Shown here: piece after piece, positions 1 to 64,000 of the stretch
How positions within the stretch are numbered: position 1 is the stretch's first letter
Layout: each line of letters opens with the position of its first letter
Assembly: GCA_964016885.1 (NCBI GenBank)
Contig: OZ024740.1
Location: forward strand, 269,266,001 to 269,330,000
Direction of reading: 5' to 3'
From: Eledone cirrhosa
Taxonomy: Eukaryota
Length of the DNA stretch: 64,000 nt
Notes under the pieces: model-generated
What the model saw: the letters and a program-made list of their open reading frames with translations, nothing else
Told to the model about the DNA's origin: nothing
The model's database searches: none
Translations under genes and position numbers: made by a program

Positions 1-199
1 TTTGATTTTAATATTTCCAAAAGATGACAGTCACAGGTGGCTGGTTTAAGAAAAGTCAACAGGCAAAAATCACAGGGGAACAATACAATGCAACAATGAT
101 ATATATTCATTTAACACATTTCATAGTTAAAAAAGAGTCAGCTGACTGGCAGGAGTAGTTGAAAATATTGTCAAACACTGTTTTTGGCCATAAGGGGGA

Positions 200-580
200 A
201 TCATCATCATCATTGTTTTACATCCGTTTTTCCATGCTTGCATAAGTTGGACGGGTATATTCCAGTACAGGATCTCTCTATTCATCTTGGTCCTTTGTCA
301 ACCTAGCTGTGAGATTCAGTGATTTGAGATAAGCTCTGACAACCATTGCCCAGGTATTTCTTCATTTCTCTCTATTGTAGCTCCCTTCCATTGGGATTTC
401 TTGGCACCACTTCTACTAAGATCACTATCCTTATTCATCATAATCATCTCTCCTGCACACTACATCTGGTTTCCCTTATATCCAACCTTTCATTTAGCTC
501 ATCTATGCTCTGACTTTCACATATGTTAACATTGCACATCCATCAAAGCATGCTTGCTTCATTTATTTCGAGCCTTTGCT
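200..580 (-). mobile_element. Old RTE LINE 3' fragment
   Basis: (CAT)n tail and ccatgcttgcat hairpin at 200-250; degenerate NEASML.WMCN coding at about 520-570 on the minus strand. Confidence 0.7.
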
Positions 581-719
581 ATGTTTTTGTCTGTGTGCAT
601 GTGTGATTGTGTATAAACAGATTAGCCCCGAACAAACAGACTTATGACAATAGGCATTCCAGCCATGATAATTCCATCTATTTTAGTATAGTATATCTAG
701 CCCACAGCTTTCTGCCTCA

Positions 720-1030
720 TAGCTATCCGCCACATGTGCTGGTATGGACATGTCCTCGGCTTTCTACCAGATCATCCTGCTGAGGCCTTGCTCTTGTTCG
801 ATGTGGCGGCAGCAGTCTGGGGTGGCTGTGGGCCCCACATTGGCTGGCTGGATGTCCTCGGGGAGGATCTCTGGAGGCTCAACATCACCTTAGAGGATGG
901 AGAGGAGCTGGCATGAGACCACCAGCAATGAAGGGCAATGGTGGACCTGGTCGGCTTTTTCAAAACAATGTTTTGGCATCGCTGGCTTAGGATGACCCCT
1001 GGCCTTGTCGAGCAAGAGCAAGAAGAAGAA
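720..1030 (+). mobile_element. 3' fragment of a second RTE-like LINE family with (GAA)n tail
   Basis: WYGHVL...HPA...WLDVLGEDL C-terminal LINE motif, then ggcttaggatga...gagcaagaagaagaa. The same tail recurs at about 28135-28222. Confidence 0.6.
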
Positions 1031-1240
1031 ATCTAGGACATCATACAATTTGTCTCCTTTTTTTAAGATAGCAGGCTGTAATAAATTGAGTTTCTTCTTT
1101 GTTCTGTTTCAAAGCATCTTGTCTTTCCTAGCATGTAGCCAGTTCTTGAGATAGGTTGAAACTAAGAAACTCATTACTCATCAAGAAACTTCAGAGTGTC
1201 AGACTATTACATCCTTCAAAATAATATATATATATATACA

Positions 1241-2324
1241 ATTTCACACTATATCATATTTTCACCATTATATATCATATCTTTTCTCTAAAAATCATAC
1301 TTCCCCTATCACCGCATTTTCTCTATCGTAATTTCTTAAACAAAACAAATCTTGTATTTTCGTTTATTGTTAAATTATGCCCAATTTTTTTTTTCTCGAT
1401 TCTTCTCTCCATCCGAACCCATTCATTCAATCACTTCTATGTCCTAATTCCACACTATATCATATTTTCACCATCATATATCATATCTTTTCTCTAAAAA
1501 TCATATTTTCCCTATCACTGCATTTTCTCTATCGTAATTTCTTAAACAAAACAAATCTTGTATTTTCGTTTATTTTTAAATCATGCCCAAAATACGGCGA
1601 TCTTATCTTAAACCTTACATTCTCGCTAACAACCCATTTAAATATAATTTGTTAAACTTGCTAAGTTTTACGCAAATCTTCGAGTACCTATTTAAACTTT
1701 TAACCTCTGCTCCATCCCATATTCTACCCCCTACCCATTCATCATGCTGGTTCCTGCCCCCCCCCCCTCCCTCTCTATACATATAAGATAAAACCCTACC
1801 AAAATTAATCAAAATCGCCAACTCGCTATTTCTGGGATGGCTGTTCCCTTCGGTATAAAGTAACGTTCAAATTTTTCTCGATTCTTCTCTCCATCCGAAC
1901 CCATTCATTCAATCACTTCTATGTCCTAATTTCACACTATATCATATTTTCACCATTATATATCATATCTTTTCTCTAAAAATCATACTTCCCCTATCAC
2001 CGCATTTTCTCTATCGTAATTTCTTAAACAAAACAAATCTTGTATTTTCGTTTATTGTTAAATTATGCCCAATTTTTTTTTCTCGATTCTTCTCTCCATC
2101 CGAACCCATTCATTCAATCACTTCTATGTCCTAATTCCACACTATATCATATTTTCACCATCATATATCATATCTTTTCTCTAAAAATCATATTTTCCCT
2201 ATCACCGCATTTTCTCTATCGTAATTTCTTAAACAAAACAAATCTTGTATTTTCGTTTATTGTTAAATCATGCCCAAAATACGGCGATCTTATCTTAAAC
2301 CTTACATTCTCGCTAACAACCCAT
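1241..2324. repeat. Nested tandem duplication: 688-bp period containing an internal ~206-bp duplication
   Basis: cacactatatcatattttcacc occurs at 1245, 1451, 1933 and 2138. 1241-1637 is nearly identical to 1929-2324. Confidence 0.9.
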
Positions 2325-5300
2325 CATCCCTCCCTCCCGCCCCCACGCACCACCATCCCTCCCTCCCGCCCCCACGCACCACCATTATTACGTGGACCAA
2401 TCATAAGTCAGAGGCCCATACTATCGCTTAACTGGTTGCTTTTCGATATGATGGATGGACTACGGAATTCTGGAGAGTTGAAGAGAGAAAAATGTGGACG
2501 CTCAGCGACAATGCCAAAGATAAAGCCAAATTCACCTCGTGGACGAGAATGCAAGCACTCCTCCTTGTTTCGGCCCAGGATGGCTAACATAACCCCATCC
2601 CCCCCCCCCCCCCCCCCCCCCCGCGCCCCACCGCTCCCACCCTCCAAACGCAATCCAAAACTTCAGAGTTGGTACCATGAATGTAGGCACCTTAAAGGGT
2701 CGCTCTAACGAGGTTGTAGAAATGCTTGAACGTAAGGAGGTCGATGTTTGTTGTATTCAAGAGACCAGGTGGAGGGGAGGGTCGGCTAGATTCATCGTGG
2801 GTAAAGAGCGATGCTATAAGCTTTTCTGGGTGGGAAATGACAATGGGTTGGGTGGGGTAGGAATCATGGTAGCAGAAAAGTGGGCAGATAAGATAATAGA
2901 CGTAAATAGAGTGAACGACAGAATAATTAAAATAAGACTTGTCCTCAATAAAACTACGGTGACAGTAATATCTGCGTACGCACCCCAATCCGGACAGCCC
3001 CGCGCTATAAAAGACAGATTCTACGAGACACTGATGCTCGCTACCTCCCAAATAACCGACAGTGACTATATAGTTATTGCAGGCGACCTAAATGGTCACG
3101 TTGGACAACATTGTGACGGCTATGACGGAATCCATGGAGGCTATGGGTTCGGTACTAGAAATGAGGAAGGCTCCAGAATCCTGGAATTCTGCGACGCAAA
3201 TAACTTAACTATCTGTAACACTAACTTCAAAAAACGAGACAATCACTTGATCACCTATAGATCGGGGGAACACACAAGCCAGGTAGATTATATCCTTACC
3301 AGAAGACGTGACAGAGTGTCTGTTGTTAACACTAAATCCCACCCCCATGAAGAATTCACCTCCCAACATAGACTGATAATTAGCGACCTCATAGTCAGGA
3401 CGAGACGTACTAGACAGCGAAAGAGGACTATCCTCAGGAGAAAAATATGGAAGCTAAAGGACCCCATAGCCAGAAATAAATTTCAAAGCAAATTACTTGA
3501 CGCTTTCGACAGTAAGGAAGAGCAATTAGAGTCGTATAATATAGAGGAACAGTGGGAATTCCTGAGAGCAAACCTGCTGACGGCGGCAGACGAAGTCTGT
3601 GGCTGGAGCAGGCCTGTAGGTAGGAGGAGAGTAACATGGTGGTGGAACAGTAAGGTGGAGGAGTCAATTAAGGCCAAAAAGCAGACTTGGAAAGTATGGC
3701 GGGATGGGGGAAGTAGAGAAGACTATCAAGTGGCCAGGAGGGAAGCTAGGAGACAAGTGTACTTCGCAAGAAGGGAAGCAGAGGAAAGAAAGTTCAAGCA
3801 TGTTCTACAACGTGAGGACCAAAAACGTGAGGTGTTCAGGATTGCCAGGCAATGTGTCAAGGAAAACCGTGATATTGTCGGGGAGAAGTGTGTACTTAAC
3901 GATGATGGCATACTTGCCATCACCGACGCTGATAAGAAGGTAGCTTGGAAGTGTCACTACGAAAGGCTTCTAAATGAGGAGAACAAATGGGAGAAAGACA
4001 GTCTCCCCCAGATCGATCCAATAGAGGGACCAGCAGTGTTAGTTGAAGGTAGTATAATAAGTAAGGCAATCAAAGATATGAAGACGGGTAAGGCGGCTGG
4101 GCCTTCGGAAATAGTTGCTGAGATGCTGAAGGCATCTGGTTCGGTGGGACACACCATGGTCACCCGGATAGTTAACCAAGTCGTACAGAATGGGGTTGTT
4201 CCGAAGGAATGGCGTAGCAGCATCATCGTTAACTGCTATAAGGGAAAAGGAGATGCCCTAGATAGGAGTAACTATAGAGGCATTAAATTAATCGACCAGG
4301 TCATGAAGGTCACGGAAAAAGTAATAGCGCAACTAATCAGAGAGAGAATTGATCTAGATGAAATGCAGTTCGGGTTTGTGTCAGGCAAAAGTACCACAGA
4401 CGCTCTTTTCATTGTACGACAACTACAGGAGAAGTACCTAGCTAAAAGTAAACCCTTATACTTAGCTTTTGTCGACTTGGAGAAAGCCTTCGACAGAGTC
4501 CCCCGTTCCATTATCTGGTGGTCTCTTAGAAAACTAGGTGTTGACGAATGGCTTGTGAGAGCTATACAAGCCATGTATAAAGAAACAGTCAGTAAGGTTA
4601 GAATTAACAACGAATATAGTGAAGAGTTTAGCGTAAAAGTTGGTGTCCATCAGGGCTCTGTACTTAGCCCCCTACTATTTATTATTGCCCTTCAGGCTAT
4701 AACAGAGGAGTTCAAGACCGGCTGCCCATGGGAACTCCTATACGCAGATGATCTAACGCTCATAGCTGAATCAATGACCGAACTAGAGAAGAAATTCCAA
4801 ACGTGGAAGCACGGCCTAGAATCAAAAGGCCTTAAAATTAACCTGGCTAAGACTAAAGTTCTAGTTTGTAGGAAAGAAAATAAGGCGGCGGTCCCATCGG
4901 GGAAATGGCCATGCTCAGTGTGTAGGAAAGGCGTAGGTAGAAACTCCATTTTATGTCCCAAATGCAAAGTATGGGTGCATAAAAGATGTAGTGGGATCAC
5001 AGGTAAGCTAACTAAGAACATAGATTTTACATGTGGCCGGTGCTCTGGTGCAATAAGTAGCAGCAAGTGCCCACAAAATACTAGCTCCTTCAACTGCGCA
5101 GAGGGTTCTATAGAAATAGTGGACAGCTTCCGTTATCTGGGTGACAAAATCAGCAGTGGGGGAGGGTGCTCTGAAAGTACAGTAGCTAGAGTCAGAACTG
5201 GATGGAAAAAGTTCAGAGAGCTTATACCACTATTAGCCGCTAGAGGGTTCTCCCTAAAAATGAAAGGCAGGTTATACGATGCCTGCATACGAACAGCAAT

Positions 5301-6205
5301 GCTGCATGGCAGTGAGACCTGGGCATTGTGTGCAGAGGATATACGCAGACTAGAGAGGAACGAAGCTTGCATGCTCCGCTGGATGTGCAATAGTAATATA
5401 CGTGAACGGCAAAGCATAAACGAACTAAGGAAAAAATTAGAAATAAGAGGGATCAGATGTTGTTTACTCGAGAGAAGGCTACGTTGGTACGGTCACGTGA
5501 TGCGCATGAAAGACGACAGCTGTATAACAAAGTGCAGGGCAATAAAGATAGACGGTAGCCACGGAGTAGGCAGACCCAGAAAAACATGGGACGAGCTGAT
5601 AAATTCCGACCTCACACGCTTACACCTCTCCAAGACAATGTCACTGGACCGAGACCTTTGGCGGTACTCAGTAATAGAGAAGACCCGCCTTACCTAAATA
5701 CAAAGTAAAAACCTACTACAGTCAGTAGGCACCTCTATCAAAACACACCCCCGTCCCACCACCTCCACCCCACCCACACCGCCCCTTTCAATGTAAAGTT
5801 ATGTTGGTCCCACAACATCCAGGCCGAAACAAATGAGATCGTGTAGGTGTCACGACAAAAAACACACAGTCCACGCTGTAAATGTGGCCGTGTAGGCAAC
5901 ACGGTAAAAACCTCCCAGCCCCACACTGTAAATGTGGTTGGTGTTAGGAAGGGCATCCAGCTGTAGAAAACCCGCCAGACAGTCCACGCTGTAATGTGGC
6001 CGTGTAGGCAACACGGTAAAAACCTCCCAGCCCCACACTGTAAATGTGGTTGGTGTTAGGAAGGGCATCCAACTGTAGAAAACCCGCCAGACAGTCCTAT
6101 GCGAGCAAGACAACCACTCTTGCCTCAAGTGGGAAAACCCCCGTCCAAACCCATGCAAGCGTGGAACACGGACGCTAAACCTGATGATGATGATGATGAT
6201 GATGA
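2325..6205 (+). mobile_element. Near full-length RTE-clade LINE, apparently young
   Basis: 5' region, uninterrupted 1006-aa ORF, 3' UTR with a 113-bp tandem duplication, terminal hairpin and (GAT)n tail. Confidence 0.95.
2677..5697 (+). CDS. RTE ORF: APE endonuclease + reverse transcriptase + inserted PHD finger
   Basis: APE motifs CIQET, SAYAP, GDLNG, VDYIL, SQHR; RT motifs NYRGI, QFGF, FVDLEKAFD, GVHQGSVLSP, YADD, FRYLG; C4HC3 finger at 4912-5043; RTE C-terminus RLRWYGHV..GRPRKTW. Confidence 0.95.
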   Translation: MNVGTLKGRSNEVVEMLERKEVDVCCIQETRWRGGSARFIVGKERCYKLFWVGNDNGLGGVGIMVAEKWADKIIDVNRVNDRIIKIRLVLNKTTVTVISAYAPQSGQPRAIKDRFYETLMLATSQITDSDYIVIAGDLNGHVGQHCDGYDGIHGGYGFGTRNEEGSRILEFCDANNLTICNTNFKKRDNHLITYRSGEHTSQVDYILTRRRDRVSVVNTKSHPHEEFTSQHRLIISDLIVRTRRTRQRKRTILRRKIWKLKDPIARNKFQSKLLDAFDSKEEQLESYNIEEQWEFLRANLLTAADEVCGWSRPVGRRRVTWWWNSKVEESIKAKKQTWKVWRDGGSREDYQVARREARRQVYFARREAEERKFKHVLQREDQKREVFRIARQCVKENRDIVGEKCVLNDDGILAITDADKKVAWKCHYERLLNEENKWEKDSLPQIDPIEGPAVLVEGSIISKAIKDMKTGKAAGPSEIVAEMLKASGSVGHTMVTRIVNQVVQNGVVPKEWRSSIIVNCYKGKGDALDRSNYRGIKLIDQVMKVTEKVIAQLIRERIDLDEMQFGFVSGKSTTDALFIVRQLQEKYLAKSKPLYLAFVDLEKAFDRVPRSIIWWSLRKLGVDEWLVRAIQAMYKETVSKVRINNEYSEEFSVKVGVHQGSVLSPLLFIIALQAITEEFKTGCPWELLYADDLTLIAESMTELEKKFQTWKHGLESKGLKINLAKTKVLVCRKENKAAVPSGKWPCSVCRKGVGRNSILCPKCKVWVHKRCSGITGKLTKNIDFTCGRCSGAISSSKCPQNTSSFNCAEGSIEIVDSFRYLGDKISSGGGCSESTVARVRTGWKKFRELIPLLAARGFSLKMKGRLYDACIRTAMLHGSETWALCAEDIRRLERNEACMLRWMCNSNIRERQSINELRKKLEIRGIRCCLLERRLRWYGHVMRMKDDSCITKCRAIKIDGSHGVGRPRKTWDELINSDLTRLHLSKTMSLDRDLWRYSVIEKTRLT

Positions 6206-6337
6206 CATATATATGTATACATATATATATATTTATATATATATATATATATATGATGTGTAAAATGACATAAAATGATGATGATGATATATATATATCC
6301 AGACTTAGAAAATCATCCTTGTACTATTATTATATAT

Positions 6338-8357
6338 ATCAAAGACATGAAGACAGGCAAGGCGGCTGGGCCTTCGGAAATAGTTGCTGAAATGCTGAAA
6401 GCATCTGGAACGGTGGGACACACTATGGTCACCCGGATAGTAAACCAAGTCATACAGAATGGGGTCGTTCCGAAGGACTGGCATAGCAGCATCATCATTA
6501 ACTGCTACAAGGGTAAAGGAGATGCCCTAGATAGGGGAAACTATAGAGGCATTAAATTAATTGACCAGGTTATGAAGGTCACGGAAAAAGTAATAGTGCA
6601 ACTAATCAGAGAGCGAATTGATCTAGACGAAATGCAGTTCGGGTTTGTGTCAGGTAAAAGTACAACAGACGCTCTTTTCATTGTACGACAACTACAGGAG
6701 AAGTACCTAGCTAAAAGTAAACCCCTATACTTAGCTTTTGTTGACTTGGAGAAAGCCTTTGACAGAGTACCCCACTCGATTATCTGGTGGGCTCTTAGAA
6801 AACTAGGTGTTGATGAATGGCTTGTGAGAACTATACAAGCCATGTATAAAGAAACAGTCAGCAAGGTTAGAATTAACAACGAATATAGTGAAGAGTTTAG
6901 CGTAAAAGTTGGTGTTCATCAGGACTCCGTCCTTAGCCCCCTACTATTTATTATTGCCCTTCAGGCTATAACAGAGGAGTTCAAGACCGGCTGCCCATGG
7001 GAACTCTTATATGCAGATGATCTAACGCTCATAGCTGAATCAATGGCTGAACTAGAGAAGAAATTCAAAACATAGAAGCATGGCCTAGAATCAAAAGGCC
7101 TTAAAATTAACCTGTCTAAGACTAAAGTTCTAGTTTGTAGGAAGGAAAATAGGGCACTGGTCCCATCTGGAAATGGCCATGCTCAATGTGTAGGAAAGGA
7201 GTAGGCAGAAACTCCATTTTATGTCCCGAATGCAAAGTATGGGTGCATAAAAGATGTAGTGGGATCACAGGTAAGCTAACTAAGAATATAGATTTTATAT
7301 GTGGCCGGTGCTCAGGTGCAATAAGTAGCAGCAAGTGCCCACAGAATACTAGCTCATTCCATTGCACAGATGGTTCTATAGAAATAGTGGACACCTTCCG
7401 TTACCTGGGTGACAAAATCAGCAGTGGTGGAGGGTGCTCTGAAAGTACAGTAGCTAGAGTCAAAATGGGATGGAAAAAGTTCAGAGAGCTTATACCACTA
7501 TTGGCCGCTAAAGGGTTCTCTCTAAAAATGAACGGCAGGCTGTATGATGCCTACATACAAACAGCAATGTTACATGGCAGTGAGACTTGGGCATTGTGTG
7601 CAGAGGATATACGCAGACTGGAGAGGAATGAAGCTTGCATGCTCCGTTGGATGTGTAATAGTAATATACGTGAACCGCAAAGCATAAATGAACTAAGGGA
7701 GAAATTAGCAATAAGAGGAATCAGATGTTGTTTACTCGACAGCAGACTACATTGGTATGGTCACGTGATGCGCATGAAAGACGACAGCTGTATAAAAAAG
7801 TGCAGGGCGATAAAAATAGACGGTAGCTACAGAGTAGGCAGACCCAGAAAAACCTGGGACCACTTGATAAATTCTGACCTCACACACTTACACCTCTACA
7901 AGACAATGTCACTGGACCGAGATATTTGGCGCTACACAGTAATACAGAAGACCCGCTTTGCCTAAGTACAAAGCGAAACCTACAGTCAGTAGGCACCTCT
8001 AACAAAAATGCACCCCCACCCCCACCCCATCCACACCACCCCTTTCGATGTAAAGTTATGTTGGTACCACAGGATATAGTCCGAAACAAATGAGGTCATG
8101 TAGGTGTCACGAAAAAAAACCCACACAGTCCACGCTGTAATGTGGTTGTGTAGCTAACACGGTACAAACCTCCCAGTCCACACTGTAAACGTGGTTGGTG
8201 TTAGGAAGGGCATCCAGCTGTAGAAAACCCGCCAGACAGTCCTATACGAGCAAGACAACCATCTTGCCTCAAGTGGTGGGAAAATTCCCGTCCAAACCCA
8301 TGCTAGCGTGGAAGATGGACGTTAAACGATGATGATGATGATGATGATGATGATGAT
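6338..8357 (+). mobile_element. 5'-truncated RTE LINE copy, same subfamily as 2325-6205
   Basis: Highly similar RT/PHD/C-terminal sequence with a stop at 7073-7075 and a frameshift near 7170; (GAT)n tail; 5' end abuts (TA)n. Confidence 0.95.
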
Positions 8358-8724
8358 ATTCTCTCATTATTTCAGAATTAACAAATCATGAATGATATAA
8401 TTGCAGCTTATATTTTCAGCTTAAAATATCATTCAGAAACTACTTTACATTCAATTACAAATTTTAAATTTTTCATGGTATACTGCAATACATATATGTA
8501 AGACAGGCAAATCTTTGACTAATAATCTTCAAGACCATCTTTTCAATATCTGAACTTACAAGTCGAGTAATCTGAAATCAACAATAGTTCACTAATTCAG
8601 ACATATATTATTTTGAGTGATCTAATAGTCTGGAGTTTTGGTGATATGTAGTTGTTACTTCACTTTTTTCCTATCTTAGCAACTGCTTATATGCTAAGAA
8701 AACTTCAAAGTAATGGAGTACTTA

Positions 8725-9030
8725 TAGGCCCCCTTCGGTCATTAATGACAATGGTTTTGTACCTAGAAAGTTTGCCACCAACGCACAAGCCTGGGCAAGG
8801 TGTTTTAGTGGAAGACCAGCAGTCACCCGTGCATGCCAGTCTCCCCTCTCTACACCGATATTGTCCAAGGGAAAGGCAATTGCTGATACAGCTTGACACC
8901 AGAAATGTCGCAATTCATTTTTACAACTGAGTGAACTGGTGCAATGTGAAATAAATTGTGTTGTTCAAGAACACAATGCACAGCCTAATGATTGTGAGCT
9001 CAAATCTCTAACCACTAAGCCACACACCTT
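8725..9030 (-). mobile_element. tRNA-derived SINE, family B
   Basis: Minus-strand head gtgtggcttagtggttagag..., body ttcttgaacaacacaatttatttcacattgcaccagttcactcag. Related copies at 9507-9627(+), 21890-22040(+) and 43183-43330(-). Confidence 0.7.
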
Positions 9031-9506
9031 TACAATGGAGTACTAGAAAAGATGAAAGACACTACTACTGTCTGGGGTATACATTAAAACCATGGTGGTA
9101 GTGACATATCCTCCTTCCAATACCTGCTTCCATTTCCTATGTTCTCCTTTTCAGGTATTTCACTGGCATCATTTCTCGTTTTCATATATCCATTTAGAAG
9201 CCTCCACACTTTTATGAACTTGTTTGCTGCTTTGCCTATAAATTTTATTTGTGTGTGTCTGTACAGCTGTGCATATGTGAGTGCACATATAGCTGCATTG
9301 ATATTGTTTGGTTGTTCATACAGTTATATACTCCATAGTATTTTTCAGTGTCAGATTCATTGTGCCATTTCATGTCAGATTCTTATAGAAAAGAGTTATA
9401 GAAAATATTGACCAATATTTGATGATGTTCCCCTCTGTTTAATATCCCTTGCTCAGTCCTTTTCTCCTTAGCCACCATCATATTTGGATTTTCCTCGCTT
9501 TGCAAG

Positions 9507-9627
9507 TGAAGGCATGTGGCTGAGTGGTTAGACGTTTGAATTCACAATCATGAGGTTGCGAGATCAATTCTCAGACTGGGTGATGTATTATGTCCTTGAG
9601 CAAGACACTTTATTTCACATTACTCCT
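9507..9627 (+). mobile_element. tRNA-derived SINE family B, 5' half
   Basis: A-box-like tggctgagtgg, B-box-like gagatcaattc, then gtccttgagcaagacactttatttcac core. Confidence 0.7.
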
Positions 9628-10752
9628 TCTGCCAGGAGTTGCAACAAATAGATAATATCAGCAATGGAAAGACCAATGGAAATGTTATTTCCTAGGTCTG
9701 TTTTGACAAGGTCCACCCCACTCGGGAAGCAGATGAGGTCTGGAATCTTGATCAATCAGAGCAATCTCTTTGCATGACCTTCTACATATACTGCCTTAGC
9801 CTGGTCAACAACCTTTTCATGTCTCTCCTCTCTTTTGAAGGGTAGTTACCAAAAATGCTAGACTTTCCTGTCCTCTTGGCAATTGAACTTATCAATATTC
9901 TGCAAATATTCCTTTAGATTAATTTTCACAGATACAGATCCTTTTCAGTTTCTTGAATTCTGAAATTTACCTTCAGTCTTTCACTTAACTAATTCTGCCA
10001 CATTCTTGCTCTAATGTTACCTGTCCAAACTGAGCTAACATAGAAGAATGGGAAGTAAAACAGTGATGATAGTTGTGGAAATGGTTGCGTTGATGGTGGT
10101 GGTGAATATAATAATGTTTCTTCTTTCATTTAAGCTCAAGTCTAGCAATTTTTTTGGGGGGTAAATTTATAGCAACCCTAGTACTTGACTGGTACTTTAT
10201 TTTTTTAACCTCAGAAGAATAAAAGGCAAAGCTGACCCCAAAAATATTTAACACATAATGATGTGGACATATGATGATGATAATCACAATGGTAATGATG
10301 ATATGATGATGATGATAAAGATGGTGATGATGAATCTCTATCCACCACTGAGAGGTGCAGGAATAGTCTGCCACCAACTGACTGCATAGGAGAAACCATA
10401 AATAATAAATGCCAAAGAATACATTTGAACATTTACTGTTTTACATAAATTTAATTATAAACATAATTATGGAAAAAATCAAACACAAACAAACAAGTAA
10501 ACAATGTTCATAAACAAAAGAGAAACAGCAAAACTAGCAGAATAGCTAAGAAGTTTTAATGACAAAAACATGTAAAATTCATAAATACACACACACTTGT
10601 GTGTTTACATGTGTGTGTGTACATAAGTACGTATAACATAAAATAATGTATGTACATCAAAAATGAATACTCAATACAGATATACAATAAGGTAAACATT
10701 TTACGATGATGAATATGATGATGACGATTTTAAAGAATTTTAATTTACTTAC

Positions 10753-10830
10753 ATTAATCAAGCTTCTTTCAGAGCCAATTAGCGCCATTAAAGCTCCAAG
10801 TGATGATACTCTCTGGAGAGTTGGGGTCTC
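10753..10830 (-). CDS. FOCAD: Focadhesin-like coding exon (last recognised in window)
   Basis: atttag|GAG ... AAT|gtaagt; 78 nt, phase 0-0. ETPTLQRVSSLGALMALIGSERSLIN resembles GTPTMLCLAALHGMVALVGSEGDV. Confidence 0.88.
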
Positions 10831-12418
10831 CTAAATACAAAATAAACAAATATCATGTCCCTGTGATATACATATATGGTAGAGAAGAATGTTTTCTTTG
10901 GATATTAATTGAGAGATATCCAAATATAAACACTCATTAATAATCATTTAAAACATCAAAAATTTGTTATATTTCTGTCACATTTTTCATCATTATGTTC
11001 TTATCATGAAAGCAGCAAGAAATCTGAATGTTCACATTAATTGGTAATGTACTTTATTATGTAGCATAGTTTACCAATTTAGAAAGTGACCACAGAGTTA
11101 AGGCTATTACAATTGATGCTACACTAAAGCTTTCAACAAAATGTGGTATACACATTTCTCAACCAAACTTCCTTTTTACGTAATTAATGGACTGGTTGGA
11201 AGCTATCTCATTTGTTCGTGTCAGGATTCCTATATCAATTACATCTCATACAGTCTTCAATTCTTTGAGGAGTTGTGTCTTTCCCTTTACCTTTTCACAT
11301 TGATACTGTCAATAATCAACAACTTTAATCAATTCTGTACTGATGTCACAATTCGCTGTTTCTGTTCATTGTTTAATCTCAGTGCTCTGTATCCATTGTA
11401 AACATTAGTAACTTTTGGCAAACATGATTCATCATGAAGTATTTTGACAAGGCTCCCTAGTGTGTGTCTGACAAACTGTTAGTGATTTAAAATAACTAAC
11501 TAAATGTTACTGCTAACCATTTTTCACAAACACAAGTTTAACCCTTTCATAATCATTTAAAATCAACTTTCAAAGTGATAAGACCAGAACGTTTTCACAC
11601 TTTCCATTTTCACACAATATCCAAGATCCACCTCAACATCTCCATATACACAATTGTTTCTTTATGTCTTATGTAAATAAATAAAACAGTTTAAAAATTA
11701 GCAGATGAAAACATTTAAATACCTAACTCAAAAATCTGTTTGGACTTTGTAATAAATAAATTGAATAGGCTATTCTCAAATTATCTCCTTTGCAGGAAGA
11801 AAGTTAAACAAATTGTTTGTTATTTAGTGACTTCAAGTATAAACATTCATTTTAGAATGGAAAGTGCTTTTTGGGGTGTTTCTTTCTAAAACTGAAAGTA
11901 CTTTGCTGAATTTAATCATATTCATGTTGAATTTGGGAACATCTAAGTGAGAATGAAAGACTTTTTGTTAGGAAAAAAGTGAAAAGTTAGTGTTATATGA
12001 ATGCTTCCATTAACTAATTCTTCACTTCCTTATAAGTGTGTGTGTGTAAGTGCATATATATATAGATAGATGTGTGAAACGTTAATGAAAAAATACAATA
12101 CAGTAATTTAATGCTTGATACTTTCATCAAAAGATAGTATGTGAAATACCTTGTGCTAACCCAATCACCCCCCCCCCCCCTTTCCTGTTTTTTTTCTTTC
12201 TATATCTCCCCATTCTTTCTTTCCTTTTGTGTCCCCCCTTTTTTTTCTTACTAAATAAGGTTTGCTTTTTCCTTTTGAATAAATTCATTTTCATATATGA
12301 AAAAAAGGAGAAATAAAAAGATAGATAAGAGTAAGAAGAGAAAGAAAAAAACAGAAAAAATTCAGAGAGAAAGAAAAAAGAAAAAAAATTCACAGGGAAA
12401 GGAAGTGTGCAAACAAAG

Positions 12419-12454
<36 letters not shown>

Positions 12455-12977
12455 TGAGTAATATTAAATATTATCCAGTTACAAGTATGAATATAGCTCT
12501 GTGTACTATAACAAATATAATACAGAGCCGAAATACAATATAAATAATAATCAAAGAGTATTTAATCTTTCAAATATTGAATAACTAACAACCGTTTCAT
12601 CCTAGCACAAGGCAGGTATCTTCTGAGTTATTATAAAAGTTAAACATAAATATTCTATCAAAACTTTTCTCCAAGAACATTTGGAGGATACTTATTAAGA
12701 GAGGTTAGATAAGAGCAAGCATTAATATTCATATAAGGTAACCGAGGCAGAAAACATGAAAAATAGAAGCAGATAAAATGCGATAAAATAAAGTAAAATA
12801 AAATACATGTGGTCACAGATAAATGAAGCACAGTAAAAATCATATATAGTCGTGGAAAATATTTTTTATATGTAAACGAAACTTCCTTGTTTTTTTTTTC
12901 TATTATATACACTCTGTTGTGCATAGAGTACTTGATTTGGAACCAACACCAGTATTTCGCTGTACTACCCACACACA

Positions 12978-13026
<49 letters not shown>

Positions 13027-13096
13027 TTAAAGGTCAATTAGTCTCTAATACTTAAACATCTCCATGAGGGAAATCTCTCAGAGAAGTAATATTACA

Positions 13097-13335
13097 TATT
13101 AAAATTAAGTGAGAAAAAACTAACTATGGGAGTCCAAATAAGACAGACATAAAAAGTATTCTATTTAGCCTGGCTTATATATAGATCTCCTTACCATGGT
13201 CCCGCATGGTAGGGAGATCTATATATGTGGTACCATGGTAAGGAGATCTATGTATAAGCAAGGTTAAATGGAATACTTTTTATGTCTGTCTTATTTGTAC
13301 TTCCATAGTTAGTTTTTTCTCACTTAATTTTAATA
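13097..13335. repeat. Long inverted repeat (foldback/MITE-like) between (TA)n tracts
   Basis: About 100-bp arms: attaaaattaagtgagaaaaaactaactatgg...agatctccttaccatgg and its reverse complement ending ctcacttaattttaat. Confidence 0.85.
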
Positions 13336-13337
13336 CA

Positions 13338-13399
<62 letters not shown>

Positions 13400-13695
13400 T
13401 ATGTGTGTGTATATTTATTTGTATGTATGTATATTATATATTATTTCTAAAGATTGCTGACCAGCAATTGCATGTTTTCTTCTCTCTCCCAAACATACTC
13501 ACTTCTCTCTCCAGCTATCTCCCAATGAAGGACTAGTGTCCAAAATGTTAAGACGCTTTTCTAATATCTTATGAACATTATACAAATATACCATTATTGT
13601 TTTGTGCTGCTCTCTGGTCCTATTTTCCTTTCATGTTTTTTTTGACAACCGATCATGGCTAAATATATATCTATACTCCCACATTTCTCTTTCTC

Positions 13696-13811
<116 letters not shown>

Positions 13812-14754
13812 CACACACACCTACAGTGATGCACCAATTATTTTTAGAATCACTGACATTTTATTTAGCTGAAACTTCTACAGCAGAACATGCTGTTCTT
13901 GTAACACAAATTTACAATTTTAGCTGTATGTATTGAATAACAAACATCTGAATGTTTGCAATAGTGGAATGTTAAAGCTAGCATCCTGGATGCCAACAGC
14001 TTTACCTATTTACAACTAATCTATATACAGCTTTGTCTTGTCTGACTGAACAAAACTTAAAACTTCCGCACAAAATTCCTATTTCTGATAAAAATAAATT
14101 CACATACATATGTACACAGACACATAGACACAAACAAACATAACAGCATCCCTAAACAGATCAATAGTTACTACAATAGGAATAGTAAAATGCTAGAACA
14201 GTGCCAAATTTGTTACTAATGAGTTGCAGTAAAATCATTATAGTTATGTGTTTAATGTCTTATAAAAAGGGACAAACCCATAATTGCAAAAACAAAATGG
14301 TGACTTCAAATAATGAGAGAGCAGGACAACAACTCTTTTTTAATAGAGATTCTATTTTAATATCTGTAAAAGATAACTTTGTATAGTACACTAAAATTGA
14401 GAAAGGTAGTGAAAATGGAAGCATATATAGTATGGAATCATATTTAATATGTTTATGTATAAGTCTTGATATGGCTGCATTGAGCTGTGATCATTTCACA
14501 GCTATCATGGCTTCAGAGGAAACTGTGACATGATCACAGTTTCAAACACCCACAGTGTGATTTATATATGTTTAATATACAAAAACGTATCAGATATACC
14601 ATCATATACCTCTCTTTTATGAATCACACTATATCAGTGTTAATACTAATATATATATATATATATATATAATGGAAAAATTTGAACAGGGGCAAAACAG
14701 AGAGGCAGTACAACAAATGTTTATTAATTTCATGCTCTGGAGAGTGGGGGGGTT

Positions 14755-14800
14755 GGTGGGGGACGACGTTTCGGGCATAAGCCCTTCCTCAGGTGGGAAG
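14755..14800 (-). ncRNA. Minimal hammerhead ribozyme motif, Penelope-type
   Basis: Minus strand reads CTGAGGA-A-GGGC-ttat-GCCC-GAAA-CG-TC. Core and stem II are intact; stem I is weak. Confidence 0.65.
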
Positions 14801-14932
14801 TGTGTGGGAACAGAGTTCAAAGGGTGTGTAGGGGAGTGGTGGAGAGACATATAGCGAAAGAAAACGGTTTGAATGAAAAAATAAAAAATAAAGATAAAAA
14901 TAAGAATAAAGCATGATCAAAATACAAGGAAT

Positions 14933-14976
<44 letters not shown>

Positions 14977-15280
14977 TTAGATGCTGGTGGTTGGCAGAAT
15001 TTTTCAGGGGTTGAAACCCAAATATTTTGGTCCAGGTAATGTAGATTTGAGAGTATCCCACACTTTCTTAATTTAACTATTGGAATTCTTGTATGTATTT
15101 CATTGTTATCTCCCTGTTTGTTCTATATGGGTGACACTTTCCTATGAATGAATCAATATGATGTGCTCTGTAGCATGTTTCTCACATACGTGACTTAGCT
15201 TATGCTGAGCAGTTTATAAAAAGCTTGATTTGAAAATCATTGGATTTTGTGCCATTGCCGTTAAATCAATCTAATTCCTA

Positions 15281-17727
15281 TCATCATCATCATCATCATC
15301 ACCGTTTTACGTCCGTTCTTCCATGCTAACATGGGTTAGACGGGTTGTCCTGTTGTGGGCAGTGTCTGGTCGGCTGACCATGCGTTGCTCATACAGGGAC
15401 TGATTTTGGCTTGATTTCTACAGCTGGATGTCCTTCCTAACACCAACCTCATTTACAGTGAGTGCTGGGTGCTTTTTCGTGGCACCTACACGTCCACTTT
15501 ACAGTGTGGGCTGGGTGCTTTTTTGCCGTGGCACCTCCACGACCATCTTGCAGTGGAAGGGTGTGGGGGCATATTGTCTATATGCTTCAGCTTGTACCCA
15601 TGGGAGGTCGGGTACTCTGTATTACTGCGTGACGCCAGAGGTCACGGTCGTGTGTCATCGCCTTTGAGAGGTGTAATTGGGTAAGGTCGGCTTTTATCAC
15701 CTCATCCCAGGTCTTCTTGGGTCTCCCCACTCCGCGGTTTCCATTGACTTCTAGTGCTCTGGACCTTTTTATGCAGCTGTCATCCTTCATACGCATCACA
15801 TGTCTATACCAACGCAACCGCCTCTCCTGCACACAGCATTTGATTCCTCTTATGCTCAGTCTCTCTCTCAATTTATTTATCGCGTATATTACTATTACAC
15901 ATCCATCGGAGCATGCAGGCTTCGTTTCTTACTAATCTACGTAAGTCTTCCACCTTCAGCGCCCAGGTCTCACTACCATGTAACATTGTTGTTCGGATAC
16001 ACGCATCATACAGTCTGTCTTTCATTTTGAGGGAGAAGCCTTTTGCAGCTAGCAGTGGCAGTAGTTCCCTGAACTTCTTCCATCCCGTTCTTACCCTAGT
16101 TATTGTACTTTCTGAACACCCACCTCCGCTGCTAATTCGGTCACCTAGGTAGCAGAAGCTGTCTACTGTGTGTACAGAGCCCTCCCAGAGATTGGTGGTA
16201 CTTGATTTCTGTGGCTGTTTGCTGCTTGCTGTCCCAGCACAGCTGCTGCATGTGAAGCCTACATTCTTAATTAAGCTTCCTGAGATCCCGCTACATCTCT
16301 TGTGTACCCATTGTTTGCATTTGGGGCAGAGAATGGAGTTCCTACCTACATTTTTCCTACATACTGAGCAAGGCTATTTCCCTGAGGGGATCTGGGTTCT
16401 GTTTTCTCGTCTACTTACAAGGACCTTAGTCTTTCTCATGTTGACTTTGCGACCCTTTCCTTCTAGTCCCTGCTTCCAAGTTTGGAATTTCTTCTCTAGT
16501 TCTACCATAGATTCAGCTATAAGTGCGAGGTCATCAGCATACAGGAGTTCCCATGGGCATCCGGTCTTAAACTCCTCCGTTATTGCCTGCAGGACTATGA
16601 TGAACAGGAGAGGGCTAAGAACAGAGCCCTGGTGGACACCAACCTGAACGCTAAATTCCTCGCTATACTCATTGCTAATCTTAACTTTGTTGACTGCTCC
16701 CCTATACATGGCTTGTACAGCTTTCACAAGCCATTCATCTACTCCTAGTTTTCTAAGAGCCCACCAGATTACAGCAAGTGGAACTCTGTCAAAGGCTTTC
16801 TCGAGATCAACGAATGCCAGGTAGAGTGGCTTACTTTTAGCTAGGTACTTTTCCTGTAACTGCCTCACAAGGAAGAGGGCATCAGTGGTGCCTCTTCCTG
16901 GTATAAACCCAAATTGCATCTCATCTAGTTTCACCCGGTCCCTAATCAACTGTACTATAACTCTTTCTGTTACTTTCATGACCTGGTCCATCAGCTTTAT
17001 ACCTCTATAGTTTCCTCTATCTAGTGCATCACCTTTACCTTTGTAGCAGTTGACAATGATGCTACTGCACCAATCTTTTGGTATGACACCTTCTAGTATT
17101 ACCTGGTTAACAATACGTGTGGTTATAGTGTGACCTACAGACCCAGATGCCTTCAGTATCTCGGCAGCTATACTCGATCGACCAGTTGCCTTCCCCATCT
17201 TCATATCTTTGATTGCCTTACTTACTATGCTGCTGCTGACTTGTACTGCTGGCCCCTCTATAGGGTCTTCTTGGGGTAGGGTCTCTTCTTTCCATGCATT
17301 CTCCTCATTTAGTAATCTATCATAATGGCTCTTCCATGCATCTTTCTTCTCAGCACTTGTGAGGGCAAGCTCACCTTTATCATTCTGGATACACTTCTCT
17401 CCAATGACATCACAATTCTCTCTGACACACTGCCTCGCAATCTTGAACACCTCCTGTTTCTGGTCCTCACGTTGCAAAACATGCTTGAATTTTCTATCCT
17501 CTGCTTTCCTCCTAGCTTCCCTCTTGGTCTCTATGTAATGTACCCCGCTTCCCCCGTTCTTCCATTCTTTCCATGCCTCTCTTGGCCTTAACTGCCTCAT
17601 CTACCTTATTGTTCCACCACCAAGTCACTCTCCTCCTGCTTGTGGTCTTACTCCAGCCACAGATCTCATCCGTCGCCTGTAGTAAGTTATTTTTTAGGAA
17701 CTCCCAGTGCTCTTCTACATTGAATGT

Positions 17728-17731
<4 letters not shown>
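15281..17731 (-). mobile_element. 5'-truncated RTE LINE, diverged subfamily
   Basis: RT ORF 16374-17600 with YADD, PHD finger, RLRWY..GRPKKTW and a (GAT)n tail at 15281-15300; 5' end abuts (TA)n. Confidence 0.95.
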
Positions 17732-17776
<45 letters not shown>

Positions 17777-18062
17777 TATTGAAGTTTCCATTGAAAATTG
17801 AAAAAGTCAGAGGAATGAAGAGTGTTCTATGTAAGTTACAGAGCTAATTTTATATATATATATATATGTGCGTTAGTTTCTGCTAAAGACAGGTCTGCCA
17901 TTTAAACTTTGATATTGAAACAAATGTACATTAGAGAACAATCTATTTTGCCATTTTATATTGTAGCTAATGTCAGGAAAATGAACTGCTCTTTTGAAAT
18001 GAGGGAAAGAAACATAAAATAGAAAAGTTAAAATAAAATAATACATTGTTAAGACTGATTAC

Positions 18063-18185
18063 CTCACTTAAATAGCTGTCAGTCCACTGGTCACAGAGCG
18101 CTTGTGTTGTTTTATTAAAGCTACTATGACCAAGCATATTAAGGCTGTAACACAAACTTCCAACAGCCAGGTTAACACCGCTCAT
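18063..18185 (-). CDS. FOCAD: Focadhesin-like coding exon
   Basis: ttttcag|ATG ... GAG|gtaatc; 123 nt, phase 0-0. MSGVNLAVGSLCYSLNMLGH...CDQWTDSYLSE resembles TSGFALALGNIVHGLSVCGH...PAWIRIVLTE. Confidence 0.88.
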
Positions 18186-18899
18186 CTGAAAATATACAAA
18201 TTTAACAATATTTAGTTTCACTGTGAATATAATTTATGTATGTATGTATTCAGATAAAAGACTGTGATAATTTTAAATCTCCTCATTAAATACTCTTTGA
18301 ATGAAGTGAACCTTTTTCATGCTCTTCTAGTCATTGAGTGATTCTAAGGAAATCTGAAATTGCTATAGACCATTTCAATTATTTATTTATTATTATTTTT
18401 TTAAATTTCATTTAATCAGAGGAGGATGAACTGAAGGAAAGAGAGCAAGAAATCACAGCTTATGGGTTGCTCCAGTAGTAAGTAGCACTTCTTGAAATCA
18501 AGTTGTTCTGAGACCAGAGGTATGCCTGGGATTGGAATCTCTTAAAAGCGTCCAAAATCTATCAAGATCACTGTGTGACAGATTAAGTGTACTACTCATA
18601 AACAGGTGTATTTGTTGGGGATTCCACACCATTTTGTCAACCCAATTTCCTTTACAAAGCTTGATTGTATTAAATGTTATGGTAAATAACATGTTCTTCA
18701 GCTGTCACAGAGTGGGATCAAACTTGGAACCATGTGATTGCAAATCTAACTTCTTAAACTCACAACAATGCTTGGTCATGTGCTCGCATTTACTTATATG
18801 ATAGTTCCAAACAATCAGTAATACAATTAAGTCTTACTGCATATATTTAATAAATTACATAACAGGAAAAGGAAAGGGATGGATGAGCCCATAGCCTTT

Positions 18900-18974
18900 T
18901 AAGGGCCACTAGTAAATGATTTTGGTGTGATTAGTTAAGGGCCACTAGTAAATGATTTTGGTGTGATTAGTTAG
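18900..18974. repeat. 36-bp direct tandem duplication
   Basis: taagggccactagtaaatgattttggtgtgattagt occurs twice in tandem. Confidence 0.9.
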
Positions 18975-19496
18975 TATATTGTTTAATTTAAGATGTTGCC
19001 AGAAATTACTAAAAAATAATGAAAATAAACAAATCTGAAAAGAAAGGGAGTTTCCAGTAAGGGCTGGACAATGTAGAAGGAAAGTTTAAAATCCTTAGGA
19101 CAAAGACTATGAGGAAAGCCGTTGAAACAAATGAGTATAAGAGAGAAACAAGCCATGAGTGAGTTTAGATTAAAATAGAGTGATTTAATTCAAAAGTATA
19201 CACAGAAGTAACAGATGAAGCATGGTTGTAGTGTTGGACAGTCTCAAATCTTCCTCAAATTAGGTTCATGACAACATGTTTAGTTGCATTGTAGCTGGTG
19301 ACATGGTAAAATGCAGAGCATATATTGTAGAGTGTTGGATATATGTGAGCAGGATGAGGTGCTAGCACAGCTGAGAAATTAGAGGATCCAATTAAGTACC
19401 GACTTTGTCGTTGATGACCAGACCAATCTTTACAGATGTTTGATGATGATGCCCATGCTAGCATGGAAATTGGACGTTAAACAATAATGATATATA

Positions 19497-21690
19497 TCAT
19501 CATCATCATCATCTTTGTTTAATGTCCATCTTCCATGCTAGCATGGGCTAGATGGGAGTTGTCCCACTTGAGGCAAAGTTGGTCGGGTGACCGGGTCTCG
19601 CTCATATAGGACTGGCAGGTTTTCTATGGATGGATGCCCTTCCTAACACCAACCACATTTACAGTGCGGAACTGGGAACTTTTTACCATGTTACCTACAC
19701 GGCCACGTTACAGCGTGGACTGTGTGTTTTTTTCTCGTGACACCTACACAATCTAGATCTCATTATCTCATTTATTTGGACTGGATGTTGTGGTACCAAA
19801 TTTACAGAGAGAGGGTGGTGTTGGTGGGAGTGGGAGGATAGGGTAGGGGTAGTGGATTGGGGTGTATATTTGGTTAATAGGTGCCTACTGACTGTAGGTT
19901 TCGCTTTGTACATAGGCAAGGCAGGTCTTCTGTATTACTGCGTAGCGCCAAAGATCTCAGTCCAGTGATATTGTCTTAGAGGGGTGCAAGTGTGTAAGGT
20001 CGGAATTTATCAGATCGTCCCAGGTTTTTCTGGGTCTACCTACTCTGTAACTATCATCAATTTTGATCGCCCTGCACTTTTTTTATACAGCTGTCGTCTT
20101 TCATGCGCATCACGTGGCCATACCAACGTAGTCTTCTCTCAAGTAAACAGCATCTGATCCCTCTTATTCCTAATTTTTCACTTAGTTCATTTATGCTTTG
20201 CCGTTCACGTATATTATTATTACACATCCAACGGAGCATGCAAGCTTAGTTCCTTTCCAGTCTAAGCAGGTCCTCTGCATGTAATGCCCATGTCTCACTG
20301 CCATGTAGCATTGCTGTTCGTATACAGGCATCATACAATCTGCCTTTCATTTTTAGAAAGAAACCTTTTGTGGCCAACAGAGATATAAGCTCTCGGAACC
20401 TTTTCCATCCTGTTCTGACTCTGGGTACTGTACTTTCAGAAGACCCGCCACCACTGCTGATTTCGTCACCCAGGTAATGGAAAGTTTCCACTATTTCTAT
20501 AGAACCATCTGGACAATAGAAGGGGCTAGTATCCTGTGGACACTTGCTACTTATTGCACCAGAGCATCGGCCACATATAAAGTCTACGTTCTTAGATAGT
20601 TTATCTGTGATCCCACTACATCTTTTATGTACCCATACTTTGCATTTGGGACATAAAATGGAATTTCTGCCTACACCTTTCCTACACACTGAGCATGGCC
20701 ATTTTCCTGAGGGCACCTGTGCCCTATTTTCCTTTCTACAAACTAGAACTTTAGTCTTAGACAAGTTAACTTTACAGCCTTTTGATTTTAGGCCATGCTT
20801 CCATGTTTGGAATTTCTTCTCTAGTTCAGCCATTGATTCAGCTATGAGCATTAGATCATCTGCGTATAGGAGTTCCCATGGGCAGCCAGTCTTGAACTCC
20901 TCTGTTATAGTGTGAAGGGCAATAATAAATAGCAGGGAGCTAAGGACAGAGCCTTGATGAACACCAACTTTTACACTAAATTCTTCACAATATTCATTTT
21001 TAATTCTAACCTTACTGACTGTTTCTTTATACATAGCTTGTATAGCTCTCACAAGCCATTCATCTACACCTAGTTTTCTAAGAACCCAACAGATAATGGA
21101 ACGAGGGACTCTGTCAAAGGCTTTCTCCAGCTCTACAAAAGCTAAGTAGAGGGGTTTACTTTTAGCTAGGTACTTCTCCTGTAGTTGTCGCACAAGGAAA
21201 AGAGCGTCTGTGGTACTTTTACCTGACACAAACCCAAACTGCATTTCATCTAGATCAATTCACTCTCTGATTAGTTGCCCTATAACTCTTTGTGTGACCT
21301 TCATGGCCTGGTCAACTAACTTAATGCCTCTATAGTTTCCCCTATCTATAGCATCCCCTTTACCCTTGTTACAGTTAATGATGATGCTGCTACGCCAGTC
21401 TTTTGGTATGACCCCATTCTGTATTACTTGGTTAACTATATGGGTGACCATAGTATGTCCCACCATTCCAGATGCCTTCAACATCTCAGCAACTATCTCT
21501 GAAGCCCCAGCTGCCTTGCCTGTCTTTATATCTTTGATTGCCTTACTTATTATACTACCTTTAACTTGCACAGCTGGTCTTTCTATTGGATCGATTTGGG
21601 GCAGACTATCTTTTTCCCATTTATAGTCTCTCGTAGTGACACTTCCAGGCTATCTTCTTATCAGTATCAGTGAGGGCAAGTACACCGTTA
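19497..21690 (-). mobile_element. 5'-truncated RTE LINE, close to the 2325/6338 subfamily
   Basis: ORF pieces 21260-21571, 20246-21244 and 20057-20239 separated by stops; PHD finger; (GAT)n tail; both ends lie in TA runs. Confidence 0.95.
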
Positions 21691-23119
21691 CATATATATA
21701 TATATATATATATCACCATCATCAGTTCTGTATGAGCGAGACACGGTCTCCCAACCAATCTCGCCTCATGTGGGCCAAAACTGTCCGACCCATGCGTAGA
21801 AGATGGACATTAAACGATGATGATGATGATATATGTATATATGCATACACACACATGCTTGTATGTAAGTATGTGTGTATGTATGGAGGGGAGGTTTAGA
21901 AGTTTGATTCACAATCATGAAGTCATGGGTACAATCCCACAGTTTAGCTTCTTGGGCACTTCTTGTCTTACATCATAATATCATGTTGATCTTTGTAAGT
22001 GAAATTGTGTAGATGGTAACTGTGTGGAAGCCTGTTGGATCGGCTGTACCTAGTCACATACTGTGTCATGCTGACTCAGCCTGAGAATTATGTTAAGGGA
22101 ACACGTACCAATAGAATACTCACCCTGACCTGTTAATCTAACAAATATGTAATTCAGTTGTTCAAACAACTGAATTTTCATTGTCAAAACTGATAGAGGA
22201 TCCATCATTTTTCATCAGTGAGTATTGGCAAATGACATACAGATTAATTAGAAAACAGATAAACTGGTGCTTAAGAACTAAAGTACTCAGAGGTATTTCT
22301 TCTGCTAGAAGTGCTCATACATTCCTTTGTCCCTCTCACCATTGTAAATGAAGTAAACCAGTAATTGAACCATTGAAAACCAATAACCAATCATGCTATA
22401 GTGTACTGAACATGCATGGTCCTGTAACCTCAGAGGCAGTCGTAGGAGTGTCATATTGATTTACAGCATTTCTAGGCACTTTTTAAACCTGGGAGAGCCT
22501 ATCTGCTCTTTAGGTTTGAATACAGCAGATTTCTTCCGGAGATGGATAGAGAGTGAGAGAAGAGAAGTCAGAAAAAAATATAGAGAAAGGATTGACACCC
22601 AGTACTAGACTGGTACTTTTTTTTATCAACTTTGAATGGATGAAAGGCAAAGTTGACCCTGACAGGATTATAACTCAGAGAGCAGAGATCTGAAATAATT
22701 ACTGCAAAGCATTCTAACTGATGTTCTAATGACTCTGCCCATTTCTACTGAATATATGATATGAAATAAAATATAAATACTGTACTATGTAGGTGAATGT
22801 AATTACATTAATTTAAATTAGCCAGGGATATTCTGTTATGAGGCATTATCGTTGAAATAGCAATGCTAGCGTGGAAGATAGATGTTAAATGAAGATGATG
22901 ATGTGATAATGATAAGTAAAATTTTTAAAGAAAAATTGGTTTGTATTATATTAGTCAATGTTCAAATCATTCTAACCATTGTTAGTCCACCATATATTAT
23001 GCAAGGTGCAGAATAATAGCTAGTATATGTTGTATGTGTGGATAGTAATATTGTTATAGCTGTAGGAAATGCAAAAATAAAATTGCAAATCATTACGAGT
23101 TGAAACTTAAGTTACTTAC

Positions 23120-23239
23120 TTGTGGATTTGCCTCAGTAAGGTTCTTTAGATGATCAAAAACTTCATTGACCATTTCACTTTTGATAATATTAGCCGAAAA
23201 CATAGAACCACTGCAAGTAGCAACTGCAAAACAAAGTAC
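23120..23239 (-). CDS. FOCAD: Focadhesin-like coding exon
   Basis: tttccag|GTA ... CCA CAA|gtaagt; 120 nt, phase 0-0. VLCFAVATCSGSMFSANIIKSEMVNEVFDHLKNLTEANPQ resembles VLAYTLSCVCTSAFSAGII...LVENSQQ. Confidence 0.88.
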
Positions 23240-23574
23240 CTGGAAAGAATTAAGAATTGGCATTTAGTTTGTGTAACAACTCAAGAAAACAATGATTATT
23301 TTTATACATTTAATTTCTATTTTCACACAATTGCATGAATAGTAAAATCATGATCATAATCTTTTTTATTCTTGAGCTTGGGCAATCAAGATCAAGCTCA
23401 TTTTGAAACACCACCTTAATATTAAGCGGCATCAGAAATTTAACTACTCACTTTACTTGTCTGGTAATAGAAATATGTGTGTTTTTATTGAATCTTACTG
23501 TTGAATCATATCCAAAAGAGTTAATTTTTACAGGTTTTACCTAAATATATAATCCTAATCAAAGTTTTTGTAAA

Positions 23575-24310
23575 CAGAGGAAGTGACCATGTTTTATATG
23601 TAGAAAAGGAGTAGATAGGAATTCTATACAATATACACAATATTAGGTAGGGCACACAAGAGGTATAGTGGGATTGTAAGTAGAAGAAAAACAATAAACT
23701 TTGCCTGTGGTAGGTACACAGTAATAGTGGGTAGTAAGATCAGCAGTGAAATAAACATTTTCTAATTCTCAGAAGGTACTACAGAAATAGATATATTTTG
23801 TTACTTAGGGCATCTAATTACATCAGGGTTGGATAGGTATTCTCAGAACAAATCAGTATTCAAGTGGAGCTACTGACCTACACCTCACTTACATTGCTGC
23901 ACTCTACTGGGAGGTTGTCTGTGTTTCACTAACATGCAACTTCACTTCTTGTGCAGCCATCAGGCAATCTACTCTTTGCTTAAAGAGACAATCCCTCTGT
24001 TGTCCATAAAAAGTAGTAGCTCTCTGAACATATTGTAGCTACTATGATTTCAGAGTAAGTTCCGCCAGTGTTAATTGGGTCACTTAATACTTCTATGAAA
24101 CCTTCCATGGAATGGATAAAGTTTATTTCACAACTATCACACCAGTCCATGTCAGCGTACTTGTGATGCTATTAAATCTCTTGTTTAATTACTTTTTACC
24201 TGAGTACACCATATAGAATTTCTACTAATTACTTTCCTGCATATCAAACATAGCCATCTCGCTGATTGTATCAAGGTTTTGTCTTCTTTCTTACTTAATA
24301 AAACTTTGGT
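23575..24310. mobile_element. Two old RTE fragments in opposite orientation
   Basis: Plus strand at about 23580: degenerate K.PCFICRKGVDRNSI and FCYLG. Minus strand at about 24260: KWLCLICRKVISRNSI. Confidence 0.55.
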
Positions 24311-24438
24311 CTTTGCTTTGTTTATAACATCTATTTGCCCAACTGACTAAACACATCCTGTCTGTTTGTTGACCTTTAAGTAAATAACATCAAAATCATC
24401 TGAAAACCAGAATGAAATAAAATAATAAATATGTGTAC

Positions 24439-24583
24439 CTGGAAAATATCTGAAGAAGAATCTGTATCTTTTAAAAGTGAAAATAATTTATCAAGCATCT
24501 CCACTAGATGTTGGCGAGATTCAGTTTTACCATCTTCACAGAGAGAAGTAAGAGCCAGAGTTAAACCAAGAATGTAGCCAGAC
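24439..24583 (-). CDS. FOCAD: Focadhesin-like coding exon
   Basis: ctctccag|G TCT ... TTC CAG|gtacac; 145 nt, phase 2-0. SGYILGLTLALTSLCEDGKTESRQHLVEMLDKLFSLLKDTDSSSDIFQ resembles TGCILGVGLVLSLMSHSSQMQSRVHV...TFQ. Confidence 0.88.
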
Positions 24584-24776
24584 CTGGAGAGAAAAATGTG
24601 TATTGTTAATTCTTTTATATATATGTGATGATAATAATAATAATAAATTGTAAGAATGAGGTATCAATATATAATTATTATGTTTATTCATGTGTGATAC
24701 ACGTTTCATGATCAATCAGTCGAAGGAAAGATCAGTATCAATCATGCCAATTCTGGAATCAATATTCCATCATTAA

Positions 24777-24984
24777 CCCTTTAGTGTTCAAACCGGCCCA
24801 AAACAGCCAGAATTCTCTACCTCTTTCTGTTGAAACTGGCTGTAACTGGTCGCTCAAACTGATGTTAAGGTATTGTTTTCAAAATAAATACTTTCAAAAT
24901 CTCATAGGTGAGATAATTATGTGAGATAAAGCCTTTACCATTAAAATATAATAGTATATATAAAATAATGTGAATGCTAAAGGG
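24777..24984. mobile_element. piggyBac-type MITE (208 bp)
   Basis: TTAA|CCCTTTAGTGTTCA ... TGAATGCTAAAGGG|TTAA: TTAA target duplication, CCC termini, 12/14 TIR match. A homologous copy lies at 48669-48882. Confidence 0.85.
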
Positions 24985-25603
24985 TTAAGGAATGCACAAG
25001 TCTGATGAGTTAAACAAGAATGACACTATGAATATTTTTAGCTGTGATTATACAGCTACCTCAGTAGCTATATAAGAATGTCAGATACGTTTTTCAAGAG
25101 TTTTATCCTTCAGTGTGATAGATGTGACATGATCACAGCTTAAAATGTTCATAGTAAGACTCTGGTATTTTTATTATTCATAAACATATATATGCTTTCA
25201 CATACACATCAATTATGAACCATGCTATGTTAGTGCTACTCTTAATTAATTGTAGTTGGTCAAATTTCCACTATATGCAAATGAGCATTTCCAGCAGCTG
25301 CTTCATACAAAAACTAGCATATGATTTATAATTTTATTCTAGTCTCAGCACTAAGTAAATAAATGTCACTGATGACATAAAAATCCAGAAACAGGTGTCT
25401 TACATTCTCATACTGTTGCTGAGATGGTTGTGAGATGGGCTTTCATCTATATATGGCACATAGTATGTATGTACATACATCTGATGCCAGTCAATGTACA
25501 CCCCACCCACCTCAGGAAAACTTACTGGAGACAATATTCTTGTGTGTGTGTGTGTATCATCATCATCATCATTTTACGTCCGCTTTTCCCTGCTTGCAGA
25601 CGT

Positions 25604-25837
25604 AAAATGATGACGATGATGATGATGATACATGTGTATGTATATATATGGTGATGATGATGATGATACATGTGTATGTATATATATGATGATGATGACA
25701 CATGTGTATGTATATATATATGATGAGGATGATGATGATACATGTGTATGTATATATATGATGATGATGATGATGATACATGTGTATGTATATATATGAT
25801 GATGATGATGATGATACATGTGTATGTATATATATAT
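25604..25837. repeat. Minisatellite, about 7 units of (GAT)n-ACATGTGTATGTATATATAT
   Basis: Direct reading; unit about 30-36 bp. Confidence 0.9.
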
Positions 25838-25966
25838 TCCAGCTCTCATAGGCAATTGCATTAAAACGCATGTTAGAGATCTTATTGTATAATAAATCTT
25901 TCTTTGAATTTCAACAAATCTTGCCTAGTTTTTCATAGTATATACTAGTTTTTCACATTATATACA

Positions 25967-26446
25967 CTAGCAGATAAACCACCCTTCGTGTGGTTTTCTG
26001 CTAGCATGTGTAGTGTGTATATTGATATTATATGCAGGTATATATACATGTAGATATGATACATCAAATAAAATCGTAATTGACAATATACATAGAAATT
26101 GAGTGAAGACTGCATTACACTGTCTTATGTAATCAGTAACGTAATCCATGATACATTAAAAAAAGGCGATATTATATATAAACTGCATTAGGAGAAAATT
26201 AGTGACAGAAAATTAGTATGTTTATTTAAGCAATGGCCAACTGGAAATGTTGACATTTCAGAAATTTTAAAGAAGTGAATCTTTAAATAAACAAAATATA
26301 TTTAATCCACCACCACGAAATTTAGTAGATAAATTATCTAATATTCATTCATTATTTATTCAAAGTAATCCAACTTATTTTACTAATGGGATAAAAAATT
26401 ATAAACCGTACGCAGTCCTGCGCTCCTTACTTTATTATAGTTTAGA
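25967..26446 (-). mobile_element. Non-autonomous Helitron
   Basis: Minus strand begins A|TCTAAACTATAATAAAG and ends with hairpin AAACCACACGAAGGGTGGTTT then ATCTGCTAG|T. This gives a 5'-TC, a subterminal hairpin, a 3'-CTAG, an A/T insertion site and no TSD. Confidence 0.65.
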
Positions 26447-26629
26447 TTAGTTTAAAAAAAAAAGAGTTAATAAATAAATAAAACGTTATACTTGTTTTAC
26501 CCTCCCATCTCCAATTAAACCGAACGCTATCATGACTGTATGTGTGTGTTTGTGTAAATGTATATGTTTCACACAAACATTCACACACATACTTTCATCA
26601 TCAAAGCGGACGTAAAATGAATAAAATGA

Positions 26630-26990
26630 TGATGTATGTTTGTGTGAAAGTATGTGTGAATGTATGTATATTTGTGTGAATGTATGTATGTTTGTGCAAA
26701 TGTATATGTGTGAATGTATGTATGTTTGTGTGAAAGTATATGTGTGAAAGTATGTATATTTGTGTGAAAGTATGTATATTTGTGTGAAAGTATGTGTATT
26801 TGTGTGAAAGTATGTGTATTTGTGTGAAAGTATGTATGTTTGTGTAAATGTAGATGTGTGAATGTATGTATGTTTGTGTGAAAGTATATGTGTGAATGTA
26901 TGTATATTTGTGTGAAAGTATGTATGTTTGTGTGAAAGTATGTGTGAATGTAAGTATCTTTGTGTGAATGTATGTGTATTTGTGTGAATT
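26630..26990. repeat. Minisatellite, about 20-bp unit TGTGTGAAAGTATGTATATT
   Basis: Direct reading of tandem degenerate units. Confidence 0.9.
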
Positions 26991-27295
26991 ATGTCCGTGA
27001 GAGTGTAATTTTATAAGTTTGTGTTTGCGCGATTATAGTTATATACTCATAATAGTTATATACTTATACATATAGATGTATGTATGTGCACAATCATGCA
27101 TAAGTGTAGAAAGTCCTAATGTCTCTATCTCTCTCATCACAAACTCTCTCTTTCTATATATATGGTAGTTGAAGTGGTGGTGGTGGCGATGATATATCGG
27201 AAATGCAACTTTGAAAAGAAGTCAATTTGAAATTATTTTTGTTTACGAAGTTTAGTACATAAATTATGTAATATTCATTCATTATTTATTCAAAG

Positions 27296-27678
27296 GGCGG
27301 TGGATTGGCAGTATCGGTAGAGGGTCGGACGCCATGCTTTAACGCATAGTTACGGCCCTTGCCATTCTGAGTTCAAATCCCGCCGAGGTTAACTTTGCCT
27401 TTCATCCTTACGAGGTCGATAAAATAAAGTGCCAGTAATGTACTGGGTAATTTCTGGCCTTGTGCCAATAGTAGAAACAATTATTTATTCAAAGGGCGGT
27501 GGATTGGCAGTATCGGTAGAGAGTCGGACGTCATGCTTTCCAGCATAGTTACGTCTCTTTAGGGTCTGAGTTCAAATCCCGCCGAGGTTTACTTTGCCTT
27601 TCATCCTTACGGGGTCGATAAAATAAAGTACCAGTAATGCATTGGGTAATTGCTGGCCTTGTGCCTAAAGTAGAAACA
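27296..27678 (+). mobile_element. Two head-to-tail tRNA-derived SINEs, family A (Deu/Nin-like core), about 184 bp each
   Basis: A box tggcagtatcgg, B box gagttcaaatcc, core ctttgcctttcatcctt..ggtcgataaaataaagtaccag. attatttattcaaag is repeated at 27281, 27480 and 27679. Confidence 0.9.
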
Positions 27679-27764
27679 ATTATTTATTCAAAGTAATCCA
27701 ACTTATTTTACTAACTAGATTAAAATAAATAAACCGTACGCAGTCCTGCAGACCTTCCTTTATT

Positions 27765-27838
<74 letters not shown>

Positions 27839-29716
27839 TGATATTAATAAATGGAAACTATATTTATAAAACCATATTTATTCTATTATATATATTTCAA
27901 GGGTATCAAAACTTTGGTACGCTCTCATCAGATAAAATACAAAATTTGTTTTATAAATAGTGACATACCCAGGAATCAGACCTTAACAGTTCAGGTTCCG
28001 TTTGGATATGATTGATATTGTACTCCAGAAAATCTGTAGAGTGCTTCGAATCTGTTATAAATATATTTGTGGAATTACCAACCCTATCTCTTTGCTTATA
28101 TATATATATATGTGTGGTGGTATTAAGTTAGATTAGTATTGGCTCTGCGCACAATGTTGCTTTGGAATCGTTGGCTTAGGATGATCTCGGCCTTGTTGAG
28201 TAAGAGCAAAAAAAAGAAGAAGGTTAAGTTAGATATGGTCTGGGACAATCCTGACCAAAGCCTATCAAAGTTATATATATATATTTGTATACAAAGGTAT
28301 CTGAAGAAAGATCTGAATAATTCTGGCCTGGCCACTACTCACTCAATAAGGTACAGGATGTGGACATAAGAAGACACAATACCTATAACTGAGAGTGCAA
28401 ACATATATTAATCAGTAATGGAAACAGCAGCAACAGTGGACATGATAATTTCCTATCATAATACATGGATTAATGTTAGTCTCTGTAAAACAGAACTGAT
28501 CAAACTGTTACAGCTGCACAGGTCATTCACAGTGGTTATGTATTCTATTAAAAGAGTACATAACATATTCCATAATGCTAGGGAGTCCTTCAAAACAACA
28601 GAGAGTTAAAGTGTAGCTGCTTCTCACATCAAGCTCTATTCAGCTTCTAACTGTAGTAGTTTCTAACCAGTGGAAACATGTGACACCAAAAGGAGGAAGA
28701 AGCCATGTAGCTAACAGTATATATAGGTGTGTATGTATGTATGTATATATATATAATCATCATCATCACCGTTTTACATCCGTTCTTCCACGTTAGCATG
28801 GATTAGACGGGTTGTCCTGTTGTGGGCTGACCTTGCCTTGTTCATATGGGAACTGATTCATACAGGAACTAATATATATATATATATATTACACTCCATC
28901 ACCATTGATTCTCTTTGTGGTTGTTATTGCTTCTGTCAAGTATCATTTCTTTTGATTTCTAATTCCCTAAGGAATCTTTTGATTAATTGTTTTATTTGCT
29001 TTGTTTTTTAATTTGTTTGCTTTCTCTAAAGATTTAGATATTTTCTTTGAAAACACATTTTTTTCATGGACCTCTAAAATATTGCTGTGGATTCCCGATT
29101 TACAATGTTTTTGTGTGGTTACCTATACATCTTAAATGGACTTTGGTTGAGATCTACTGATCTACAGCTTCCAGTGTCTATCAAGCAGTGGCAACAGTTC
29201 CATATCTTTCAACCCATAAAAAAAAAATTGGAAGATGATTATTATAATGGATAGGAGGAAAAAAAACCCTGATAAAAACATACTAATAGTCAAATAAATG
29301 TTTCCAGTTATCTGATAGAAATTGTTTACATTTGCATGAAATTGTTTACTGTTTTTTTAGTTTTAACTCTTCAATATCTGAGTTCACATGTAGCTGGGAT
29401 TAATCTAGCATTTTAACCTTCCAAAATGAAGAAAATAATTTCAGGGAATTAATTTTATTTTTACTACTTTGATTTACTAGCCTTTCTGTATAAAAGTTAT
29501 ATTTTGTCTAACCCATGCTAGCGTGGAAGATGGACATTAAACAAAGATGATGATGATGATGATAATTTGAGACTAAGTCAGCAGAAATTATGAATTATGT
29601 AGAGCAATTAAAGTTTAAAAGTTTTTCAAATGAAAATATTTTTAGTCTTCAGATTATTGGTACAGTCAAATTTCTTACATCCACAAAACAAAAATTTCAT
29701 ATAAACATGATTTTAC

Positions 29717-29787
29717 CGGTTTGAAAAGCTTTCATTTATAGCACATTCTTCAAGAGCAATAAGAGATTTCCATACTTCCTCCATATT
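29717..29787 (-). CDS. FOCAD: Focadhesin-like coding exon (not in the ORF track)
   Basis: Pyrimidine tract + tttag|AAT ATG ... AAC CG|gtaaaa; 71 nt, phase 0-2. NMEEVWKSLIALEECAINESFSNR resembles focadhesin LLMKSLDALENCCFD. Phase fits both neighbouring exons. Confidence 0.85.
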
Positions 29788-30635
29788 CTAAATATAAAAG
29801 AAAAAAAGAGAACAAATTAATACATAGTCAAATTGTATAAGACTTAGAAGTTTTACATACTTTTCTTCAACTTTTGTTATTCAAATTCAAAAGAAGTTTT
29901 GTGAACTTAGCTTAATAACAAAAACAGATTTATATATATATATATACATATGCATGCACACACACACATATATATATATATATACATATGTACATGACCT
30001 TTTATGAAACAAGTATATTCAGTCTATATAGAAGAACAAAAATGCTAAAACTAATAGAAGAGATTTAAAAAATGACAATAAAAGAAAATAAACATAAAAA
30101 CAGAGAGAATTTGAAAAATGTCATTTTCCTGAATAGTTTGATTGAGAGTACAACAAAGGTGTCATATTCTGAAGAGGAATTGAAAGATTAAAAGGCAAGA
30201 AAGAGAAAATATATAAAGAACCAAAGCTTCCAAAAATAAAATAGAAATAAAAGAAGCAACTACTAAAAATGCATTATTGATGGAACAATTGCTGAATATA
30301 ATACAGAGGAATAAAAACAAAAAGAATGTAAGAAAAGAAAAGAAATATAAATATATTACTAATATAAAACAAATATGAATAAATGATAGCACAAGAGCAA
30401 GAAGAAGACAAGCAGCAAAAGCTAAAACAGCAGCAGTAAAGGCTGCAGAGGAGGGGGTTAACAGCAATAAAACTAATCTTTTCTGTTTGTTTGTTTTTGT
30501 TTCTTTTCGGACACATTGGCCCATATATAGAGTATAAGTCATGTCATAGAAGAGAAGTTACAAAACATGTGAGTATACTCTGTGAGTGTGTATATATAAA
30601 TACACACACACACATATATACATAGAGATGGTGAC

Positions 30636-33600
30636 TGTTGTGCGTTCTAATATTGCAAAACTAAGCTCCAATTCCAAGCTTTTATTCAATATCTAGAATA
30701 TAAAAACAGTAATTAGTCTTGAAGAAATATAACAATAATATTTGTAAGAAAAGAAAGATATGCAATAAAACAAAGTTATATGGCGGATAGATGAACTTCA
30801 TAACATTCTTTGCCGATTTTATTGTTCTTCAATATAGCGCTTGGGGGCTATGCGTATACGATTGCTTCGTCTCCCGGGGTCAACAGGAACTTGCGGTAGG
30901 ATGCTAGTGCTATTTGCCACGGGATTTAAATCAATCACGGTTTCATCTAAGAGTAGATCGTTACTGTGGTCGATGTTAAGTGGTCTCGGCATATCAGCAG
31001 GACTGCTAATCGACTGTTTTCTTGGATGGATTGTTTGTCATTATTTTGACAATGAATTGGGCCAGGGGAGAGGTCTGCTGTTGAGACTATACTAGATCTT
31101 CCATTTTGATATCTGACAACTGCAAAATTAGCATTCACCATCTGTTCGATAATAACTTTATTCACTAATGGGTCGTTCTTTGTACGAATAAAGTTTCTAA
31201 TATAGGCGTTGTTTCCAACTCTAAGCCAATCTGGTAGGGAAAATCCTGAGGAACCCTTTCGATCGAATCTAAATATGCGGTTATGGGGTGTTTCATTAGT
31301 CGCTGTACAGAGAAGTGATCATTGCGAGGCAAGAACTTCTGGTATGATATCTTCCCACTTAGTTTCTTTAAGTTTGCGCAAGTTAATTATGCATTGAATT
31401 CCTTTCCAGAGGACTCCGTTGTAGCGCTCGTTTTGGCCATTTCCTTGTGGATGGTACGGCGAAATGCGCGTGTGGGATATACCATTGGACAAGCAGAAAT
31501 GATCGAATTCTTTGGAGAGAAACTGAGTTCCTCGATTGGAGTGTATGAATGAGGGAGCTCCGCATATTGAGAAGATTTGTTTGAGACAGTTAATGACAGT
31601 GTTTGAGGTGATGTCATGCATACCGGAAGCAAAAGGGAATCTGCTGAATTCGTCTACTGCAGTCAATAAGTATATGTTTCCTACTTTTGAAGATTTTGGT
31701 TTTGGTCCAACGATATCGATTGACTGACGTTCGAACAGCCTTGTTGACTTAATGAGTTTAGCAGGTGGAGGCTTGAAGAATTTTGGCTTGCACTCCAAAC
31801 ATGATACGCAGTTTTTGACGACGTCGCGGATTTCGTCTACGGAAAAGGGCAGGTTATGGCGTCGGATATAATCGTAAAATCTAGTTACTCCTGGGTGTGC
31901 TAGTTGGTCGTGGAGTACTTTTAAATCACAGGGTGGCGTACTTAGCTGCAGCGATTCTTGAAAGACAATCGGCTTGGGTGTTGAGGTAGCCGGGTTTGTA
32001 GTCAATGTCAAATTGATGCTCTGATAGTTCTAAACGCCAGCGAGATATTTTATCATTTTTGATTCGTGATTTATTACTCGAGAAAATGAAGGCTACTGAT
32101 TTTTAGTCAGTCCGTATAATCATATGAAAACACTTCACGTATTGCGACCATCTCCGTACAGCTTCAATAATAGCCATAGCTTCTCGCTCCACAGTTGATT
32201 GTCTTTTCTCGGATGGTGTAAGTGTTCTCGACAGGAAGGCCACTGGCCGTTCGTTTTGAGAAAGTATAGCTCCGATTGCATCGCCAGACGCATCTGTTTC
32301 TATTACCAATGCATGGCCAGTTTTAAGAGGAATGCTAAGAGCGGCATTAGAGATATCTGCTTTCATGGCTTGTATTACATCTGTAGCTACTTTATTCAGC
32401 GGGAACGAGTCAGCTTGTAATAGTGGTTGGATTTTCTTCGAGTAATCGGCAATCCACCTAGCATTATAGGCTAGGAATCCAAGGAATCGTTTCAGTTGTT
32501 GTTTGTTTGTTGGGATTGGGTAGCCTAGTAGGGTTTTGATGCGTTCCTTATCGGGTTTGTTTACTCCGTTCTGAATGTTATAACCTAGTATAGATATACT
32601 CGTTTGGCAGATTTTACTCTTATCCAAGTTAAGAGATAGGTTTTCTGTCTTCACGGCGTTTAAGAATGCTTCCACATTCTATCATGTTCAGCTTTGGTAT
32701 TTCCCATGACGTTGTCAATATAGGCATAGGTTTTGAGTAAGTTATATTTCTCTATAACTTGATCCATAATTCTCTGAAAAACAGGTACAGTGTTAGTCAC
32801 GCCGAAGGGTAAACGGCAGAATTGGTAGAGTTTGTGATTAGCCTGAAATGCCGTTAGAGGTTTGTCGATTTTTCTTAAAGGTACTTGGTGATATGCTGAT
32901 TTGAGGTCGAATTCTGAAAAATATTTATCCTGTGCCACTTTGTTAACAACATCCTCAATGTCGGGGGATGGATAGGCATCCAATTGTGTATACTTATTAA
33001 TTGTCTGGGAGTAGTCTACCACGAGTCGAGGTTTCTTTCCGTGTACTATGAAGCACTGAGCTCGCCAAGGTGAAATTGATTCCTCAATGATACCGGCTTC
33101 TAGGAGGCGAGTTATTTCGGACTTAATAAAATTGTCGTCTCTCTTGTTAATGAAACGTCCCTTAGTGGCAATCGGCTTGATATTTGTCTCGGCTAAATCG
33201 TGGAAGACAAGAGGCGGATTAACTTCTATTGTCGGAAAGGTACAGCATAGTTGATTTGAAAATTTCATGGGAGGCTGGGCACCGCCAAGGTGGAGAATAA
33301 TAGAGCTATGCTGGGTGAGGACATCCATTCCGATAATGACGTCTGCGACAAGACTTTTTGCAGTGATTAGGTTCACAGAGTATTCCTCGCTGTAGATACA
33401 TATTGGTATGGATGTAGTACCAGTCGTCATTAATATTTTATTGTCGGCTAGTGTGATTGCCCGTTTTTCTTGTTTTACGCTCAAGTTTAATTCAGTTGCT
33501 ATGCTATGACGTATAAATGAATCTGTGGAACAAGGATCGATTAAGGCCTTTAGTGTGGTGTCTTTTATAGTTATCGGGCAGAGAATAGCTTTAGACTGTT

Positions 33601-34692
33601 TGCCGGTATTTAATGAACATATAAGTGAGGCTGCTTGCTTACTGCTTTGGCAGTCAGATTTACAGACTGATTGCCAGTGGCCGATCTTCCCACAAGAATA
33701 GCATATGTCTTTTCTAGCTGGGCATTTATTTCTAGGATGCCTAGAAAGTCCACAAAAAAAGCATTTAAATTCACTTTGGGAATTAGCATTTTTCAAGTAT
33801 TTCAGAAGAGGTTGTTTTGATTTTGTAGCTGCTACGGTAGGTTCTTGAGAGGATATAGTTGACAGTGTTGATGAATTCAGAGAGACATCCAGGTTGAATG
33901 ATTTAGTAAAATCACTGGATAGTTCTATTGCATTTGCCATTGCTATGCAGTCTTTTAGGTTTGCTTGAGTATCGTCCAGCTCTAGGAGACGTGCTCGTAT
34001 AGCGTCTGATTGGACTCCTGCTACTAGTGAATCCAGGATCAACATATCTCTGTGGTCTTTAGCTGTGATGGCTTTACAGTTACATTTTTCCACTAAAAGG
34101 TTGAGTCTTTTAATAAACTCTCGGACGGTTTCTTCTTGCTTTTGGCAGCATGTTAGGAGTTGATGTCTGGCATAGAGTATACGACTGGGGGCTAAGAATT
34201 GAGTATCCAGGGTGATTAGTGCTTCATTGAAGTTTTCTGCAGATTCGAGTAAACTAAATAGGTCGGCCCCAGCTTGTGAACGAAGGTAGGTCAATTTATG
34301 GTTGTCCTCTACTATGCCGTTTATGAGTAGGGAATCCACAAAACACTTCCGCCACCATCGCCATTGCTCGGATGTGGTGTCATTTGGGAATGTTGGATGT
34401 GGAATTTTTAATTGAGCCATTGGTATTGAGAATGTAGCAAGCTTTGAGGGTGGAAACGAATACCACAAAACGTCTAGTCTCGGAACGAAACAGTTGTAAC
34501 AAATATCATATTGAATAAAACTGTTGTGCGTTCTAATATTGCAAAACTAAAGCTCCAATTCCAAGCTTTTATTCAATATCTAGAATATAAAAACAGTAAT
34601 TAGTCTTGAAGAAATATAACAATAATATTTGTAAGAAAAGAAAGATATGCAATAAAACAAAGTTATATGGAGGATAGATGAACTTCATAACA
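30636..34692 (-). mobile_element. Ty3/Gypsy LTR retrotransposon (Mag-like), structurally complete but coding-defective
   Basis: TG..CA LTRs at 30636-30805 and 34522-34692 differing by 1 substitution and 1 indel; 5-bp TSD GTGAC; gag-PR-RT-RH-IN order. Confidence 0.95.
30815..34420 (-). pseudogene. Gypsy gag-pol polyprotein, disrupted
   Basis: Double Cys/His knuckle CFFCG..H....CPA....CYSCGKIGHW...C; protease ALIDPCS; RT DLKSAYHQ/LPFG/YIDN; RH ETDAS; IN HDQLAHPG, CxxC, VDEFSRF, ERYN. Frameshifts near 32670 and 31940, stops at 32103 and 31319. Confidence 0.9.
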
Positions 34693-34794
34693 GTGACCTA
34701 AATGGACCTGTGTTTTCTCATAGGATTTTTTTTTCATTTCTGCCACTGCTCACTCTTCTCTAACTTTCAATTTCTTCTTTAATTTCTAATTCTA

Positions 34795-34920
34795 TCTTCT
34801 GATGAAGGACTAGTGTCTGAAATGTTAAGACACTTTATATTATTTCAATGATTAAACTAATATATTTCTTTATTGTACTGTGTCATTTGTTGTTTTATTT
34901 CTGTTTACTTTTCACACATA
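34795..34920 (+). mobile_element. Short Penelope-like repeat with a minimal hammerhead motif
   Basis: tctt-CTGATGA-A-GGAC-tagt-GTCT-GAAA-tg-TT-aaga. Homologous degenerate copies with the same downstream sequence at 13516-13630 and 37691-37820. Confidence 0.55.
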
Positions 34921-35074
34921 CATTATATATATATATACATATATATACACACACACATATATCCATATATATATCTATACCTATATTTACACATACATAT
35001 AAATAGATACTCTCTCTAACCATGTGCACCTCCTCCACTCCCTCCCTTTAGTTAGTTTGCCAACCATATATTCA

Positions 35075-35175
35075 CACTGCAGCAGGTCTTTGAGAAATCG
35101 TGGGAGTATTGCCAAGAGGTATATTCTTGTTTTATAGACCTTGAAAAGGCATATGACTGCATTCCTTGGGATTCC
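35075..35175 (+). mobile_element. Small LINE RT fragment
   Basis: Encodes IFTLQQVFEKSWEYCQEVYSCFIDLEKAYDCIP. Confidence 0.7.
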
Positions 35176-36192
35176 AAACACCACAGAGCAGAGTGGGCTC
35201 TTCAGATAGGACTATGACCAACAACTTCTCCAGTGACAATGCTACAAAAAATGCATCTTGTACACACTGTAAAGTAGCTAGTGATAAGAGGAGCACCCCG
35301 CTGTAGAAATCAATCCTAAAAATGTTGAGAAGACTGCTCAACTGTGTCAGTAGCACAACAACCACTCTACTGCTGGTGATCCAAACAATAAATGCACTCA
35401 GCAAATACTGTAGGATGGTTAGTGATATGAAGGACATCCAGTCATAGAGGGCTTACGAAATAAAGTGTTTGGAGGACCCTCTATTTATGTCAATGACATG
35501 AAAACCTCTCTAGTGTTGGTGCTATGATACTATGCACTCAGTAGAACAAGTATAAGCAGTTGTACTATTTTGGTTGCAGATCTCCAATATGATTTTTAGG
35601 TTCTTGATTCACTTATTTGTTTTGGGTACCTATTTTTCCCATGCTAGTTTGGGTGAGGTAGTTTTGATAAATTTGTTTGCCTTTCTGATGGATACAACGC
35701 AATAGCTGTTTGACATGACTACCCCTTTGAATTAAACATATAGTCAATCTGATGCACTTGCATAGTTTTCTGTCTCTCCAGATTTTCACATTAGAGTTGA
35801 GTTGACAAAAGGATAGTATAGTAAAAGACATTGGATGAAGGTACCATACTGAGGCATCAAACTAAGAACCTCAACATTGAGATGCCAACTTCTTAATCAC
35901 TTGAGAAAGCCCTCAACGAAGGTGGTGCTGGGAGCTTATTTTACCTGCTAGATATATAGAACATTCATTAAAATCTTCAGAAAAACAAAACAAGATGGTC
36001 ATTGATGAAATACTAACCTGTGGTTAAACAACACTAAAATATATAATGGTATATTGAAGTAGAAATAGAAACTATGCTGTAACATTTTGACTAAATAACA
36101 ATGGGGCATATAAACCCACTGAATATAAACAGATGTGTATCACATATTTTCCCATTCAGTGGGTTTATAAGCTCCATTATTATAGTATATTA

Positions 36193-36380
36193 AGGGCGGT
36201 GGATTGGCAGTATCGGTAGAGGGTCGGATGCCATTCTTTGACGCATTGAGTTACGGCCCTTGCCATTCTGAGTTCAAATCCCGCCGAGGTTAACTTTGCC
36301 TTTTATCCTTACGGAGTCAATAAAATAAAGTACCATTGATGCACTGGGTAATTGCTGGCCTTGTGCCAAAAGTAGAAACA
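36193..36380 (+). mobile_element. SINE family A, full length, 17-bp TSD
   Basis: attattatagtatatta at 36176-36192 and 36381-36397 flanks a copy matching the 27296 subfamily. Confidence 0.9.
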
Positions 36381-36831
36381 ATTATTATAGTATATTATAT
36401 AGTCAAAATGTTACAGCAAAGCTTCTATTTGTATTTCAATTCCAAACTTCACTCGCTGCATTCCAAACATAATGGTATATATTGAATACATATAAAAAAG
36501 AGAAAACTCATCGCTAGAATAGCTGTTAATACAGCTAAATGTTATCAAAGATAGCGATAGGCAAAAATGCCTCAGACAGAGACCAGTGGCCAGTGGTCAA
36601 CAGAGAAACAATCCATAAGGTGAGTGACAGGCAGATGAAATATAGAAAAGATTGAAAGAGGAGGAGCACAAGGAGAAGTGCACTGGCACACAGAAGTATA
36701 TATATGGTATATATTTTTTGTTTACAACACCATATTTTTGGTCATTTACATTTGACATGAGTTCTAACAAGATTCAAAGCAATTATCCAAAAGAAATGGC
36801 AAGTTAATGAATTAGTCATTAAAATCAAGAC

Positions 36832-37102
36832 AGCAATAATTGTTTCTACTTTAAGCACAAAGCTAGCAATTACCCAGGCATTACTGGTACTTTTATTTTA
36901 TCGACCCCGTAAGGATGAAAGGCAAAGTCAACCTCGGCGGGATTTAGGTGTAAGGTAAATTTTTGGAGAGGGGAATGTTGAGTAAATCAACTAGAGTATG
37001 AAACTAGTACTTTATTTTATCGACCATGGAAGGGTCAAAGGCAAAGCTGATCACACTGGGATTTGAACTCAGAAATTAAAGGGTTGTAACTAAATGCTGC
37101 AA
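36832..37102 (-). mobile_element. Two partial SINE family A copies next to the exon donor site
   Basis: ttgtttctactttaagcacaa...gtaaggatgaaaggcaaagtcaacctcggcggg, with a second core at about 37005-37075. Confidence 0.75.
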
Positions 37103-37150
37103 ATAAAAGAAAACACATACACAAATTATGAAGAATGTCAACACACTCAC

Positions 37151-37411
37151 TTTGGGGCCACAGACTTCAACAAAATGCTCTTCAAAAAGTCTAGATATCA
37201 AAATGCCAAGAGCTAATCCATTGTGGAATAGAAGAACTGGAGATTCTGGCTGGTTGCTTTTGCCTGGTAAAGATGATGTCATCATCGAAAGGACTTCAAA
37301 TAATCTGCCACATGATTCGGGAGAGAGTTGACTGCTCACTAATCTTGGAAGTGCCAGACAAGAAGAAGCCTGGCACAACATACTCGCTGGAACACGGTCA
37401 GTCTGACTGCG
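37151..37411 (-). CDS. FOCAD: Focadhesin-like coding exon
   Basis: ttgcag|CGC ... AAA|gtgagt; 261 nt, phase 0-0. RSQTDRVPASM...LPGKSNQPESPVLLFHNGLALGILISRLFEEHF matches focadhesin LPGKPSADESQAVQIHMGLALGMFLSRLCEE. Confidence 0.9.
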
Positions 37412-37494
37412 CTGCAAGCAAATCAAGCAAAAGAATTACATGTTTAAATTGCAACTCAAGAAGTAATTTATATGATTTGTTTTGTGTCTGGAGG

Positions 37495-37554
<60 letters not shown>

Positions 37555-38164
37555 GTATATATGTTTTTAATGATATGAAAGATTTCCTGGTGGAAGTTCA
37601 GGTAAACTCTGGGTTGATATCCAGTTTCGGGTTGAAAATCCAATTTGAAAATCCAACCCGTCCCTTCAATCTATCTTATTTGTCGTTCTTTCTTCTGATG
37701 AAGGACTAGCATAAAAAATGTTAAGACCCTCTTCCTACTATTTCAAGCGTTAACCTAATATATTTCTTCCATATACTGTACCAATTGTGTTGTCATTTCT
37801 GTTTACCTTTTACATACATATATATATTTTTATGTATCTTAGGGATTGTAATGCCCAGTTACAGTAGGTTTACCAGAGTGAACACTCAATGCATAGTTTC
37901 CAGTAGGTATATTGCTGTTGTACTAAACAGAATGTAATACTAATAAAAATAACAATAAAAAAAAACGAGTGTTAGATCTTCATTACGTTTATTGAGGTGT
38001 GACATGCATTTCACGATTCATCAGCTCAACAAAAGACTGATGAGCTTTTGATTCCAGATTCAGACCAGATTGATACAGATTGAGCCTTGAGCTGATCAAT
38101 CATGAAACCCATGTCACACCTCAGTAAACACAAGGAAGATCTAACACTCATCCTTATTATTATT

Positions 38165-41100
38165 GTTATTATTATTGGTGTTCGTGTTTTTGTTGATGTT
38201 GTTTTTGGTGGTGGTGGTGGTGGTGGTGCAGCTTTCCGTGCTGACACTGGCATTGGCAACAAAGGAGGTTTGCGACCCCCTGCATTTTTTGCGCTGAGGG
38301 CAGAAGGCTTGAAGATGCGTTGCTTCCCCGCAGATGAAGCAGCGTGGCCTTCTTCCGTCAATCATTAGTTGGATTGTTGTCCCATCCTGCAGGCGGGCAA
38401 AATCCGGGATGTTATTCATATCCTCCGGTTTCATTTGGAGAAGAATCTCCAAATCCATTCCGGTCCAGTCCTCTCTCTCTGTCCTTTTGATGTCTAGGAG
38501 GGCAGTGTCTGTCCCCTCCTCGATTACGCAAGCAGCCGGATCACCACCAACACCAAAACCAATCCAAGGAGAAAACGAGGAAAGCTCTCCCACTCCCCCC
38601 CCCCCCCCCCCAATTATACACATAGACAAAACAATAAACGCACACACAGATACAGAGACACTCACAGACACAGACCCTTTGTCTTCCAGCAGCGAAGATG
38701 AAGGAAAACCCAAAAGTGCAAAAAAACAGAGGAAACTTACAAAAAAAAAGCCCCAACAAAACACAAAAACACACTAAACAAAAAATACAGACACCTCTAA
38801 TGCAAACACTTCCCCAATAACATCATCACCAACAGCAACATTGACACCACCTCCACAATCCCCGAAATGCAAACAACCTAAACAAATACAAGTACAAATA
38901 AACACACAAATACCTGAAATTGCAGACACCACACCTACAACAAACACAGACATACCCGAAACAACACCACCAAAACCATCACCACCACCTTCACCAAAAC
39001 GAAAACAAATAAAACCACACCAACAAAATGTTAAAAACTTTGTGCTTGTCAGAAGGGCCAACGATAAACTGATGGCCCTCTTAGTGCGAAGCGAGGATAT
39101 TCAAACAGAGGGGGAGATTTTTGAAATGAGCACATTTTGCGTGCCAGAAGATTTGCTTCTGGTCCGAATGTCAATCAATTCCTTCAAAGAAATTCGAGAG
39201 AGCTTTCTTCAAGACGTGGGAACCCCGAATGTGAAACCCACATCAAGACTTTTAAAGGGGTTCCCAAAAGAAACCCCACCAACCATGGAGGTCGAACCAC
39301 CCGACCTTCACAAGACCCGGGAGGTAAGTAAACCTACCCTCTCTCTCTCTCTTAGCTTACCAATATGGCCATATTAAGAGTAGGAAGTTTAAATGTTCGC
39401 GGCCTGGGGTCACCCTGGTCGCCTGCTCAACAACCTCCGGTCGCTGGAAATGGATGTGATTGCCGTAAGCGAGACCAGAATTTCCAACACGCGCGCACTA
39501 GCCCCCATTTTCGACGACTATCAGATCTTCGCATCTGTTAGCAGACCGGGAAGGGGTGGGGGTGGGGGTGGCAGTGCTGTTTAGGAAAGGACTGGATCTC
39601 GAGGTAAGGTCGATCTTCCGGGACCCGGACGGTAAGTTGGTGGTCTTGGATGTGAGCAGTAGCGAAGGTGGTGCCTTTAGACTGCTGGCCGTCTACGCCC
39701 CAACGGGGGCCGGACGCCCTGACTTCTTTAGGCGCCTGGAGACCTTTCTGGGTACGTCTCGCCCTTTACTGTTAGCGGGGGACTGGAATGGCATCTTAGA
39801 CGCACGCTGGGATTGTGTGGGAGTAACCGATAGAGGCGGGGGATGCAAAAGCCTCAAGCACCTAATCAGCCAGTTCCAACTGTCTGACAGGTATCGACTA
39901 GATTTCCCCAATGTGCCAGAATGGACATGGACCAACCGAATGAGGTCATCTAGATCGTATATAGAGGATTTGGTTGGGGAGGCGCAAACTTGCGCAATCC
40001 TAGCCAGGTCCATACACGACAATCTCCCCCTCATGCGATACATCATAGAGAGGGTGGGGTGTAAACCTGGCTTCGGTGGGGCACTGATCAATTTAGATCA
40101 ATCGAAAGCATTCGATAGGGTCGACCATCGGTATCTGGAGTTTGTCCTCAAAGCAGCTGGCTTCGGCCCTGTCTTTAGAAGCTGGATCGTTGCAATGCAC
40201 AGCGGCACACGCTCGGTGGTCAAGGTTAATGGCCACCTCTCGGAACCATTTCGGCTCTCCCGATCGGTCCGTCAAGGGTGCGATCTCTCTTCCCTTCTGT
40301 ACATATTGACTCTTGAGCCTTTACTGCGGAAGCTGGAGCTGTTGCAGGGCATCCCACTCGAATCGGGACATGGAAAGGCGGTTGTCGGCTTATGCGGACG
40401 ACATCACCGTGATGGTGTCGAACACCTCAGAAATCGAGGTGGTTGGCATCTTATTGAAGGAATATGAAAGGTTGACAGGAGCCAAACTTAACGCGGAAAA
40501 GTCGGTGGGCTTGCAGCTGGGGAACCTGGAGAGGCAAGCCCATGCCGTCCAACAGCGTCGTGGGGCGCTGGACGGACGGACCGGTAAAGTTGCTCGGGGT
40601 TTGGTTCGGACGAGACTTCCAGGTGGAAAAGAATTGGGACGAGGTAACGAGCAGAGTAGCCAGTCTCACCCAAAAATGGGCTGGGAGGAAGCTATCACTG
40701 AAAGGTCGCGCGGAGGTGCAAATGCGTACATCGCGTCTGTCATCTACTACCGCCTAACCGTCGTGCCTTGCCCCGGTCCGCGCCTCGCCAAGTTGGAACG
40801 GCTCCTCTTCAAATTCTTGTGAAGGGGACAAGTTCCGTTGGTGAGGCGGTCCATCTGCTGCCAGCACCCTCTACGCGGAGGGCTGGGCATGCCGTGGCTA
40901 ATGATGCGCAGACATGCGTTGACGCTGCGACATCTCCAGATATTCTGCCTCAATGGTGAACAGGTGTGGTCGCCGTTTATCAGAAGGGCCTTTCCGCAGC
41001 TCATTTCTTTGACTGAGCTGCAGTCCTGGGTCAAGAAGAGACCGAGACTGGGTGACTGGCACCTGGAATGTTGCCAGGCACTCACTGCCCTCTACCAAGC

Positions 41101-42068
41101 GGGCAATGCGATCAGTGGAACTTCCACTCTCGAGTTCTATAGAGGATTAGTGGTGGGCAAGTGCGATGACGCACACGGAGAAGCTTTGGGCCTCGACGAA
41201 GTCGAACTGACCAGTCTGTACCGGAGGACTTTTGAGCCGGGGACGATGGACAATTTCCAGAAATCCCTCGCTTGGCAGTGCTACCGGGGGGGGGGGGGGG
41301 CACTGCCGGTTGGGGATAAACTCTACAGGCATGGAAGTGCTGTCAGACGGACCTGCCCAAGATGCGCACAGAACGACGAAACCGTTCTGCACGCACTTGT
41401 CCAATGTCCGTGCATTACTGACTTGTGGAGTTATGTCGAACAGCTACTGTCGCGTGTGGAACGAATCCGGCTATCGGCCGAGTCCATAGTGAAGATCGAG
41501 TCGCCACCTTCCTTAGGTCAGGAAGAGCAGGAAATTTTCCTCTGTCTGGTGGCAGTTGCGAAAGAGATTATATGGTGGACCAGGTTGAAAGGACTAAAGA
41601 CAGACACTTTTCTCTTCGGCCAATCCCTCATCAACTTCTTCAAGTTTCACCTGGAAAGGAGGGTGAGGGTGGAGAGAGAAGTGCTGCCCCCCAGTACATT
41701 TGCTAAAAGGTGGGTGAATATGGCGAGAATGGCTCGTGTGAATGGGCCTACTCTGACCATGCGCCTATAGGCTGGCTAACTTGAGGAGAGGGGTGCACTC
41801 CTGGGTGCCCTAGAAGCGCAGGGTGGTTCAGGATTGGTGGGGTACCCGAATCACCCCAGGGTCGTCCACCTCCTATCGGGGAATTTATTTTGTTATATTT
41901 ATGCATAGTTTATTTTATATTTTTATATTTTCATTGTTAAATTATTCTTGCCATTGTGCACTTTTACTCCACCTTATTGTAAACCCCCACTGTCCCTGTC
42001 TTGTCCCCTACATGTCGGCCCTTGTGGCTAATAAATGAAATTATTATTATTATTATTATTATCATTAT
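38165..42068 (+). mobile_element. Tx1/L1-clade LINE with a 5' inversion and an internal deletion
   Basis: ORF1 CCHC piece inverted at about 38175-38530; APE motifs VSET, VYAP, GDWN; RT LDQSKAFD, VRQG, YADD; C-terminal CPRC..ETVLHALVQC; AATAAA followed by (ATT)n. Confidence 0.9.
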
Positions 42069-42184
42069 TATATATACATATGTATGTATATGTCTATGTA
42101 GAAAATATCCGTAGGTAGGAAAAAGGAAAACTAATCAATCGGGTAGAGACCTGATATATATATTATTTATTTATATTCCATCTC

Positions 42185-42438
42185 GGAACAAAAGCTCTAA
42201 CTAAAGTTTCAAAACCCAATATTGACCATATCTCCAGAATGTAAGAGGAACCAAAATTGTGAAAAAATATTCAAGTGCTTATATGAGTTTATAAGATACT
42301 ATTAAAAGCAAACATGCTAAAAATGGTATCATAAACTTGTATATGCATCTGAAGATTAGGTCACAACTTTGATTCCTCTTATATTCTAGAGATATGGTCA
42401 ATATTGGGACTTGAAACATTAGGTAGTGCGTTTGTCCC
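42185..42438. repeat. Inverted repeat with ~77-bp arms
   Basis: 42185-42262 (..cccaatattgaccatatctccagaatgtaagaggaacc..) is the reverse complement of 42361-42438. Confidence 0.85.
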
Positions 42439-42578
42439 ATGTATGAACATAAATTCCCCCCACTGCTACGATGACCCTGCCCATTCTATGATAATTGACC
42501 CATCTCTATTATTACCCCCCCCCCCCCACTCCCCCATCAAGTCTTCCTTATATATACTGTGTCTACCATTGACATGTT

Positions 42579-42633
42579 AGTTCTTGTCTGATGACCCTGT
42601 GATAAATAGGCGAAACTCCAGAGTAACAAGACT
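42579..42633 (+). ncRNA. Type I hammerhead ribozyme motif
   Basis: TCTTGT-CTGATGA-c-CCTGT-gataa-ATAGG-c-GAAA-CTC-ca-GAG-TA-ACAAGA: stems I, II and III plus a GUA cleavage triplet. One C:C mismatch at the base of stem II. Confidence 0.7.
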
Positions 42634-43995
42634 CACTTAAAATTAGCCTTAATGATTTTTAATAAATATATATATATATACATGGGATAAAAGGATAAAG
42701 ATCTCAACTCCTTGTGTCATAGAGGCACCGCCAAATGGTATGTCTATGGCACGTTTAAACTTGGTGGAACCTATTCCTCTCCAGGTCTGAACGCAGCCAA
42801 TTTTTTCTATAGAGGAAGAATTGACACCAGTACTGGACTGGTACTTTTTTTTTATTGACCTCGAAAGGATGAAAGGCAAAGTTGACCCAGGCAGGATTTA
42901 ATCTCAGAGCGCACAATGAGGTGGGAGAAATACTATAAAGCATTCTATCTAACATCCTAATGACTCTGCCAATTCACTGCCTATGATATTATGATATATA
43001 TCATCATCATCATCATTTTACGTCCACTTTTTCCTGCTTGCAAGGGTGGGACAGGAACTGATTCTGGCTTGATTTCTACAGCTGGATGCCCTTCCAATAC
43101 CCAACCTCATTTACAGTGTATGCTTTTTTGCCATGGCACCTCCACAACCACTTTGCAGTGGAATGATATGGACACCAGTCTCTATCATCTCATTTCTACA
43201 GCTGAGTAAACTGGAGTAATGTGAAATAAAGTGTCTTGCTCAAGGAAACAACACATCACCCGGTCTGAGAATTGAACTCACAACCTTTCGATTGCAAGGC
43301 CAATGCTCTAACCACTAAGCCATATGCCTCCTATCTATATATACACACACACACACAATGAACTTCTGTTATAACAAAATTCATGGGGTATAAAAAAGAC
43401 TTTGTTGTAAAGAAAAATTCTTTATAAAAAGTTTGACTGAAACAAATTGAGCGTTAGCTGTTATTACATCGGCGATTGAAAAAAAATTTTACTGAAAGAT
43501 TTGTTATAGTGGTATTTGTTACAATGGGATTTTTCCTGACACACACACACACATATATATATATAAAGTGCATAATACATTTTTTATTTCAATTTTAATG
43601 TTTATAGTTTTTCTGCTGAAATTGAAGATTTTCAGAAAGAAATTAAACAATGAAGCTATATTTTTTCTTTCTAAACTTAATTACCTCTATATGTATAACA
43701 TCAATGATTTAATATATTTATCTACTGTGCAGCATTAAAAAGAAAGTCTAGACAAAATTATAATAAACCTAATTAAATTAATTATAATTAATTTTACTTG
43801 TTAATTAATTTTATTTGTGCTAGTATGATTTTAATGTTTCTTTCTATAGACATTTTAATGTATTATGAAAGTTCAACTGGTAATAGAAATTGTATTGAAA
43901 ACATGATTTTCTGATAGATAACTATTGTAAATAAATTCAAAGTTATTGGCTAATATAAATGAGTATAAATATAAGAAATTCAGTTTTATACGCAC

Positions 43996-44221
43996 CTGCT
44001 GACAAAGTCCAAGCAGATTATTTCCACTAGTTTTATATTTGACATTCCATAACGAGAGTACTGTGTCAGTTATTAACATTAACCATTGCTTGTGTTTCAT
44101 GTGGGCAGAGCCAGCCTCCTCTTCACCAACTGATGATTCTTCTCCAGATCTGAACTTGTTTACTGCACACACTACACCAGATAGTGCCATCACACAATTG
44201 GCTTGCATAGTAGGATTACCT
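43996..44221 (-). CDS. FOCAD: Focadhesin-like gene, coding exon (first recognised in window)
   Basis: ttccttag|A GGT AAT... to ...CAG CAG|gtgcgt; 226 nt, phase 2 to 0. Encodes GNPTMQANCVMALSGVVCAV...KQWLMLITDTVL...GLCQQ, resembling focadhesin ESPVVKGNALLALSSLAVVV...KEWVSMVLDTLL as recalled. Confidence 0.85.
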
Positions 44222-45382
44222 CTAAGGAATGAAGATGATAATTTTTGTAAATATTACAAGGAAAATGATACACAGAAGTAAAGTATCCATTGACAAATTG
44301 TTTTGAATCATTATGATTATTAACTGACACTCCCCCCCTACATATCTCTATCTTATAACCACTAACCCTTGCAATAAACTATAAGCATGACGTAAGTTAT
44401 CTTGCTTCTCTCAACTTAATATAACTTTCTCTCAACTTTGAATATAACTATTAGAAAACTATATTTTCACTTAGAACAATTCCCCATACACTAACAGTCT
44501 AAAACTATCAGTTCATATACCTTTCTTCATTTCAACACTTCCATTGTTTCATATAAAGGTTTGATGTGTTTCTCTAACCACTAATCAATTCAAAGCAAAT
44601 ACTGCTTTACACTTAATTAGTTGTACCCCATCATTTCAGAAAGTACAGAAAGGCTACAGGCAGAATATTTCCGCATACAAAAGAATGGAAAATAGGAATA
44701 TAGAAAATCCATATATGCAAGAAAGTGGTCTCAGTGTAGAATAATATTGGTAAAAATTCAGTATTAAAGAAATAACTCATATATTTGTTAAGATGTGCAC
44801 ACCTGTTCTACATCACCAATACTGGACAAAACCGGGCACTTTGGTGGTTATGGGCAATCATATTGACTACAGAACTTTGACTGGTACTTAATTTATCAAC
44901 GACCAAAAGGATTAAATATAAAAATCAACCATAGCAAGATATGAATTAAAAACATAATAAAATACTGCAAGATATGTTGTCTACATTGTACTCATTCTGC
45001 CAATATGAAAGGGTTACTGGAACAAGTAACTGATTATTATGTAGATAAATACACAATGGTTTACAACAATGATACATAGTTGGAACAGCTACTGTAAGAG
45101 GTAATTGGCTTGTTTTATCACACTAGCATGAACAAACATTGTAATTTAGCAGTAGTACTTATACATAGACATTCTAAAGTTTACAAAGCAAAGCTGTAGA
45201 CAAAGGAGATTAAAATGAAGATTAAATTGATATTAGAGAATCAGCATAAGTGGAAGTATAAAACTTGGTATATGTGGCATGGTATATGTGACTTGGTATA
45301 CAGAAGAAATATGTGAAACTTAATAGAAAATGTTTGGAGAATTTGTGGCATAAGGGATAATATGTAGTACTTGGAAGAATAA

Positions 45383-45935
45383 GTGGTACTTGGGAGAATA
45401 TGTAGTACTTGGGAGATTATGTGGTACTCGGGAGAACATGGGCTACTTGGGAGACTATGTGGCACTTGGGAGATTATGTGGGACTTGGGAGATTATGTGG
45501 GACTTGGGAGATTATGTGGGACTTGGGAGATTATGTGGGACTTGGGAGATTATGTGGTACTTGGGAGATTATGTGGTACTCAAGAGAATATGGGGTACTC
45601 GGGAGACTATGTGGTACTTTGGAGAATATGTGGTACTTGGGAGATTATGGGGTACTCGGGAGATTATGGGGGTACTCGGGAGAAAAGGTGGTACTTGGGA
45701 GAGAGGTGGTACTTGGGAGAGAGGTGGTACTTGGGAGAAAGGTGGTACTTGGAAGAAAAGGTGGTACTTGGGAGAAAAGGTGGTAATTGGGAGTAAATGG
45801 TGGTACTTGTGAGATTATGTGGTAGTTGAGAGAGAAAATAATGGCTCTTGGGAGAATATGTGGTACTTGGGAGATTATGGGGTAGTTAGGAGATTATATG
45901 GTACCTGGGAGAATATGCACATGGAGGAATATGTA
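45383..45935. repeat. G-rich minisatellite, 17-19-bp unit GGTACTTGGGAGATTATGT
   Basis: About 28 tandem units; unit variants cluster in blocks. Confidence 0.92.
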
Positions 45936-45956
45936 GCATTTGGAAGAAACAATTTA

Positions 45957-46210
45957 ATTACTGCCTGCCAGGCTGAAGAGTGCAAACTGTCCAAGTATCA
46001 GTCGCTGTCTAATAGGTTTGTGGTAGAGCCTGCAGCAGTGGAGAATTCTGGTGTTCTTGGCACTTGAACCACATCCCTTCTTACTGCTATCAGATCAGAG
46101 TTGGCTGCTTGCATGTGCAAGCCCCGCATAGTGGAGTGGCTGTTCAAGCATATCTACCTCACCATCCTTCAGGTCAGTGTCTTCTCCATCCTGTCAGCCA
46201 GGACCAAGAA
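45957..46210 (+). mobile_element. 3' fragment of a CRE-like (restriction-like endonuclease) non-LTR element
   Basis: ACQAEECKLSKYQSLSNRFVVEPAAVENSGVLG and WLFKHIYLTILQ resemble the AE..K..KY....F.P.AVET.G..G and LFQRLS.A..RGN C-terminal motifs. Confidence 0.55.
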
Positions 46211-48668
46211 GATGACATATTAGAGAACGTGATTTCTACAATTAACCTTTCAAATCTATATCTTCTGCTTAAGAGAAGTAATTGTTCTTGATATCACAGA
46301 TTTAGAGTTATTTAATTACTGAGATAGAGGAAAAGAATGTCAGTCAGATGCAGAAGATAATATATGTTGATAAAAGTTGAGAACTAATATCAAATAGCGT
46401 AACTTATTTTAAATGTGTATTTTAATCAGCTTAGCTTAGGTAGTAAGCAGTATAATAATCATATTATTGACAGCTATATCAACAGTCTACTGGACCTAGA
46501 TTTACCTCTGGTTTCCATTGAAGGAGGTACAAAAGTAACCTTGGACTAATAAATGTTTCTTTGCACGGAATTGAACTCAGTGCTACAAGCCATAGAAACA
46601 CTAATTCGGCAATATGGCTAGTAGTAGACTGTTCATATTCTGCAGTATTTTATTTACTTTGCTGTTTGAAGGTTAAATGTCTTATTCATTGAAATTACAA
46701 GCAGTCACTGACAATCTTAGCTGGATATCTCAGCTATCCACACTCTTTAACTAACTAATTCTTCTTTTCTAGAAGAACCTCTAGGCACCATGGTCACAAG
46801 AATTTTGTTAAGTTGCTTATCTACCTAATCCTCCTTCAAAATGGAGTTAAACTCTATAGAATATAGAGAAATCTTATTAAAAAACTTGCAAATATCATCA
46901 AGAAGGTTTGTATTTAAAAAACAATCGATGCTGAGATCTCAAATTCAAGAAACAAATACAAAATTAGATTTTAAAAAAAAGCTGTTAGAAAGCTTGTTCT
47001 AACAGTTTTTAAAAAAAATCTAATCCTAGAAGGTTGGAGAGAGAAGTTGTAGTCATTTTAATAGTACTGCAAGATAGTAGTGAATATTGATCTATTTTCT
47101 ATTCTTTTTGGTTTACACAGAAATGTATGACAATATTTGTCTGGAATTTATTTACTTCCAACAACAGTGTTAATATGTTCTCAGCACTGATAATTAGTAT
47201 CATTATCAGACTAAAATTTCAATGATTGTTTATATTTTTACAACTTATTTCCTATTCATTAAATTTGAAATAAATATTCTTTCAGGCGATTTCCACTATG
47301 CTTAACCAACTCATAACAACAAACGAATGATTAATTAATTAAATACGCATAATTAAAACATCACGTACATGTTTTTTTCATGCCATGTATTTATGAACAA
47401 TAGCATCGTTGGTTATAGGTATCCAGCTGGCTACTGATTAATTCACTGCATTTCTAATGGTCCTTGTGGCAATCTCTGAAAGTTTGTTCCAAATTCTGGT
47501 AGTTAGGTTTATAAAGCTCCTTGCTAGATGTAGGTCTCAGTGTAGAAAGGTGATAACAGGCATGAATATACAACACTGCATCTCTCATACTATTGTGGTA
47601 GCATTGCTTTAAGTTCTATTGAGCAGTGGCTCATGTGCATTTCGTAGTGAGCTGCTGCTGAATCAACCTTTCATAAGAGCTTTCTTTTAGATTGCAAGAA
47701 ATTGGCTGAGTATACAATGTGAGGCATTGAACCCAAATCCTTTGTATTGAGGCTTTGTAAACAATGATTCTCCCTACCCTGTCTACCTTGTTTGCAATTT
47801 TTAATAACACCTGGCACCCCTAAGCCATACAATTACATGTAGTAAAGATATGATCAGTTTTCACCAATGTTCTATATATGTTTATATCTAGAATATCAAA
47901 CTACATTTTCATTAGCAATCTACAATTTTCAAAGTGCAAAGTAAGGTTTCAGAGCCTTCTTTTCCTTGATAGAACAATTGCTTGATATTTAGATGACTCA
48001 AATATTACTATACAATCACCTGCTAAGCTTTCGAGCTGGCAGGTTCTCTGTTTAAGCAAAATTGCCTTATCCAGCTGATCTGAGAAGTGCAAACAGTCTG
48101 CAGTCCTCAGTGGAGATGCATAACATTTTTCTATATAAAGTTGAAAAACATAACAAAAAGAAAGAAAACAAGGAAAAATACAAACAATTTATATTCTTTC
48201 CTTTGACACTTTATAAATTTCCTTTCTAAATTTAGAAAATGGATTAGTTAATAAAGTTTTCAAATTTTTTATTTAGTGATGAAATTTTTTTTTTTTATCC
48301 CTCCAGGTTTAAAAAAACAAACAAAACAATATGATAATATATTGATTTACATTATGTATATGAATTACCTGAAGGGTAAAATAAAGTCCATTAGTATTGT
48401 AATAATCATCTATCTACAAGAAACTTCTCATATTCCTTCACTCTTTTCACATCATTTAAACATAATTTTAACACAATCTTAGTTTTCTTACTTGCAACAA
48501 GCAGTCATTTATTTTAACACTTGGTTTGATTTCTGGTATTTTGAGTAAATCAATTGAGAAAAAAGAAATTAAGTGCTGAATATTAGTACTGATCAAACAG
48601 ACCTATGATAAAGATGTTCCAGTCACCATTTTGTATATTAGAAATTGTCCAATACATCCTATATTTAA

Positions 48669-48882
48669 CACTTTAAACTGGCCATATCTGGCTAGAATTC
48701 TCTCTCCTCTTTTTCTTAAAATCAGCAGTAAATGGCCACTCATACTGATGTTAAGGTATTGTTCTCAAAATAAATAATATCAACATCTCATAGATTTCAT
48801 GTTATGTGAGATAATTACGTGAGGTAAAACCATTACCATGAAAATACAATGGTATATACAGAGTAAAGTAAATGCGAAAGGG
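48669..48882. mobile_element. piggyBac-type MITE, second copy
   Basis: Homologous to 24777-24984 (agaattctct..., ctgatgttaaggtattgtt..caaaataaata); ends AAAGGG|TTAA. Confidence 0.75.
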
Positions 48883-49827
48883 TTAAGACAGTGAGCTCTC
48901 TCAACTGTCTTAACCCTTTAGCATTTGGTTGCTATTTCCAGCAAGTGGAGCAGCCATGTAGAAGCTCCCTTGTAGAACACTAAAACAACTGATATATCCT
49001 GATGCCTCTTATTTACTTGATAGGTAGTGATACAAAATCGATGGAAAAAATGTCAAATGATATACAATCGTATCTCTAAAATGACTTCAGAAATGTACTT
49101 GATTTTCAATTCAGTTTGATAAATCAACTGGCATGTGTGACATAGCAAAAGCAAACACATTTTTATGCTTGATTTTCATGAGCTGACTATAAAGGAAGAA
49201 CTTTTCAGCATTATTTATATGAAAGAAACAACTAGAGAAAATATGTATCCATTTTTTAGAAGAAAATTTGCCATTAAAAAAATAACATATATCTCTTATA
49301 ACAGGTGGTATACCAGCTTTGATCGGAGATTGAATTTGTCTCTATTGAATATAATGGAAAAGATCAGAAAATAAAACAATAATAATATTAATAATAATAG
49401 TAATAGACACTCAGCAAGAAAAGGAAACAAAGTTGAAAGAGGAAGAAAAATAGAAATAATAATAATAATAGCAATAATAGAGTAAATTTGATGAGACGTT
49501 ATATCCGTACCAGACAAACCATTTTCTAGGATTTAAAGACATATTATTTCAAAGAGATAGAAACGATTTAAAGAAACATTATCTAACTACAGGACATAGA
49601 GTTACATCCTGTTGCTTTGAAAATTGAGTAAAGGAAATTTGAAAAGACAATATCTTTATACTAGATGTAATGTTTTCTAGGATTTAAAGATATATGATTT
49701 CAAAGTGACTGAAACTGATGTAAAGAAATGTCATTCTACTACAACTTTGAGGAGATATTATTTCAATAACAGTCATACTACTACTATCACTATGATTACT
49801 ACTACTACTACTACTACTACTACTACG

Positions 49828-52800
49828 AATAATAATAATAATGATGATGATTTCATTTATTGACCACAAGGGCTGACATGTAGGGGACAATACAAAGACT
49901 GGGCTAGTGGGGGGTTTACAATAAGATTGAGTAAAAATGCACAATAGCAAAACGTATTTAACAATGAAAAAATATAAAAATAAAATATAGATAAAAATAA
50001 CAAAATATATTCCCCAGGTACCATACCAATGGCCATTCTTGCCTCTCTCACCCATCTTTCAACAAAATGCTGGGAAGAGAGCACTTCCTTCTCTACCCTG
50101 ATTTTCCTTTTCAAATGAAATTTGAAAAGGTTAATCAGGGCATCACCGAAGAGGTAAGTGCACGTCTTCAGCTCTTTCAGACGCGTCCACCATACTATCT
50201 CTTTCGCCATGGCCACCAGACAGATAAAAACTGCCTGCCCTTCGTGGCCAAAGGAAGAGGGCGGAGCAATCCACAAGATGGACTCAGCTGATAGCCGGAT
50301 CCGTTCTACATGCGACAGCAGGTGTTCAACATAAACCCACAAGTCAGCAATGCTCGGACACTGGACGAGTGCGTGCAGGACGGTTTCGTCGCCCTGCGCA
50401 CATCTCGGACATGCCCGGCTGATGGCACTTCCATTCCTGTAGAGTTTATCCTGAACTGGCAAAGCTCCTCAGCAGCACTGTCAGGCCAGGAACTTCTGGA
50501 AGTTGTCCATAGGCCCCGGCCCGAAAGTTCTTCCGAAGAGATTGCCTAGCTGATTTTCATCGACACCTAGAGTTTCCCCCAAGTACGTTCTCGCCCTTTC
50601 CCTCCACTAATCCTCTATAGAACGCCAAGGTGCAGTTTCCACCGATCACATTGCCTGACTGGTTGAGGGCTGTGAGCGCCTGAAGACATTCCAGTCTCCA
50701 AGCGCTCCCTCTCGGTCTTTGCTTGACCCAGAAATGCAGCTCCGTCAAGGAGATGAACCAGGGAAAGACGCGTCTAGCAAATGGTGACCACACCTGATCA
50801 CCGTCAAGGAAGAAGTGGAGATGTCGTAGCCTGAGCGAGTGTCTGCACATCATCAGCCACGGCATGCCCAGCCCTCCACGTAGCGGGTGTTAATAGCAGA
50901 TGGACCGCCTGACCATCAGAGTGCGTCCCTTCCACAAAAAGCAAAAGAGCAAACGCTCCAACACAGTCAAGCAGAGCTATGGGCCTGAAATTATCTATGT
51001 TAGCCTCCTTGTTCAGATCCTTTCTCAGCAGCGCCATCGCTCCTCGGCTCACAGAGCTGGGAATTCTCCCATTCTGTTGCCAGTTGCAATAGACGACTGC
51101 CAAGAGGTCTCCGAACAAGTCTGGCATCTGTACGTAAAGTTCATAGGGCAGACCATCCAAACCAGGCAATTTACCCCTTGTGCGGCCAATCACGCCTCTC
51201 GTACTTCAGCTGCTGTTATCAGCTTTTCGCAACACTCCGCCTCAGTGGCCGAGAGCCGCGGCAGTCAGTCGAGGTAGGCAATAAAGTCCATCCCTCGATC
51301 CGGCCCGCCGCTGCCCCCCGGGATCGAGTAGCATGCGCCCGTCGTGGTCCACCAAAGACCGGATCGTGGCTTTGTTGCCACGACGCGCCTCCGCCACTCA
51401 GGCCCATTGAACGGCTTTCGTCCCCTCATGTCTGAGAGCACGCACCCTAGCTCTGACAACGCAGCCTTGGAAGAATTGGTTAAGGGTCAATTTTGCCGCA
51501 AATACATCGGTCGCGATGCCTCGTCTAATTTTTTAACTAGTTCTCCCTCTGCTCTATTTTTCTCTATTGCTAAAGCCTTACTAAACCTAATGGACTCTAT
51601 TCTAATCGCACTTTTCCAACAAACCACCATTTATTGTTGACGATGGCCCCCGTCAACGCCTGCTTAACTAGTTCGCTAATCCGGTCTCTGTAGGCCTTGC
51701 GTGCTGTTAATGATGCGTTTAGCTTCCAGTAGCTGGGTCCCTGTTTATGAAGCCTATTTAAGTCAACCACACAGATCACGAATGTGGTCCATGTAGCTGA
51801 CTATCTTGAATTGTGGACAGCCTATGCTAGACCTATCTATTTCCCTACAAAATACTCTATCTAGATATGATCGGGATGACCCAATGCGGTTTGTCCAAGT
51901 CCACATTGGCACGTTCAGGAAATCCAATCGGTACCTCTCCGACAGTTGAAAATGCCTGAGTAGGTTTGCGAGGCTTTTACACCCTCCTCCCCTATCCGCT
52001 AATCCCACACAATCCTAGCGTGCATCTAAGATCCCGTTCCAGTCACCCATTAACACTAGAGAGCGGGACATTCCAAGAAAGGTCTCCAGACGCCGGAAGA
52101 ATTCAGGCCGTCCTGCTCCTGTTGGGGCATTGGCGGCCACTAGCCTGAAAGCTTGTCCTTCTCTGCTGGTCACGTCCAGTACCACCAACTTACCTTCTGG
52201 GTCCAAGAAGAGATCCAGACTTCTCTGGAACAACACAGCCACTCTCCAATTGATGTGGGGAACATTTTTTTGAATGTTATGTCATTTTTTTGTGTAATTT
52301 CTATTATTTTTATGTGTGTGGGGGGTGCAATTTTGGTGGTTTGGACGCAGTTTGTTTCTGTGATGTTGGTGTGGTGTTGAATGTAATTTAAAAGCTTTGT
52401 GTTGTCTGTGTCTATGGCTGTGTATTGTGTCTGCTGTTTGGGTGTTGGTGCTTTCTGTGTTTGCTGTCGTGTTGTTGGAGGTGACGATGGGGTAGATGCT
52501 AAGGGTGGCGGTGGTGCTGGTGGCGGTGGTAGTATTGGTAGTGGTGATAGTGTAGGTGGTTGTGGGGTGTGGCTGTTGATGGTGGTGGAGGAGATGGAGT
52601 AGTTTTCATTTTCTTTTTTTTTTAGGATTCTTTCTTCCTCTCTTTTTTGGGGGGATGAGGGTAGGGAGTTCTTACTTTTTTTATTTGAATAGTTCTCCAC
52701 TCTTCGGCCTCATCGCACTCCTTGTCCAATTTGGCTACATCAGGAAGGGGTATGTTTTCCATTGGTTCTGTGGGTGGTGGAAGAGATGGTGTTTTTGTTG

Positions 52801-54130
52801 TTGGGGATGGTGATTTCTCTTCTGCCATTGTGGTGTTTGTTTGTTTGTCTGCTCCAGTTGCGGGGCACGACGTGGGGAGAAGGAGTGGGCGCGTGCCTGT
52901 TTTGGTATGTTTGGGGCAGAATGTCTTAAGGTGCGTCTTGTCACCACATCCATGACACCTTGGGCGCCTACCTTCGACAGTCACGGGTAAATGGCTGCCG
53001 TCGTCCAGGTCTATTACATCGGGGATGGCCTCAACGCTTTCCTGGTTCGCTGGGATGATTAGCTCCATCCCCGACCCTGTCCAGTTTTCCTGTCTTATTC
53101 GTATGACGTTCAGTATGGTTGTTGAATCCTCAACGTCAGCGAGGACGGCTGCCGTCAGCAATGCCATCTCCACTGAGGGCGGAACCTGGCCCACTCGAAC
53201 CTTCACGACTCTCTGGCCGCAGTATGTGGGCATCATTATGATTTCATCACTGCGGAGTGTACTCTGGCTTCTTCTGGTGTAGCGAAGAGCACATCCACAG
53301 TGCCATATCTTGATCCCCGGGCTATATATGTTTTCTGTGCCCAGACGGCACCCATAGCTCTTTGGATCTGTGACTCCGTTGCCCATTCAACTCGCCGTGA
53401 TTTTGATCCGATCGTGCGATAACTGACCGAACACAAAAGTTTGTTTCTTATTATCTCAGCTGGGCGGGTGAGACTTACCCTGTGTCCGGTCTTTTTAACC
53501 AAGACCTTTGCTTGTTTTATCTCTTTGTTAGTGATGTGTACTTGTTCAAAATTGTTTGTCACTTTCGCGAAAGATGTGTTTGTTTTGATTTGTGTTGACT
53601 CATCACTAGTTTTGTCTTTGTTGCCGTCATTGGTGTTTTTTTTTTTTTTTCTCTGTGTTGCTGCTGTTATAGTTGTTCTTTGAGTTCTTTATGGCTGTTA
53701 TTGTTGTCATTGGGGTGATGGCGGTGGTGTTGTTTGATTTTTCTAATGCAGGGAAGTTTTCGTTGTAATTTCCGCTACTGCTACTACTGTTCCAGTGGCT
53801 GCTGCTGCTGTTCTCACTACCACTGTCACTGCTGTTTCTCTTGTTTTTTACTTTGCCTTGTGATTGGGTGGAGATGGCTTGTCCACTCTCCGAACAACTC
53901 GCTGTTCCTCCCTGTGGACAATTTTTTTTGTCTGTCATGTTTTTTTAAAACAAAATTTGGGGGTTATGGTTGCAAATTTAGCCATCAAGGGCACGAGATA
54001 CAGTTAAAAAAAAAACCACCTCCTTTGACAGAGGGGTCCTTTAACTACACACCAAAGTAAAAAATATTATTAGAACTTTCAATAACTCATAAAAATTCAA
54101 CTAACTTACTCCGCTGTAGTTACCGCCGTC
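49828..54130 (-). mobile_element. Tx1/L1-clade LINE (second family) with 5' end and ORF1 retained, multiple ORF2 deletions
   Basis: ORF1 from ATG at 53938, frameshifted, with RPRCHGCGDKTHLKTFC knuckle; APE pieces; PGLDGLPYELY and NFRPIALL, after which the RT core is missing; C-terminal CPRC..HALVQC; AATAAA followed by an (ATC/ATT)n tail. Confidence 0.9.
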
Positions 54131-54149
54131 TTATAATAATAACAACAAA

Positions 54150-54179
<30 letters not shown>

Positions 54180-54183
<4 letters not shown>

Positions 54184-54605
54184 TGCTTCTACTTTAGGCA
54201 CAAGGCCATCAATTTGAAGAGGGGAAGCCAATTAAATCGACTCCAGCGCTTTACTGGTACTTTATTTTATAGACTCTCTAAGGATGAAAGGCGAAGCTAA
54301 CTTTGGCGAGATTTGAACTCAGACCATAAAGGGCTGTAACTCTATGTTGCAAAGCATGTTGTCTGACACTCTACCGATACTGCCAATACAAATAATAATT
54401 GTTTCTACTTTTGGCACAAGGCCAGCAATTACCCAGTAAATTACTGGTACTTTATTTTATTGATCCCGTAAGGATGAAAGGCAAATGAAATATTAATAAT
54501 AATTGTTTCTACGTTAGGCACAAGGCCAGCAAATACCCAGTGCATTACTGGTACTTTATTTTATCGACCCCGTAAGGATGAAAGGCAAAGTCAACCTCGG
54601 CGGAA
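54180..54605 (-). mobile_element. Cluster of three SINE family A copies
   Basis: Three repeats of aataataattgtttctact..ggcacaaggcca...ggatgaaaggc. Confidence 0.85.
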
Positions 54606-54622
54606 ATATTAATAATAATAAT

Positions 54623-56230
54623 ACCCTCGTGGTCTTGAAGTAGCAAGTGAGGAATAACCATGTCTCATGGGCAGGACTGGCTCTTTAGCCTTGGTTGACA
54701 ACCTTCCAAGAGAGGAGTCTCGAAAAAAAAAACCCTGCAAAAATACAACTGGTTGTTGTGACACCTTATCGCTACAAACCTCATTATGAGTGAAAAACAT
54801 CTTCAATATTTCATGACATGAATGTATTTGGAACTAATAACAGTGTAAGTCTCTTGCACGGCAAGTCTCCCACTGTATAGCAGAGTATAGTCCAGTTGCC
54901 ATCTATCTACTAAGAGAATGAAATGTTAATTGATGCGCTCAGCTGGGACAAGTCAAACTTTACTATGATGGAATGTTATCTAAGAAGTAGACCAGAGAGA
55001 CTAAGATTCATGAACAGAATGAGACAAATACAGTTAGACAAGGGAATATTTGAAGTGACACAGTGACCAGGTAAGACATATGAAGAAAAAAAAGATGGCT
55101 GAATGATGTGGAAATAGAAGAAATAAAATGACAAATTCAAATGACTCAGATTAATGCCATGGCTAAAAGAGAGAAAAATGTTACCAGCATTGTGACTGAG
55201 CTTATTCCCAATGAAAAGGTTGAAGTCACAGAAAAACTAACTGGATTAGAAAACTTAATAGAAGAAGGACCCTTATATTATCCCAATGATGCATTTGACA
55301 ACTTCTCTAAGGAGGAACTTATAATAGCAGCAAAGGCCTATGTTATTATTCAATCAAAGGAGCAAGAGCAATTACCATTAGTCAGAAAGATTAACAGGGG
55401 GAAAATTCACATAGTTAGCTAGGAACTATGGTGGAAGAGTGGCTTGCAAGAGCAACTTAATGAGTTAAGGAAGGCCATTGTTAAGATTGAGATCATAAAA
55501 AATAATGGGAAGTTAAAAACTAGATTTAGAGATGTCTTATGGGAGAAATGCTGGCTGGAAATAAAAAGGATACAAAAAGGTTATTGAAGAACTAAAGCAA
55601 AGAATAAAAGTAAAATCTGCAAAGATTAAAAGATATATAACAGAATTGAACAATTTCAACAAAATATTTTATTTCAGACAGATCAGAATTGGATCTATTG
55701 GGAATTGAATGGAGAAGAATTGTTGTACATAACTCCATTCAATGAAGATACAAAGAAATTTTGGAGTGAAGTTTGAAGTAAGCAAGATTCATGTAATAAC
55801 ATAGCTGAATAGTTGCATAAATTCAGAGATGAGATGAAAGATATCACAACCAGGGGGGAATGTTGCAATGATATCGGAAAAGATGAAGAATTTCCTTAAA
55901 AGTGTGTAAAATTATAAATCACCAGAAACATGACATGATCCAGGGATTTTGACTTAGGAATTTAACATTTCTGCATGACAGGCTGTTTGATCAGATAAAC
56001 ACATGTTTAGATGGTGGTGAAATCCATACAAAGATGAAATTACTGGCCTATAATTTACTTACCACTAATGTCTATAAGGTTTATGAACATCAAGAATGAC
56101 AGGAGATACTTTCCAGAAGAGCAAAAAGATGCAGAATAAAATAAAAAATGACATATGATTTGTATTATGTTGCTGAACAAGTTCTGCAGGAAGTGAGAAG
56201 CAAAAATAAAAATTCAACAACAGGATAAAT
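54623..56230 (+). mobile_element. Decayed R4/Dong-like non-LTR element, 5' part
   Basis: Degenerate MECYLRSRP..., WLNDVEIEEIK, WWK, KIKRY..RIEQFQQNILFQTDQ, and KSP...IQGF..LHDRL (start of RT). Confidence 0.6.
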
Positions 56231-56629
56231 AGACATCATCATCTTCGTTTAACATCTATTTTCCATGCTAGCATGGGTTAGACGGGCAATAGTAAGAATA
56301 TAATAAAAAAGACCTCTCAATCTCAAATGAAATACGAAAGAAAACAATAAAACTAGGAATAAGAAAGAAAATAAAAACACTAAAGTTATAAAACATGACC
56401 AAAAACAATAAAAAAAATGTTTTACTGTCTTTAAGGAAGCTAAAAAATTTAAAAAACCTCAAAACCACACTACATATTCAAGGTGCACAGAGCTGTGCTC
56501 AATAATGCAGCGATGACGCACAATAAATATATAGATCAATAATTACAATATTAATCATTTGTTTTTCGTAAGGTTTTTCTAGCAATCGGTTGCTAGGTGA
56601 TGCATTAATTAGCTTCAGATCAGTCTCTG

Positions 56630-57720
56630 ATCTAAGAGGTTCAATATATCATGCAAGATTCTGGCAGCGCTAGGATAGTAGAAATATGGGCACTGCCTAT
56701 GAAGTTGGGGATCCCAAAGCTTTTGATGAAAGACATAAGGTGTTTAGAGACCATGCCTAGTGCCCCAATGATGATTGGCATGAATTCTGTTTCTACATGG
56801 TGCTCAGTTCTAATAGTATGTGCTAAGTCTGCATGCTTATTGATGTTTTTCATTTCCTTTTCAGCCACATTGTGGTCTTGAGGGATTGCAATGTCAATTA
56901 GACTCTATTTTTGGTTTTATTTTTGGTTTTACAATATCGGGGTGGTTGTGATGGAATTTGTGGTCCCAAAAAATAACTCTGCACCCTATCCTGATAGGCA
57001 GGATTCAAGAGGAGTATGTGCATACCACTGATATTGAATGCTGATGCCTTTTTTTTAACAACTCCCAATGGACTTATTTTGCTATTAGATCACAGCAGAT
57101 TTTATAATGTCTTTTTGCTAATTGCTCACATCCACTAACAATATGTGCCACAGATTCATCTGCTTTATGGAAAACTCTGCAAAGCGAGGAGCAATTTTGT
57201 CCAATGATGTTAACTTTCACTTAATTGGTTCAGAGTGCCTGGTCTTGGGCAGCAGTAATAATAGTGTTCTTTTTAACTCAACCTGACCTAAGCCAAAGCC
57301 AAGACCAAGGATCAGCAATGTCTTTAATGGCAACTGTAAATTTGTTATGGAGAGCCTTTTCTTTCTTTGCCTGTTCTTGTTTCTCTCTAAAGGTTTTGTT
57401 GAATGCTTTCTTACCTTGACTTTCTGTTATAAAGTCTTTCTCCAGAACTCCGCTGAGTAGTGGTTCTTCAGTTAATGTTAAATACTCCCACAATCTGTTG
57501 CACTCACTATGTACACATTGCTCAACCAAAATTAAAGCTCTTCCACCTTCCTTCCTCTTAAAGTACAGCTTTGCAATATTTGCCCTTGGGTGTAAGCACC
57601 TATTGCATGTTAAAATTCAGCATGTGCAACTATTATTTATTACAAGGTCTTGTTTCATCCAATCAACTATTCCCACACTATACCTCACTACTCCCAAAGC
57701 CCACTGTTTTATTCTAGATT
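56630..57720 (-). mobile_element. Decayed R4/Dong-like element, 3' part (CCHC + RLE domain)
   Basis: Minus strand: LYLRRKEGGRAL, WSWLWLRSG, AAQDQAL, C..C...ESVAHIVSGC, PDI..LIDIAIP.D..K, PIIIGALG. Confidence 0.7.
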
Positions 57721-57721
57721 T

Positions 57722-58200
57722 TAATAATAATAATTATTTCTACTTTTGGCACAAGGCCAGCAATTATCCCAATGTCTTACTGGTACTTTATTTTAGTGAC
57801 ACCGTAAGGATGAAAGGCAAAGTTAACCTCAGCGGGAGTTGAACTCAGACCATAAAGGGCCGTAACTCTTTGCTGCAGAGCATGGCGTCTGACCCTCTAA
57901 CTATACTGCTAAAATAATAATAATGATGATAATTGTTTCTATTATAGGCACAGGGCTAGCAATTTTGGGGAAGGGGAATGGATTAAATCAACCCCAGTGC
58001 ATTACTGGTGTTTTAGTTATTGAACTTGTAAGGATGAAAGGCAAAGTTAACCTCGGTGGGATTTCAACTCAGAACGTAATGGGCTGTAAGTCTATGCTGC
58101 ATAGCATGTTTTCTGATGCTCTATCAATACTGCCTATAATAATAATTGTTTGTAATTTAGGCGCAAGGGCAGCTATTTTGGGTGAAGGGGATAATTAATT
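57722..58200 (-). mobile_element. Cluster of SINE family A copies
   Basis: Two near-complete cores plus a third tail, each starting at (AAT)n-tgtttct. Confidence 0.8.
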
Positions 58201-58477
58201 ATATTGACCTAGAACTTGAGATATACTTCATTTTATTAGCATCAAAGTATATAAAAAATATAAAGTATTTAGTCTGATACTCTAGTGATTGCCATATTGG
58301 TCACTATATGTATATATATTTATTTGTTTTTACTCTATTTTATGAAATTTGTTTATTACAATCATTATCACTTAATTCTATTTTAACTGAAATATTAAGT
58401 TTCATCTACATTTAATTTATAATGTAATAATTCTGCCTATAAATCACCCTGAGAAGGAGGATGAGGAGGTGGAAAAG

Positions 58478-61400
58478 AATAATAATAATAATGATTTCAT
58501 TTATTGGCCACAAGGGCCAACATGTAGGGGACAATACAAAGACAGAGACAGTGGGGGTTTACAATAAGGTCGAGTAAAAGTGCACAATGGCAAGACTAAT
58601 TGAACAATGAAGATATACAAATATAAAATAAACTATGTATAAATATAACGACCCAGGGGTGGCTCAGGTACCCCACCAATCCTGAACCACCCTGCGCTTC
58701 TAGGGCACGCAGGGACAGCACCCCTCTCCTCAAATTAGCTAGCATATAGGCGTATGGTCAGAGTAGGCCCATTCACACGAGCTATTCTCGCCACATTCAT
58801 CCACATTTTAGCAAATGTACTGGGGGGCAGCACTTCTCTCTCCACCCTCACCTTCCTTTCCAGGTGAAACTTGAAGAAGTTGATGAGGGATTGGCCGAAG
58901 AGAAAAGTGTCTGTCTTCAGTCCTTTCAACCTCGTCCACCATACAACCTCTTTCGCAACTGCCACCAGACAGAGGAAAATTGCCTGCTCTTCCTGACCAA
59001 AAGAAGGCGGCGGGTCGATCTTCACTATGGACTCGGCCAATAGGTGGATCCATTCTACACGCGACAGTACCTGTTCGACATAACTCCACAAGTCAGTAAT
59101 ACACGGACATTGGACAAGTGCGTGCAGAACGGTTTCATCGCTCTGTGCATTTCTTGGGCAGGTCCGTCTGACAGCACTTCCGTGCCTGTAGAGTTTATCC
59201 CGAACCAGCAGTGCCCCCGGTAGCACTGCCAAACAAGGGATTTCTGGAAATTGTCCATCATCCCCGGCTCGAAAGTCCTCCGAAACAGACTGGTCAGTTC
59301 GACTTCGTCAAAGCCCATAGCCTCTCCGAGTGCACCATTGGCCACCACTAATCCTCTATAGTACTCGAGAGTGGAAGTACCACTGATCGCATTGCCAGCT
59401 TGGCAGAGGGCAGTGAGTGCCTGGCAATATTCCAGGTGCCAGTCATCCAGTCTCGGTCTCTTCTTGACCCAGGACTGCAGCTCAGTCAAAGAAACAAGCT
59501 GAGGAAGGGCCTGTCTGATAAACAGCGACCACACCTGTTCACCGTTTAGGCAGAATATCTGGAGATGTAGCAGCCTCAGCGAATGTCTGCGCATCATTAG
59601 CCACGGCATGCCCAGCCCTCCACGGAGAGAGTACTGGCAGCAGATGGACCGCCTCACCAATGGAACTTGTCCTCTCCACAAGAATTTGAAGAGGAGCCGG
59701 TCCAACTTGACGAGTTGCGGAGGGGGTCAAGGCACGACGGTCAGGCGGTAGTAGAAAACGGACTCGATGTATGCATGTGCCACCTCCTCACGACCTTTCA
59801 GTGATAGCTTCCTCGCAGCCCATTTTTGGATGAGACTGGCTACCCTGCGCTCAGCGACGACCGTCGAGATGCGCAGCAAGCCATCAAGGTAGGGACTGAA
59901 ATCCGCTACTCTCTCTGACCCACCACTCTCCCCAAACAACCGAGCAAAGTGCTGGCGAAAGGCCTCACACATCCGCTTGGAATCGCTAATCTCGTGTCCG
60001 TTTCGGTCCACCAAGGACCGAATTGTGGTTTTATTACCACAGTGCGCCTCTGCCACACGGGCCCATCGAACAGCTTTGGTTCCCTCGTTTATCAGCACAA
60101 GCGCCTTAGCTCTGACAATGCAACCTTCGTGTTTCGCATTGAAGAAATGGTCTAATGCCATTCTCGCCGCTAGCACGTCAGTTGCAATGCCACTACAAAT
60201 AGACTCGTCTAACTTATCTACCAACTCCCCCTCCTTTCTATTTTTCTCTAATGCTAGTTCTTTGCTGAACTCTATCGAAGTTACTCTAATCTTTCTTTTG
60301 ACAGCCAACCACCATCTGTTGTTGATGATCCCCCCTGTCAACTTTTGCTTAACTACATTGTTGACTTGGTCCCTGTAAGCCTTACGTGCCAGAAATGACA
60401 TGTTCAGCTTCCAGTAACCAGGTCCTAACTACGCGTTTTATCTAGGTCGACCATACAGATCACAAATTTGTGATCTGAATAAGTGACCGTTTTAAAAAGT
60501 GGGCAGCCTAGACTATTTCTATTTATTTTCCTAATGAAGATCATGTCTATATATGATCTAGATGACCCTATGCGGTTGGTCCACGTCCACACTGGCGCAT
60601 TGGCAAATCTAGTCGATACCTGTCAGACAGTTGGAACTGGCTGATTAGGTGCTTGAGGCTTTTGCACGCCCCGCTCTTATCAGTTACTGCCACACAATCC
60701 CAGCATGCGTTTAAGATGCCGTTCCAGTCCCCTGCTAACAGTAAAGAGCGAGACATACCCAGAAAGGTTTCCAGGCACCTAACGAAGTCCCGTGATCCGG
60801 CCAAAGTAGGGGCAAAGACTGCCAGCAGTCTAAAGGCACCACCTTCACTACTGCTCACATCCAGGACCACCAACTTACCGTCCGGGTCCCGGAAGATCGA
60901 ACTTTCCTCCAGATCCAGGCCTCTCCTAAACAGCACTGCCACCCCACCTCCCATTACCAGTCTGCTAATAGATACGAAAATCTGATAGTCATCGAAAATG
61001 GGGGCTAGTGCATGTGTTTCGGAAATTCTGGTCTTGTTGATGGCAATCACATCCATTTCCAGAGACCTGAGGTCATTGAGCAGGCAGCCCTGCTTTCAGG
61101 GTGACCCCAGGCTGCGAACATTTAAACTTCCTACTCTTAATATGGCCATGTTGGCAAGCTAAAAGAGAGAGGGAAGGTTTACTTACCTCCTGGGGTCTTG
61201 TGAAGGTTGGGTGGTTCAACATCCATGGTTGGTGGGGTTTCTTTTGGGAACCCCCTTTAAAAGTCTCGATGTGGGCTTCACATTCGGGGTTCCCACGTCT
61301 TGAGGAAAGCTCTCCCGAATTTCTTTGAAGGAATCGAGCAATATTCGGACCAGAAGCAAATCCCCTGGCACGCAAAATGTGCTCATTTCAAAAATCTCCC

Positions 61401-62410
61401 CCTCTCTTTGAATGTCCTCGCTTCGTGCTAAGAGGGCCATCAGTTTATCGTTGGCCCTTCTGACAAACACAAAGTTTTTTATATTTTGTTGATATGGTTT
61501 TATTTGTTTTTGTTTTGGTGACTATAGTGGTGATGGTTTTGGAGGTGTTGTTTTGGGTATGTCTGTGTTTGTTGTAGGTGTGGTGTCTGCAATTTCAGGT
61601 GTCTGAGTGTTTATTTGTTCTTGTGTTTGTTTAGGTTGTTTGCGTTTCGGGGATTGTGGACGTGGTGTTGATGTTATTGGGGAAGTGTTTGCGTTAGTGG
61701 TGTCTGTATCTTTTGTTGTGTATGTTTTTGTGTTTTGTTGGGGCTTTTTTTTGGTGAGTTTCCTCTTTTGTTTTTTGGCACTTTTGGGTTTTTCCTTCAT
61801 CTTCGCTGCTGGAAGACAAAGGGTATGTGGCTGTGAGTGTATCAGTGTGTGTGTGTTTATTGTTTTGTCAATGTGTATAATTGGAGGGGTAGGGTGGAGT
61901 GGGAGAGCTTTCTGTGTTTTCCTCTTGGCTTGGTTTCGGTGTTGGTGGTGGTCCGGCTGTTTTTGATGTTGGTGGGGTTACCCGTATCTTTGTTGGTGTT
62001 GTTTTTGGTGGTGGTGGTGCATCTTTCTGTGCTGACACTGGCGTTGGCAACAAAGGAGGTTTGCGAGCCCCTGTATTTTTGAGCTGAGCAAGATCACTTT
62101 TTATCACCTCATCCCAGGTTTTTCTTGATCTACCCACTCCATAGCTTCCATCAAGGCTTGCAGATGCGTTCCTTCCCCGCAGACGAAGCAGTGCGGCCTT
62201 CTTCCCTCAGTGATTAATTGGATTGTTGTCCCGTCAAGCAGGCGGGCAAAATCTGGGATGTTGTTGATGTCCTCTGGTTTCATTTGGAGAAGAATCTCCA
62301 AATCCATTCCGGACCAGTCTTCTCTCTCTGTCCTTTTGATATCTAGGAGGGTAGTATCTGTCCCCTCCTCGATTACGCAATTACGCATCCCAGGAGCCAC
62401 CATATGTTCA
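58478..62410 (-). mobile_element. Tx1/L1-clade LINE, same family as 38165-42068, RT domain deleted
   Basis: Collinear ORF1 end, APE and linker, then a jump at about 59850 (STVVAE|RRVASL) to the post-RT region; CCHC C-terminus; AATAAA followed by (ATT)n. Confidence 0.9.
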
Positions 62411-62520
62411 TAATAATAAGAAGAAGAAGAAGGAGAAGGAGGAGGAGGAGGAGGAGGAGGAGGAGGAGGAGGAGGAGAAGAAGAAGAAGAAGAAGAAGAA
62501 GAAGAAGAAGAAGAAGAATG
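62410..62520. repeat. Compound (TAA)(GAA)(GGA)(GAA) microsatellite
   Basis: Direct reading. Confidence 0.9.
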
Positions 62521-63044
62521 GGAAAAGCAAGATAAAATGTACAAAATACATTGATAGAATTTCATGTTCCTGCCATCCTCACTATTCTTGTAGAATATTC
62601 CGTTGTTTTTATGAGTCAGAATATTCTATTTCCTATTGTTTATCTTTCAAAATGGTATTGTGCAACACCAACAGATGAACCCATTGTTTACTATTCAATA
62701 TCCTGATGCGAAAGAAGACAGAAAAGAATTTCTAAAATATTACATAAATTATTCTTTAAATTAGCTATAAATATCTGCATAATAAAGATACATTTTATCC
62801 TCACAAAAGCTATTTCCATTATATTTCTGTTTTTAATTCCCTTGTTACATGTATGTGCATGCAGGCGTGTATATATGTATATATCTCTCTCCCGTTCTCA
62901 CTCACTCTCTTTCTTATAATATATACATATATATATATATATATAGATAGATAGATACATATATACATAGATAAATAGATAGAAAGATACATATATAAAT
63001 ATATATATATAATAAATATATACACTTAAATATATATATAAACA

Positions 63045-63318
63045 TGTCCACACAGTAAAGTTATCATGTAGGTGTCACGACAAAAAACATCCAGCCCACA
63101 CTGTAAAGTGGACGCATTAAAGAAAAGGCAAAAAGCACCCAGCACACACTGTCAATGTGGTTGGCGTTAAGAAGGGCTTCCAGCCATAGAAAACCAGACA
63201 GAAACAGTCCTATATGAACAAGACACGGTCAACTGACTCAACTTGCCTCTCAGTGGGACAAACCTGTCTAACCCATGCTAGCATGGAAGATAGACGTTAA
63301 TCGATGATGATGATGATA
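63045..63318 (+). mobile_element. RTE 3'-UTR-only copy
   Basis: gtaggtgtcacgacaaaaa...ggttggcgttaagaagggc...cccatgctagcatggaag...(GAT)n, flanked by TA runs. Confidence 0.85.
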
Positions 63319-63551
63319 TATATATATATACATACATACATACATACATATAATTATATATATATATGCATATAAACATATATATATATACCGCCTAATC
63401 CATGCTAGCGTGGAAAATGGACGTTAAACGAAGATGATGATGATACATATAAACATATATATATTTATATACATACATATAATTATATATATATATATAC
63501 ATGCATATATTTATGTATATATAAATACACACATACACATATATGTATATA

Positions 63552-63616
<65 letters not shown>

Positions 63617-63797
63617 ATCTCGCTCGCTTTACGTGATTTACTTGTCCCAATAGCTTTATTTAACTATTGCTCGCACCAACTGGAGGCATATGATTTTTAA
63701 AGCGATGAAATACCAATGAAGGTTGGAAAATCACTGATGAAGGACTATTTTTTTCATATGTAACCCATGTGCAACCACGCAGCACTCAATTCTTCTC

Positions 63798-63828
<31 letters not shown>

Positions 63829-64000
63829 GTTATTTTATAATAATTAACTCCGTACTCGCACCACCAACTACGCAATGTGTGAGTTGCATTACATTGAGTG
63901 CTCTCCATAATATTACATCGAGACGGAATGACCAGTTCTATCCAGTGGTGAACCAACAAACCTAAATAAAATATATATATATATACATAATTTATATATA

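Follow-up and report, generated by a model that had tools for sequence, protein, structure and literature searches.

Probable self-priming of a Ty3/Gypsy element without a chromodomain in Eledone cirrhosa, with antisense host exons behind the primer site of sister copies

Known self-primed elements and the element in the window

Self-priming of reverse transcription has been demonstrated in fission-yeast Tf1; otherwise, it has been based on complementarity alone. In the accessible text of the sources, Tf1/sushi chromoviruses are described as self-priming (PMC4600332, PMC5341516, bioRxiv 10.1101/2022.12.06.519325), and about half of the Tf1 cDNA retains, at the 3' end, a copy of the primer site (PMC11042837). 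For the Ty1/copia elements TAR, Houba and Osr-1 and for Tcn1, self-priming was predicted from complementarity between the primer site and the LTR; these belong to another superfamily (in plants) or to a chromovirus lineage, and the accessible part of PMC6317226 holds no exon-copy evidence. The element described here resembled Tf1, Tf2, Tj1 and the Tf1/sushi elements, as the accessible parts of PMC4600332 and bioRxiv 10.1101/2022.12.06.519325 present them, in that its primer site was complementary to an LTR stretch and lacked a TGG-type tRNA match. It differed from the Tf1/sushi elements in lacking a chromodomain, in having two CCHC knuckles and in a primer that overlapped the poly(A) signal. 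We propose, with a probability of about 85%, that this Ty3/Gypsy element without a chromodomain primes reverse transcription in cis with a 13-nt LTR stretch of its own RNA and not with a tRNA.

The window, which is the whole stretch of 64,000 nucleotides analysed here, contained a young Ty3/Gypsy element of 4,057 bp at 34692-30636. All element features given below are on the minus strand. Pfam searches found Gag, protease, RT, RNase H and integrase in this order between TG..CA LTRs, and together with the target duplication this placed the element in Ty3/Gypsy. The 5' LTR (TG..CA, 34522-34692, 171 nt) is repeated as the 3' LTR (30636-30805, 170 nt), and the two were identical in 171 of 173 aligned columns, with two differences. 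The 5-bp target duplication GTCAC lies upstream at 34693-34697 and downstream at 30631-30635, and a weak polypurine tract (30806-30820) stands ahead of the 3' LTR. The gag-pol region (30819-34420) carries frameshifts and stops. The copy is coding-broken, with gag-pol in four stop-to-stop pieces. The preliminary description had reported a double gag knuckle and no chromodomain, and both were found to be correct: two CCHC knuckles were seen in the translation (Pfam scored one), and no chromodomain matched in the gag-pol pieces of the window. None was found in eight full-length relatives that were scanned, and PF00385 gave 0 of 120 among the full-length relatives listed. By the chromodomain test on these sequences, the element is placed outside the chromodomain-bearing Tf1/sushi group.

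Cigr-1 elements have a single ORF of approximately 1,200 amino acids and short LTRs. Both features agreed with the element. By this architecture and by host range, the element probably belongs to the Cigr-1 clade. The relatives found here include Biomphalaria glabrata and tunicates, which is a likeness to Cigr-1. In the accessible part of PMC6238403 (supplement 3), Cigr-1 appears only in B. glabrata and Octopus bimaculoides (low-copy families) among nine mollusc genomes. The earlier label of Mag-like was a loose fit, as the accessible supplement 1 of PMC6238403 puts Cigr-1 under Mag; Cigr-1 itself is the likelier clade. Self-priming of such a clade was not reported in the accessible text of PMC8556966, PMC2774666, PMC3601003 and PMC6934838. 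The RT of the element scored 63.5 bits against the Ty3 RT and showed up to 59% identity within its own group. A distant family of the same genome, with an ordinary TGG site, formed a separate branch (100/100) in an RT tree of 42 rows. This tree was built without a chromovirus, with a two-ORF, TGG-primed family from the E. cirrhosa genome serving as the sole outgroup; we take this family to be CsRN1-like by its motifs. No relatives or outgroups were found among the viral contigs searched, and the ESM Atlas gave generic RT clusters only.

Several other repeats were observed. LINE copies at 2593-5697 of the window (plus strand), and also at 6269-7965, 15873-17600 and 20246-21259, carried a PHD finger directly after the RT domain in ORF2, which to our knowledge is not a usual position. 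A second LINE family, with RT and zf-RVT, is represented by three decayed copies at 38141-41770, 49857-53688 and 58735-61977, and a 19-bp tandem repeat array lies at 45276-45934. Elsewhere in the genome, approximately 13 tandem copies of the TGG-primed Gypsy family with a spacing of about 5.3 kb were located at G000:C3:346.96-347.04 Mb.

Pairing of the primer site with the LTR

The primer-binding site of the window copy (34508-34520) was compared with the LTR and with host tRNAs. As had been described, there was no TGG start after the 5' LTR, so the site did not have the TGG and tRNA 3' end match of a tRNA-primed element. Its 13 nt were the exact reverse complement of 34579-34567 in the LTR, which overlaps the AATAAA poly(A) signal and is the predicted self-primer. 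By analogy with Tf1, the cut is predicted between 34567 and 34566. The AAAGCT/AGCTTT hairpin (34550-34569) was also present and adjoins the predicted cut, and a helix begins at this position in most relatives. Two details of the preliminary description were only partly retained. The base after the LTR was G (34521) as stated, but this one-base spacer is private to the window copy, and A was found in the other 29 of 30 family junctions. The pairing stretch at 34579-34567 held, but the TATA-like runs lay at a non-canonical distance from 34579.

The match was examined as a possible coincidence of AT-rich DNA or a functionless fold-back relic, since the LTR is strongly AT-rich. Among 3,000 dinucleotide-shuffled versions of the LTR, none gave a 13-nt run; among 3,000 random 30-mers of the window, one did. 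Relatives of the element were distributed, by source names, among acoels, cnidarians, a nematode, molluscs, arthropods, echinoderms, tunicates and a ray. The detector looked for CA, a spacer of 0-2 nt and then a run complementary to the preceding 130 nt. Of 80 metagenome loci, 46 had no gag start preceded by a sufficient length of DNA, and together with 11 of 20 loci of the genome itself they were left out; the detector was applied to the remaining 43 loci. A complementary run of 11-18 nt was obtained in 30 of the 43 loci, and the same detector placed inside pol gave at most 7 in 40 of 40 controls. A neighbouring CA was picked in 3 of the 30 passes (L059, L089, L143). Thirteen loci fell below the 11-nt cut. 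On re-inspection, six showed pairing with 0-2 mismatches, and L066 had a 13-nt run; L140 reached 9, the 5' LTRs of L139 and L148 were disrupted, and L116, L125 and L132 were negative. Because the loci are not independent, the count is given as about 20 families.

The relatives kept the complementarity between primer site and LTR with changed letters. The covarying families came from metagenome contigs; the LTRs of acoel, sea cucumber, shrimp, leafhopper, tunicate and ray were left out. When the sequences were aligned at the predicted cut, pairs 4-11 varied with compensation, and the spacer was 1 nt in nearly all. There were 14 different 9-mers among 20 aligned rows. The rows were chosen for pairing, so only the changes of letters and the fixed position are informative. 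L071 and L074 differed by one compensated pair. In the same genome, a sister family with about 50% RT identity had a 12-nt primer site with a compensated change at pair 12. In the metagenome family of L058, L059, L066 and L089, the pairing was 17-19 nt long and reached the gag ATG, and the copies differed at one paired position. The covariation refuted the coincidence reading, whose remaining probability is negligible.

The Tf1 primer is about 11 nt long. In the families aligned here, the primer 3' end lay at ...AAA, and 18 of the 20 aligned rows had a G at -10, as part of AG in 14 rows and of TG in 4. This G, 10 nt before the predicted cut, would give a primer of about 11 nt, equal to the Tf1 length.

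Nearly every family had a hexamer resembling AATAAA, ATTAAA or GTTAAA at the end of the paired stretch, and the partner of this stretch occurred only behind the 5' LTR. Both observations would also suit pairing that only masks the poly(A) signal of the 5' LTR, with some tRNA fragment or other small RNA as the primer. The primer site was compared with 13 host tRNA-like genes (14 of 16 matches retrieved), and this scope leaves some room for such a primer; the longest run was 5, or 7 with G-U pairs. Against masking, the site held a fixed position 1 nt beyond the LTR, which is where a primer is required, there was no TGG site, and the letters differed among families. With 14 different 9-mers in 20 rows, each family would need its own matching tRNA piece, and these changing letters, as far as sequence can tell, argue against half-tRNA priming. 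In addition, the plus strand copied exon-plus-primer RNA in seven traced events, as given below. We consider masking very unlikely and self-priming the preferred reading.

Fold predictions were consistent with self-priming in the relatives. The primer helix formed unforced in 20 of 20 relatives (P 0.87-0.99), and a second helix starting at the cut was usual. A helix adjoining the cut was predicted in most of 21 folds, and duplexes with the flanks of the primer site, the 'pretzel' feature of Tf1, were not consistent. The window copy behaved differently. In its unforced fold the helix was absent (P 0.00, 7 kcal/mol worse), and other hairpins won with the G spacer; this was the one further point in favour of coincidence. 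Three typical sister copies gave P 0.14-0.84 depending on the length folded, and L013 gave 0.00-0.84. A hairpin internal to the LTR competes with the primer helix in this family. These predictions for the window copy and the sisters are what speaks most strongly against a simple fold in the family.

Host exons behind the primer site

The junctions behind the primer site were collected across the genome. The census gave 33 pattern matches, and 30 family 5' LTR junctions were kept after two matches in unrelated DNA and one internal second primer site were dropped. The junctions ran into normal leader in 21 of 30 and into foreign DNA in 9 of 30 (8 events), with 29 insertion events in total. The source was traced in five of the eight events. 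The 18-nt insert of L045 was left out of the source search, and no source was found for L037 or L042, with a repeat at the L042 junction. All five traced inserts were antisense host exon ending at GTAAGT or GTAGGT, joined to the first primer base, with introns missing. In L038, two C5 exons 124 kb apart were joined without the intron and bounded by AG and GT. Its exon end was AAG/GTAGGT, as in L039, and the ends were AAG/GTAAGT in L040, GGG/GTAAGT in L041 and TAG/GTAAGT in L043. L041 and L043 had their sources in repeats present in many copies, the best of which matched at 98% and 97%. Among 21 copies of the sister family, 2 were chimeric, both with exons ending at GT: L157 had two joined exons ending TAG/GTTCGT, and L208 ended ATG/GTAAAT in the best-matching repeat copies. 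The background per site in the window was 0.055 for GT and 0.0008 for GTRRGT. One further candidate, L158, was rejected as a chimera because it was a deletion.

In every traced chimera, the exon was joined to the first LTR base after AG. Since the exons end at a GT donor and join this base, the LTR AG served as a splice acceptor. In the window copy it corresponds to a T-rich tract (34580-34598) ending in AG at 34581-34580, the 3' splice acceptor in the RNAs behind the chimeric sister copies, whose exons were joined exactly to 34579. A branch-point-like CTAAT (34599-34603), the sole such motif of the LTR, may act with it. An intron inside the LTR was considered and rejected, as the LTR contains no GTA or GTG. 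The exon/primer junctions meant that the plus strand had copied RNA of exon plus primer before integration. The target duplications of the eight events were exact at 5 bp in four, had one mismatch in one and lay in a microsatellite in one; two had no 3' LTR in the retrieved DNA. Extra C, CT or CTA behind the primer site had been a candidate record of a start site at 34581, and this was rejected because the letters were exon ends once the sources were traced. In L041, the exon ending GGG gave CC behind the primer site, matching the exon end and not the LTR, and this too spoke against coincidence. As read from genomic DNA, the exon chimeras give strong support for self-priming.

The preliminary description had placed the expected RNA start at or just before about 34579. 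This was not borne out in at least 5 of 29 insertion events, in which splicing had joined host exons lying upstream directly to 34579. In the RNAs behind the seven traced chimeras, the self-primer was not 5'-terminal, unlike in Tf1-type priming, where the primer is the RNA 5' end. In the family of the element and its sister family, the primer begins where a splice acceptor was used, and long host exons can be attached to its 5' side. A different pattern was observed in most other families. There, a T-rich AG or TG followed by a pyrimidine resembled an initiator, which fits a 5'-terminal primer, and the pairing extended upstream of it. Based on these two features, most other families likely make unspliced RNAs. 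In the two families of the E. cirrhosa genome, the pairing stopped at the acceptor or took in only its G, and U3 was like an intron end.

The donors were examined for nearby LTRs. A solo LTR on the same strand, 4.65 kb downstream of the L040 donor and flanked by a target duplication of its own, is the likely parent. The unique donors of L038 and L039 had no nearby family LTR among 64 LTR matches, with none on C5 and a distance of about 79 Mb on C2, so cis splicing was shown for one case only. Their parents may be lost, polymorphic or unassembled, or splicing may have occurred in trans. Variants of the LTR did not link chimeras to parents, and cis and trans cases were not separable by them. These findings bear on whether the same 13-mer primer comes from a second RNA, such as a dimer partner, a 3' R copy or a host transcript spliced into a solo LTR, so that the chimeras would record trans priming or switching. 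The solo LTR beside the L040 donor, where no full element stands, the two donors without a parent element in the assembly, and the competition of the cis helix with the LTR-internal hairpin would agree with a second RNA. However, what usually remains of a full element is a solo LTR flanked by its target duplication, and the cis helix was the preferred fold in 20 of 20 relatives. In addition, priming by a 3' R copy predicts continuation into U3, and no chimera entered U3 beyond 4 letters. A primer from a second RNA is thus improbable, though less so than masking, and priming in cis is retained. A template switch to another RNA packaged together with that of the element is a further possible origin of the chimeras. 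A similar process, LTR-mediated retroposition (Tan et al. 2016), leaves intron-less host mRNA pieces between two LTRs and likewise returns to the element at short matches, according to the accessible text of PMC5131818. There, entry is by a microsimilarity template switch; here, it was always at the last base of the primer site, the first joint was a splice junction and the exon was antisense. For the retroposed inserts, the accessible text gives no orientation relative to the element.

Other structures were seen among the copies. L208 (G000:C1:134690713-134690984) was a fold-back of primer site, antisense exon, short loop, sense exon, primer and reversed U5-R-U3, and it resembled both strands of a cDNA end joined together. 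A dispersed repeat (L177-L179, L230-L232) with CACGTG boxes and an internal GT donor was the exon source in L040 and L208 independently and may be a promoter-bearing element. L221, L222 (G000:C3:290.48 and 290.65 Mb) and L226 were internally deleted, and their 5' LTRs stopped 4 or 16 nt past the acceptor and joined internal sequence; L221 and L222, about 170 kb apart, had one target duplication in common. In L043, L148 and L157, copies of the two families, other repeats were inserted in the R/U5 of the 5' LTR.

Proposed priming cycle and its meaning

The tRNA-independent self-priming suggested at the outset was supported by the covariation in about 20 families and by chimeras that copied RNA contiguous with the LTR 13-mer. 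In the proposed cycle, the 13-mer of the R region would pair with the site one base behind the LTR. By analogy with Tf1, RT-RNase H would then cleave the RNA directly on the 3' side of the paired stretch, which ends in ...UAAAA at the base of the small hairpin; the element has an RNase H domain. The freed RNA 3' end, ...UGAAUAAAA, would start the minus strand, again by analogy with Tf1. The primer would stay attached and be copied by the plus strand, which the genomic copies support, so that the site would be rewritten from the LTR in each cycle and the match kept perfect. Copying of the primer onto the plus strand is described for Tf1 in the accessible text of PMC11042837 and is proposed here for the present element. 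With a capped primer start, the copy would end at the site end. With exons attached, it would run on from the primer into the exon or exons, which would come to lie antisense behind the primer site, and it would have to jump back at short matches before normal integration, as the chimeras show. Exon pick-up would occur whenever element RNA was spliced onto a host transcript. The pairing would also, as a side effect, mask the poly(A) signal, but in the 5' LTR alone.

A broader reading concerns both E. cirrhosa families, and we put it forward tentatively, as possible but rather doubtful. Their U3 may have turned into an intron end with a long pyrimidine tract, a branch point and an AG, and expression may proceed mainly by splicing onto host transcripts, in cis with or without trans. 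The acceptor, and not a promoter, would set the start of the self-primer, the primer would consist of host exon plus 11-13 own bases, and antisense exons would be written routinely into new sites.

In the openly available literature, no report of self-priming was found for this animal lineage, nor any of exons copied from the primer; subscription papers, Repbase and GyDB lay mostly outside this scope, and an earlier mention there is possible. What is new here is the evidence from exon copies, together with a primer defined by splicing. The self-priming signature is present in a widespread animal lineage that has no chromodomain, and the genome holds natural reaction products in which the plus strand runs into spliced exons. 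These chimeras move self-priming from prediction to near-direct evidence, and the same test can be applied to any genome by finding chimeric copies and tracing the source of the sequence beyond their primer site. They also reveal a route of exon capture that invariably leaves the exon antisense and at the primer site; it was seen in 8 of the 29 insertion events of the family, with a traced source in 5. Should expression depend mainly on splicing onto host transcripts, the activity of the element would track the expression of host genes and not its own promoter.
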